Source: Cyanophora paradoxa CCMP329 (taxonomy: Eukaryota > Plantae > Glaucophyta). Taken from it: a stretch of DNA of 64,000 nucleotides. The notes below the pieces were generated by a model, which searched no databases, had not been told where the DNA came from, and was given only the letters and a program-made list of their open reading frames with translations. The translations under genes were made by a program, and so were the position numbers. The stretch spans positions 62,001 through 126,000 of the forward strand of contig QPMI01000219.1 in assembly GCA_004431415.1 (NCBI GenBank), read 5' to 3'. Numbering within the stretch: the stretch's first letter is position 1; each line of letters begins with the position of its first letter. This document shows, piece after piece, positions 1 through 64,000 of the stretch.

Positions 1-724
1 TCCTGGCGTACGGTTGACGCTTTCCACCGGAATATTTATGAAGCATTGATACTCACATGATGCTGATCACAAATCTAGATGCATTAGAAGAAATCGATCG
101 ATAAGGAGTTCCTTCTTCCACACAATTTCTAAACTGATCTAGCCGAATTGAAATGGGGTTCCACTCTGGAATGAAATGACGCAAAGTTACATTTCTAAGT
201 TTCTGTTTTCTTCTGGTCAAGACCCCTGTGTACAAAACTCTGAGAACCTTTCCTATACCTGTGCCGCGTGAGCAAGAGGACCAGCGCTGTGTATAAAAAA
301 TCCCTGATCAAGGCTTACCGGGAGAAGGATCACCGAAAATGGAAGTCAGCGTTGTGAAATCAAACTTGGAGCTCCCATTCAAGAGATTGACGAGGGCGTC
401 GGTTACATCTACTCTGTTCATGGAAAACATGTCTTCGAGGTGAAATCTGCGACGTGTGAGAGCATCTGCGTCTTGTACACCATACACATGCACTTACGGA
501 TGCCCGTAAACTGCACTAACAATTTGTGCGGGGGGGTGGACATTATCGCAAAACGAGAAGAGCAGTCCCGAAGAAGGCACTTCTCGCGTTGAAATATCGT
601 TTGATGTCATTCCCGATGCGGGAGAACGAAAAGCTTTCTCACTTGACTGCGACAACACCCAGTACAGCTGGGGAAGAAGAAAAATAGCCAAGCACAAATG
701 CACTTGTCTCTTTTGTGGTTTCAT
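1..724 (-). CDS. Spliced host gene, 3' end outside the window: type II membrane protein with a lectin-like (SUEL/Gal-lectin-type) domain
   Basis: ATG at 724 (MKPQKRQVHLCLAIFLLPQLYWVL, hydrophobic anchor). GT-AG introns at 497-447 (51 nt), 318-259 (60 nt) and 56-3 (54 nt) join three short ORFs into IVSAVYG...VDVT...IFGDPSPGIGKVLRVLY, which matches the FGDPxPGxxKxLxVxY lectin-like motif. Confidence 0.7.
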
Positions 725-989
725 TCGAAGTATTGCACACATCGTCAGCGGAGCTGGTTCATTTGGGAGAAGCACGAAGTCCGCCAGAACCTGTCAGAGT
801 GTTTTCAAGAATGTTTTGTGTGGGTGGGAACCCCCATGAAATTTTAAAAGAAACCCAATGTTTCAGGGGGACGCATAACCCAGTGGTTAACGCCACTCCT
901 TGGCAAGCCCCCGGGCCCTGTCCTTGCTGGCCGCACATGCAGTTGTGCATAGCCGCCGCTAGGCTGTGCACAGGAGCGGCAGGCAGAGA

Positions 990-1017
990 ATTTCAGTTTC
1001 AGTTTCAGTTTCAGTTT
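990..1017 (+). repeat. (TTTCAG)n microsatellite
   Basis: About 4.5 consecutive TTTCAG units; further degenerate cagt-rich and agatgtatcc..gtcagaatcg direct repeats continue to ~1200. Confidence 0.85.
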
Positions 1018-1655
1018 GTACCGCCTAGTTGAGTTCGCCATCGGCCAGTCAGATGTATCCGTAGTCAGAATCGGCTGGCAGATAATTTCAGTACAGTCTG
1101 TACTGTACAGGCAGAGAATCGGCATCAGTTTCAGTGTGTACAGTCTAGACGAGCTCACCAGCGGCCAGTAAGATGTATCCATGGTCAGAATCGTAGATAG
1201 ATATGTAGATAGACCCCCAAAGAATCAGATACCACGCTTTATATATTTCTAGCCAGAACGCGTACGCCAGAGCTAGCCTGGCAAATCTTGTTGGCGAAAG
1301 CTAGTTCTGCTAGATGGGCGAGAACTGGGCTAGCCATGGCTCTCTAGTAGCTGGGTGGAGAACTGGGCGGGGAATGTAATTATAATAGATATTGATACGT
1401 TCTTATATATACGTATACTGATGTGCTAGTTCAGTACCCGTGTGCGGCTCCGATCGTCACTTCAATAATTTTGGCTCCAAAGAGGTGCATTCTGGTGCAG
1501 TTTGGACATGGTGCCGTGAACTGCCGCATACCAACGGTACGGCAGTGTACCGACGTGTATCTACCTAAGGCTAGCGCCTTGTGACTGCCATGGCCCAACG
1601 TCTGGCTTTGCATGTACGAGTGCGATAATTCTGCATGCAACAGCTGATAGGAATT

Positions 1656-3120
1656 TTATGGAAACAAGATGCTGTCACCTGTTATATCCCAAGCTGGAGC
1701 ACTGTGGAAGTGTGCTGCAACACCAGTTGATTTCACTCCAACATGTTGGACCAGCGACCAGGATGATGCAAACAGAGGTATGTCATGCGTTTCACAATAT
1801 TTAGTGATTGCCATATCATATCTGCGGAAAGGATCAGCAATCTCCTACCAGAAACTGAACAAAAACAAACCCATCCTGCCCAGAGTAATCAAAGCTTTGA
1901 ATTGCAAATTTAATATCTGGAACAACTGCATTGGGAAAATACGTTGCCTGTGTTCCATAGAACCAAATACCAGGGCCTGAGTAATTCACATACAGATTAC
2001 TGGGTACGAATGCCATTGTTTGAAAATCATACACAAGAGGACTGGAAAAGTCAGTATGAGAGTAGAGAGCGAGTACATAGCTGGATGTGGGATAGATCAT
2101 TGGGAAATGGACGAGTGTATAAACCTGCACCTTTTGTGTCCATCATGTGCGATTGAGCGCAACACTCGACTAAACTTTCGAATGAAGTTGGGCGAGAAAA
2201 TGATGTCATCTTCAACAACCTGTGGCAATGTTAGAAAGCAAAAGAACACAAGCAACACACACACACAAGAACTCCAGTGCAATTTTTTGTTTCGAGTCCT
2301 CGGATGTAGTTTTGGGCTGCCCTCTTTCTTAATGAAAGAGTGTTTTGGGCAGTTCCTGTTTATTGTGAGACCGCTCCATTGACCGTCGCGATACTCACCT
2401 TTTTGTGCATGGAAATTTCCCACATGAAATTCATGAGGAATTTCTAAGTGGTCACCATCATAATAGATATCCAAGCTGTCAAAGGCATAATATCCAACTG
2501 TCTGTAGAGAAGCAAGAGTTTGGGTGAGGTAGCCTGATTTTCTTGGTGAGCTTATAATTGATAGACAGATATTCAATTTTAATCTCTCGTTCAAAGATTG
2601 AGGGTGTGCCAAAGTCATCAATTGTTTCTTGTCCTCGAAGTTGAACTCATACTCCGTGACGGATCGAACACGATCCGTTGACAGTTTGACTTTAACACGC
2701 CTTATGTCGTGTCCTTTTCCGAGTTCGCACATTCTGCGGAGAACGGTTACCCTGCGTCAGGTACGCAATACTCACGCAAACCTCGCCAAGGCGTTCTGAG
2801 AGAACTGCACAAGCACGCCCTCCGGATGTGCACGGCTTCCGAGGAGACCCTAAAAACCCGAACGTACAGCATGATGTTAGTTTCAGGGACGTAAAAAAAG
2901 AAATGAGCACCTTTGCTTTTTCTGTACAGTCCCGGATCTCTTCAAAGGACTCCCGAGCTATGTGAACCACGAACGTTATTATTTCTAAACCACGAAAATC
3001 ATGAAAGATTTCAGAAGACTTTACAGCCGTGAGAGAAACGCCACGTGAATGCAACTCGAATGATAACTGTAAACAAAGAGCGATTGACAAAAGAATACAC
3101 AGTCGGTGCACACGTTTCAT
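1656..3120 (-). CDS. Spliced glycosyltransferase, GT-A fold, MGAT4/GT54-like
   Basis: ATG at 3120 with N-terminal anchor (RLCILLSIALCLQLSF). Motifs SPRKSGYLTQTLASL, VVEDDIIFSPNF and last-exon SLVQHVGVKST are visible. Several short GT-AG introns have CTAAC/CTGAT branch-like sites. TAA stop at 1658-1656. Internal exon boundaries are not all resolved. Confidence 0.72.
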
Positions 3121-3274
3121 TCTTGCGTTCGTGCCGCAACGACTGGGACAAAGGAATGGGGCCGCAAGCCCCATTCCCAGTTCGCATGACGTTGAAGCCA
3201 AGGAGCACACTGAAGCCCTCCCTCCGCTCTGCTGGGTAGGGTAGCCGCAGAGGGCTTGATGCCCTGTCCAGTAA

Positions 3275-4357
3275 CTACAAATCCGAGATATTCCAATTCA
3301 GCCTTGAAGAATTTTTTCGAGGCGGTGCCCCAGGTCTATTCTGACACTGGTCCGGATCATGCCAGGAGAACAAATCCAGAAACCGTCCACAATGTGGGCA
3401 TCCAGGCCGTGACCCAGCAGATCCAGAAGGCATATTTTCAATATTTATCCCTATATTTCCAACGTTTCCCAGCCGATTCGTTGCATTGGCAGCCGAAGTT
3501 GACATGGCATTGCCAACAGCTGACACTCCCACCTGCTGCATATTTGGTTGGCTAAACACCAACGGAACACTTTTCGCATTCTCTGCCTTCTCCCGGCATT
3601 TAAGAAAATCATCGACCGTCTTAATATCACCTTTCTTAATATCACCATTCCAAATGTAAAAACCCACGCTCAACTAAAATTCCGTTAACTTTGGAAACTC
3701 GATTAAGTCCGAATTCATCTGTATTCGCAGCAGTGACCCGTCGTCTCGTGTGTTTTTTCTGCCCGTAGTGGAAGCCCATCGCATAATTGGACGCAGCTCC
3801 TCTATATTAATGTAGATGTAGGGGATTGCATTAAAATCGACGGCCTTTGGGCAGGTAAACATATGGTAAACTGCATCCTCTCCATACTCATATGGTGTGC
3901 TTTCGTAAATTACGTTTGGCTCTATCCCAAGTGCATCGCTCAGCTCCTGAAAAATGCACGAGAGTTGAAAGCGAGAGCCCCCGTCATTGTGGAATACAAA
4001 TCGCTGCGTGTCAAGGTCTATATGTACATCCATGAGACCTGGCAGACCCTGGTGTACAGGCACTCGCTCAGTTATCGTCACACCATTTTTATTAACAGTT
4101 CTCGTTTCGTACCAATCGTTTATTGATGGGACTTTTTTCAGGTTTATTTCTTGCGGAAAGTGGTCAGGTGTGTATGTCTCTCTCCCCCCGTCTGGATACT
4201 CCACAGTGAAATACTGCCCGTCTGGTATGACATAGGCACTGTTTGGGATTTCTGCCGAGATAACTCGGAATTTCTTGACGTGGTTCAGTTTGTGTTTCAG
4301 GTGCAGAACACCATCTTCCATGTCGCGGCTGTCTACGTTGATAATGTGCCTCTTCAT
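3275..4357 (-). pseudogene. Endogenous viral minor capsid (penton)-like gene 1, with one in-frame TAG
   Basis: Intronless. N-terminus HIINVDSRD...LNHVKKFRVISAEIPNS and later CPKAVDFNAIPYIYINIEEL resemble single jelly-roll penton proteins of NCLDV/Polinton-like viruses. After the TAG at 3676-3674 the same frame continues (LSVGFYIWNG...). The true 3' end is uncertain. Confidence 0.62.
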
Positions 4358-4380
4358 TTTTGTTTTCTTACTATAAGTAA

Positions 4381-4975
4381 ATGAAAAATATATTGGGTTC
4401 TCCTCCGCAGACCGAGACCCTGGCTATGAGGACGTCAATCACTACACAGTGACCCTTTCAAAACGGTACGAAAATGTCAAGACTGTGAAGCTGCTTCAAG
4501 CAACCATCCCAAACACAACCCAGACCGTGACTTCGGACTATGATACAAACAGCAACAAGATTAAAGGGTTTGAAATCTACATCGCCACACTCAGTAATGC
4601 GGCAGGCAATTTTAGGTCAATTCGGATTAGTGCAGGATATTACACGAAGGACGATTTGGCAGCTGAAATTACGAAATTGCTGTCCAGTAAAAACAACAGT
4701 GATGACGCCAATGGGTTTGAACTTGGCAACTATGTGAAGTGCAGGTACAACAACACTGTAGGTGCATACGAATTTTACAGTAATGTTGTGTTCTTCCTGA
4801 CTTTTTCGTTGAAACCATTGAAGAACATGAAAAATAGCCAGAAGAACACACTGAACAAGAAGATGGCAGTGCTTGGTTTCAGGACCCAGGACATATATAC
4901 CAGCACCAACTATGATGTTGTAGCGGGGGACACGTTTGTTCAAGAGAGCGGCTCCACTCTGAATAAAAGGATACG
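4381..4975 (+). pseudogene. Endogenous viral minor capsid (penton)-like gene 2, 3'-truncated
   Basis: ATG at 4381 is one base out of frame in an A5 run. Restoring one A gives MKKYIGFSSADRDPGYEDVNHYTVTLSKRYENVKTVKLLQATIPNT...ISAGYYTKDDLAAEI, the same motif set as gene 1. The gene is cut off at 4975 by a GC-rich repeat. Confidence 0.65.
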
Positions 4976-6039
4976 GGCGGGGTAGACCCGCGAGCTCAGC
5001 GCGAGAGACGGCGCTGGCGGCGCCCGCCGCGGGGCCCAGAGAGCCGGTGGGGCGAGGGCGCGGGGAGGCGGCAGCGGCGCCTCCGGAGGGGCGGGGTAGA
5101 CCCGCGAACTCGGCGCGAGAGACGGAGCCCGCAGCGCCTGCCGCGGGGCCCGGAGGGCCGGCGGGGCGAGGGCGCGGGGAGGCGGCAGCGGCGCCTCCGG
5201 AGGGGCGGGGTAGACCCGCGGACGCAGCGCGAGAGACGGCGCCCGCAGCGCCCGCCGTGGGGCCGGGGGCCGGCGGGGCGAGGCGCGGGGAGGCGGCAGC
5301 GGCGCCTCCGGAGGGCGGGGTAGACCCGCGAACTCAGCGCGAGGGACGGCGCCTGCCGCGGGCCCGGAGGGCCGGCAGGGCGGGCTGCAGGGAAGGAGTT
5401 CTTGGCAGGGAGATGGGAGGGAGAGGGGCTGAGAAGGCGCGCAGCCTGCGGGGCGGGCGCCGGGAGTGGCCGCTGGGGGAGGCGGCGGCCGCGCCGGAGC
5501 GCGAGGGGGCTCAGAGGGGCCGCGCGAGCGGCCTCCGTCCCGCGGGAAGCCGTGGGCGAACCCGTGTGCGAGGCGGGCGGCAAGGGAGGGATCGGGGTGG
5601 CCCTCCAGGGCTGCGGCGATGCGATCGGGCCGCACGGGCGTGGGGCGAGGCGGGGCGGGACGCCTGGGAGGAGCTCGTCGACATCAAAGTCAGGGACCTC
5701 AATGGAGAAAGGCGGCGGCGGCGGCGGCGCCCTGCCCCCTGCGAGGAGGCGCGGCCCGGCGTCCGGAAGGCCCGAGCCTTGAGCGCCAGCGGCGCTCGCC
5801 GCGGGGCCTGGAGGGCCGGCGGGGCGAGGGCACGGGGAGGCGGCAGCGGCGCCTCCGGAGGGGCGGGGTAGACCCGCGAGCTCAGCGCGAGAGACAGCGC
5901 CGGCGGCGCCCGCCGCGGGGCCCGGGGGCCGGCGGGCGAGGGCGCGGGGAGGCGGCAGCGGCGCCTCCGGAGGGGCGGGGTAGACCCGCAAGCTCAGCGC
6001 GAGAGACGGCGCTGGCGGCGCCCGCCGTGGGGCGGCGCT
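4976..6039. repeat. Very GC-rich block of ~112-113-bp tandem repeats around a unique core
   Basis: Unit ggggcggggtagacccgcgagctcagcgcgagagacggcg...ggcagcggcgcctccgga repeats ~3.5x at 4976-5380 and ~2x at 5800-6030. The core (5380-5790) may be a coding fragment on the - strand (FSIEVPDFDVDELLPG). Confidence 0.85.
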
Positions 6040-9000
6040 TGCACAAGGCACTTGCCTTGTGCACCCTGGCATGTGCACCCTGCACCAGCAAGTCACTCAG
6101 TCGAAGGCCCCAGGTTTGGGATCTGCCACAAAATAGAAGAAAGATGCACCCCAAATCTCTCTGGGGGAATATGCATGAGGCTAGCCTTAGGCAGATGACC
6201 CACCCACCTGCAAGCCACTCAGTCAAAGGCCCCAGGTTTCTGATCCGCCACAAAATTGAAGACAAATGCACCCCAAATCTCTCCTGGGGAATAGGTTTGA
6301 GGTTTCCAGTCACTCAGTCAAAGGCCCCAGGTTTCCAATCTGCCACAAAAAAGAAGAAAGATGCACTCCAAATGTCTCTGGGGGAATATGCACAAGGCGC
6401 TAGCCTTAGGCAGATGACCCACCTCAAAGCAAGTAGCTCAGTCAAAGGGCCCAGGTTTCCTATCTGCCAGACAAAAGAAGAAAGATGCACCCCAAATCTC
6501 TCTGGGGGAATATGCACAAGGCGCTAGCCTTAGGCAGATGACCCGCCTCAAAGCAAGTTACTCAGTCAAAGGCCCCAGGTTTCCGATCTGCCAGAAAAAA
6601 GAGGAAAGATGCACCCCAAATCTCTCTGTGGGGCAATTTTAGGTCAATTCGGATTAGTGCAGGATATTACACAAAGGACGATTTGGCAGCTGAAATTACG
6701 AAATTGCTGTCCAGTAAAAACAACAGTGATGACGCCAATGGGTTTGAACTTGGCAACTATGTGAAGTGCAGGTACAGCAACACTGTAGGTGCATACGAAT
6801 TTTACAGTAATGTTGTGTTCTTCCTGATTTTTTGGTTGAAACCATTGAAGAACACGAACAATAGCCAGAAGAACACACTGAACAAGAAGATGGCAGTGTT
6901 TGGTTTCAGGACCCAAGATATATATACCAGCACCAACTATGATGTTGTAGCGGGAGACACGTTTGTTCAAGAGAGCGGCTCCACTCTGAATAAAAGGAAA
7001 CGAACATGCACAAGGCACTTGCCTTGTGCACCCTGGCATGTGCACCCTGCACCAGCAAGTCACTCAGTGGAAGGCCCCAGGTTTGGGATCTGCCACAAAA
7101 TAGAAGAAAGATGCACCCCAAATCTCTCTGGGGGAATATGCATGAGGCTAGCCTTAGGCAGATGACCCACCCACCTGCAAGCCACTCAGTCAAAGGCCCC
7201 AGGTTTCTGATCCGCCACAAAATTGAAGACAAATGCACCCCAAATCTCTCCTGGGGAATAGGTTTGAGGTTTCCAGTCACTCAGTCAAAGGCCCCAGGTT
7301 TCCAATCTGCCACAAAAAAGAAGAAAGATGCACTCCAAATGTCTCTGGGGGAATATGCACAAGGCGCTAGCCTTAGGCACATGACCCACCTCAAAGCAAG
7401 TAGCTCAGTCAAAGGGCCCAGGTTTCCTATCTGCCAGACAAAAGAAGAAAGATGCACCCCAAATCTCTCTGGGGGAATATGCACAAGGCGCTAGCCTTAG
7501 GCAGATGACCCACCTAAATGCAAGTTACTCAGTCAAAGGCCCCAGGTTTCCGATCTGCCAGAAAAAAGAGGAAAGATGCACCCCAAATCTCTCTGTGGGG
7601 CAATTTTAGGCCAATTCGGATTAGTGCAGGATATTACACGAAGGACGATTTGGCAGCTGAAATTACGAAATTGCTGTCCAGTAAAAACAACAGTGATGAC
7701 GCCAATGGGTTTGAACTTGGCAACTATGTGAAGTGCAGGTACAGCAACACTGTAGGTGCATACGAATTTTACAGTAATGTTGTGTTCTTCCTGATTTTTT
7801 GGTTGAAACCATTGAAGAACACGAACAATAGCCAGAAGAACACACTGAACAAGAAGATGGCAGTGCTTGGTTTCAGGACCCAAGATATATATACCAGCAC
7901 CAACTATGATGTTGTAGCGGGGGACACGTTTGTTCAAGAGAGCGGCTCCACTCTGAATAAAAGGAAACGAACATGCACAAGGCACTTGCCTTGTGCACCC
8001 TGGCATGTGCACCCTGCACCAGCAAGTCACTCAGTGGAAGGCCCCAGGTTTGGGATCTGCCACAAAATAGAAGAAAGATGCACCCCAAATCTCTCTGGGG
8101 GAATATGCATGAGGCAAGCCTTCGGCAGATGACCCACCCACCTGCAAGCCACTCAGTCAAAGGCCCCAGGTTTCTGATCCGCCACAAAATTGAAGACAAA
8201 TGCACCCCAAATCTCTCCTGGGGAATAGGTTTGAGGTTTCCAGTCACTCAGTCAAAGGCCCCAGGTTTCCAATCTGCCACAAAAAAGAAGAAAGATGCAC
8301 TCCAAATGTCTCTGGGGGAATATGCACAAGGCGCTAGCCTTAGGCACATGACCCACCTCAAAGCAAGTAGCTCAGTCAAAGGGCCCAGGTTTCCTATCTG
8401 CCAGACAAAAGAAGAAAGATGCACCCCAAATCTCTCTGGGGGAATATGCACAAGGCGCTAGCCTTAGGCAGATGACCCACCTAAATGCAAGTTACTCAGT
8501 CAAAGGCCCCAGGTTTCCGATCTGCCAGAAAAAAGAGGAAAGATGCACCCCAAATCTCTCTGTGGGGCAATTTTAGGCCAATTCGGATTAGTGCAGGATA
8601 TTACACGAAGGACGATTTGGCAGCTGAAATTACGAAATTGCTGTCCAGTAAAAACAACAGTGATGACGCCAATGGGTTTGAACTTGGCAACTATGTGAAG
8701 TGCAGGTACAGCAACACTGTAGGTGCATACGAATTTTACAGTAATGTTGTGTTCTTCCTGATTTTTTGGTTGAAACCATTGAAGAACACGAACAATAGCC
8801 AGAAGAACACACTGAACAAGAAGATGGCAGTGCTTGGTTTCAGGACCCAAGATATATATACCAGCACCAACTATGATGTTGTAGCGGGGGACACGTTTGT
8901 TCAAGAGAGCGGCTCCACTCTGAATAAAAGGAAACGAACATGCACAAGGCACTTGCCTTGTGCACCCTGGCATGTGCACCCTGCACCAGCAAGTCACTCA

Positions 9001-12000
9001 GTGGAAGGCCCCAGGTTTGGGATCTGCCACAAAATAGAAGAAAGATGCACCCCAAATCTCTCTGGGGGAATATGCATGAGGCAAGCCTTCGGCAGATGAC
9101 CCACCCACCTGCAAGCCACTCAGTCAAAGGCCCCAGGTTTCTGATCCGCCACAAAATTGAAGACAAATGCACCCCAAATCTCTCCTGGGGAATAGGTTTG
9201 AGGTTTCCAGTCACTCAGTCAAAGGCCCCAGGTTTCCAATCTGCCACAAAAAAGAAGAAAGATGCACTCCAAATGTCTCTGGGGGAATATGCACAAGGCG
9301 CTAGCCTTAGGCACATGACCCACCTCAAAGCAAGTGGCTCAGTCAAAGGGCCCAGGTTTCCTATCTGCCAGACAAAAGAAGAAAGATGCACCCCAAATCT
9401 CTCTGGGGGAATATGCACAAGGCGCTAGCCTTAGGCAGATGACCCACCTAAATGCAAGTTACTCAGTCAAAGGCCCCAGGTTTCCGATCTGCCAGAAAAA
9501 AGAGGAAAGATGCACCCCAAATCTCTCTGTGGGGCAATTTTAGGCCAATTCGGATTAGTGCAGGATATTACACGAAGGACGATTTGGCAGCTGAAATTAC
9601 GAAATTGCTGTCCAGTAAAAACAACAGTGATGATGCCAATGGGTTTGAACTTGGCAACTATGTGAAGTGCAGGTACAGCAACACTGTAGGTGCATACGAA
9701 TTTTACAGTAATGTTGTGTTCTTCCTGATTTTTTGGTTGAAACCATTGAAGAACACGAACAATAGCCAGAAGAACACACTGAACAAGAAGATGGCAGTGT
9801 TTGGTTTCAGGACCCAAGATATATATACCAGCACCAACTATGAATTTGTAGCGGGGGACACGTTTGTTCAAGAGAGCGGCTCCACTCTGAATAAAAGGAT
9901 ACGAACATGCACAAGGCACTTGCCTTGTGCACCCTGGCATGTGCACCCTGCACCAGCAAGTCACTCAGTGGAAGGCCCCAGGTTTGGGATCTGCCACAAA
10001 ATAGAAGAAAGATGCACCCCAAATCTCTCTGGGGGAATATGCATGAGGCTAGCCTTAGGCAGATGACCCACCCACCTGCAAGCCACTCAGTCAAAGGCCC
10101 CAGGTTTCTGATCCGCCACAAAATTGAAGACAAATGCACCCCAAATCTCTCCTGGGGAATAGGTTTGAGGTTTCCAGTCACTCAGTCAAAGGCCCCAGGT
10201 TTCCAATCTGCCACAAAAAGAAGAAAGATGCACTCCAAATGTCTCTGGGGGAATATGCACAAGGCGCTAGCCTTAGGCAGATGACCCACCTCAAAGCAAG
10301 TAGCTCAGTCAAAGGGCCCAGGTTTCCTATCTGCCAGACAAAAGAAGAAAGATGCACCCCAAATCTCTCTGGGGGAATATGCACAAGGCGCTAGCCTTAG
10401 GCAGATGACCCACCTAAAAGCAAGTTACTCAGTCAAAGGCCCCAGGTTTCCGATCTGCCAGAAAAAAGAGGAAAGATGCACCCCAAATCTCTCTGTGGGG
10501 CAATTTTAGGTCAATTCGGATTAGTGCAGGATATTACACGAAGGACGATTTGGCAGCTGAAATTACGAAAGTGCTGTCCAGTAAAAACAACAGTGATGAC
10601 GCCAATGGGTTTGAACTTGGCAACTATGTGAAGTGCAGGTACAGCAACACTGTAGGTGCATACGAATTTTACAGTAATGTTGTGTTCTTCCTGATTTTTT
10701 GGTTGAAACCATTGAAGAACACGACCAATAGCCAGAAGAACACACTGAACAAGAAGATGGCAGTGCTTGGTTTCAGGACCCAAGATATATATACCAGCAC
10801 CAACTATGATGTTGTAGCGGGGGACACGTTTGTTCAAGAGAGTGGCTCCACTCTGAATAAAAGGATACGAACATGCACAAGGCACTTGCCTTGTGCACCC
10901 TGGCATGTGCACCCTGCACCAGCAAGTCACTCAGTGGAAGGCCCCAGGTTTGGGATCTGCCACAAAATAGAAGAAAGATGCACCCCAAATCTCTCTGGGG
11001 GAATATGCATGAGGCTAGCCTTAGGCAGATGACCCACCCACCTGCAAGCCACTCAGTCAAAGGCCCCAGGTTTCTGATCCGCCACAAAATTGAAGACAAA
11101 TGCACCCCAAATCTCTCTGGGGGAATATGCACAAGGCGCTAGCCTTAGGCAGATGAACCCACCCACCAGCAAATCACTCAGTCAAAGGCCCCAGGTTTCC
11201 GATCGGCCACAAAAGAGAAGAAAGATGCACCCCAAATCTCTCTGGGGGAATATGCAAAAGGCGCTAGCCTTAGGCAGATGACCCACCCACCTGCAAGCCA
11301 CTCAGTCAAAGGCCCCAGGTTTCTGATCCGCCACAAAATTGAAGATGGATGCACCCCAAATCTCTCTGGGTGAATATGCACAAGGCGCTAGCCTTAGGCA
11401 GATGAACCCACCCACCAGCAAATCACTCAGTCAAAGGCCCCAGGTTTCTGATCGGCCACAAGATGCACCCCAAATCTCTCCTGGGGAATAGGTTTGAGGT
11501 TTCCAGTCACTCAGTCAAAGGCCCCAGGTTTCCAATCTGCCACAAAAGAGAAGAAAGATGCACTCCAAATGTCTCTGGGGGAATATGCACAAGGCGCTAG
11601 CCATAGGCAGATGACCCACCTCAAAGCAAGTAGCTCAGTCAAAGGGCCCAGGTTTCCTATCTGCCAGACAAAAGAAGAAAGATGCACCCCAAATCTCTCT
11701 GGGGGAATATGCACAAGGCGCTAGCCTTACGCAGATGACCCACCTAAAAGCAAGTTACTCAGTCAAAGGCCCCAGGTTTCCGATCTGCCAGAAAAAAGAG
11801 GAAAGATGCACCCCAAATCTCTCTGTGGGGCAATTTTAGGTCAATTCGGATTAGTGCAGGATATTACACGAAGGACGATTTGGCAGCTGAAATTACGAAA
11901 GTGCTGTCCAGTAAAAACAACAGTGATGACGCCAATGGGTTTGAACTTGGCAACTATGTGAAGTGCAGGTACAGCAACACTGTAGGTGCATACGAATTTT

Positions 12001-12208
12001 ACAGTAATGTTGTGTTCTTCCTGATTTTTTGGTTGAAACCATTGAAGAACACGAACAATAGCCAGAAGAACACACTGAACAAGAAGAAAAAAAAATTTGC
12101 TCGGATAGGTCCGGCCAGGCAGGGAGGCGGTTGCCCCCCGCCCCACGCGCCGCTGTTTCCAGCGGCTCGGCCGGACCCTAGGCGCTTTATTTACGATACC
12201 TTAGGCGG

Positions 12209-15200
12209 TCATCCCATGACTCCGTACCTCAGGTAGTTCTTGAAAGCTCGTACCGCGAGCGTTTCCACTACTGCTGTCTCGTGGCACGCTGTCCCCGGGG
12301 CGTGGTATTCTTGGCAGTGGTCGCAGTGGCCCTCTCCGCGTATCCGATCGAGTTCCCGCGCCGCGATACGGTGCGATTCGAGTTCGCGGTTTCCCTTTCG
12401 ATTCCGGGTCGGGTCGGGCGGGTTCGAATCCGGCCGGTCCTCATTCTCCGCTTCTTGCATCGCTGTCGCTCCCCCGACCTCTGCCGCGCTCGGCGTCCCA
12501 GCAGCGTCCTCGGGATGTCCTCCTGCAGCATCTGGGTCGGCCTCGCTGCCAACCGTCGGTGCTCGGTTCCCCTTCGGTGCGCGCTTGCTTCCCTGCGTGA
12601 TCCCCCACACTCGGGACTCATGCTTGCTCGTTGTTTTGCTTCTCGGCTTCCAGATCTCGCTGTGTACTTCCGTGAGCACCGTCTCCGCCAGCTGCCGGCA
12701 GACCGGTATGGTCTCTGCTTCGGCAAATCCCAGGTCGACTAAGACTCTGTCCATGTCGTTCGGCAGCAGGCCCTGGAGTACCCGCATGTGATCCAGGTCG
12801 TGCGCGCTGCGCCAACCCTTGTGCTCGCCTTGCATGTCGTGCCATGCGCCCGGATAGCTATTGCCCGCCTCCGGCGCGTGCACGTACCTCCGGCTGAAGT
12901 CATAGCACCGCATTCTCGCCGACAGGCTCTTCTCGGCTACCGGGCGCGCCTCGTAGACGCGTTCTAGGTCGAGGCTCGCCTGCTCCACCGATTTGGTTGG
13001 CTGCTCGAGGTGCGCCGCCTTGCGCTTTCCGGCCCGGGCGTTCGGGGCCTGCTCGGAGCCCTCTGACCGTTCTGCCCGCTCCTTCGCCCCCTCAGCTGCG
13101 TCGAGCGCTCTGCGCGCCGCCCCCACGACCTTCTTGTCGTACAGTTTCAGGAACTCCTCGTCAACTGCTTTCTGGATGCGGGCGTGAGCGGTGGGCAGGC
13201 TGGGGCATTCGATCAGGTAGTGGCGCAGCGTCTCCTTGGGTTTGGCCTCGCTCGCGGCGCACCGCAGGCACTCCCCTTCTGACTTCCCCTCGTATAGGTC
13301 CGGGCGGTCGTGCAGGCGTTTGGGCATCAGTGGCAGCCCGTCGATCAGCGCCTTCACGCCGTGCGCCCGCCACTTGTGCCTGTAACCGCTTATCTTGCGG
13401 TGCCAGTACTTGACGCTCAGCAGCTCGAGCGCTTGCTTGGGGCTTCCGAGCGCGTCCCGCAGGGCTTCGCCCGTCCGTCTCAGTTGAGTCCACTTGACGA
13501 AGCTCCGCACCGCGTGTTGCATTCTGATGTATCTGCAGGGGTCGATCTCAACCCGCTCGCCCTGGTGGATGAGCTCGAAGCCCGTGGACTCGGGGGGTAC
13601 GAGTACGTCGGCCCGGTACGTCATGTGCTCGCCGGTGGTGGGGTTGATGAGGGGCATGTTCGCTGCTGCCTTCGCGCGCAGGTCGACTTCCTTGTGGATC
13701 TCGTCGTTGGGGTCGTGGCCCGGCACCCACACTACTTCCACTCCTGCGTCCTCCCGCCTTCCTGCCCCGCGGAGCTCCATCACCGCGCGCCACAGCCGGT
13801 ACTCTGCTTTGTAGCTATCCCGTGTGTCTTTGCGCGCTGACTTCCGCCTGTAGTATCGCACCCGGGTGGCGAAGTTCCGTACGACGGAGAGGTTGTCACA
13901 GTGTACCCTCACCATCTTGTTGAGCGGTGCGATCAGCGTCGCGAGTATGGCCCAGTGTAGCTCGGCTTTATAATTGGACAGCTGCCCTCGCAGCCTCCCA
14001 CCGTACTGCATGTGCGGTTCCTGGGGGTCGTATACGGCGTACCCCGCTCTCGCCTTACCGGCCTTGCCCAGGTCGAAGGTGGATCCGTTGGAGTTGATTT
14101 GGTACTCCTCCTGTCCTTCGCGTTCGGCGATCCGGGTCTGCATCCCTTCTGTACCCGCTTCCAGGATGGCTTCCTTACGCATCTCGTAGATCTGCCATAT
14201 CGTCGCTCCCAGCAGCGCTTCGGGGCCCGCTTCCTCCTCTTCGTCTCCGGCCTCGGCGGGATCCTCCGGCTTGGGGGCGGCCGCTGTCTGCTCCCGAGTG
14301 TTGTTCTCTTCCGTCCCTCTCTCTCGCTTGGCGGTCGGCTGTACCCGTCTCCGTTTGCTTTGCTTCTGCACCCGTTTCCCTTCCTTGACTGGGGCTGCGC
14401 GGGCTCGCAGTTGGTACCGGCTTCTCCCTGCAGCCTGCACCTGCGGCGGGTCTACGTCGTCGGGCCTTGGTGGGCCTCCGGGGTCCTCGCTCATGTCCGA
14501 TTTGCGATCTGATTCTACCGCCTCCATCCCGCCCGTCCTCCAGGCGTTCAGCTCCTCAGTCTCGGGGGGCAGGCGCACCCGCGGCGGCCGCTCCTCGTCT
14601 CTGTCGGTTTCCGTCTGACGTTCGTACCGGACGCCCCACAGTGGGAAGAGCGCCTTTACTCTCTCATCGTACTCGCAGTTCTCGGTGTCAAAGTTCATGC
14701 TGCGTACTTCGGGGTCCGCCGGGTCCGCTTCCCTCGCCCAGCAGCACGTTCCGTCGCACTTTTCCCAGATCGTGTTTGCCTGACTGTTCTTGTCGCGGGG
14801 TACGTAGTGCGCGATGCGCGCAACTTGCGTTCCGTTCGAGTCCATCCTCGTGCTCATTACTAGCGCGAGTTCTTCGTTTCCTGGTATGTCGTTGGCTACC
14901 AGGGCGAAGGTGCCAGGTCGGATGTCATGTCCCTTAGCGAAGACTGACTGCGTAGCGGCCGCTCGCAGGCTTTGTTTGAGTTCCGTGCCCCCCTCCTTGC
15001 AGAGGTGCGTTCGGAGGAGCCTGTACCATTCTGGTTCGCTCCACGCTCGTGATCTTGCCTTTTCCCAGGTCTTCCAGGGCTGGAGGTGGGTCCCATTCGG
15101 CGCCCTCACCTGCGCTACTTGGAGGAGTCCCGCTCCATTAAGTGGGGAGCCATCTTCGCGTAGTCGCGCGACGGGACGTGGCTCTGAATCGTGTCCGCCG

Positions 15201-18200
15201 GTGCGGCCGGGGCGAGATCCGGGTGGGTGGTCTTGATCGTGTACCCCGCGCGCCCGCCACGTGTATCGTGTGCGCCATCAGGTGCTCTTTCTGAAGGTAC
15301 CGGGCCAGCTCCGTCTGCTCCAGCGGATTCAGGTTGGTTCCCATTGCCTCTTTGAGGGCCAGTAGCCGCTCCATGCGTACCTTCCCCACTAAGCTGTTCG
15401 TGTCGCGCAGCTGCGCCAGCAGCGTCGTCAGCTGTTCTTCGAGCTGCAGCGCGCGAAGGTTGAACAGGCCGTAGGGCGCCGGCGACGTCATCATATCGTT
15501 TGGTACGCTTTTGCTCAGCTCCGCGTGGTGTTTAACTACCGACCGCCAGGTGCGCTCCAGCTCGTCGACGTCTGCATCGCTGAGCTTCGCCATCTTCACC
15601 GCGTAGCGTAGGAATCCCTGCACCAGCGTGTTCACCAGGTACACGCTCTCCTCCTCGTACACTGTCTTTGTTCTGAGCACGGCCTCGGTCGCTCGCAGCT
15701 TCTCCTTCATGTAGTCGATCTGGGGTCGGCTGTCGAGGTCGACTGTCATGAACACGCCGAGAACCTTGAGCGGGTCGTTCTCGCTCATTGTTCGTTTGAT
15801 CTGCTTCCCTTCCTTGCCGATCTCCGGTGCGTTCATCGTGGGCCCGTATTTCGGGCTCGACTTCGAGTTGCGTGTCACGTATCGCGTTTTCTCGGCGCTG
15901 ATCTCGATATCGTGCATATCGCAGAAATCGCTGGCGAGGCGGGCCCTCTCCACGATTCCCTCGCGGCTCTTGGCAATCCAGTGCGTGTCGTCTGCGAAGG
16001 CCGTGTGCGTCACCTTCGCGATTCCTTGGTTCATCTCGTACGGCCCGAGCGTTCCCCCCATCTTGTTCGCCACGAAGTCCTGAGCGTGCAGCAGGGGGTC
16101 GTAGAAGATGAGCCAGTGAAGTGGCGCCTCAACTGCACCCTGGGCGAGCCCCACTTCCCTCCTGAATTCCTCCGTCGTTCCGTGCACCGTTCGTATCTTC
16201 GTGCGGTTGTTCATGTGCGAGAACCGGTGCAGCTCTATATATTCCTCGGGTATGTTCAGCCTGCGGAATGCGAGCTCCATGCTCTCCCAGCTGACCGTGT
16301 CGTAGGCCCGACGGATGTCCTGGAGGATGACGTACAGCTCCTTGTCGTACTGGTGCGCGTCCTCTAGGATTCCCTGCAGGATAAAGAGGGGGTCCTCCGT
16401 CGTTTTTCCTTTCAGGAAGCCCGAGTTCTGGCCCTTGAGCGCGCCTTGCTTCACGAGCATGTCCTAGAGGCGGTCCGCCAGTATCCCCTTCATGAGCTTG
16501 TCCCCCACCTCAAGCAACGTGATGGGCCGTACGTTCGTCAGTTTTCCGTCCCACGTTGGGATCTTGCTGATTCCGACCGTTGTCGCCTTGTTCCACGAGT
16601 CGGGCGTCCTCCTCAGGCGGACTGCGTCGCAGATGATGAGGTAGAGCAGCTCGTTAGGGGCGCTCTCCCCCGGCCAGCTCTTGATCTGCGAGTTCTGCAG
16701 GTTCGAGTCTCCGGGGGCCGTCGGCTTCAGCGTTCGCCTTTTCTCGTTGTACTCTGCCCATCGCGGCGCGTCCATCGCTCCCTCGTATTTCAGGTGGGTC
16801 TTGGTCTTGTACATGTGCTTCCATAGTCGCTTCTCTTTGAGGGTTTGGTCGATCTTCGGATCCCGCTTTCCCCAGTACTCTTCGAAGTACTCTTTTAGGC
16901 GTCCGCGCACTGACGGGGCATCTGCTAGGACTTGTGGCCTTTTATGGTCGGGTACTTCTTCGACAAGCGTTTCGAAGGGCACGATCCCCGTGCTTTTGCC
17001 CATCGTCGCCTGCCAGTACCTGCCAGGGTCCGTCTTGAACCACTCCCTCGTCTTGTCCCGGTACTCCGCGCGCTTCTTCGTCTTCAGCTTTTTGTACTCC
17101 TTCGGGATTTCCCGGCGCAGTCGGTTGATGGCCGCCCCGAGCGCTTCGTGCCAGTACTGCCATTCTGCCATCGGTGCGCGGGGTTGGGGGAGGGGGCCGG
17201 CCGGGAGGCTTGTGCTGACCGCTTGCAGGCGCGCGAGTCGGACCTCTGGCTGCAGCCGGTGCCAGGCCCGTCTCAGCTTTCGCATCTTTAGGCTCATGTT
17301 GTGCCGTCGCGCGATCGTGGGGGGCTTGTCCGGGTCGCGCGCGCTGAAGATTTCCGCGCAGCCTACTTCCACCGCCGCCCGGCCTGTCTCCTCGGCCAGT
17401 TCTTTGTACGCTTCGTCCGCCGCTTTGATTAGCTTCTGTTTCGCGGCTTCTGATAAGGCCCTCCACTCCTCTTCGCTCTTCGGCCTCTCAATCTTTTTGC
17501 ATTTGTCTAATACGGGCTTCAGGTACTCCTCTAGGATCCCGTAGTACTCCGCCCTCGCCTCCTTCTTCGCTTCCCCTGGTCCGTACAGCGATTTGAAGTT
17601 GTACCTGGGTGGCCGGTCTTTGTGTTTGATCGCGCCCGGCCCGAACATGCGCAGGTTGGCGGTCAGGTCGATGTCCGCCATCATCGGCAGGTGATCCGAT
17701 TCCATGTACTCGTTGGCTCGCTCGACTTCGATGCCCGCCCGCAGCCCGTCTGTGGCCGCCGGCCCGTTCAGCAGGATCACGTCAATTCTGCTTCCCGTTT
17801 CGATCTCGTCCGGCACGCCCTCCGTCGAGCCCCGGATGTACGTCACTTCCTTCGCGTTCGGCTGCGCGACCCGGTAGGTGTCTTTCCACCCCCATTCCTC
17901 GACTCTGGCCCAGAGGTCTTCTGCGTAGTGATCGGCTCCCGCCGGCGTTGCCCACCTTCCCGCGCTGATTCTGTCCTTCGTCCTTTCCGCGACCGAGTTC
18001 AGGTCGCCCATCACGATGAGCGGCTGGGGGTAGGGGTCAAGATCGACCTGCTCGTCCAGCTCCTGCAGTGTCTTCATGATCTGTTCGTAATCTGCTTTCG
18101 TTTGCGCGTTCTCGTTCTTATCCGGCGGCACGTACACCGAGACCAGATGCACTTGTCTGAAGTTCGGGAGCTCGAGCTTGACGGCTACCAGGCGACCCGG

Positions 18201-20372
18201 GATGCGGTGCGTGACCTTTGCGTAGGGGTGCCAGCGCCTCGAGATCCATAGCAGGGCTCCTTTCTTATGTCTCGCGCCTTCCTTATCCGCCGGGGGGCCG
18301 GACGTGAAGTAGGGCCCGATCCCCTTCTCGTCCCCCGCGTTCAGCATCTTTTCCCACTGATTTGGCCTGCCCCCGCGCAGGCAGGGTAGGTTGATCTCCT
18401 GGAGGGCTACTGCGTCGAGTCCGTACGCCTCGGCCATGCGGGGGAGGGCGCTGCGCTTCGCGTCCGTGAACGAGCAGACGTTCCTGGTGAGCAGCCGGAG
18501 GCGTCCCTGTAGCGCTTTCGCCGCCTCCTGACCGTTGAGCTGTACCTTGATCCTTGCTGCCCCGCCCAGGAAAGATGCCACCAGTCCCGTCGCGAGGCTC
18601 GGGAAGACCGTACCTTTGGCTAGTCCCTGCGCTGCTGCGGTTCCCTGCACCATTGCCAGTAGGATCGCTAGTACTAGCGCTAGTTCAGTTAAGTTCAGCG
18701 GTTTTACATGCATCGCCCTCTGTGGTGTCGTCTGGCTAGCTACTTCTCGGGGCTTGCTCGTGTTCTTGCACGTTCCGCTTGTCACTCTGTCCGCTGCAAG
18801 GGCGCTGTTCCCTTGCGTTCCCCCTGTCAGGAGCAGGAGGGCGAGTCGGAGGGCACTGCTGGCTCGCCGGGCCTGTCGGGTTTCCTGTCCCTTTCTCTTT
18901 GCTATCTGTCTTCTTGTTCTAGCCCTCTCCCCGTCGTGATTCTCGCCCCTGTTCTTAGTGTCCTCTCCATTTGCAGCGCTGCAGGCGGCAATGATAGCTG
19001 TTATCGTATTTACAGTCATGCTAGAGAGACCTTGGAGTTCGGCTATGTACATTATTAGGATTATTCCGAGCAGATTTATTATGCGCGGCAGGGGCGGGGC
19101 GCGGGGGGCTGCTTGTTGGAGCGCCTTGAGAGCCGTTCCCGCCGCTGTCCAGCGCCAGAGGTTCACTGGCTCCGGGTTCGAGTTCACCATTGCGCTTGAG
19201 CTTGTTTGTCTGCGGGCGGGCGGGCGGGGCGATGGGCCGGTCGGGGCAGTGTATTCGTCAGAGAGAGCTCGAGGGTGGGATTTGTGGACGAGCGAATCTG
19301 GATCCGGATCTTGTGTTGGCCACGCAGCTGCGGAACAGCTCGTGCCTGACTCCGCAGCTGCCGAGCAGCTCGGGCCTTCCCTTTCGCCGCCGAGCGACTC
19401 TGGGACGTCTTGTACTGGCCACGCAGCTGCCAAGCAGCTCGTGCCTGACTCCGCAGCTGCCGAGCAGCTCGGGCCTTCCCTTTCGCCGCCGAGCGGCTCT
19501 GGGGCTTCTTGTACTGGCCACGCAGCTGCCAAGCAGCTCGTGCCTGACTCCGCAGCTGCCGAGCAGCTCGGGCCTTCCTTTTCGATCGTGATAGCGAGGT
19601 GGGGCGAGGCGGGCGGGACGGGTGGGGGCGGGATGATGTCGCACATGGTCATGTTGATCATGAAGTGAGCGCGAGGGCCCATGATCAGATCTGCGCATTC
19701 TGCGGCGGGCGGGCTGGCGATGAGCGCAGGGAGGCAGGGCGGGGCGCACAGCGTCTCTGTTGTGTTGGCGCTGGCGTTCGTTGAGGCCGGGAGCAGCATA
19801 ACAATCCGGATCAAATCTGCGTTACTGGAGCACAGCAGCGCTTTTGCGGCTAGCGGGCGCGCGCGGGGGTCTAGCGCTTCGGGCATCATGGTCTCGTACG
19901 GTTTCGTGGCTGTTGAGTGGCGTTCGCGGCCGCCTGTCGCAGTCTTCAATCCCGTTCCGTTGCCGAGAGCTGTTTGAACGAGAACTGCGGTCAGCAGGGT
20001 CAGCATTGCGATTCCCATTGGGATGCGTATACAAATCGTCCTTCGTAGTGTCCTTGTCGAGCGAAGTCGGGCTCCCGGTGCTGCGTCCGTAGCGGGAAGC
20101 CGCGAGGCTTCCCGCTGCCGCGGCCTGCCCCGGTGCGGGGGGCAGGCACGCTCGCTCGGCTGGCTGCTGGGGTCCCCGGATGCGTGTTTGGATCCGGGGC
20201 CTGGCCGCTGGCGTGTCGTTCGCTGGCGGCCGTCTTCGCTCGCAGCTCCGTGCGTCTCCGCGGCTTGTCTGGGCGCTCGGGCAGGGTGTCCCGACGCTTG
20301 CTCGCATCTTATGCTGTGGTCCTGTGGGCGTTCTCGCGCTGGCCGCTGTTGTGCGGTGATGATGAAGTACAT
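12209..20372 (-). pseudogene. LINE polyprotein (~2700 aa reconstructed): hydrophobic N-terminal extension, AP endonuclease, reverse transcriptase, RNase H, CCHC zinc finger
   Basis: APE: TRNVCS, ALQEI, GDLNS, SRIDVIL, SDHLP. RT: RPITLLE, QDIRRAYDTV, GLAQG, IFYDPLL, AFADD. RNase H: NSNGS, YKAEL, HCDN, WVPGH, EVDLRAK. Zinc finger: CLRC...ETLRHYLIEC. Lesions are an in-frame TAG at 16466-16464 and two single-G losses in G runs near 15255 and 15130. Confidence 0.93.
19310..19586 (-). repeat. 99-bp (33-aa) in-frame tandem repeat, ~2.8 copies, inside the LINE ORF
   Basis: The EREGPSCSAAAESGTSCLAAAWPVQ unit occurs three times; ggccacgcagctg recurs at 19318, 19417 and 19516. Confidence 0.92.
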
Positions 20373-21613
20373 GTTGACAAGGTTTGGGTGCGCGTTGCAC
20401 GGAGAAGCGGCTGATCGCTTCTTTATGCTTTGGTTTGGTGTTCTAGCGTCTTTCGCAGGCCGGAGAGGCCTGGATTTGCTGTTTCGGGCGCGCTGTACAA
20501 ATTTTCCGGGGTACCGGACCGGCCCACACTGAACAAGAAGATGGCAGTGCTTGGTTTCAGGACCCAAGATATATATACCAGCACCAACTATAATGTTGTA
20601 GCGGGGGACACGTTTGTTCAAGAGAGCGGCTCCACTCTGAATAAAAGGATACGAACATGCACAAGGCACTTGCCTTGTGCACCCTGGCATGTGCACCCTG
20701 CACCAGCAAGTCACTCAGTGGAAGGCCCCAGGTTTGGGATCTGCCACAAAATAGAAGAAAGATGCACCCCAAATCTCTCTGGGGGAATATGCATGAGGCA
20801 AGCCTTCGGCAGATGACCCACCAACCTGCAAGCCACTCAGTCAAAGGCCCCAGGTTTCTGATCCGCCACAAAATTGAAGACAAATGAACCCCAAATCTCT
20901 CCTGGGGAATAGGTTTGAGGTTTCCAGTCACTCAGTCAAAGGCCCCAGGTTTCCAATCTGCCACAAAAAAGAAGAAAGATGCACTCCAAATGTCTCTGGG
21001 GGAATATGCACAAGGTGCTAGCCTTAGGCAGATGACCCACCTCAAAGCAAGTAGCTCAGTCAAAGGGCCCAGGTTTCCTATCTGCCAGACAAAAGAAGAA
21101 AGATGCACCCCAAATCTCTCTGGGGGAATATGCACAAGGCGCTAGCCTTAGGCAGATGACCCACCTAAAAGCAAGTTACTCAGTCAAAGGCCCCAGGTTT
21201 CCGATCTGCCAGAAAAAAAGAGGAAATATGCACCCCAAATCTCTCTGTGGGGCAATTTTAGGTCAATTCGGATTAGTGCAGGATATTACACGAAGGACGA
21301 TTTGGCAGCTGAAATTACGAAAGTGCTGTCCAGTAAAAACAACAGTGATGACGCCAATGGGTTTGAACTTGGCAACTATGTGAAGTGCAGGTACAGCAAC
21401 ACTGTAGGTGCATACGAATTTTACAGTAATATTGTGTTCTTCCTGATTTTTTGGTTGAAACCATTGAAGAACACGAACAATAGCCAGAAGAACACACTGA
21501 ACAAGAAGATGGCAGTGCTTGGTTTCAGGACCCAAGATATATATACCAGCACCAACTATGACGTTGTAGCGGGGGACACCTTTGTTCAAGAGAGCGGCTC
21601 CACTCTGAATAAA

Positions 21614-22153
21614 CGACGTGCTTCTGAGCACTCGGGCGGCCCGGGGCCTCCCAACCCCCGCCGCAGCGGACTCCCCGCGCGCGCGCGCGCCAGCTGGAGG
21701 AGGTATCTCTCGGCCGAGGAGCACAGGTCGCCGGCTGCGGCCGGCGATGCTGTGCGCCCGCCGGTTTTCACCCGGGCTCTCACGGGCTCCGGTTTCCGGC
21801 CCTCCCTGGGGTTAGTCGGCTTTGCTCTCTTAGTGCGCTTCTTCCCTGCCAAATTGAGGGCTATAGTTCAGGCTCAGCCGCTTCGACCTCATCCTCGCTT
21901 ATACATCGGTCCTCTCTGTAGGCGCCCTTGTCCTGAGGGGGGTTATAGTAGCTCTGCTCTGCTTCGGCTCTCTAGGCAGGTGTAGGCAGTGTTTCTAGGC
22001 AGGTATAGGCCCCTTTCTCCAGTACAATAGCTCCACCCGGTCCGATGTCCGAAAGGCTTGTTCCCGTAGGCTCATCTCTCGACTTGACACAGATGGACAC
22101 TGCAGTCATATCCCTAGCCATTTGTCTCGGTGTGTGCGAATTCATTTGTTAAG
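21614..22153 (-). mobile_element. 540-bp insertion, probably a 5'-truncated retroelement 3' end or a SINE-like element
   Basis: 15-bp TSD TCCACTCTGAATAAA at 21599-21613 and 22154-22168; absent from the other repeat units. The left part has many GC hairpins (e.g. ccggaaaccgg and gtgct-caga-agcac on the - strand). Strand is inferred. Confidence 0.85.
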
Positions 22154-22670
22154 TCCACTCTGAATAAAAGGATACGAACATGCACAAGGCACTTGCCTTG
22201 TGCACCCTGGCATGTGCACCCTGCACCAGCAAGTCACTCAGTGGAAGACCCCAGGTTTGGGATCTGCCACAAAATAGAAGAAAGATGCACCCCAAATCTC
22301 TCTGGGGGAATATGCATGAGGCTAGCCTTAGGCAGATGACCCACCCACCTGCAAGCCACTCAGTCAAAGGCCCCAGATTTCTGATCCGCCACAAAATTGA
22401 AGATTGATGCACCCCAAATCTCTCTGGGGGAATATGCACAAGGCGCTAGCCTAAGGCAGATGAACCCACCCACCAGCAAATCACTCAGTCAAAGGCCCCA
22501 GGTTTCTGATTCGCCACAAAATAGAAGAAAGATGCACCCCAAATCTCTCTGGGGGAATATTTCATGAGGCTAGCCTTAGGCAGATGACCCACCCACCTGC
22601 AAGCCACTCAGTCAAAGGCCCCAGGTTTCTGATCCGCCACAAAATTGAAGATGGATGCACCCCAAATCTC

Positions 22671-25321
22671 TAAGAGGGACCACAGCAGAGGCCCTCTAAG
22701 AGGTGCTGCCCTTCGAGGTGTGACCCCCACACAGAGTGTGGGGGCTTGAATGTATCCTGGGTTCACTCCTTCTCAGTACTTGTCAGTTTGAATTCCCGTG
22801 GGGCCCACAACAGCAAGGTCAGGTGCACACAAAAACTTTCCAGGGGGAACATGCACAAGGCGCTAGCCTTAGGCAGGTGCACCCTTCCCAGCAGAGGCCC
22901 TGCAATAGGCTCAGCTTTTCGAAGTGGGGCCCCAACACAGTGTTTGGGGGCTTGAATGTTTCCTGGGTTCACTCCTTAGCCCTGGTCAGTTTGAATTCCT
23001 GTTGGGCCCTAAACAGGAAGGTCAGGTGGGCCCACAACAGGAAAGTCAGGTGCACACAAAAACTTTCCAGGGGGAACACGCATAAGGCGCTATCCTTAGG
23101 CAGTCGCACCCTTCCCAGCAGAGGACCTGCAAGAGGCTCGGCTCTTCAAAGTGGGGCCCCCACACAGAGTGTGGGGGCTTGAATGTTTCCTGGGTTCACT
23201 CCTTCTTAGCCCTGGTCAGTTTGAATTCCTGTTGGGCCCTAAACAGGAAGGTCAGGTGGGCCCATAACAGGAAGGTCAGGTGCACACAAAACCTTTCCAG
23301 GGGGAACGTGCACAAGCGCTAGCCTTAGGCAGGTGCACCCTTCCCAGCAGAGGCCTTTTAAGAGGCTCTGCCCTTCCAAGTGGGACCCACCGAGTGTTTG
23401 GGGACTTGAATGTTTCCTGGGTACACTCCTTAGCCCTGGTCAGTTTGAATTCCCGTTGGGCCCTAAACAGGAAGGTCAGGTGCACACAAAAACTTTCCAG
23501 GGGGAACATGCACAAGGCGCTAGCCTTACGCAGGTGCACCCTTCCCAGCAGAGGACCTCCAAGAGGCTTGGCTCTTCAAAGTGGGGCCCCCACACAGAGT
23601 GTGGGGGCTTGAATGTTTCCTGGGTTCACTCCTTCTTAGCCCTGGTCAGTTTGAATTCCTGTTGGGCCCTAAACAGGAAGGTCGGGTGGGCCCGTAACAG
23701 GAAGGTCAGGTGCACACAAAACCTTTCCAGGGGGAACATGCACAAGCGCTAGCCTTACGCAGGTGCACCCTGCCCAGCAGAGGCCCTCTAAGAGGTGCTG
23801 CCCTTCGAGGTGTGACCCCCACACAGAGTGTGGGGGCTTGAATGTATCCTGGGTTCACTCCTTCTCAGTACTTGTCAGTTTGAATTCCCGTGGGGCCCAC
23901 AACAGCAAGGTCAGGTGCACACAAAAACTTTCCAGGGGGAACATGCACAAGGCGCTAGCCTTAGGCAGGTGCACCCTTCCCAGCAGAGGCCCTGCAAGAG
24001 GCTCAGCTTTTCGAAGTGGGGCCCCCACACAGTGTTTGGGGGCTTGAATGTTTCCTGGGTTCACTCCTTAGCCCTGGTCAGTTTGAATTCCTGTTGGGCC
24101 CTAAACAGGAAGGTCAGGTGGGCCCACAACAGGAAAGTCAGGTGCACACAAAAACTTTCCAGGGGGAACACGCATAAGGCGCTATTCTCAGGCAGTTGCA
24201 CCCTTCCCAGCAGAGGACCTGCAAGAGGCTTGGCTCTTCAAAGTGGGGCCCCCACACAGAGTGTGGGGGCTTGAGTGTTTCCTGGGTTCACTCCTTCTTA
24301 GCCCTGGTCAGTTTGAATTCCTCTTGGGCCCTAAACAGGAAGGTCGGGTGGGCCCATAACAGGAAGGTCAGGTGCACACAAAACCTTTCCAGGGGGAACA
24401 TGCACAAGGCGCTAGCCTTAGGCAGGTGCACCCTTCCCAGCAGAAGCCTTTTAAGAGGCTCTGCCCTTCCAAGTGGGACCCCCACCGAGTGTTTGGGGAC
24501 TTGAATGTTTCCAGGGTTCACTCCCTCTTAGCCCTGGTCACTTTGAATTCCCGTTGGGCCCACAAAAGCAAGGTCAGATGCACACAAAAACTTTCCAGGG
24601 GGAACATGCACAAGCGCTAGCCTTACGCAGGTGCACCCTTCCCAGCAGAGGCCTTTTAAGAGGCTCTGCCCTTCCAAGTGGGACCCACCGAGTGTTTGGG
24701 GACTGGAATGTTTCCTGGGTACACTCCTTAGCCCTGGTCAGTTTGAATTCCCGTTGGGCCCTAAACAGGAAGGTCAGGTGCACACAAAAACTTTCCAGGG
24801 GGAACATGCACAAGGCGCTAGCCTTACGCAGGTGCACCCTTCCCAGCAGAGGACCTCCAAGAGGCTTGGCTCTTCAAAGTGGGGCCCCCACACAGAGTGT
24901 GGGGGCTTGAATGTTTCCTGGGTTCACTCCTTCTTAGCCCTGGTCAGTTTGAATTCCTGTTGGGCCCTAAACAGGAAGGCCGGGTGGGCCCATAACAGGA
25001 AGGTCAGGTGCACACAAAACCTTTCCAGGGGGAACATGCACAAGGCGCTAGCCTTAGGCAGGTGCACCCTGCCCAGCAGAGGCCCTCTAAGAGGTGCTGC
25101 CCTTCGAGGTGTGACCCCCACACAGAGTGTGGGGGCTTGAATGTATCCTGGGTTCACTCCTTCTCAGTACTTGTCAGTTTGAATTCCCGTTGGGCCCACA
25201 ACAGCAAGGTCAGGTGCACACAAAAACTTTCCAGGGGGAACATGCACAAGGCGCTAGCCTTAGGCAGGTGCACCCTTCCCAGCAGAGGCCCTGCAAGAGG
25301 CTCAGCTTTTCGAAGTGGGGC
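22671..25321 (+). repeat. Satellite II, ~205-225-bp monomer with a ~1.09-kb higher-order repeat
   Basis: About 12 monomers containing cccccacacagagtgtggggg, gtcagtttgaattcc and tgcacaaggcgctagccttaggcag. ORFs at 22736 and 23828 recur at 1092 bp. A further diverged copy lies at ~57455-57725. Confidence 0.93.
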
Positions 25322-25683
25322 CGAGACCGCAGCGTGCCCACGTACTGTTAGCATTTGCTCCAAAGATGCTAAACCAATAATTGGAATGCTCTCCGCGCGC
25401 GGCAAAGCACAGCAACCCGATCGGCGCCGAAGATTTGATCCAGCCCAGCCCACTGCGAATTCCGTTAAACGTTGCAATTGCGTCAGCGCTGACCCCGGGC
25501 CCTGTGCCACGACGTGCCTGCGTACTGCTAGCGTATGCTCCAAAGATGTTGAATGAATATTCAGAATATTCGAATTCAGGCACGGGAACCCGGTCGGCAC
25601 CAAGATTTGATTTTAATCAACTGCAATTGCAAGCTATAGCTAAGTCTTTCCGAGTTCTGGCAGAGCACTGCGGCACTCTAGAT

Positions 25684-25858
25684 CTCCTTTCCTCTCCTCC
25701 CCTCTTCATCCTTTCTGCTCCTCTCCTCTCCTCTGCTCTCCTCTCCTCGCCCCTCCTTCCCTCTCCTCTCCTCTCCTAGATCTCCTCTCATCTCGTCTCC
25801 GGACCGTCTCAGAGTCTCATCTCGTCCTCTAGATCTCCTCATGATCACCTCTCCTCTC
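25684..25858 (+). repeat. (CTCCT)n-like pyrimidine-rich microsatellite
   Basis: Degenerate ctcct/ctcat/ctcgt pentamers. Confidence 0.85.
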
Positions 25859-28800
25859 GGCCGTCGGCGAGCAGTGCCTCACTGGTGGCTCGGTCGCATG
25901 CCCGTTGCCCTTAAACCCAGCCCGTGGAGCTGCTTGTGCAGCGATTGTGCCGCTTTCATCGGTGCCAGGCGCAGCAGCGCCTTGCCGACACATGAGGAGG
26001 GCCGCGTGGACAGCCATGCTCGCAGCGCAAAGAGGCGTGCGATTGAGAGGCGCGCAAAGAGCGATCACGAGGCTCTCATGATCAGCCCCAACATCCAATC
26101 TGGTACGGCAGTTCCTGCTTAACTTTGCACCGCTACGAACTTCAAATGACGTAGAATCAAGTAGAATCAGAAACGCAAACCCCGCCGCCGACTGCAGACA
26201 CAAAGCGACCGCCAGGTACCATTTACTGCAACCAACTCCGCATGAGCCCGTCAAGCACCTGACAATCGTTGCCAGCTGCGAATGTGGACCCTCCGCTCAT
26301 GCGGGCACGGTAACTTCACGAAAGTTCTGCGCAAAAACAAAACCAATAACAAACTACAGGAACCCGATGCCCATCTCCACTTAAGGCTGCCACGATTAAA
26401 TACCTCAGCGTAGATCTGCTGCATTCGTACATGTACACACTTGACAACAGTCCCCCGTTCTACCGCCTCTTCACCTGCGCCCCATGGCCCCGACTGCATG
26501 CCCCCTGCCCGTCCGCGCCTCTAGCTCGCATGCGCAGCGCCCGTCCGCGCCTCGCCCGAAGACCAGTCATAGCTATAGGCCCTGGCCTATCCCGCCCCGC
26601 TGCGCCTCGGCTGTCCTCCCGGCCGCGGCCCCCCGCCGTGCCGCATGGTGCCCATCCACGTGCAAGCCTCGCCCCAAGGCCCGTCGTAGGGCCCGGGCCC
26701 GGCACATGGGCCGCACGCATTGGCAGGGCTACCACACGTGAGTGTGGACTTGTTAATATTCTGCATGAAAAATCAAAATTATTAATTAAAGTTAACTCAA
26801 AATTATCTCAACTTCGAGAAATCAAATTAGTCGGGGCCGGCCGTGGCCGGCGGCGGCCTGGACCAGGCCAGGGCGCCGGCGCTGGCCCCGGTCCGAGGGC
26901 ACCCTGCATATGGGGATGCGCATGCGCAGGCTTCGAAAGCCCGGGCAGGGCCGCTGCTCTCCGAAGCTCCCACCACTACTTATATGCAGAAAGCAGTCAT
27001 ACAGAAAACGCATTGCCAGCAAAAAATGCATGTGCGCGAAGGCAGCGCAGCCCTATCAATAGCTAGCACTGAGAAAACGAGTTGCAGCTGCTGCCCCCAC
27101 CTCTAAGCCATACTCCTGAAAACAGCGAGCTCCTGACCCGCTGCCCTGCAAGCAGGACAATCGCTGGTCGCTGCGAGCACGCGAGTGTCAAAAACGAGCT
27201 GTGCGCCTCGGCAAGTGAAGGGAGCAGCGCTAGCAGACCGGCTCAGACGTGAAGTGATGCAACCCGCACAAGGTCATGCGGCACCTCGCGACGCTCGTTG
27301 CGCTGTGCGCGTCGCGGTCAGCGAACGACAAGGTTGGCATGCGCGCGCACGGCTGTGCACCTCGGCAAAGAGAAGTGGCAGAAGAACGGATCCGGAGTGA
27401 CAGCGGCACCATCCCCGCCCGTAGCCGAGGGCGAGGACGAGGCGCTCGCTGCGCTCGGAGCGTCAAGCGAAAGAGGAGAAGAACGCGCGCCTGTGAAAAG
27501 ACCGCACCCGTCCGAGCTCCCGCGGCAAGAAGTGCGAGATGCTGGCTGCGCGTGAACGGCACCCGCTGCGCTGCGCGCGTCCCCGGTGTCAGAACAAGAT
27601 CAAGGCGAGAGTAGCGGAAACAAGAACGAGCACCTAGCCTGCGGGAGAAGGAGCCAGGCGAGCTGCGAGTGTTGGAAGAGACAGGACCCGGAACCGGGCG
27701 AAGCGCGCCGTGTTAGCGAGGCTCGTGCGTTAGCATCGTCCGCGAGGTTTCTTGACCAGCGGGACCGCTTCCCGCCCGGCCGCCAAGAGTGCCAGCGAGC
27801 AAGTCGCGGCCGCCACTTGGCCGTGCTCGCGGGGCTCAGTCGTGCGTGTTCCCTGACATGCAAGCAGGATGAGCGATCGAAGGAAACAGACGGAAACCAG
27901 AAACACCTTGCTTCGCATCGGCAGGGGCCTCGCCTTTCTGCGCGGGCCTGTCAAAGCAACATTAGCTGACCGGCGGCGGCCGGGCAACGAGTAGAGATTA
28001 AGGGCGGAAGGAGGTCGAAAACGACGCGTTCGAGAGCGTTCGTGGCCGCGGCCGAACCCAGCAGCAGGGGCAGCGACAGTCTGCGTTTGAAATCACACCC
28101 AGCACGAGCCGGGCGAGAGCCTCAAGGCGCAAGAGGTGCATCGTTCTCTCTCAAAGTGGCCGCGTTCGCTGCGGCAACAGCACCACTGCTCGGCCTGTTC
28201 ACAGAGTCAGGGAGTCCGGCTGCGCGGCGAAGCCCAGAACCGACGCACCGAGCCGCCGTGCTGCCAGGAGTTGCAACTATCTGGCAAGGCCGTCTGCCGC
28301 CGCGAGGGCCAGCCGACGCAGTCACCGCGGCCGGTTGCCGGTCGGCAAGTTGGGACCCGGGGTACGACAACGAATTCCCTTGGAGACCGGCCTAGGCCTA
28401 GGCCTAGGTCTGGTCATGTGCGTTCCTCGCTTCGATCCGCCTTCCAATGCATCAAACCCTCTCAATAAGGAGCAGTTCATGACGTGGCACGCATTGCTGG
28501 TGCTCGTGCAGCTTAATGAGTCACAGGCCCCCCCCTTGGCGAAAAAAGGTGCTAGCGCCTAATGGCTTTAGATCTAAACTCGGATTGTTTCAAAATCAGA
28601 GAGAGGACCCTCGAAAGCTTTGACGACTTCATTTTGACGGTAATCAGCAATTCCAGGAATGACTTCTTTCAGTACTGAAGAGAAGATGAGCTGTTCATCA
28701 AGTCACCAGACTGTGCTCATGATGTGCTCATGAGACACATGAAGGTGCACCGACGTTCCGGGAATCGGCAGACCGGCCAAAAAATATATTCCTGTAATCT

Positions 28801-30202
28801 GGAAGTTAAGGGCTTTCTAAAGATGTATTTAGCGTGTCTTGAGTCGATGCTGGCAACCCGTGAGAGCATTGCATGTTTCAACCATGGCCCCTGCATGATC
28901 TCAGCGAAAACTCGTATTGGGCCTTCCGAAAGCTGCTTTAAATCACTCATATAATCAATACCTTACTTCACGAGTGATTGAGATCATATGGATGCGCTTC
29001 TGCAGAGACTAATTTGGTCATTTTCACTTTTTTGCCCCCCCTTGATTTCAGCCACAAGAGAGTACGTTCAGAGGGTCAAGAGTCACAGCTTAGTGCTGAA
29101 ACAATTACTATGTGCCTAAATACAACCAAACGAAGCATTCGCTTCACTGTTCGCACATGTAGCAGCCCGAAATGCATTTTTCAAGGAAACTCGACGATAA
29201 TGGCCGTCATTCCTTCCCCCCCCTTTTTTTACGGACGATACCCAGCGGTGCCAGCTGCAGCTGCTGCGCTTGCGCCCTTGGCCTCAAGTTCGCTCGGCTG
29301 GCTGCAGTGCAGAGTCTGCAGCTCCTCAGCTTCCAACTCCAGCTCCCTTCGTGCTCGGGCCAGATGCGCGTCGCACCTCGCAGACTTGGCGGCCGCTCGT
29401 GGCACGCAGCGCGCGGCTATTTTGCCAGCCAGAGGGTGTTGCCGCAGGACTGGCCTCCGCCTTGACTGCATCCGTGCGCCCCGCGCGCTGACTTGCTTGT
29501 TCCCAACCGCCCGTACTCGCTGTGCTCGCCAAGTTCCTCGCCTACCTGTCCGGTTACTCGCCGTACGTCTCACTCACGCCCGCAGATCGCCGTCTCTGAC
29601 CCGCGGCCTGTTAGGAGCGTTCACGCTGGCCGCCGCTGACTTCGAGCTCTCGCACGCTTCTGTGCGCGAAGCGTTCCTCTAAGATGGGCCCGGCCCGCAG
29701 TGCATGTGGGTCTGGACTCGCCGGGCGCTGCGTGCGCGCGGAACGACGCCGAACTCCCGATTGGCGGTCGTCTCGGGTGCGCCTCCCAAGCATAGCTTGG
29801 GGCCAGCGGCGCGCGAATGCATAGCTGACGATGCGCAGGACGTAACCCGGCGCGGCCTTCGGCGGCGCGGCTTGCCGTACGGGGCAGCAGCGGACGGCGG
29901 CGGCACGGCTCGCGGGACGGGGCGGCGGCGCGGCGGGCGGCGGCGCGGCTCGCGGGACGGAGCCGCGGCGCAGCGGGCAGCGGGGTGGCTCGCGGAACGG
30001 GGCGGCGGCCGGCAAGCCGCGTCGCCGCCCGCTGCGCCGCCGTCCCAGCGAGCCGCCCCGCCGCCCGCCGCCGACACCCGCCGCGAAAGGAGTCCCGCAC
30101 CCGGGCGGGGCGGGGCGGAGCTGCGTGGCTTGGCCGGGCCGGGGCACCGGCCGGGCGCCGGCACAGGGGGCGCCGGTGCGGCTCGCTGTACGGGGCGGAG
30201 GC

Positions 30203-30830
30203 CCGGGGGGCGGCGGCGGGGCTCGCTGGACGGGGCAGGGGCGCCGCGGTCGGCTCGCTGTACGGGGCGGAGGCGCGGCAGGCGGCGGCGCGGCTCGCCG
30301 GACGCGGACGAGGCGCAACTCGCCGTACAGGGCGCACTCAGGAGGCGCGGCGGGCGGCGGCGCGGCTCGCCGGACGGGGCGGAGTGCAGGCTCGGCATGT
30401 TGCGGCGTGGCTCGCGCCTTGCCGGGGCTAGCCGGCCCGCCGCCCGCTGCGTCGCCAACCTGTCCCGCGAGCCGCTCCGACGCCGTCTGCTGCTGCCCGG
30501 CCTTGCAGTACGCCTCGTTCCCGTTCCCTCGTTCAAGCCGTGCCGCCGCCCGGAGGGGTCTGCCCGCCGTGCCTCGGGCCGGCCGCCCCCGGCAAGGCGC
30601 GAGCCACGCCGCAAGGCGCGAGCCACGCCGCAACATGCCGAGCCTGCACTCCGCCCCGTCCGGCGAGCCGCGCCGCCGCCCACCGTGCCTCCTGAGTGCG
30701 CCCTGTACGGCGAGTTGCGCCTCGTCCGCGTCCGGCGAGCCGCGCCGCCGCCTGCCGCGCCTCCGCCCCGTACAGCGAGCCGACCGCGGCGCCCCTGCCC
30801 CGTCCAGCGAGCCCCGCCGCCGCCCCCCGG
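30203..30830. mobile_element. ~630-bp GC-rich fold-back (MITE-like) element with ~225-bp inverted arms
   Basis: 30203-30427 is the near-perfect reverse complement of 30589-30830 around a ~160-bp loop. It is absent at the equivalent site in the right arm (~38205). No TSD recognised. Confidence 0.65.
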
Positions 30831-33800
30831 TACCTAGCAGCAAGTGTCTCTCGCGCGGTAATACAAATGCGCGTGCAGACATGCAAAAGGGCTGCGCAGA
30901 TGCGCAGTCGGTGCAGTTTCTGCACAACCGTACAGAAATGGGCATGCTGATGTATTTGGCGCAGCTGGCCGCATGCAGTCGCGATCGTGTGCAGTCACAG
31001 CCACATGCGGACGAAATCGCATGCAGCTACTGCGCGCGGATGGAAACGCACGCAGCAGCTGCGCGCAGTTGCGTCCGCGTGGCTGCATCTGCACTCGGCA
31101 GCTGCGTGCAGCTGCATCCGCACGGCTGCACGCGCACAAGGCTGCATCTGGATCCGGATCCGGATCCCGGATCCGGGATCCCGGATCCCGGATCCCGGAT
31201 CCCGGATCCGAAAATAATATAAAAATATTAAAAATATTAAAATAAATTAATTAATTTTTAAATTGAGGGGGGGGGGGGGGGGGCGCACATGCGGAGATTT
31301 AGAGCAGGCCTGGGCATGGTCATGGGCTGGCCCGCTGGCCAGATCTCGAGTCTGGACGTACCCCTGTACCTCAGTCTGCCTGTACCCTCAATACACCACC
31401 TTGCCAGCTATCTAGACTGGCAATACATGCTTGCTTTTAATTTAACTGCTGGAGCAGATTGAGAGGAAGAGTGTTGAGGGGAGGGTAGGTGAGGGAGGCT
31501 TGCGAATCGCTTAAACAGAATCTCGAACGCATATGCATCAATGTGCGAGGCTGCGGAGGCGAGGGCGCGCGGAAAGATGTTCAGGCCCAAGCAGGATCAA
31601 ATTCTCGGGGTGGGTTGGGTGCTCGCAGCCCAGCGCATCTGTAAAAAGCATGCAGAATGCTTGTTCTACTAGTGGCCCGGCCGCGATTTTCGCGCCGGGG
31701 ATGCAAGGGGGGAACCAGGATCTAATGAAAGAGTCCTAGTGGCACGCACATGCGCGCGGCAAGCAGTGCGCGCGGCAGGTCGAAGGTTAAAGATAAACAC
31801 AGATTATGATTAAAAAAATACAGAAGGCCCATGTTGCCACCAAAACTGCGGCGAGCCCAGGCAGCGGCACAGCTAGGCAGCGGCGCAAGCGGTTTTGCGG
31901 TGCAAACTCAACCACGAGTGCCGGGCAGCGTGCTCGGCTGCGCATGCGGGCAGCGGAGCGTGCTCGGTACCTGGGCTATATCAAGGGCGCTGGATTTGAT
32001 TTTGATAGTGGTTAGCGCTGAAAAGGTGCTCTTGCCCTGCCAAGCAATAGTGGGCCCCAATTGCCAACACTTCATTTGTGCCAACTTGCAGGGCCGCACA
32101 GACTCGCAACTGTCTTAAACCGACTTCATAATCAAATCTAGCTCCCTCGAGAACCCCCGACAGCATGCTCAGGCGTGTATGAGATGTGGGCCCTAGGTTT
32201 CAATATGGCTCGCAGTGAGCATCTGAGCACCCATGCATGCAGTGTTCATGATGATTATGAGAATTGATCATGATGCCTGGAAAAGATCCCGACCTTTTTA
32301 CTGACTGGCGAGGTGTACCTGGGCTATATCAAGGGCGCTGGATTTGATTTTGATAGTGGTTAGCGCTGAAAAGGTGCTCTTGCCCTGCCAAGCAATAGTG
32401 GGCCCCAATTGCCAACACTTCATTTGTGCCAACTTGCAGGGCCGCACAGACTCGCAACTGTCTTAAACCGACTTCATAATCAAATCTAGCTCCCTCGAGA
32501 ACCCCCGACAGCATGCTCAGGCGTGTATGAGATGTGGGCCCTAGGTTTCAATATGGCTCGCAGTGAGCATCTGAGCACCCATGCATGCAATGTTCATGAT
32601 GATTATGAGAATTGATCATGATGCCTGGAAAAGATCCCGACCTTTTAACTGACTGGCGAGGTGTACCTGGGCTATATCAAGGGCGCTGGATTTGATTTTG
32701 ATAGTGGTTAGCGCTGAAAAGGTGCTCTTGCCCTGCCAAGCAATAGTGGGCCCCAATTGCCAACACTTCATTTGTGCCAACTTGCAGGGCCGCACAGACT
32801 CGCAACTGTCTTAAACCGACTTCATAATCAAATCTAGCTCCCTCGAGAACCCCCCGACAGCATGCTCAGGCGTGTATGAGATGTGGGCCCTAGGTTTCAA
32901 TATGGCTCGCAGTCAGCATCTGAGCACCCATGCATGCAGTGTTCATGATGATTATGAGAATTGATCATGATGCCTGGAAAAGATCCCGACCTTTTATAAC
33001 TGACTGGCGAGGTGTACCTGGGCTATATCAAGGGCGCTGGATTTGATTTTGATAGTGGTTAGTGCTGAAAAGGTGCTCTTGCCCTGCCAAGCAATAGTGG
33101 GCCCCAATTGCCAACACTTCATGTGTGCCAATTCGCAGGGCAGCACAGACTCGCAACTGTCTTAAACCGACTTCATAATCAGCGGCGTGGCTCGCGCCTT
33201 GCCGGGGCGAGCCGGCCCGCCGCCCGCTGCGTCGCCAACCTGTCCCGCGAGCCGCTCCGACGCCGTCTGCTGCTGCCCGGCCTTGCAGTACGCCTCGTTC
33301 CCGTTCCCTCGTTCAAGCCGTGCCGCCGCCCGGAGGGGGTCTGCCCGCCGCGCCTCGGGCCGGCCGCCCCGGCAAGGCGCGAGCCACGCCGCAAGGCGCG
33401 AGCCACGCCGCAACATGCCGAGCCTGCACTCCGCCCCGTCCGGCGAGCCGCGCCGCCGCCCACCGTGCCTCCTGAGTGCGCCCTGTACGGCGAGTTGCGC
33501 CTCGTCCGCGTCCGGCGAGCCGCGCCGCCGCCTGCCGCGCCTCCGCCCCGTACAGCGAGCCGACCGCGGCGCCCCTGCCCCGTCCAGCGAGCCCCGCCGC
33601 CGCCCCCCGGTACCTAGCAGCAAGTGTCTCTCGCGCGGTAATACAAATGCGCGTGCAGACATGCAAAAGGGCTGCGCAGATGCGCAGTCGGTGCAGTTTC
33701 TGCACAACCGTACAGAAATGGGCATGCTGATGTATTTGGCGCAGCTGGCCGCATGCAGTCGCGATCGTGTGCAGTCACAGCCACATGCGGACGAAATCGC

Positions 33801-35960
33801 ATGCAGCTACTGCGCGCGGATGGAAACGCACGCAGCAGCTGCGCGCAGTTGCGTCCGCGTGGCTGCATCTGCACTCGGCAGCTGCGTGCAGCTGCATCCG
33901 CACGGCTGCACGCGCACAAGGCTGCATCTGGATCCGGATCCGGATCCCGGATCCGGGATCCCGGATCCCGGATCCCGGATCCCGGATCCGAAAATAATAT
34001 AAAAATATTAAAAATATTAAAATAAATTAATTAATTTTTAAATTGAGGGGGGGGGGGGGGGGGGCGCACATGCGGAGATTTAGAGCAGGCCTGGGCATGG
34101 TCATGGGCTGGCCCGCTGGCCAGATCTCGAGTCTGGACGTACCCCTGTACCTCAGTCTGCCTGTACCCTCAATACACCACCTTGCCAGCTATCTAGACTG
34201 GCAATACATGCTTGCTTTTAATTTAACTGCTGGAGCAGATTGAGAGGAAGAGTGTTGAGGGGAGGGTAGGTGAGGGAGGCTTGCGAATCGCTTAAACAGA
34301 ATCTCGAACGCATATGCATCAATGTGCGAGGCTGCGGAGGCGAGGGCGCGCGGAAAGATGTTCAGGCCCAAGCAGGATCAAATTCTCGGGGTGGGTTGGG
34401 TGCTCGCAGCCCAGCGCATCTGTAAAAAGCATGCAGAATGCTTGTTCTACTAGTGGCCCGGCCGCGATTTTCGCGCCGGGGATGCAAGGGGGGAACCAGG
34501 ATCTAATGAAAGAGTCCTAGTGGCACGCACATGCGCGCGGCAAGCAGTGCGCGCGGCAGGTCGAAGGTTAAAGATAAACACAGATTATGATTAAAAAAAT
34601 ACAGAAGGCCCATGTTGCCACCAAAACTGCGGCGAGCCCAGGCAGCGGCACAGCTAGGCAGTGGCGCAAGCGGTTTTGCGGTGCAAACTCAACCACGAGT
34701 GCCGGGCAGCGTGCTCGGCTGCGCATGCGGGCAGCGGAGCGTGCTCGGTACCTGGGCTATATCAAGGGCGCTGGATTTGATTTTGATAGTGGTTAGCGCT
34801 GAAAAGGTGCTCTTGCCCTGCCAAGCAATAGTGGGCCCCAATTGCCAACACTTCATTTGTGCCAACTTGCAGGGCCGCACAGACTCGCAACTGTCTTAAA
34901 CCGACTTCATAATCAAATCTAGCTCCCTCGAGAACCCCCGACAGCATGCTCAGGCGTGTATGAGATGTGGGCCCTAGGTTTCAATATGGCTCGCAGTGAG
35001 CATCTGAGCACCCATGCATGCAGTGTTCATGATGATTATGAGAATTGATCATGATGCCTGGAAAAGATCCCGACCTTTTAACTGACTGGCGAGGTGTACC
35101 TGGGCTATATCAAGGGCGCTGGATTTGATTTTGATAGTGGTTAGCGCTGAAAAGGTGCTCTTGCCCTGCCAAGCAATAGTGGGCCCCAATTGCCAACACT
35201 TCATTTGTGCCAACTTGCAGGGCCGCACAGACTCGCAACTGTCTTAAACCGACTTCATAATCAAATCTAGCTCCCTCGAGAACCCCCGACAGCATGCTCA
35301 GGCGTGTATGAGATGTGGGCCCTAGGTTTCAATATGGCTCGCAGTGAGCATCTGAGCACCCATGCATGCAATGTTCATGATGATTATGAGAATTGATCAT
35401 GATGCCTGGAAAAGATCCCGACCTTTTAACTGACTGGCGAGGTGTACCTGGGCTATATCAAGGGCGCTGGATTTGATTTTGATAGTGGTTAGCGCTGAAA
35501 AGGTGCTCTTGCCCTGCCAAGCAATAGTGGGCCCCAATTGCCAACACTTCATTTGTGCCAACTTGCAGGCCGCACAGACTCGCAACTGTCTTAAACCGAC
35601 TTCATAATCAAATCTAGCTCCCTCGAGAACCCCCGACAGCATGCTCAGGCGTGTATGAGATGTGGGCCCTAGGTTTCAATATGGCTCGCAGTGAGCATCT
35701 GAGCACCCATGCATGCAGTGTTCATGATGATTATGAGAATTGATCATGATGCCTGGAAAAGATCCCGACCTTTTAACTGACTGGCGAGGTGTACCTGGGC
35801 TATATCAAGGGCGCTGGATTTGATTTTGATAGTGGTTAGCGCTGAAAAGGTGCTCTTGCCCTGCCAAGCAATAGTGGGCCCAATTGCCAACACTTCATTT
35901 GTGCCAACTTGCAGGGCCGCACAGACTCGCAACTGTCTTAAACCGACTTCGTAATCAAAT
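30402..35960 (+). repeat. Direct tandem duplication of a 2.78-kb segment
   Basis: At 33182 the sequence restarts from 30402 (gcggcgtggctcgcgcctt). Identical ORFs recur at a 2780-2781 offset. Confidence 0.92.
31149..31210. repeat. (GGATCCC)n heptamer array; copies at 33929-33990 and inverted at 37800-37892
   Basis: Tandem GGATCC-containing 6-7-mers next to an AT-only tract and a G/C homopolymer. Confidence 0.92.
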
Positions 35961-37460
35961 CTAGCTCCCTCGAGAACCCCCGACAGCATGCTCAGGCGTG
36001 TATGAGATGTGGGCCCTAGGTTTCAATATGGCTCGCAGTGAGCATCTGAGCACCCATGCATGCAATGTTCATGATGATTATGAGAATTGATCATGATGCC
36101 TGGAAAAGATCCCGACCTTTTAACTGACTGGCGAGGTGTACCTGGGCTATATCAAGGGCGCTGGATTTGATTTTGATAGTGGTTAGCGCTGAAAAGGTGC
36201 TCTTGCCCTGCCAAGCAATAGTGGGCCCCAATTGCCAACACTTCATTTGTGCCAACTTGCAGGGCCGCACAGACTCGCAACTGTCTTAAACCGACTTCAT
36301 AATCAAATCTAGCTCCCTCGAGAACCCCCGACAGCATGCTCAGGCGTGTATGAGATGTGGGCCCTAGGTTTCAATATGGCTCGCAGTCAGCATCTGAGCA
36401 CCCATGCATGCAGTGTTCATGATGATTATGAGAATTGATCATGATGCCTGGAAAAGATCCCGACCTTTTATAACTGACTGGCGAGGTGTACCTGGGCTAT
36501 ATCAAGGGCGCTGGATTTGATTTTGATAGTGGTTAGTGCTGAAAAGGTGCTCTTGCCCTGCCAAGCAATAGTGGGCCCCAATTGCCAACACTTCATGTGT
36601 GCCAATTCGCAGGGCAGCACAGACTCGCAACTGTCTTAAACCGACTTCGTAATCAAATCTAGCTCCCTCGAGAACCCCCGACAGCATGCTCAGGCGTGTA
36701 TGAGATGTGGGCCCTAGGTTTCAATATGGCTCGCAGCGAGCATCTGAGCACCCATGCATGCAGTGTTCATGATGGTCATGAGAATTGATCATGATGCCTG
36801 GAAAAGATCCCGACCTTTTAACTGACTGGCGAGGTGTACCTGGGCTATATCAAGGGCGCTGGATTTGATTTTGATAGTGGTTAGCGCTGAAAAGGTGCTC
36901 TTGCCCTGCCAAGCAATAGTGGGCCCCAATTGCCAACACTTCATTTGTGCCAATTTGCAGGGCCGCACAGACTCGCAACTGTCTTAAACCGACTTCATAA
37001 TCAAATCTAGCTCCCCCGAGAACCCCCGACAGCATGCTCAGGCGTGTATGAGATGTGGGCCCTAGGTTTCAATATGGCTCGCAGTCAGCATCTGAGCACC
37101 CATGCATGCAGTGTTCATGATGATTATGAGAATTGATCATGATGCCTGGAAAAGATCCCGACCTTTTAACTGACTGGCGAGGTGTACCTGGGCTATATCA
37201 AGGGTGCTGGATTTGTTTTTGATAGTGGTTAGCACTGAAAAGGTGCTCTTTACTTGCCAAGCAATAGTGGGCCCCAATTGCCAACACTTCATTTGTGCCA
37301 ACTTGCAGGGCCGCACAGACTCGCAACTGTCTTAAACCGACTTCATAATCAAATCTAGCTCCCTCGAGAACCCCCGACAGCATGCTCAGGCGTGTATGAG
37401 ATGTGGGCCCTAGGTTTCAATATGGCTCGCAGTGAGCATCTGAGCACCCATGCATGCAGT
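31968..37460 (+). repeat. Satellite III, 348-bp monomer (arrays 31968-33181, ~3.5 copies; 34749-37460, ~7.8 copies)
   Basis: Near-identical units starting acctgggctatatcaagggcgctggatttg; a 61-aa ORF recurs every 348 bp. Confidence 0.96.
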
Positions 37461-37704
37461 TTTCCAAAAAATCCCAAAATTCAGGCGACTCACCCCACAA
37501 AATAATGGGCCACGGGCTACAAGCTAGAGCCAGGCCCGGGGCAACGTCAAATCGAATCCAGCACCCTCGAAAACCCCCGGGGGGCGTTCTGGACCCAGAT
37601 GTAACTTGTCAGATAAGATGCTTTCCTTGGTGGCATTAATTTGCTTACTGGGCTCTTTGCTTAATTTGCCCCACCCCCAAACGTCCCCTCTTCCCCCCGC
37701 CCCT

Positions 37705-40700
37705 CCCTTCCCCCCCCCCCCCCCCACACACACTCGAAGTTTAATTAATTTTAAATTATTTCTTAAAAATATTTTTATTTATTATTTATTTTTATTATTA
37801 TCCGGTATCCGGGATCCGGGATCCGGGATCCGGGATCCGGGATCCGGGATCCGGGATCCGGGATCCGGGATCCGGGATCCGGGATCCGGATGCAGCAGCT
37901 GCATGCATCCACATCTGCATGCAGCAGCTGCATGCGTTTGCTTCCGCACGCACCAGCTGCATGCGTTTGCTTCCGCGTGCAGCAGCTGCATGCGTTTGCT
38001 TCTGCGTGCAGCAGCTGCGCGCGTTTGCTTTCGCATGCAAAAGCAGGCATGCAGATGCACGTCCATGCAGAAACTGCATGCAACGTGCAGAAACTGCACG
38101 CTCCGTGCAGAAAGAAGGTTTCTGCGCGGACACTTCTGCACCGGAGCGTTGCCGCGCAGAAAGTGCTCATTTCCGCGCGGGAGACAGTTGCTGCCCGATA
38201 CCCCTGGCCTCCGCCCCGTACAGCGAGCCGCACCGGCGCCCCCTGTGCCGGCGCCCGGCCGGCACCCCGGCCCGGCCAAGCCACGCAGCTCCGCCCCGCC
38301 CCGCCCGGGTGCGGGACTCCTTTCGCGGCGGGTGTCGGCGGCGGGCGGCGGGGCGGCTCGCTGGGACGGCGGCGCAGCGGGCAGCGACGCGGCTTGCCTG
38401 CCGCCGCCCCGTTCCGCGAGCCGCCCCGCTGCCCGCTGCGCCACCGCTCCGTCCCGCAAGCCGCGCCGCCGCCCGCCGCGCCGCCGCCCCGTCCCGCGAG
38501 CCGTGCCGCCGCCGTCCGCTGCTGCCCCGTACGGCGAGCCGCGCCGCCGAAGGCCGCGCCGGGTTACGTCCTGCGCATCGTCAGCTATGCATTTGCGCGC
38601 CGCTGGCCCCAAGCTATGCTTGGGAGGCGCACCCGAGACGACCGCCAATCGGGAGTTCGGCGTCGTTCCGCGCGCACGCAGCGCCCGGCGAGTCCAGACC
38701 CACATGCAATGCGGGCCGGGCCCATCTTAGAGGAACGCTTCGCACACAGAAGCGTGCGAGAGCTCGAAGTCAGCGGCGGCCAGCGTGCCGCCCAACCGTC
38801 GACGCGTTGAACGCTCCTAACAGGCCGCGGGTCAGAGACGGCGATCTGCGGGCGTGAGTGAGACGTACGGCGAGTAACCGGACAGGTAGGCGAGGAACTT
38901 GGCGAGCACGGCGAGTACGGGCGGTTGGGAACAAGCAAGTCAGCGCGCGGGGCGCGCGGATGCAGTCAAGGCGGAGGCTAGTCCTGCGGCAACACCCTCT
39001 GGCTGGCAAAATAGCCGCGCGCTGCGTGCCACGAGCGGCCGCCAAGTCTGCGAGGTGCGACGCGCATCTGGCCCGAGCACGAAGGGAGCTGGAGTTGGAA
39101 GCTGAGGAGCTGCAGACTCTGCACTGCAGCCAGCCGAGCGAACTTGAGGCCAAGGGCGCAAGCGCAGCAGCTGCAGCTGGCACCGCTGGGTATCGTCCGT
39201 AAAAAAAGGGGGGGGGGAAGGAATGACGGCCATTATCGTCGAGTTTCCTTGAAAAATGCATTTCGGGCTGCTACATGTGCGAACAGTGAAGCGAATGCTT
39301 CGTTTGGTTGTATTTAGGCACATAGTAATTGTTTCAGCACTAAGCTGTGACTCTTGACCCTCTGAACGTACTCTCTTGTGGCTGAAATCAAGGGGGGGCA
39401 AAAAAGTGAAAATGACCAAATTAGTCTCTGCAGAAGCGCATCCATATGATCTCAATCACTCCTGAAGTAAGGTATTGATTATATGAGTGATTTAAAGCAG
39501 CTTTCGGAAGGCCCAATACGAGTTTTCGCTGAGATCATGCAGGGGCCATGGTTGAAACATGCAATGCTCTCACGGGTTGCCAGCATCGACTCAAGACACG
39601 CTAAATACATCTTTAGAAAGCCCTTAACTTCCAGATTACAGGAATATATTTTTTGTCCGGTCTGCCGATTCCCGGAACGTCGGTGCACCTTCATGTGTCT
39701 CATTGAGCACATCATGAGCACAGTCTGGTGACTTGATGAACAGCTCATCTTCTCTTCAGTACTGAAAGAAGTCATTCCTGGAATTGCTGATTACCGTCAA
39801 AATGAAGTCGTCAAAGCTTTCGAGGGTCCTCTCTCTGATTTTGAAACAATCCGAGTTTAGATCTAAAGCCATTAGGCGCTAGCACCTTTTTTCGCCAAGG
39901 GGGGGGCCTGTGACTCATTAAGCTGCACGAGCACCAGCAATGCGTGCCACGTCATGAACTGCTCCTTATTGAGAGGGTTTGATGCATTGGAAGGCGGATC
40001 GAAGCGAGGAACGCACATGACCAGACCTAGGCCTAGGCCTAGGCCGGTCTCCAAGGGAATTCGTTGTCGTACCCCGGGTCCCAACTTGCCGACCAGCAAC
40101 CGGCCGCGGTGACTGCGTCGGCTGGCCCTCGTGGCGGCAGACGGCCTTGCCAGATAGTTGCAACTCCTGGCAGCACGGCGGCTCGGTGCGTCGGTTCTGG
40201 GCTTCGCCGCGCAGCCGGACTCCCTGACTCTGTGAACAGGCCGAGCAGCGGTGCTGTTGCCGCAGCGAACGCGGCCACTTTGAGAGAGAACGATGCACCT
40301 CTTGCGCCTTGAGGCTCTCGCCCGGCTCGTGCTGGGTGTGATTTCAAACGCAGACTGTCGCTGCCCCTGCTGCTGGGTTCGGCCGCGGCCGCAAACGCTC
40401 TCGAACGCGTCGTTTTCGACCTCCTTCCGCCCTTAATCTCTACTCGTTGCCCGGCCGCCGCCGGTCAGGTAATGTTGCTTTGACAGGCCCGCGCAGAAAG
40501 GCGAGGCCCCTGCCGATGCGAAGCAAGGTGTTTCTGGTTTCCGTCTGTTTCCTTCGATCGCTCATCCTGCTTGCATGTCAGGGAACACGCACGACCGAGC
40601 CCCGCGAGCACGGCCAAGTGGCGGCCGCGACTTGCTCGCTGGCACTCTTGGCGGCCGGGCGGGAAGCGGTCCCGCTGGTCAAGAAACCTCGCGGACGATG

Positions 40701-41475
40701 CTAACGCACGAGCCTCGCTAACACGGCGCGCTTCGCCCGGTTCCGGGTCCTGTCTCTTCCAACACTCGCAGCTCGCCTGGCTCCTTCTCCCGCAGGCTAG
40801 GTGCTCGTTCTTGTTTCCGCTACTCTCGCCTTGATCTTGTTCTGACACCGGTGACGCGCGCAGCGCAGCGGGTGCCGTTCACGCGCGGCCAGCATCTCGC
40901 ACTTCTTGCTGCGGGAGCTCGGACGGGTGCGGTCTTTTCGCAGGCGCGCGTTCTTCTCCTCTTTTGCTTGACGCTCCGAGCGCAGCGAGCGCCTCGTCCT
41001 CGCCCTCGGCTACGGGCGGGGATGGTGCCGCTGTCACTCCGGATCCGTTCTTCTGCCACTTCTCTTTGCCGAGGTGCACAGCCGCGCGCGCGCATGCCAA
41101 CCTTGTCTCTTTCTGTTCGAGCGTTCGCTGACCGCGACGCTCACAGCGCAATGAGCGCCGCGAGGTGCTGCATGACCTTGTGCGGGTTGCATCACTTCAC
41201 GTCTGAGCCGGTCTGCTAGCGCTGCTCCCTTCACTTGCCGAGGCGCACAGCTCGTTTTTGACACTCCTGTGCTCGCAGCTATCGTGCTGCTAGCCGGGCG
41301 GCGGGTCAGGAGCTCGCTGTTTTGGGGAGTATGGCTCAGAGGTAGGGGGCAGCAGCTGCAACTCGTTTTCTCGGTGCTAGCTATTGACAGGGCTGCCTTG
41401 CCTTTGCGCACATGCATTTTTTGCTGGCAATGCGTTTCTTTAATTTCTGCTTTCTGTATATAGTGGTGAGAGCTA
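37705..41475 (-). repeat. Right arm of the large inverted repeat
   Basis: Reverse complement of 26964-31283 without the 630-bp fold-back element. Scattered SNPs and indels; more diverged at both ends. Confidence 0.93.
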
Positions 41476-42003
41476 CTTAGAAGTTACTTAGCTTTCTGCT
41501 TTCTGCTTTCTGCTCGGCACTTAGAAGCCGTCGCCGCAGGCCCTGCGCCGCGGCGCTCACTAGAGCTAGGCCGCATCCTAACGATAGCTATAGCTATAGC
41601 TTTCTTGCTGGGGCCTCTCCCGTTCGTAGGATTGGTATATATATTGGTGTATTTAGCTGCAGCCGGCCTTCTATGGTGCTTGGCGGCCGGCCTTTTCCGG
41701 TGCTAGATGTGTGATTGGCAGGAAGAAAAGTCTATGGGAGAGCGTTTTCACTTTTTCAGAAAGGAGAGATATCGATCGAACAGACCTGCCACAATTTGTT
41801 AGCAAGCAGCCCGAGGCTCAGTGGAGATCAGCTGTAGGTTTTGCTACTATATATACGCATACATGCGCACTGCAAAGGATGGGCGCTAGCGTATAGCGCT
41901 CGAGCTCGTGCCCGGCCCGGAGGCGCGCCGGCGCCCACCGCGCAAATTAAAATTATAATTATGTAGATTTATTATAATAAAATCTTCAATTAATAAATTA
42001 TAC

Positions 42004-42235
42004 TCCTGTGTTTACCCGTGCAATCGCTGTTTACCCATGTTCACCCATGTTTACCCATGTTCCCTGTGCCTACCCATGTCAGCCTGTGCCCACCCATGCC
42101 GACCTGTGCCTTCTTGTGCTTTTCTGTGCAACCTGTGCTTTCCTGTGTTCTTCCGTGCTTTTCTGTGTTATGCCATGCTTTCCCGTGCTATGCTGTGCTT
42201 TTCTGTGCGATTCTGTGTCAATTTTTTTTTTTTTT
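42004..42235 (+). repeat. Degenerate 10-bp-period repeat ending in a T14 run
   Basis: Decamers of the ccatgtttac / ctgtgctttt type for ~215 bp, then caa+T14. Confidence 0.8.
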
Positions 42236-42244
42236 ACACAGGAG

Positions 42245-44005
42245 AAGGTTTCTGCAAGATAGTGGTGGCTGCGGGCGCTGGCCGCCTTCTCGATGAGGCG
42301 CTCGGCGGTTGCGACATCGAAGCCCCGCAGCGTCAGACCCAGCTGCGTCAGCACGGGCTGCGGTGGCCGGCGCGCCCGTCAGAGAGCCAGCGCGGCAGGG
42401 GCGGGGGCGCGCCGAGGCGTGCGGTGGACCTGGCCGTTCGATGGCGACATGTGGAGGAGGTGCGGTACCTGCGGGTCCTCCAGCGTGAGGAGGTCGACGC
42501 TGTAGTGGTCGCCGGAGTAGACACCGGGAACGCCGGTGTGGGCGGTGAGGCTCCCATCCAGGTCGGGGTCCTCGAAGAGGCGCAGGCTGAAGCGGCGGAT
42601 GGTCGCTCAGAAGTTGGCCAGCGCCCACGTGGCCAAGAGGCCGACGAGCTCCTGCCGGTGCGCGGGATCGGACTCCAGCGGATGGAAGCGGTCCCAGTTG
42701 TCGAAGTCGAACTCGTCGCTGCCGCCTTTGCTGTGCGGGCCGATTATGAAGCTGATGGTGACGACGGCGGAGTTGGCTGCGGCTCCGGGCGGCCGCCCCC
42801 AGCGCTGACTGTCGAAGGGCGCGTGGGAGCGGACGGCGTGCGCACTGGTGAGGATGATCACATGCCTGGCGTTTGCGTGCTCGCCCCCCTCCTCCTCGAG
42901 CTTGGAGATCACCTGCGTGTGCGCGCGTTGGAGGGAGTCTAGGTCCGGACGACAGGCGCCACGCGCACCTCGTCGAAGCCTGAGACGGTCGTGACGTCAC
43001 AGGCCTGCGCCTTGAGCTTCATGGCGTCCCAGGTGGCGAGGGCACGATCCTTGCGCTTTGGCCTCCGAGTCTTCGAGATGGGCGCCCGCTGATCCTTCAA
43101 GGTCGCCATGAAGGCGCGGGGGACGCCCTTCCGTGCCATGACGCGGAACACCGAGGGTGGGCGCGGCGGCGGCGGAGGCTGCGGGGCGACGTCAGGCCCC
43201 GGCCGGGGGGGGGGGGGGGAAAGCGCACTGCGGGGGGCGCAGAGTGTATGCGGGCGGACGGTAGAAGGGGGAGCCGGGGCGCCCGGGCGCCGGAGGAGGA
43301 GGCCGCCGCCGGGGCTGCAGCGGAGCCGCCTCCGCTCGCCGCGCTGGAGGAGGCCGGGGCTGCCGCCGCCGGTGCAGCGTTCGCCGCGCCGGAGGTGCGC
43401 CTTACGATCGGCGTCGGCGCGAGGCGCCTTGGCGGGGGGGGGGGCTACGGCGGCGGTGCCCGCGGGCTGCGGCGCGCGCGGCGGCGGGCCGCGCGGCGGC
43501 GGGCCGCGAGGGCCCTCGTCCTCGGAGGAAGAGCTGGAGTCGCCCACGAGATCGATCACTTCGGGGGGCAAGCGCTGCGGCGGGTCAGGCAGAGAGCGGG
43601 AGGCGGCGCGTGGCATGCGCCGCACCGGCGCCGGCGGGGGCGGGGGCGGTGGCAACGACTCCTGAAGCACCGCCGGAGGCGCCATGGCCGGCGGCGCCCG
43701 CAATCTCTCGCCGTAGATCTCCTCGTGCATCGAGATGAGCCGGACGCCTGGCGAGGGAGGCGACGGGGGCCGCGGCGGCGGCGGAGATGGCGGCGGAGGC
43801 GGAGGAGGCGGTGGAGGCGGCGGCGTGGAGGCATGGAACACGTGCCGAGGCTGCTGCTGCTGCTGCTGCTGCTCGGCCCCCTCCTCGGCGTCGTCGTCAT
43901 CGTCGTCGTCCTGTCCGCGGCACAGAGCCCGCGCGCGCTGCGGCTGGCACTCTAGTTTGCGCACGGCGATGAAGGGCCCGGGGCGCTTGTTGTTGTCATT
44001 GACAT
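42245..44005 (-). pseudogene. GC-rich spliced gene of unknown function, proline-rich N-terminal part, truncated
   Basis: Short introns (gacgag|gtgcgc...acacgcag|gtgatc near 42968-42913; ccgcag|gtaccg...ctgac...ccgcag near 42465-42360) join ...VSGFDE|VISKLEE...LEDPQ|PVLTQLGLTLRG. In-frame TGA at 42609-42607. The start is not determined. Confidence 0.55.
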
Positions 44006-44590
44006 CGTGACCGGACCTGCGACCGAGCGGATGGAATGGGCGCGCGGCGGCGTGTTCTGCGCGCGTGAAACGCACATGGTGCCTCAGTACTGCCTGGTGA
44101 ATGCTCCCGTGCTGCACGCAAACGTGCACGTCAGGCAAGCCACGCGACGCGCGCGATTCGGGCGAGGGGGCGGCCAATGTACATCTTCGGTTGTTGTATT
44201 GTTGCTGGGAGACACCCGCTGCGAGCTCTCTCTGGTCTGGGGGAGGCCTGCCGCACACGGGAGGTCCTGTCAGATGGTTCCGCGCACGGGCCGCCCGGCG
44301 CGCCCATCTAGCGGCCTGGAATCAAACCTGCTGGATGGGCTGCGTGCCTGCTACAAAGCCGGACCTGCTATCCGGAAGCCGGACCGGCTGGAAAGATACG
44401 TGCACGTACCCCTGCGCACACGCGTACCCCCCCCCCGTCACATCTCGCCTACAGTCCGGATTCGGATGCCGGCATCGAAGCGCCCGGTGTCGCCGGCAGA
44501 GGCTGTGAAAGCCTCGTCCAAGCGCGCGACTGCAACAGCAGCGTCGTGGGTGCTGCCCGAGGACAGCCAGTCGGACTGTTTGCTCTTGAC

Positions 44591-47500
44591 GGTCCGCCGG
44601 CTGTCGAATGAAGCCTGCTAGTACAGCGCCCTGAGCCCTGCTTCCTATGGATCGGTTCCGGCTCATCGCGGCCTCCGGCGGGCTGTCCGGGCTGGCCAGC
44701 CTGGCCGCGACGTGCCAGAAGTTCATGCAAATGGTACGCAGCCAGTCGCGATCACCGGCTGGGCTCACCTGCTAGGTCGGCGGCAGGCCTGCACGGGCGA
44801 GCTCGGGCCCGCTGAGACCGCGACCGTCACTGTCGGCAACAGTCTGCTGGCACCACAGCCGGGGATGTCGCGCCTTGTGTGGCCGCCCGAGGAGGCCGCC
44901 GACACCATTGCGTGCATAGAGGCGGCCAAGCGGGGCGCCGACACCTACGCCCCCAACTGCGACGACGTTCGTTCGGGCGCGGGCGTGTCCAGCCCTCCCC
45001 GCCGACGCGCGCGCAGTTGTACGCCCTCCTGCGGCAGAACCGCTACTTCGCCGGTGTGAAGAAGCTGCGGCTCGTCTTGGGTTGCAATGTGATCGGCCCG
45101 TAGATGTACCGCCTCCTCAAGGGCGGCGCCGGCCCCAGCCTCGTCTCCGTTGAGTTCTGTCTCGTCCCCAGCTGCTGGGTCAAGGGGGGGCACTTCATGA
45201 TCAGGCACTCCAGCCCCCGCTCCACCTACCTTGCCTGCAAGATCGCCTGCACCGGCCTGCTCAGCGTCCCCAATCAGCTTCAGCGCTTCATCATCACCGA
45301 TGCCGCCGCCGCCTCTGCCGCCAGCAGCTTGCAGCTCCCCGTCTGCGGGGACACCTTCCGTGGCTGCCGCCAGCGACTCGCCGGTGCCGGTGCCGGTGCT
45401 GGCGTCAAGTTCCTGGTACTAGATATATACATCCCTGCCCGCCCCGCCGCCGCCGCCCGACCTGTCGACAGGTGGACGACATCTTGGAGCCCTGCGCCAA
45501 GCTGGAGGACAAGATGGTGTCCATTCTGAGGACGTATCCCGTGACCGACACGGGTGCCCGTCCCACCGATCAGGCACACACCCCCCTCCTAGCGCGGCGC
45601 ACGATCGACGAGGTCCGCCGGCTGTCGAATGAAGCCTGCTAGTACAGCGCCCTGAGCCCTGCACGCGGCAGATGCTTCCTATGGATCTGTTCCGGCTCAT
45701 CGCGGCCTCCGGCGGGCCGTCCGGGCTGGCCAGCCTGGCCGCCACGTGCCAGAAGTTCATGCAAATGGTACGCAGCCAGTCGCGATCACCGGCTGGGCTC
45801 ACCTGCTAGGTCGGCGGCAGGCCTGCGCGGGCGAGCTCGGGCCCGCTGAGACCGCGACCGTCACTGTCGGCAACAGTCTGCTGGCACCACAGCCGGGGAT
45901 GTCGCGCCTTGTGTGGCCGCCCGAGGAGGCCGCCGACACCATTGCGTGCATAGAGGCGGCCAAGCGGGGCGCCGACACCTACGCCCCCAACTGCGACGAC
46001 GTTCGTTCGGGCGCGGGCGTGTCCAGCCCTCCCCGCCGACGCGCGCGCAGTTGTACGCCCTCCTGCGGCAGAACCGCTACTTCGCCGGTGTGAAGAAGCT
46101 GCGGCTCGTCTTGGGTTGCAATGTGATCGGCCCGTAGATGTACCGCCTCCTCAAGGGCGGCGCCGGCCCAGCCTCGTCTCCGTTGAGTTCTGTCTCGTCC
46201 CCAGCTGCTGGGTCAAGGGGGGCACTTCATGATCAGGCACTCCAGCCCCGCTCCACCTACCTTGCCTGCAAGATCGCCTGCACCGGCCTGCTCAGCGTCC
46301 CCAATCAGCTTCAGCGCTTCATCATCACCGATGCCGCCGCCGCCTCTGCCGCCAGCAGCTTGCAGCTCCCCGTCTGCGGGGACACCTTCCGTGGCTGCCG
46401 CCAGCGACTCGCCGGTGCCGGTGCCGGTGCTGGCGTCAAGTTCCTGGTACTAGATATATACATCCCTGCCCGCCCCGCCGCCGCCGCCCGACCTGTCGAC
46501 AGGTGGACGACATCTTGGAGCCCTGCGCCAAGCTGGAGGACAAGATGGTGTCCATTCTGAGGACGTATCCCGTGACCGACACGGGCGCCCGTCCCACCGA
46601 TCAGGCACACCCCCCCCTCCTGGCGCGGCGCACGATCGACGAGGTCCGCCGGCTGTCGAATGAAGCCTGCTAGTACAGCGCCCTGAGCCCTGCGCGCGGC
46701 AGATGCTTCCTTTGGATCTGTTCCGGCTCATCGCGGCCTCCGGCGGGCCGTCCGGGCTGGCCAGCCTGGCCGCCACGTGCCAGAAGTTCATGCAAATGGT
46801 ACGCAGCCAGTCGCGATCACCGGCTGGGCTCACCTGCTAGGTCGGCGGCAGGCCTGCGCGGGCGAGCTCGGGCCCGCTGAGACCGCGACCGTCACTGTCG
46901 GCAACAGTCTGCTGGCACCACAGCCAGGGATGTCGCGCCTTGTGTGGCCGCCCGAGGAGGCCGCCGACACCATTGCGTGCATAGAGGCGGCCAAGCGGGG
47001 CGCCGATGCCTACACCCCCGACTACGACGACGTTCGTTCGCGAGCGGGCGTGTCCAGCCCTCCCCGCGGATGCGCGCGCAGTTGTACGCCCTCCTGCGGC
47101 AGAACCGCTACTTCGCCGGTGTGAAGAAGCTGCGGCTCGTCTTGGGTTGCAATGTGATCGGCCCGTAGATGTACCGCCTCCTCAAGGGCGGCGCCGGCCC
47201 CAGCCTCGTCTCCTTTGAGTTCTGTCTCGTCCCCAGCTGCTGGGTCAAGGGGGGGCACTTCATGATCAGGCACTCCAGCCCCCGCTCCACCTACCTTGCC
47301 TGCAAGATCGCCTGCACCGGCCTGCTCAGCGTCCCCAATCAGCTTCAGCGCTTCATCATCACCGATGCCGCCGCCGCCTCTGCCGCCAGCAGCTTGCAGC
47401 TCCCCGTCTGCGGGGACACCTTCCGTGGCTGCCGCCAGCGACTCGCCGGTGCCGGTGCCGGTGCTGGCGTCAAGTTCCTGGTACTAGATATATACATCCC

Positions 47501-48713
47501 TGCCCGCCCCGCCGCCGCCGCCCGACCTGTCGACAGGTGGACGACATCTTGGAGCCCTGCGCCGAGCTGGAGGACAAGATGGTGTCCATTCTGAGGACGT
47601 ATCCCGTGACCGAAACGGGCGCCCGTCCCACCGATCAGGCACACACCCCCCTCCTAGCGCGGCGCACGATCGACGAGGTCCGCCGGCTGTCGAATGAAGC
47701 CTGCTAGTACAGCGCCCTGAGCCCTGCGCGCGGCAGATGCTTCCTTTGGATCTGTTCCGGCTCATCGCGGCCTCCGGCGGGCCGTCCGGGCTGGCCAGCC
47801 TGGCCGCCACGTGCCAGAAGTTCATGCAAATGGTACGCAGCCAGTCGCGATCACCGGCTGGGCTCACCTGCTAGGTCGGCGGCAGGCCTGCGCGGGCGAG
47901 CTCGGGCCCGCTGAGACCGCGACCGTCACTGTCGGCAACAGTCTGCTGGCACCACAGCCGGGGATGTCGCGCCTTGTGTGGCCGCCCGAGGAGGCCGCCG
48001 ACACCATTGCGTGCATAGAGGCGGCCAAGCGGGGCGCCGATGCCTACACCCCCGACTACGACGACGTTCGTTCGCGAGCGGGCGTGTCCAGCCCTCCCCG
48101 CGGATGCGCGCGCAGTTGTACGCCCTCCTGCGGCAGAACCGCTACTTCGCCGGTGTGAAGAAGCTGCGGCTCGTCTTGGGTTGCAATGTGATCGGCCCGT
48201 AGATGTACCGCCTCCTCAAGGGCGGCGCCGGCCCCAGCCTCGTCTCCTTTGAGTTCTGTCTCGTCCCCAGCTGCTGGGTCAAGGGGGGGCACTTCATGAT
48301 CAGGCACTCCAGCCCCCGCTCCACCTACCTTGCCTGCAAGATCGCCTGCACCGGCCTGCTCAGCGTCCCAATCAGCTTCAGCGCTTCATCATCACCGATG
48401 CCGCCGCCGCCTCTGCCGCCAGCAGCTTGCAGCTCCCCGTCTGCGGGGACACCTTCCGTGGCTGCCGCCAGCGACTCGCCGGTGCCGGTGCCGGTGCTGG
48501 CGTCAAGTTCCTGGTACTAGATATATACATCCCTGCCCGCCCCGCCGCCGCCGCCCGACCTGTCGACAGGTGGACGACATCTTGGAGCCCTGCGCCGAGC
48601 TGGAGGACAAGATGGTGTCCATTCTGAGGACGTATCCCGTGACCGAAACGGGCGCCCGTCCCACCGATCAGGCACACCCCCCCCTCCTGGTGCGGCGCAC
48701 GATCGACGAGGTC
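44591..48713 (+). repeat. Four tandem copies of a ~1034-bp intragenic segment
   Basis: Units start with ggtccgccggctgtcg at 44591, 45612, 46643 and 47677; the junction microhomology is GGTC. Confidence 0.95.
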
Positions 48714-49290
48714 ATCGTCCGCGCGTACAGGCTCCACCCCTCCCTGAGGGCCAGTCGCCCATGTATACAGGCCAGGTGCATGGCGCCGCCGTCCTCCTCT
48801 AGTCCGGGGGTCGCGCGGGCCCTGGGCCTCGTCTTCTTCCTCGACCTCTTCTCCGCTTGGGTGCGTGCCGCAGTCGCCGCCGTCTCACGCGACCCAACCT
48901 GGCCCTGCGCAGGAGTCCTCGAACGACGAGCTGGACCCTCGCAGGGTGGCCACGGCAGTCCTGGATCGCATGCTGGTGACCTCAGGCGCCCAGCTGCGGA
49001 TCGTCGCCACGGGCCTGAACCACGACCGCCTCAGCGCCGACGTTGTCTTCTGCATCGCCACGGGGATCATGCGGGGCTACAGCAACCCCTCGACACTCAC
49101 CGTCGTCTTCGAATGGTGCACGCTTGCGCCCCCCCTCTCCCTCCCCTTTCTGACGCGTGGCCACCCCCCCCCCCCACCAGGTTTGGGGCGGAGTTTGAGG
49201 AGATCTCCTGCCTCTTCCTGGGGCCGGTGGGCCTGCTTGCGGCCCTGCGAGAGCCCCCCCCCCGGCTGTGGCCTCTTCCTCGTCGACTAC

Positions 49291-49591
49291 ACCGCGTCCT
49301 TGGTGGAGTGGTAGAGCGCCGCACTCTCCACTCTTGAGCCTCTGGGTTCGAATCCAGGCCGGCCGAAGCAATCCCGCTTCGAATCCCAGTGTGGTCGTTG
49401 GGGGGTTTGATGGTAACCCAACGCTGGGCGGACCCCATAGCCTCACTCACTGGACCCGAAAGGCCGAAGGTGGGGGCGGTCCTGTGCGTTCCCATAAGAA
49501 CACGCGCATAGGGAGAAGGCTGTGCGAGGAAGGGTAATTGCCCCAGTACGGCCCGGCCCGAGAGCCCCTAAGGGGAGCAAATTTTTTTTTT
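49291..49591 (+). mobile_element. tRNA-derived SINE, ~300 bp, poly(T)-tailed
   Basis: A box TGGTGGAGTGG (49301-49311) and B box GGTTCGAATCC (49345-49355). 15-bp TSD TTCCTCGTCGACTAC at 49276-49290 and 49592-49606. 3' end is CCCC-TAA-GGGG-AGCAAA-T10-12. Confidence 0.92.
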
Positions 49592-50984
49592 TTCCTCGTC
49601 GACTACGCCCCCTGCCCCACCCTCGGCACGGCTGCCGTGCATGTGTCTTCTCGGTAATATAACGCCATATGCAAACAGGTTCTCGCGGCCATGCCAGGTG
49701 ACAGTGCCGAAAGGGCCCCGCAGCACGTCTGGCTCAGGCTAGCGCCTGTGCATATTCCCCCAGAGAGATTTGGGGTGCATCTTTCTTGTATTTTCTGGCA
49801 ACTTGCTGGTTCCGTGTACACATTCCCTTGGAGAGATTTGGGGTGCATTTGTCTTCAATTTTGTGGTGGATTGGAAACCTGGGGCCTTTGACTGAGTTAC
49901 TTGCTGGTGGGTGGGTTCATCTGCCTAAGGCTACTGCCTTTTGCATATTCCCCCAGAGAGATTTGGGGTGCATCTTTCTTCTTTTTTGTCACAGATCCTT
50001 ATCCTGGGGTGGGTGGGTTCATCTTCCTAAGGCAAGTGCCTTGTGCATATTCCCCCAGTGAGATTTGGGGTGCATCTTTCTTCTATTTTCTGGCAGATTG
50101 GAAACCTGGGGCCTTTGACTGTGTGGCTTGCTGGTGGGTGGGTTCATCTTCCTAAGGCTAGCGCCTTGTGCACATTCCCCCAGAGAGATTTGGGATGCAT
50201 CTGGCTTTTTTTGTGGAAGATCCAAAACCTGGGCCCTTTGACTGAGTGACTTGCTGGTGGGTGGGTTCATCTGGCTCAGGCTAGCGCCTTGTGCATATTC
50301 CCACAGAGAGATTTGGGGTGCATCTTTCTTCATTTTTGTCACAGATCAGAAACCTGCAGCCTTCCACTGAGTGACTTGCTGGTGGGTGGGTCATCTTTCT
50401 AAGGCTAGCGTTTTGTGCATATTCCCCCAGAGGGATTCCGGGTGCATTTGTCTTCAATTTTTTGGTGGATCGGAAACCTTGGGCCTTTGACTGAATGAAT
50501 TGCTGGTGGGTGGGTTCATCTTCCTAAGGCTAGCGCCTTGTGCATATTCCCCCAGAGAGATTGGGGGTGCATCTTTCTTCTTTTTTGTCACAGATTCTTA
50601 TCCTGGGGCCTTCGACTGAGTGACTTGCTGGTGGGTGGGTCATCTTTGTAAGGCTAGCGCCTTGTGCATATTCCCCCGGAGAGATTTGGGGTGCATCTTT
50701 CTCCTATTTTTTGGTGGATCAGAAACCTGCAGCCTTCGACTGAGTGACTTGCTGGTGGGTGGGTGATCTTCCTAAGGCTAGCGCCTTGTGCGTATTCCCC
50801 CAGGGAGATTGGGGGTGCATACTTCTTCTATTTTGTGGCAGATCGGAAACCTGGGGCCTCCGACTCAGTGACTTGCTGGTGGGTGGGTTCATCTTCCTAA
50901 GGCTAGCGCCTTGTGCATATTCCCCCAGAGAGATTTAGGGTGCATCCATCTTCTATTTTGTGGTGGACGGAAACCTGGGGCTTG

Positions 50985-51577
50985 GCTGACTCTTCAGTAG
51001 CTCACTGTGCAGCATTGCATGCCCAGAGTCAAGCAGGTAGACGATGTCCAACAAAGGTGACCCTTCTGCACCAAGCGTACTGTCCTGCGATTCCAGCTTT
51101 GGCAATCCAGGAAAAACAAATCACCCAGGGAATGTGGCATCCTGGGAAAAACAAATCTCCGACATGTACCAAAGAATAAGAGAAGCTTCGAGCTACAAGT
51201 ATTACATACAGAGGAAACACTGCTGCAAGACAAGATTTTTTTTGAGGCCTATAAGAAGTACATCTACGTTGGGAAGCAGAGAGACTACGAGCACCAAGAA
51301 GACATCAAGCAGGAACCACTGAGAAGGGAGAAGTGCCAATGTACCACCTGTAAATGCAGGCCACAGCAGTGTGCGTACGTCTCGAAGTGCTTGTTGTCAA
51401 TCCTTCTCGCATGAAACGTGACAGCCCTTTCGAGAATATTCCCAGTTTCGCGAAGTGCAAATGCACTTCCCCAGCGACTGGTATGAAGAACAACGTGCAA
51501 ATGCACCAACCATCCCTGTCCAAACAGAGACATGGGCTTGCCGAGCCAGTACGAGAACAACGGCTTCATAGAAGAGA
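50985..51577. other. Unique ~590-bp fragment between oppositely oriented satellite arrays (second copy 54098-54690)
   Basis: Non-satellite sequence duplicated at a 3113-bp offset along with its flanks; origin not recognised. Confidence 0.8.
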
Positions 51578-54500
51578 ACCAAATCTCTCTGGGGGAACCA
51601 GTCACTAAGTCGAAGGCCCCAGGTTTCCAATCTGCCAGAAAATAGAAGAAAGATGCACCCAAAAACTCTCTGGGGAAATATGCACAAGGCGCTAGCCTTA
51701 GGCAGATGACCCACCCACCAGCAAGTCGCTCAGTCGAAGGCCCCAGGTTTCCGATCGGCCACAAAATAGAAGAAACATGCACCCCAAATCCCTCTGGGGG
51801 AATGTGCACAAGGCGCTAGCGTTAGGCAGATGACCCACCCACCTGCAAGTCACTCAGTTGAAGGGCCCAGGTTTCCAATCTGTGACAAAATAGAAGAAAG
51901 ATGCACCCCAAATCTCTCTGGGGGAATATGCACAAGGCGCTAGCCTTAGGAAGATGAACCCACCCACCAGCAATTCATTCAGTCAAAGGCCCAAGGTGCA
52001 AAGGCCCAAGGTGCATCATTCAGTCAATTCATTCAGAGATTTGGGGTGCATCATTCTTCTATTGTGTGGCGGATCAGAAGCCTGGGGCCTTCAACTGAGT
52101 GACTTGCTGGTGGGTGGGTCATCTGCGTAAGGCTACTGCCTTTTGCATATTCCCCCAGAGAGATTTGGGGTGCATCTTTCTTCTTTTTTGTCACAGATCC
52201 TTATCCTGGGGTGGGTGGGTTCATCTTCCTAAGGCAAGTGCCTTGTGCATATTCCCCCAGTGAGATTTGGGGTGCATCTTTCTTCTATTTTCTGGCAGAT
52301 TGGAAACCTGGGGCCTTTGACTGTGTGGCTTGCTGGTGGGTGGGTTCAGCTTCCCTAATGCACCCCAAATCTCTCTGGGGGAATATGCACAAGGCGCTAG
52401 CCTTAGGAAGATGAACCCACCCACCAGCAATTCATTCAGTCAAAGGCCCAAGGTGCAAAGGCCCAAGGTGCATCATTCAGTCAATTCATTCAGAGATTTG
52501 GGGTGCATCATTCTTCTATTGTGTGGCGGATCAGAAGCCTGGGGCCTTCAACTGAGTGACTTGCTGGTGGGTGGGTCATCTGCGTAAGGCTACTGCCTTT
52601 TGCATATTCCCCCAGAGAGATTTGGGGTGCATCTTTCTTCTTTTTTGTCACAGATCCTTATCCTGGGGTGGGTGGGTTCATCTTCCTAAGGCAAGTGCCT
52701 TGTGCATATTCCCCAGTGAGATTTGGGGTGCATCTTTCTTCTATTTTCTGGCAGATTGGAAACCTGGGGCCTTTGACTGTGTGGCTTGCTGGTGGGTGGG
52801 TTCAGCTTCCTAATGCACCCCAAATCTCTCTGGGGAATATGCACAAGGCGCTAGCCTTAGGAAGATGAACCCACCCACCAGCAATTCATTCAGTCAAAGG
52901 CCCAAGGTGCAAAGGCCCAAGGTGCATCATTCAGTCAATTCATTCAGAGATTTGGGGTGCATCATTCTTCTATTGTGTGGCGGATCAGAAGCCTGGGGCC
53001 TTCAACTGAGTGACTTGCTGGTGGGTGGGTCATCTGCGTAAGGCTACTGCCTTTTGCATATTCCCCCAGAGAGATTTGGGGTGCATCTTTCTTCTTTTTT
53101 GTCACAGATCCTTATCCTGGGGTGGGTGGGTTCATCTTCCTAAGGCAAGTGCCTTGTGCATATTCCCCCAGTGAGATTTGGGGTGCATCTTTCTTCTATT
53201 TTCTGGCAGATTGGAAACCTGGGGCCTTTGACTGTGTGGCTTGCTGGTGGGTGGGTTCATCTTCCTAAGGCTAGCGCCTTGTGCACATTCCCCCAGAGAG
53301 ATTTGGGATGCATCTGGCTTTTTTTGTGGAAGATCCAAAACCTGGGCCCTTTGACTGAGTGACTTGCTGGTGGGTGGGTTCATCTGGCTCAGGCTAGCGC
53401 CTTGTGCATATTCCCACAGAGAGATTTGGGGTGCATCTTTCTTCATTTTTGTCACAGATCAGAAACCTGCAGCCTTCCACTGAGTGACTTGCTGGTGGGT
53501 GGGTCATCTTTCTAAGGCTAGCGTTTTGTGCATATTCCCCCAGAGGGATTCCGGGTGCATTTGTCTTCAATTTTTTGGTGGATCGGAAACCTTGGGCCTT
53601 TGACTGAATGAATTGCTGGTGGGTGGGTTCATCTTCCTAAGGCTAGCGCCTTGTGCATATTCCCCCAGAGAGATTGGGGGTGCATCTTTCTTCTTTTTTG
53701 TCACAGATTCTTATCCTGGGGCCTTCGACTGAGTGACTTGCTGGTGGGTGGGTCATCTTTGTAAGGCTAGCGCCTTGTGCATATTCCCACAGAGAGATTT
53801 GGGGTGCATCTTTCTCCTATTTTTTGGTGGATCAGAAACCTGCAGCCTTCGACTGAGTGACTTGCTGGTGGGTGGGTGATCTTCCTAAGGCTAGCGCCTT
53901 GTGCGTATTCCCCCAGGGAGATTGGGGGTGCATACTTCTTCTATTTTGTGGCAGATCGGAAACCTGGGGCCTCCGACTCAGTGACTTGCTGGTGGGTGGG
54001 TTCATCTTCCTAAGGCTAGCGCCTTGTGCATATTCCCCCAGAGAGATTTAGGGTGCATCCATCTTCTATTTTGTGGTGGACGGAAACCTGGGGCTTGGCT
54101 GACTCTTCAGTAGCTCACTGTGCAGCATTGCATGCCCAGAGTCAAGCAGGTAGACGATGTCCAACAAAGGTGACCCTTCTGCACCAAGCGTACTGTCCTG
54201 CGATTCCAGCTTTGGCAATCCAGGAAAAACAAATCACCCAGGGAATGTGGCATCCTGGGAAAAACAAATCTCCGACATGTACCAAAGAATAAGAGAAGCT
54301 TCGAGCTACAAGTATTACATACAGAGGAAACACTGCTGCAAGACAAGATTTTTTTTGAGGCCTATAAGAAGTACATCTACGTTGGGAAGCAGAGAGACTA
54401 CGAGCACCAAGAAGACATCAAGCAGGAACCACTGAGAAGGGAGAAGTGCCAATGTACCACCTGTAAATGCAGGCCACAGCAGTGTGCGTACGTCTCGAAG

Positions 54501-56468
54501 TGCTTGTTGTCAATCCTTCTCGCATGAAACGTGACAGCCCTTTCGAGAATATTCCCAGTTTCGCGAAGTGCAAATGCACTTCCCCAGCGACTGGTATGAA
54601 GAACAACGTGCAAATGCACCAACCATCCCTGTCCAAACAGAGACATGGGCTTGCCGAGCCAGTACGAGAACAACGGCTTCATAGAAGAGAACCAAATCTC
54701 TCTGGGGGAACCAGTCACTAAGTCGAAGGCCCCAGGTTTCCAATCTGCCAGAAAATAGAAGAAAGATGCACCCAAAAACTCTCTGGGGAAATATGCACAA
54801 GGCGCTAGCCTTAGGCAGATGACCCACCCACCAGCAAGTCGCTCAGTCGAAGGCCCCAGGTTTCCGATCGGCCACAAAATAGAAGAAACATGCACCCCAA
54901 ATCCCTCTGGGGGAATGTGCACAAGGCGCTAGCCTTAGGCAGATGACCCACCCACCTGCAAGTCACTCAGTTGAAGGGCCCAGGTTTCCAATCTGTGACA
55001 AAATAGAAGAAAGATGCACCCCAAATCTCTCTGGGGGAATATGCACAAGGCGCTAGCCTTAGGAAGATGAACCCACCCACCAGCAATTCATTCAGTCAAA
55101 GGCCCAAGGTTTCCGATCCACCAAACAATTGAAGACAAATGCACCCGAAATCCCTCTGGGGGAATATGCACAAGACGCTAGCCTTAGAAAGATGACCCAC
55201 CCACCAGCAAGTCACTCAGTGGAAGGCTGCAGGTTTCTGATCTGTGACAAAAATGAAGAAAGATGCACCCCAAATCTCTCTGTGGGAATATGCACAAGGC
55301 GCTAGCCTGAGCCAGATGAACCCACCCACCAGCAAGTCACTCAGTCAAAGGGCCCAGGTTTTGGATCTTCCACAAAAAAAGCCAGATGCATCCCAAATCT
55401 CTCTGGGGGAATGTGCACAAGGCGCTAGCCTTAGGAAGATGAACCCACCCACCAGCAAGCCACACAGTCAAAGGCCCCAGGTTTCCAATCTGCCAGAAAA
55501 TAGAAGAAAGATGCACCCCAAATCTCACTGGGGGAATATGCATAAGGCACTTGCCTTAGGAAGATGAACCCACCCACCAGCAAGCCACTCAGTCAAAGGC
55601 CCCAGGTTTCCGATCCGCCACAAAATAGAAGATGGATGCACCCCAAATCTCTCTGGGGCAACATGCACAAGGCGCTAGCCTCAGCCAGATGAAGGCACCC
55701 ACCAGCAAGTCACTCAGTCGAAGGCTGCAGGTTTCCGATCTTCCACAAAATCGAACAAAGATGCACCCCAAATCTCTCTGTGGGAATATGCACAAGGCGC
55801 TAGCCTGAGCCAGATGAACCCACCCACCAGCAAGTCACTCAGTCAAAGGGCCCAGGTTTCGTATCCGCCACAAAAAAAGCCAAATGCATCCCAAATCTCT
55901 CTGGGGGAATATGCACAGGCGCTAGCCTTAGGAAGATGAACCCACAAACCAGCAAGCCGCTCAGTCAAAGGCCCCAGGTTTCCGATCCGCCACAAAATAG
56001 AAGAAGGATGCACCCCAAATCTCTCTGGGGGAATATGCACAAGGCCCAAGCCTTAGGCAGATGAACCCACCCACCAGCAAGTCACTCAGTCGAAGGCCCA
56101 GAAAGAACAAGAAAGATGCACCCCAAATCTCTCTGGGGGAATATGCCCAAGGGCATGCTGTTTTCTCGCTTTGGAGTTGATTGTATGGTCAAAGGTTGTT
56201 TTGACAACAGGCCAGCTTTGATTGTGCTTTTTCTCATTGCTGAGTGGTGTCCTCTCATCTGAAGCCCACATGGTCAGCGCAAGTCAAGATATGCAGAGTA
56301 TTGATGCATTTGCATCATGGAGCATTGTTGCTGTTCTTCTATTATCATTGGGCCAGCGAGGACATGGCCATTTCTACCACAGAGTGATTGTTGTGAAGCG
56401 TAGTGACTCTTCCCCTTCTCTCTCGCCGCTAGCAGCTGCCTCGACTTTTCCATTAAACGTCCAACAGA

Positions 56469-57416
56469 TCACTGAAAAGGATCACTGACAACCTTAGATC
56501 CAGGTACCCCACCCCCATAGACACCTACAACTTGATGATATTGCACAGTATCACAGTCACTTACTGGGTTGCTCCATCTGAGCCGGTTGTGAAAGGTAAC
56601 GATACTTCCATCTAGAATTGCCCTCGAAGGATCAAATTTGGCTGCATTCCATGCATCGCGAATGAATTCACCATCAGGATAAAAACCTTCAGCACCCCAG
56701 TGAACTTTAAAATCGTGCAGTAAACGAGAAAAGACCAGAAGCTGAGACGTGTCGATTGATCCAGGTTCTGGATGCCAGGGAAACAGCACAATCCCTTCAT
56801 CACGCAGCTGTCCCATCAGAACAATCTGACGACGTGGATGACTCTGAACAACATGCGCAGTGTGCAAAAGAAAACTACAGTGAATGGTATTGTCCCCATC
56901 AAGATGATAGAACCAAACGTCAGGAAATGAATCATGCACTAAATCAGGATAGAACTGATTCGACTTCTTCAGAACAGCAGAGACTCGTGCCTTTGGCAGA
57001 AGTTCGCAAGGACTTATGAGCACGAGCACATTGTTCGAAGATTTCCGTTTCGCTGTGCGCTCAAGCCACCAATCTCTGGCGATTGTTCCAACATCCGAGA
57101 AATTTTTTAGGTACAGAACTCCTTCAACGTATGGAGTTCCTTCTAACCATGACACAATCTCGGAATGAAAGTTACCTTCGGATTGATAGGCATCAAGACA
57201 AATAAACCAAGTCACGTGCCAAGGATTCCCGTGCACGCAGAGCCTTGGCAGAGTCGTACCAAGAAATCCTCGATACTCGTTGTTCGGAAGTATGGGAGTC
57301 AGAATAAGCATTTCGAGCATGTTACGGTGACTGTTTTGCTGCAGCACAGAGAGCCTTCTAAGGAAAAAAACTGTAAGAACCACGATCAAGAACGCACTTA
57401 AGAGTCGCTTTCTCAT
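56469..57416 (-). CDS. Intronless type II membrane glycosyltransferase, GT-A/GT2-like, ~315 aa
   Basis: Uninterrupted ORF from ATG 57416. Anchor LLSAFLIVVLTVFFL; motifs LILTP, WFICLD, WFYHLDGDN (DxD), IDTSQ and W....Y.DG.FI. Confidence 0.75.
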   Translation of the reverse strand: MRKRLLSAFLIVVLTVFFLRRLSVLQQNSHRNMLEMLILTPILPNNEYRGFLGTTLPRLCVHGNPWHVTWFICLDAYQSEGNFHSEIVSWLEGTPYVEGVLYLKNFSDVGTIARDWWLERTAKRKSSNNVLVLISPCELLPKARVSAVLKKSNQFYPDLVHDSFPDVWFYHLDGDNTIHCSFLLHTAHVVQSHPRRQIVLMGQLRDEGIVLFPWHPEPGSIDTSQLLVFSRLLHDFKVHWGAEGFYPDGEFIRDAWNAAKFDPSRAILDGSIVTFHNRLRWSNPVSDCDTVQYHQVVGVYGGGVPGSKVVSDPFQ

Positions 57417-57752
57417 GTTTCTCACCGGGCCCGGCAACAATCGTACCTGACTTCAAGCTTTCCAGGGGGAAAATGCACAAGGCCTAAGGCCAGTGCTCCC
57501 TGCCCAGCTGTGGCCCTGCGAGAGCTCTGCGTTTCCGAGCGGGACCCCCACTGAGTGTTTAGGAATTTGAACGTTTCCTGGGTTCACTCCCTCTCCTCCC
57601 TGGTCAGTTCGAACTCCCATCGGGCCCACAACAGGTAGTCAGGTGCACGCAAACACTTTCCAGGAGGAACATACACAAGGCGCTAACCTTAGGCAGGTGC
57701 ACCCTGCCCAGCAGAGGCCCTGTAAGAAGTTCCACCAACGTGTCCTGGGTGC

Positions 57753-57852
57753 ACCCTATCCGACTATATCAGCCAAAACAGCAGCAAATCTACTGTATGA
57801 AGACATTGTCTGCTTTCATGGAGTGCCTGGAGTGATTTACACAGATCCAGGC
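57753..57852 (+). pseudogene. Ty3/Gypsy-type integrase fragment (second catalytic Asp region)
   Basis: PYPTISAKTAANLLYEDIVCFHGVPGVIYTDPG matches the rve core pattern HGxPxxIxSDxG. Confidence 0.8.
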
Positions 57853-58017
57853 GGTGCACTTAGGCAGATGAACCCACCCACCAGCAAGTCACTCAGTCAA
57901 AGGCCCCAGGATAAGGCTCTGTGACAAAATAGAAGCAAGATGCACCCCAAATCTCTCTGGGGGAATATGCACAAGGCGCTAGCCTTAGGAAGATGACCCA
58001 CCCACCAGCAAGTCGCA

Positions 58018-58270
58018 CACCAACAAGTGCCCGAAGAAGACGGCGGCGGCCGTGGACTGCATCGCCCGCCAGGCCGCTGCCACGGCGATGGGCCTTGCCG
58101 GACCAGCTGCTCAGAGCGCCGTTGCGGGCACCGCCGCCGGCGCTCTCGAGGCCGCCGCCCTTGAGGCCGCCGCTCGTGAGGCCGCCGCTGCCTTCGCCGC
58201 GAGCGCCGCCACGGGCGCCGTGCGCACGCGCACTGCGATCAACGCCGACTTGGACGGCAACGAGTCCATG
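58018..58270 (+). pseudogene. Ala-rich GC-rich coding fragment, possibly the gag C-terminus after a zinc knuckle
   Basis: HTNKCPKKTAAAVDCIARQAAATAMG...; only the tail of a possible CCHC motif is visible. Confidence 0.35.
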
Positions 58271-58432
58271 GACCACAAAGAAAGGAGACATTCCAGTGCT
58301 TTTGTTTGCATGACTTCGAACTGCAAACAATGCAGGAGAAATGAACTTGTCCCAGTCATTGCGATCCTCATTGACATAGTTGTAGATGATATCTTTAAAG
58401 GATTGATTAAAACGCTCAACCTTTCCAGAAGC
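58265..58432 (-). pseudogene. Ty3/Gypsy-type integrase fragment (catalytic Glu region), inverted
   Basis: The reverse strand reads ASGKVERFNQSFKDIIYNYVNEDRNDWDKFISPALFAVRSHANKSTGMSPFFVVHG. Confidence 0.88.
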
Positions 58433-61400
58433 ATATTCCCCCAGAGAGATTTGGGGTGCATCCTTCTATTTTGTGGCAGATCGGAAACCTGGGGCCTTCA
58501 ACTGAGTGACTTGCTGGTGGGTGGGTCATTTGCCTAAGGCTAGAGCCTTGTGCATATTCACCCAGAGAGATTATGGGTGCATCCTTCTTCTATTTTGTGG
58601 CAGATCGGAAACCTGCTGCCTCTGACTGGGTGACTTTCTGGTTGGAAGAGTAATCTGCGTAAGGCTAGCGCCTTGTGCATATTTCCCCAGAGAGATTTGG
58701 GGTGCATCCTTCTTCTTTTTTGTGGCAGATCAGAAACCAGGGGCCTTCGTCTGAGTGACTTGCGCTAGCCTTAGGCAGATGACCCACCCACCAGCAAGTC
58801 ACTCAATCGAAAGCCCCAGGTTTCCGATCCGCCACAATACAGAAGAAGAGCCTCAGGTTTCCGATCTGCCAGAAAATAGAAGAAGGATGCACTTCAAATC
58901 TCTCTGGGGGAATATTCACAAGGCGCTAGCCTTAGGCAGATTACTCTTCCAACCAGCAAGTCACCCAGTCAGAGGCCGCAGGTTTCCGATCTGCCACAAA
59001 ATAGAAGAAGGACGCACCCAAAATCTCTCTGGGTGAATACGCACAAGGCTCTAGCCTTAGGCAAATGACCCACCCACCAGCAAGTCACTCAGTCGAGGGC
59101 CCCAGGTTTCCGATCCGCCACAATACAGAAGAAGAATGCCCCCCAAATCTCTCTGGGGAAATATGCACAAGGCGCTAGCCTTAGGCAGATGAACCCACCA
59201 ACCACCAAGTCACTCAGTCGAAGGCCCCAGGATTAGGAACTGCCACAAAAAAGAAGCAAGATGCAACCCAAATCACTCTCGGGGAATATGTACAAGGCGC
59301 TAGCCTTAGAAAGATGACCCACCCACCAGCAAGTCACTCAGTCGAAGGCCCCAGGATAAGGATCTGTGACAAAACTGAAGCAAGATGCACCCCAAATCTC
59401 TCTGGGGGAATATGAACAAGGCGCTAGCCTAAGGCAGATGAACCCACCCACCAGCAAGTCACTCAGTTGAAGGCAGCAGGTTTCCAATCTGCAACAAAAT
59501 AGAAACCAGATGCACCCCAAATCTCTCTGGGGGAATATGAACAAGGCGCTAGCCTAAGGCAGATGAACCCACCCACCAGCAAGTCACTCAGTCAAAGGCC
59601 CCAGGTTTTTCGATCCGCCACAAAATAGAAGAAGGATGCACCCCAAATCTCTCTGGGGGAATATGCCCAAGGCGTTTGCGTTACGAAGATGAACCCACCG
59701 ACCAGCAAGTCACTTAGTCAAAGGAAGCAGGTTTCCAATCTGCCACAAAATAGAAGAAAGATGCACCCCAAATCACTCTGGGGGAATATGCACAAGGCGC
59801 TGACCTAAGGGAGATGAAACCACTCACCAGCAAGTCACTCAGTTGAAGGCAGCAGGTTTCCGATCTGCAACAACATAGAAGACAGATGCACCCCAAATCT
59901 CTCTGGGGGGATTTAAACAAGGCGCTAGCCTTAGGCAGATGAACCCACCTACCACCAAGTCACTCAGTCGAAGGCCCCAGGTTTCTGATCCGCCACAAAA
60001 TAGAAGACAGATGCACCCTAAATCTCTCCGGGGGAATATCAACAAGGTGCTAGCCTTTGGCAGATGAACCCACCCACCAGCAAGTCACTCAGTCGAAGGC
60101 CCCAGGATAAGGATCTGTGACAAAACTGAAGCAAGATGCACCCCAAATCTCTCTGGGGGAATATGAACAAGGCGCTAGCCTTAGGCAGATGACCCACCCA
60201 CCAGCAAGTCACTCAGTCAAAGGCCCCAGGTTTTTCGATCCACCACAAAATAGAAGAAGGATGCACCCCAAATCTCTCTGGGGGAATATGCCCAAGGCGT
60301 TTGCGTTACGAAGATGAACCCACCGACCAGCAAGTCACTTAGTCAAAGGAAGCAGGTTTCCAATCTGCCACAAAATAGAAGAAAGATGCACCCCAAATCA
60401 CTCTGGGGGAATATGCACAAGGCGCTGACCTAAGGGAGATGAAACCACTCACCAGCAAGTCACTCAGTTGAAGGCAGCAGGTTTCCGATCTGCAACAACA
60501 TAGAAGACAGATGCACCCCAAATCTCTCTGGGAGGATTTAAACAAGGCGCTAGCCTTAGGCAGATGAACCCACCAACCACCAAGTCACTCAGTCGAAGGT
60601 CCCAGGTTTCTGATCCGCCACAAAATAGAAGACAGATGCACCCTAAATCTCTCCGGGGGAATATCAACAAGGTGCTAGCCTTTGGCAGATGAACCCACCC
60701 ACCAGCAAGTCACTCAGTCGAAGGCCCCAGGAAAAGGATCTGTGACAAAACTGAAGCAAGATGCACCCCAAATCTCTCTGGGGGAATATGAACAAGGCGC
60801 TAGCCTTAGGCAGATGACCCACCCACCAGCAAGTCACTCAGTCAAAGGCCCCAGGTTTTTCGATCCACCACAAAATAGAAGAAGGATGCACCCCAAATCT
60901 CTCTGGGGGAATATGCCCAAGGCGTTTGCGTTACGAAGATGAACCCACCGACCAGCAAGTCACTTAGTCAAAGGAAGCAGGTTTCCAATCTGCCACAAAA
61001 TAGAAGAAAGATGCACCCCAAATCACTCTGGGGGAATATGCACAAGGCGCTGACCTAAGGGAGATGAAACCACTCACCAGCAAGTCACTCAGTTGAAGGC
61101 AGCAGGTTTCCGATCTGCAACAACATAGAAGACAGATGCACCCCAAATCTCTCTGGGGGGATTTAAACAAGGCGCTAGCCTTAGGCAGATGAACCCACCA
61201 ACCACCAAGTCACTCAGTCGAAGGCCCCAGGTTTCCGATCTGCCACAAAATAGAAGAAAGATGCACCCCAAATCTCTCTGGGGGAATATGCACAAGGCGC
61301 TAGCCTTAGGCAGATGACCCACCCACCAGCAAGTCACTCAGTCGAAGGCCCCAGGATAAGAAACTGCCACAAAATAGAAGAAAGACGCACTTCAAATCTC

Positions 61401-64000
61401 TCTGGGGGAATATGCACAAGGCTCTAGCCTTAGAAAGATGACCCACCCACCAGCAAGTCACTCAGTCGAAGGCCCCAAGATAAGGATCTGTGACAAAATA
61501 GAAGCAAGATGCACCCCAAATCACTCTGGGGGAATATGCACAAGGCGAAAGCCTTAGGAAGATTACCAACCCACCAGCAAGTCACTCAGTTGAAGGCAGC
61601 AGGTTTCCAATCTGCAACAACATAGAAGACAGATGCACCCCAAATCTCTCTGGGGGGATTTAAACAAGGCGCTAGCCTTAGGCAGATGAACCCACCAACC
61701 ACCAAGTCACTCAGTCGAAGGCCCCAGGATTAGGATTTGCCACAAAAAAGAAGCAAGATGCACCCCAAATCTCTCTGGGGGAATATGAACAAGGCGCTAG
61801 CCTTAGGCAGATGACCCACCCACCAGCAAGTCACTCAGTCAAAGGCCCCAGGTTTTTCGATCCGCCACAAAATAGAAGAAGGATGCACCCCAAATCTCTC
61901 TGGGGGAATATGCCCAAGGCGTTTGCGTTACGAATATGAACCCACCGACCAGCAAGTCACTTAGTCAAAGGAAGCAGGTTTCCAATCTGCCACAAAATAG
62001 AAGAAAGATGCACCCCAAATCACTCTGGGGGAATATGCACAAGGCGCTGACCTAAGGGAGATGAAACCACCCACCAGCAAGTCACTCAGTTGAAGGCAGC
62101 AGGTTTCCGATCTGCAACAACATAGAAGACAGATGCACCCCAAATCTCTCTGGGGGGATTTAAACAAGGCGCTAGCCTTAGGCAGATGAAGCCACCAACC
62201 ACCAAGTCACTCAGTCGAAGGCCCCATGTTTCTGATCCGCCACAAAATAGAAGACAGATGCACCCTAAATCTCTCCGAGGGAATATCCACAAGGTGCTAG
62301 CCTTAGGCAGATGAACCCACCCACCAGCAAGTCACTCAGTCGAAGGCCCCAGGATAAGGATCTGTGACAAAACTGAAGCAAGATGCACCCCAAATCTCTC
62401 TGGGGGAATATGAACAAGGCGAAAGCCTTAGGCAGATGACCCACCCACCAGCAAGTCACTCAGTCAAAGGCCCCAGGTTTTTCGATCCGCCACAAAATAG
62501 AAGAAGGATGCACCCCAAATCTCTCTGGGGGAATATGCCCAATGCTTTTGCGTTACGAAGATGAACCCACCGACCAGCAAGTCACTCAGTCAAAGGAAGC
62601 AGGTTTCCAATATGCCACAAAATAGAAGAAAGATGCACCCCAAATCACTCTGGGGGAATATGCACAAGGTGCTGACCTAAGGGAGATGAAACCACCAACC
62701 ACCAAGTCACTCAGTCGAAAGCCCCAGGTTTCCGATCCGCCACAAAATAGAAGACAGATGCACCCTAAAACTCTCTGGGGGAATATGCACAAGGTGCTAG
62801 CCTTAGGCAGATGAACCCACCCACCGGAAAGTCACTCAGTCCAAGGCCCCAGGATAAGGATCTGTGACAAAATAGAAGCAAGATGCACCCCAAATCATTC
62901 TGGGGGAATATGCACAAGGCGCAAGCCTTAGAAAGATTACCAACCCACCAGCAAGTCACACATTTGAAGGCAGCAGGTTTCCAATCTGCAACAAAATAGA
63001 AGACAGATGCACCTCAAATCTCTCTGGGGGGATTAAAAAAAAACAAGGCGCTAGCCTTAGGCAGATGAACCCACCAACCAGCAAGTCACTCAGTCGAAGG
63101 CCCCAGGATTAGGAACTGCCACAAAAAAAAAGAAGCAAGATGCAACCCAAATCACTCTCGGGGAATATGTACAAGGCGCTAGCCTTAGGCAGATGAACCC
63201 ACCAACCAGCAAGTCACTCAGTCGAAGGCCCCAGGATAAGGAACTCCCACAAAAAAGAAGAAGGATGCACCCCAAATCTCTATGGGGGAATATGAACAAG
63301 GCGCTAGCCTAAGGCAGATGAACCCACCCACCAGCAAGTCACTCAGTCGAAGGCCCCAGGTTTTTCGATCCGCCACAAAATAGAAGAAGGATGCACCCCA
63401 AATCTCTCTGGGGGAATATGCCCAATGCTTTTGCGTTACGAAGATGAACCCACCGACCAGCAAGTCACTCAGTCAAAGGAAGCAGGTTTCCAATCTGCCA
63501 CAAAATAGAAGAAAGATGCACCCCAAATCACTCTGGGGGAATATGCACAAGGTGCTAGCCTTAGGCAGATGAACCCACCCACCAGAAAGTCACTCAGTCC
63601 AAGGCCCCATGATAAGGATCTGTGACAAAATAGAAGCAAGATGCAACCCAAATCATTCTGGGGGAATATGCAAAAGGCGCAAGCCTTAGGCAGATGAACC
63701 CACCCACCAGCAAGTCACACATTTGAAGGCAGCAGGTTTCCAATCTGCAACAAAATAGAAGAAAGATGCACCCCAAATCTCTCTGGGGGGATTAAAAAAC
63801 AAACAAGGCGCTAGCCTTAGGCAGATGAATCCACCAACCAGCAAGTCACTCAGTCGAAGGCCCCAGGTTTCTGATCCGCCACAACATAGAAGAACAATGC
63901 CCCCCAAATCTCTCCGGGGGAAGATACACAAGGCGCTAGCCTTAGGCAGATGAACCCACCCACCAGCAAGTCACTCAGTCAAAGGCCCCAGGATAAGGAA

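Follow-up and report, generated by a model that had tools for sequence, protein, structure and literature searches.

A LINE of Cyanophora paradoxa with a short T run at its 3' end and a proposed purine-primed mode of reverse transcription

Among LINEs, members of the RTE clade encode a short APE-RT protein without RNase H, and the RandI/Dualen and RTEX elements show an APE-RT-RNase H layout. T-rich ends have precedent in EhLINE1, in RTE and RandI elements, and in plant SINEs. EhLINE1 and EhSINE1 of Entamoeba histolytica carry T-rich 3' tails, and in the model as outlined in PMC1635306 (citing Mandal 2004) the tail pairs with the A-rich bottom strand. A structured 3' end is common to the RTE LINEs and Au SINEs of plants, for which a tail-target pairing model has been described; the Au SINEs end in T3-5 with duplications starting with T, and the RTE LINEs end in (GTT)n (PMC6007223). 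Pairing of a U-rich tail with an A-rich strand has therefore already been proposed, in the EhLINE1 and RTE models. The grass SINEs p-SINE1-3 and ZmSINE2 are tRNA headed with (T)n ends, and a 2013 review suggests that T-tailed SINEs may depend on unidentified LINEs recognizing poly(U) (PMC3747384). The same review gives (ATT)n and (CTATTT)n tails for RandI, (CTTT)n for SINEX-2, headless short partners, and (CA)n, (CAA)n, and similar tails for green-algal RTEX, and among the plant and algal LINEs it lists, none has a tail made of T alone. Retrotransposition of human L1 is abolished by a 7U or 26U end, although the L1 RT can copy such a template when given an A primer (PMC6191937). A literature search, blind to bracketed tail spellings and with Repbase outside its reach, yielded no APE-type LINE whose tail is pure T; a prior description is possible.

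The element described here lies in a 64,000-nucleotide stretch of the genome of C. paradoxa (the window), with the following boundaries.

12088-20524, minus strand: non-LTR retrotransposon (LINE) of 8,437 bp, delimited by its target-site duplication and empty sites, with retrotransposon domains and no terminal repeats
12071-12087, plus strand: target-site duplication at the 3' end of the LINE, 17 bp, with a 7-nt purine run at its plus-strand 3' end (putative primer)
20525-20541, plus strand: target-site duplication at the 5' end of the LINE, second copy of the 17-mer
12088-12095, minus strand: T8 tail of the LINE, where empty monomers read TGG

The 17-mer CACACTGAACAAGAAGA is found on the plus strand on both sides of the 8,437 bp, and the host site is a single 967-bp satellite monomer. 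Seven intact monomers (at 4847, 6874, 7841, 8808, 9775, 10741, and 21493) contain CACACTGAACAAGAAGA once each, followed by TGG. Because these empty sites have TGG there, the A's at 12088-12095 are not target DNA, which rules out a T run derived from the target. Each flank matches neighboring monomers at as many as 396 of 400 bases, and the insertion is therefore young. The strand of the LINE is minus since the APE, RT, and RNase H domains all map to it in Pfam searches. The initial annotation had described a minus-strand element whose duplication is followed by a run of A's, and the domains and empty monomers bear this layout out, with eight A's being new and a ninth belonging to the duplication. 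Its description of a GAGCAAA-plus-T end running into the target is likewise correct, as the sense strand ends in GAGCAAA-T8 and continues into TCTTCTTG.

The coding capacity of the element, searched in pieces where the frame is broken, is organized as follows.

12209-20372, minus strand: single coding region of about 2,720 codons without a separate ORF1, broken in the window copy
18492-20372, minus strand: N-terminal 627 codons with three hydrophobic stretches and a 99-bp repeat (33-codon unit) present 2.8 times
17690-18491, minus strand: APE endonuclease (PF03372, E 1.9e-08) with N, E, Y, GDLN, RID, and SDH motifs
15750-16560, minus strand: reverse transcriptase (PF00078, E 4.2e-15) with QG at 16142 and AFADD at 16001, the domain being split by a stop
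13660-14095, minus strand: RNase H (PF00075, E 1.7e-04, below the curated cutoff), also recognized by motifs
13205-13270, minus strand: CCHC zinc knuckle, recognized by motif

All catalytic motifs of the APE domain are present, and in the family APE, RT, and RNase H lie in one frame. The N-terminal 627 codons have no Pfam match and no usable Atlas match. A second copy, P0002 on tig00021572, is about 98% identical outside gaps, and compared with it the window copy shows a TAG at 16466-16464 (Gln in P0002) and frame changes near 15250 and 15130, which may be mutations or assembly errors. The element had been called autonomous, which fits the family but not the window copy as assembled, given its one stop and two frameshifts. 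The RT piece of the window copy is identical to a C. paradoxa protein on tig00000946, and sister families with 40 to 46% identity also come from Cyanophora; in a quick tree built without named reference RTs, the Cyanophora LINE proteins form one group with a support of 91. A length-limited homolog search with the C-terminal frame matched P0002 only, and contig depth, a rough measure, suggests 3 to 8 copies of the LINE body. In more distant RT relatives (∼30% identity) the tail is poly(A) (L007/L008) or a repeat of AAACCTC (L001), which shows that the tail letter can change within this RT group. Scanning the DNA of metagenome, viral, and bacterial collections for the 3' motif or the RT gave no match. 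An apparently T-ended metagenome relative (L005/L006) was rejected, its T run being the terminator of the target tRNA-Ala gene. This APE-RT-RNase H LINE adjoins a tRNA-Ala(AGC) gene (L005, 299-372 and 7285-7323), the 3' half of the tRNA and the T terminator are repeated after the element, and it is probably tRNA targeted.

With APE ahead of RT, a target duplication of the variable-length kind, and no terminal repeats, the Cyanophora LINE is an APE-type non-LTR element. As a family it resembles EhLINE1 in being an autonomous LINE with a T-rich tail and a candidate SINE partner. The R4-type EhLINE1 differs in having a restriction-like endonuclease and no APE, in its very AT-rich genome, and in pairing placed in an upstream T-rich region; the Cyanophora element, in a GC-rich host, combines APE and RNase H with a clean T8. 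In the region 3' of the CCHC knuckle, there is neither a Pfam match to a restriction-like endonuclease nor a PD-(D/E)xK pattern. Like RTE elements, it has a single open reading frame and a tail letter equal to the first base of the duplication (T in both the LINE and the SINE described below), but its tail is pure T instead of (GTT)n, and it has RNase H and a zinc knuckle in addition, its predicted 3' structure being a three-way junction. RandI/Dualen and RTEX are comparable as algal LINEs with simple-repeat tails, which are T rich in RandI, and the arrangement of APE, RT, and RNase H in one frame agrees with RandI/Dualen; the element is not a Dualen because the restriction-like endonuclease is absent. 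Mammalian L1 is similar in its APE, RT, and CCHC modules, its 7- to 20-bp duplications, and its tail-primer pairing, as proposed for the Cyanophora element, and it differs in having poly(A) on a T-rich primer, two ORFs, and no RNase H. In the Cyanophora LINE, T8 stands in the place of poly(A), and one frame runs from 20372 into APE without a separate ORF1. The T tail could be seen as a simple-repeat tail of the RTE and RandI sort reduced to a single letter, and the element would then behave as a stringent LINE of the RTE/RandI type.

Upstream of the T run, the 3' end contains two further features.

12096-12102, minus strand: GAGCAAA terminal motif, also at the end of the SINE (49575-49581)
12107-12178, minus strand: predicted three-way junction in the RNA, its loops being GAAA and GCAA; this segment also forms the body of a 90-nt family

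The junction fold is predicted for the last 94 nt of the LINE with a z of -5.0. At 12128 and 12140 the window letters disagree with almost the entire run depth, and the majority letters perfect the second stem, shifting the predicted energy from -57.6 to -63.1 kcal/mol. The 3' end has no match in Rfam, which rules out a known structured RNA such as a ribozyme, SRP, or tRNA. The terminal 90 nt (12088-12181, minus strand) also occur on their own as a headless family numbering a few hundred members, with a summed depth of 230 to 420 times single copy in two runs and 70 to 135 times in a third. The 5' ends of this family cluster at 12174-12181, the base of the closing stem, and it outnumbers the LINE about 50-fold.

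Contigs from four sequencing runs show what follows the T run in other copies. X5, X2, and X3 are DNA runs, the RNA label of X17 is a guess, and the runs may share a strain. Contigs matching through all eight A's and then passing into unlike flanks number 21 in X5, 16 in X2, 11 in X3, and 3 in X17; flank agreement among contigs leaving the run is 0.41 to 0.63, and the commonest break lies exactly at 12088. As the contigs leave the run into unlike flanks, the T run is terminal, and an internal run followed by more element sequence is ruled out. The runs are short, with T8 in the LINE, T10 in the SINE, and mostly 8 to 9 T's in the contigs. In several diverged contigs the match ends at 12094-12099, and some old copies therefore have few T's, if any.

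The contigs leaving the T run mostly represent the 90-nt family, and the junction of a full-length LINE is read in the window copy only, contigs breaking where the LINE end merges with that family. The window copy might therefore have gained the end of the roughly 50-fold commoner 90-nt family by a template switch, with the LINE family proper ending otherwise. This is most improbable, given that the collapsed X3 contig of all LINE copies is unbroken from the body into the junction (12153-14000) and that the LINE ends 30 nt past the stop codon without a seam. Judged from these sequences, the T end is very probably a family trait. The question raised at the outset, whether the tail is a one-off or internal, is thus answered by a terminal T end that recurs in the SINE and in 11 to 21 contigs per DNA run.

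The second T-tailed insertion in the window is a SINE.

49291-49591, plus strand: tRNA-headed SINE with A and B boxes, ending in GAGCAAA plus T10 (49582-49591)
49276-49290, plus strand: left target-site duplication of the SINE, 15 bp, beginning with TTCCTC
49592-49606, plus strand: right target-site duplication of the SINE, pairing with the left copy

The A and B boxes, read from the sequence, are TGGTGGAGTGG and GGTTCGAATCC; together with the duplication and the tail they identify a tRNA-derived SINE, although ARAGORN and Rfam call no tRNA in its head. The 13-mer GAGCAAATTTTTT occurs at two places in the window, the LINE end and the SINE end, with 0.14 occurrences expected even when one mismatch is allowed. 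The part in common with the LINE is limited to the 7 nt of GAGCAAA and the T's, and the SINE end folds no better than shuffled sequences. The SINE body has no internal TTTT, and Pol III termination is presumably the source of its T run. The SINE resembles the T-tailed SINEs of grasses, with the difference that in Cyanophora a LINE with the same terminus is present in the same genome. At 42028-42235, a 10-bp tandem repeat is followed by CAA and T14; no duplication was found upstream of this T14, and the locus was excluded from the T-tailed insertions.

The initial annotation had suggested that the U tail stems from Pol III-like termination or from uridylation, and neither source is borne out for the LINE RNA, considering the short tails, the encoded run, and the lack of an A or B box. 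Every inserted copy encodes the run, so that daughter copies inherit it without an added step. A LINE RNA that is truly U ended, made by Pol III or by a polymerase stopping at the first long T run, would agree with the fact that the 8,429 sense-strand nt preceding the tail contain no TTTT and with a candidate SINE partner that has A and B boxes and a TTTT-free body. At 12% T, however, zero runs are expected with a P of 0.20 to 0.52, so the depletion is not significant as a Pol III signature; furthermore, the 5' UTR and 5' end of the LINE contain no A or B box, the 2,720-codon frame needs translation, and an AATAAA lies 90 nt upstream of the tail. Such a transcript is accordingly considered very unlikely. 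A still slimmer chance is given to an RNA whose 3' end is made by cutting or trimming behind GAGCAAA and then extended with U's by a terminal transferase, with the element exploiting a mark that blocks human L1. The varying lengths (T8, T10, and contig ends at 12085-12089) and the ability of L1 ORF2p to copy U-tailed RNA given an A primer (PMC6191937) speak for it; the narrow length range speaks against it, as does the run already encoded in each inserted copy, which leaves the extra step unneeded. The AATAAA (12186-12191, minus strand) lies just before the junction, beyond the usual cleavage distance from the tail. On the plus strand at 12576-13853, antisense to the LINE, X17 contigs skip six GT..AG introns of 55 to 77 nt, some with CTGAC-like branch points. 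This model was examined exon by exon; the transcript looks spliced and noncoding because phase arithmetic gives no stop-free frame through the first three exons.

The targets of both window elements have a common feature at the priming strand, whose 3' end is a purine run of 7 nt (AAGAAGA) at the LINE and of 6 nt (GAGGAA) at the SINE. Both duplications accordingly open with a T and remain pyrimidine over 7 and 6 nt, respectively. The local frequencies of such purine runs are 0.041 (LINE) and 0.067 (SINE), giving a joint chance of about 0.003 for n = 2, and the target preference rests on these two sites. U pairs with A and with G, and therefore every primer position can pair, though weakly; the predicted U:purine duplexes reach -1.1 and -0.3 kcal/mol with RNA parameters. 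The T run might instead be simply the last encoded piece of the RNA, with RT starting without target pairing, as in R2, and with a purine bias due to endonuclease preference or chance. The weak duplex energy and the number of targets are compatible with this, as is one RNA contig flank that appears to end in GTCGCCA instead of a purine run, if the listed letters adjoin the junction. The pyrimidine stretches at both duplications and their low joint chance speak against a start without pairing, which is considered unlikely, although endonuclease preference alone may account for these stretches. Since a T end is found in the LINE and in the small elements, RNA copying probably starts by U pairing with an A/G-rich target. 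Of the mirror-image target-primed reverse transcription envisaged in the initial annotation, the terminal T end, its occurrence in other retroposed elements, and the purine primers at both window targets stand, and the Pol III or uridylation source of the U tail falls away.

The preferred reading, with a probability of about 0.58, is that of a young, low-copy (about 3 to 8) family of APE-RT-RNase H LINEs whose 3' end consists of the junction, GAGCAAA, and a short DNA-templated T run that primes on purine-rich nicks. Here, the LINE protein would bind the junction RNA, and the APE nick would leave a purine-rich primer 3' end with which the U run could pair through A-U and G-U pairs. RT would start inside the U run, whatever comes after it in the transcript, followed by a second nick 15 to 17 nt away that would create the target duplication, and slippage may hold the T run near 8 to 10. 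The machinery of the LINE, or that of a sister family, might also copy both the 90-nt element and the SINE; as a product of Pol III, the SINE transcript would in any case be U ended. Going by the sequences, the mechanism is probably ordinary target-primed reverse transcription with a tail polarity reversed relative to that of human L1. It is unlikely that the element is the predicted autonomous poly(U)-priming APE LINE for T-tailed SINEs, having a U-ended RNA and an endonuclease/RT polarity switched to purine primers and hence being indifferent to, or helped by, uridylation. On the preferred reading, the kind of U-run end that disables human L1 is tolerated by an APE-type LINE, and the element would provide a model for the copying of T-tailed Pol III SINEs without a poly(A) step. 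The LINE, the 90-nt substrate with its few hundred insertions, and the SINE form a compact system for weighing tail-target pairing in target-primed reverse transcription.

The window is rich in other repeats. A 124- to 125-bp satellite with higher-order units (967 bp and others) occupies 6040-11900, 20540-22700, and 49900-64000 and occurs in both orientations around 50000-56000; both T-tailed elements of the window lie in or beside it. Two inverted repeat arms of ∼2.3 kb (27327-29623 and 38808-41107) are 99% identical, and the 9 kb between them include a 348-bp tandem array.

Follow-up and report, generated by a model that had tools for sequence, protein, structure and literature searches.

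Two insertions in a 64-kb window of the glaucophyte alga Cyanophora paradoxa (the window being the whole stretch of DNA that was analyzed) end in the same seven nucleotides, GAGCAAA, followed by a run of T. One is a short insert with a tRNA-like head and the other, 37 kb away as originally stated, is a long non-LTR retrotransposon (LINE) with its own reverse transcriptase (RT). The locus raises the question of whether this RT primes on oligo(U), and whether a SINE transcribed by Pol III is copied in trans by the same machinery, using its terminator as a priming tail. The anatomy of both elements, their common terminus, their target sites, and the tails of related LINEs are considered below, together with other routes that could have led to the same ends.

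Anatomy of the SINE Insert

The shorter element is a 301-bp insert on the plus strand (49291–49591) with direct repeats on both sides, composed of the following parts:

49276–49290 (+): 5′ TSD, 15 bp, of which the first 6 bases are pyrimidines
49291–49368 (+): tRNA-like head, a degenerate cloverleaf, Gly-like by eye only
49301–49311 (+): Pol III A box, within the head
49345–49355 (+): Pol III B box, a perfect match at a tRNA-like distance from the A box
49369–49574 (+): body, with no Rfam match
49377–49386 (+): second, partial B-box-like motif
49565–49575 (+): short terminal hairpin (C4, 3-nt loop, G4), whose final G is the first base of the terminal motif
49575–49581 (+): GAGCAAA terminal motif
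49582–49591 (+): T10 tail, the first run of at least four T, putative Pol III terminator and priming tail
49592–49606 (+): 3′ TSD, direct repeat of 49276–49290

The 15-mer of the TSD occurs twice in the whole window, as the TSD pair itself and nowhere else, with a chance expectation of about 6e-7, and a stop-free stretch of the host reading frame is restored once the insert is taken out in silico. The T run following GAGCAAA comprises 12 T (49582–49593), the last 2 of which lie inside the TSD, which agrees with the T10–12 ending that had been described for this element.

No other pair of A and B boxes occurs in the window, where 0.03 would be expected, and this bears out the tRNA-type Pol III head of the original prediction. 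Moreover, the head is about 59% identical (44/74) to the one available non-Cyanophora tRNA, with a score that was reached by 0 of 2000 shuffles. ARAGORN made no tRNA call in the head at its default threshold and did so only at a relaxed one, and no Rfam match was obtained for it; such weak detectability by ARAGORN and Rfam is common among degenerate SINE heads. The body contains no T4 and bears no similarity to the LINE. An origin of the body from 7SL, RNase P/MRP, or a ribozyme was rejected, since it gave no Rfam match and has no HDV or hammerhead core. Reading from the 5′ end, a T4 is first met in the terminal T run, which can therefore serve as a Pol III terminator. The designation as a SINE is provisional and rests on anatomy, namely A and B boxes, short length, lack of coding capacity, a T10 tail, and a TSD, as seen in a single copy, the only one in the window.

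The insert is located just downstream of a tandem array (44600–48700) in which a broken gene-like unit, about 1033 bp long, is present in four copies, and it lies in the continuation of the gene of that array.

The LINE and Its Family

The longer element is an 8437-bp non-LTR retrotransposon on the minus strand (20524–12088), and this copy is probably full length. In the sense direction, its parts are:

20525–20541 (−): 5′ TSD, 17 bp, of which the first 7 bases are pyrimidines
12088–20524 (−): LINE body, with stops at 16464–16466 and 12209–12211 and frameshifts near 15245 and 15130
17691–18482 (−): APE endonuclease domain (Pfam Exo_endo_phos, E 2e-8)
15138–16460 (−): reverse transcriptase ORF piece (Pfam RVT_1, E 4e-15), the start of the domain lying in the upstream piece
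13661–14086 (−): RNase H domain
13205–13270 (−): CCHC zinc knuckle, followed by a C-terminal G..P / IW.PR region
12186–12191 (−): AATAAA hexamer, overlapping the stop codon of the family, about 90 nt upstream of the tail
12107–12178 (−): predicted three-way junction in the 3′ UTR, with a closing stem of about 10 bp, a GAAA-tetraloop hairpin, and a second hairpin (z = −3.6)
12096–12102 (−): GAGCAAA terminal motif
12088–12095 (−): T8 tail, missing from 7 empty target copies
12071–12087 (−): 3′ TSD, 17-bp repeat

The presence of APE and RT domains, the lack of LTRs, the TSD, and the 3′ tail place the element among APE-type non-LTR retrotransposons. No RLE (PD-(D/E)xK) nuclease was found after the CCHC knuckle, either in the LINE family or in 19 aligned relatives. 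The broken ORF was searched piecewise, with searches that reach targets of 0.55–1.75 times the query length. A reassignment of TAG to Gln in this genome was considered and rejected, since a single codon is concerned and other copies read through it. Upstream of the APE domain (18500–20524, −), the ORF is open for about 600–700 codons, in a region that includes three 99-bp internal repeats and hydrophobic stretches and for which no homolog was found among the fetched proteins.

The protein pieces of the LINE are 99–100% identical to EukProt gene models of Cyanophora paradoxa, and the model on tig00000946 has, at its own end, the frameshifted residues of the window copy. The family is also present on four further contigs, tig00000405, tig00000076, tig00001181, and tig00021572, with 89–99.8% amino acid identity, gene-model gaps counted, and three of its gene models contain the APE or RT domain through to the C-terminus in one protein. 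Since near-identical copies occur on these four other contigs, the LINE family is young. A second LINE family in the same genome, with copies on tig00000449, tig00021692, tig00000262, tig00001029, and tig00000396, is about 40% identical to it, while its other relatives show about 30% identity.

Regarding the tail, GAGCAAA (12102–12096, −) is followed by 9 T, 1 of which lies inside the 17-bp TSD, and the T8–9 end that had been claimed for the LINE is thus confirmed. The target is a tandemly repeated host unit with seven uninterrupted copies in the window, each carrying a single T at the junction. Therefore, the T tail is element-borne, a derivation of the T run from the target is ruled out, and both the TSD and the tail of the LINE are established. 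A poly(A) tail read on the wrong strand was also rejected, as the T run lies 3′ of the stop on the coding strand of the LINE and the A and B boxes orient the SINE. Both elements have, as originally proposed, a genuine T tail together with TPRT-type TSDs of 15 and 17 bp.

A different copy of the host repeat contains a 542-bp insert (21614–22155) with a 14-bp TSD, at a distance of about 80 nt from the site used by the LINE, which uses. On the minus strand, the insert is A-rich and has a TSD starting with TTT. The 542-bp insert contains no GAGCAAA-Tn and gave neither a protein hit nor a significant fold; it is possibly a truncated copy of another non-LTR family.

A Shared Terminus of Seven Nucleotides

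GAGCAAA followed by T4 matches only twice in the 64-kb window, at the end of the SINE and at the end of the LINE, which are also the only T-tailed, TSD-flanked inserts outside its satellite arrays. Given a T-tailed end, the chance of finding the same 7-mer is 6.6e-5, and a coincidental match is accordingly rejected. Terminal repeat and target signature are alike in the two elements, one copy of each being at hand: GAGCAAA with T8 (LINE) or T10 (SINE), a TSD of 17 or 15 bp, and a pyrimidine start.

The likeness ends there, although a common stem had also been noted and a 3′ end borrowed by the SINE invoked. Upstream of the 7-mer, neither local nor end-anchored alignments revealed any similarity between SINE and LINE (shuffle p 0.56–0.76), whereas published stringent LINE/SINE pairs have about 45–80 nt and a hairpin in common. 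No common fold was found either: the end of the LINE is predicted to form the three-way junction listed above, whereas the SINE has a hairpin of only 3–4 bp in a 3′ region that folds like shuffles (z = −0.4). With 7 nt in common and stems that are unlike, the two ends do not pass the classical test of 3′-end borrowing. The elements are still linked by their tail, by their target signature, and by a very short signal that they have in common. In the predicted folds, the tail and the final bases of the motif are left single-stranded.

Target Sites and Primer Geometry

Both TSDs start with a T, followed by pyrimidines to make a run of 6 in the SINE and 7 in the LINE, in agreement with the pyrimidine-rich sense-strand targets originally noted. 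Such T-start sites of six pyrimidines are infrequent in the local flanks, at only 1.6% and 4.1%. In the standard geometry of TPRT, the nicked bottom strand is complementary to the start of the TSD. Therefore, the bottom-strand primers are predicted to end in 6 and 7 purines, which could be paired with oligo(U). By analogy, a U tail combined with a purine primer would be the mirror image of the poly(A)/T-tract rule of L1. Correspondences between tail and target have been described in other elements, since the tail base of RTE elements matches the first base of the TSD (PMC6007223) and the T-rich tail of EhLINE1/EhSINE1 was proposed to pair with an A-rich strand (PMC1635306).

Relatives of the LINE and Their Tails

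The RT profile of the LINE group scores R2 structures (E 1e-40) far above human L1 (1e-17), which points to an early-branching APE lineage. This profile, the T tail, and the presence of one long ORF all depart from the L1 clade. The order APE–RT–RNase H–CCHC without an RLE is a Proto1-like architecture as far as domain order goes, while the combination of APE and a C-terminal RLE that defines Dualen/RandI is absent from the window LINE family. In a quick tree without named references, both Cyanophora families fall in an unresolved group, next to a large clade in which the ends that can be read are poly(A), and the (ATT)n-tailed L082 is found on a very long branch, far from the window LINE family.

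Poly(A), usually after AATAAA, terminates L001/L002, L013, L014, L029, L037, L042, and L089. L004 ends in (AAACCTC)n and L082 in (ATT)n, and L003, L005, L087, and L088 show no clear tail. None of the non-Cyanophora relatives with readable ends is T-tailed, and the GAGCAAA motif is not found at the ends of L001–L087. Thus, the T tail looks like a derived feature of the Cyanophora family and not a trait of the clade. Furthermore, most of the relatives fetched combine a separate ORF1 with poly(A), whereas the Cyanophora LINE family combines one long ORF with (T)n.

The candidate for a second LINE with a short T tail, L085/L086, was discarded, as its T run is the terminator of the targeted tRNA-Ala gene. 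This related APE–RT–RNase H element (protein P0024) is inserted at a tRNA-Ala(AGC) gene, with the tRNA 3′ half and terminator duplicated at both ends (L085, 299–372 and ~7280–7330; L086, ~5575–5612). L085 and L086 are two independent contigs with the same junction, and the element looks like a tRNA-targeting member of the lineage. Among the other relatives, the very long L082 and P0016/L088 encode a Ulp1-type protease after the RT (a weak hit in P0016), and L082 has a SET domain too and an (ATT)n end like that of RandI/Dualen. In L001, a diverged copy of the 3′ UTR is seen by eye at the 5′ end (1–150 versus 9020–9170), either a tandem copy or a terminal repeat.

A Possible Mechanism of U-Primed Retrotransposition

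Taking together the T tails, the TSDs, the domain content, the A and B boxes, the common 7-mer, and the purine-rich ends predicted for the primers, we infer a partnership between the two elements. The original prediction had at its core a LINE that is U-primed and parasitized by a Pol III element; based on one copy of each element, this is the best reading and, on balance, probable. In this reading, the RT would prime on U, position itself on GAGCAAA, and copy the SINE in trans, a scheme that we regard as reasonably likely.

Under this scheme, a young Cyanophora LINE family belonging to an early-branching RT lineage of mostly poly(A) members would have switched to oligo(U) priming. Its APE domain would nick the bottom strand, leaving a purine run as the free 3′ end, and this end would pair with the U tract after GAGCAAA through A–U and possibly G·U pairs. 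TPRT and a second nick staggered by 15–17 nt would then generate the TSD. The single-stranded GAGCAAA would be the likely recognition or positioning signal, and the tRNA-headed SINE, bearing the same signal, may be copied in trans by the window LINE family or by a close sister family. The second Cyanophora LINE family is of the same lineage and could be the partner of the SINE.

That a Pol III terminator doubles as the priming tail, as had been suggested, is consistent with the SINE, whose terminal T run would act in both capacities at once. However, this does not extend to the LINE, for which no A or B boxes were found at the 5′ end. The T10 of the SINE is longer than the typical Pol III end of 4–5 U, so slippage would be needed. 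The U tract of the LINE would most simply be templated, as a mononucleotide version of the 3′ microsatellite of non-poly(A) LINEs; it would be primed inside a read-through Pol II transcript and kept by slippage. Counting against the scheme, the LINE keeps an AATAAA near its end, and its relatives with readable ends carry poly(A) or microsatellites. A stronger form of the scheme, in which all copies of the family end in GAGCAAA-(U)n, the primers are purine-ended, and a Pol III terminator preceded by a 7-nt signal is all that a template RNA needs, is a serious possibility that can be held only tentatively.

Alternative Explanations of the Common End

Other routes to the same ends differ in where the U would come from and in what the RT would recognize. 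In both elements, the AAA of the motif directly precedes the T run, and the relatives of the LINE are poly(A)-tailed with AATAAA, as would be expected if a terminal uridylyl transferase added U to RNAs that deadenylation had shortened to A3. In that case, only GAGC would be templated, and the RT would prime on the added U, in a frozen or ongoing state that may have arisen from a poly(A) ancestor. Such AU-tails have been described among the ends of L1 RNA (PMC11014359). However, exactly three A are present in LINE and SINE alike, the SINE has no AATAAA, and uridylation in human cells inhibits L1, blocking it instead of priming it (PMC11014359). Uridylated ends are an unlikely source of the T runs.

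An RT of broader tolerance has also to be considered, since the maize LINE1-1 was inferred to be the partner of one poly(T) and one poly(A) SINE (PMC2774510). If the RT of the Cyanophora LINE primed on A or U tails alike, the T run would be a chance state of this LINE copy, and the SINE would be a T-tailed SINE of the usual sort that has borrowed only a minimal end. A single LINE copy was examined and the background of the clade is poly(A), both of which suit such an explanation; nevertheless, the window copy has no A tail, and both inserts are found at pyrimidine-start targets, as U priming predicts. We consider this dual priming improbable.

The lack of similarity or common structure 5′ of the 7-mer could also mean that oligo(U) alone suffices, that any Pol III transcript is copied, and that the 7-mer plays no recognition role, in which case the insert would either derive from a cellular Pol III RNA by a rare retrocopying event or be the SINE of another partner. 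Both the 7/7 match at the exact terminus (p ~7e-5) and a SINE body with no Rfam family match oppose this relaxed priming, which is quite doubtful. Finally, transcription of the LINE itself by Pol III, terminating at its own T run, is very improbable, because the absence of T4 anywhere in its 8429-nt sense strand is expected from composition (0.7 expected, p 0.53) and was rejected as a Pol III sign, the 5′ end is devoid of A/B boxes, and an uncapped RNA would have to support the translation of an ORF of 2000+ aa.

Comparison with Known LINE/SINE Systems

T-tailed SINEs, which occur in grasses and other plants, and poly(U) priming are already known, and an autonomous APE-type LINE ending in pure (T)n had been predicted. 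Poly(U) priming by LINE RTs has been proposed (PMC2774510, PMC3472496), and the LINE recognizing poly(U) that poly(T) SINEs require was said to be unreported in plants (Ohshima 2012, PMC3472496). Later work attributed the Au-like SINEs to RTE elements with a (GTT)n tail (PMC6007223). The SINEs p-SINE1-3, Au/ZmAU, ZmSINE1, and ZmSINE2 resemble the C. paradoxa SINE in their tRNA-derived head, (T)n tail, and T-start TSD. However, the identified partners of plant poly(T) SINEs are not (T)n, since RTE elements are (GTT)n and flowering-plant L1 elements almost all (A)n, whereas the Cyanophora LINE is itself pure (T)n and the common end is only 7 nt long.

EhLINE1 of Entamoeba, whose genome is AT-rich, belongs to the RLE type (R4-like), and the 3′ end that it shares is long. 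EhLINE1 and EhSINE1 are similar to the Cyanophora elements in forming a pair with a T-rich 3′ tail and pyrimidine-rich targets (PMC1635306, PMC2996970). In contrast, the head of EhSINE1 is of unknown origin, while the Cyanophora SINE is tRNA-headed and the LINE proposed as its partner is of the APE type with RNase H.

Among algae, the Dualen/RandI elements of Chlamydomonas are alike in their early-branching RT, the presence of APE and RNase H, and one very long ORF, and RandI and SINEX-1,2,4,5,6 have T-rich 3′ repeats in common, namely (ATT)n, (CTTT)n, and (CTATTT)n. The Cyanophora LINE differs in having no RLE domain and a homopolymer tail. Proto1-type LINEs, a lineage that branches before L1, show the same domain order without an RLE. 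Proto1 carries RNase H (PMC4640811). Human L1/Alu is comparable in its APE-type TPRT, TSDs of about 15 bp, pairing of tail to target, and a SINE parasite transcribed by Pol III, but the polarity is opposite, an A tail with a T-rich primer in human L1/Alu versus a U tail with a purine primer in Cyanophora.

A literature search that was blind to the string poly(T) and had Repbase outside its reach did not turn up any autonomous APE-type LINE with a pure (T)n end, and within the same limited search no earlier report of the Cyanophora LINE/SINE pair was found. If the young, multi-copy LINE does have a pure (T)n end, U-primed TPRT would be directly testable, and tail polarity could flip inside a clade of poly(A)-tailed members. 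This would raise the question of how the LINE tolerates or exploits uridylation, a restrictor of human L1. Moreover, if nothing beyond 7 nt and a Pol III terminator is required, the template rule would be very compact and relevant to RT-based gene insertion. Should the stronger form of the scheme be true, this would be the LINE recognizing poly(U) that had been predicted to exist in plant-lineage genomes, and its recognition signal would be unusually small.

Other Features of the Window

Apart from the two T-tailed elements, several repeats and low-GC regions are present in the window. Low-GC, intron-free ORFs occupy positions 1–5000. One stretch, 4449–4985, gave a weak DUF5901 hit (E 0.004), and part of it has been captured, together with 124-bp satellite, in a 967-bp tandem unit (6050–11850). 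These sequences may be endogenous viral DNA of the alga. A 124–125-bp satellite organized in higher-order repeats of about 625 bp, with several inversions, extends over 49700–64000, 6050–11850, and 20670–22660. Lastly, an inverted repeat of about 2.9 kb (27327–30208 and 38201–41107; 98–99%) surrounds 348-bp tandem arrays and (GGATCCC)n runs, and the whole structure is perhaps a large foldback element or DNA transposon.
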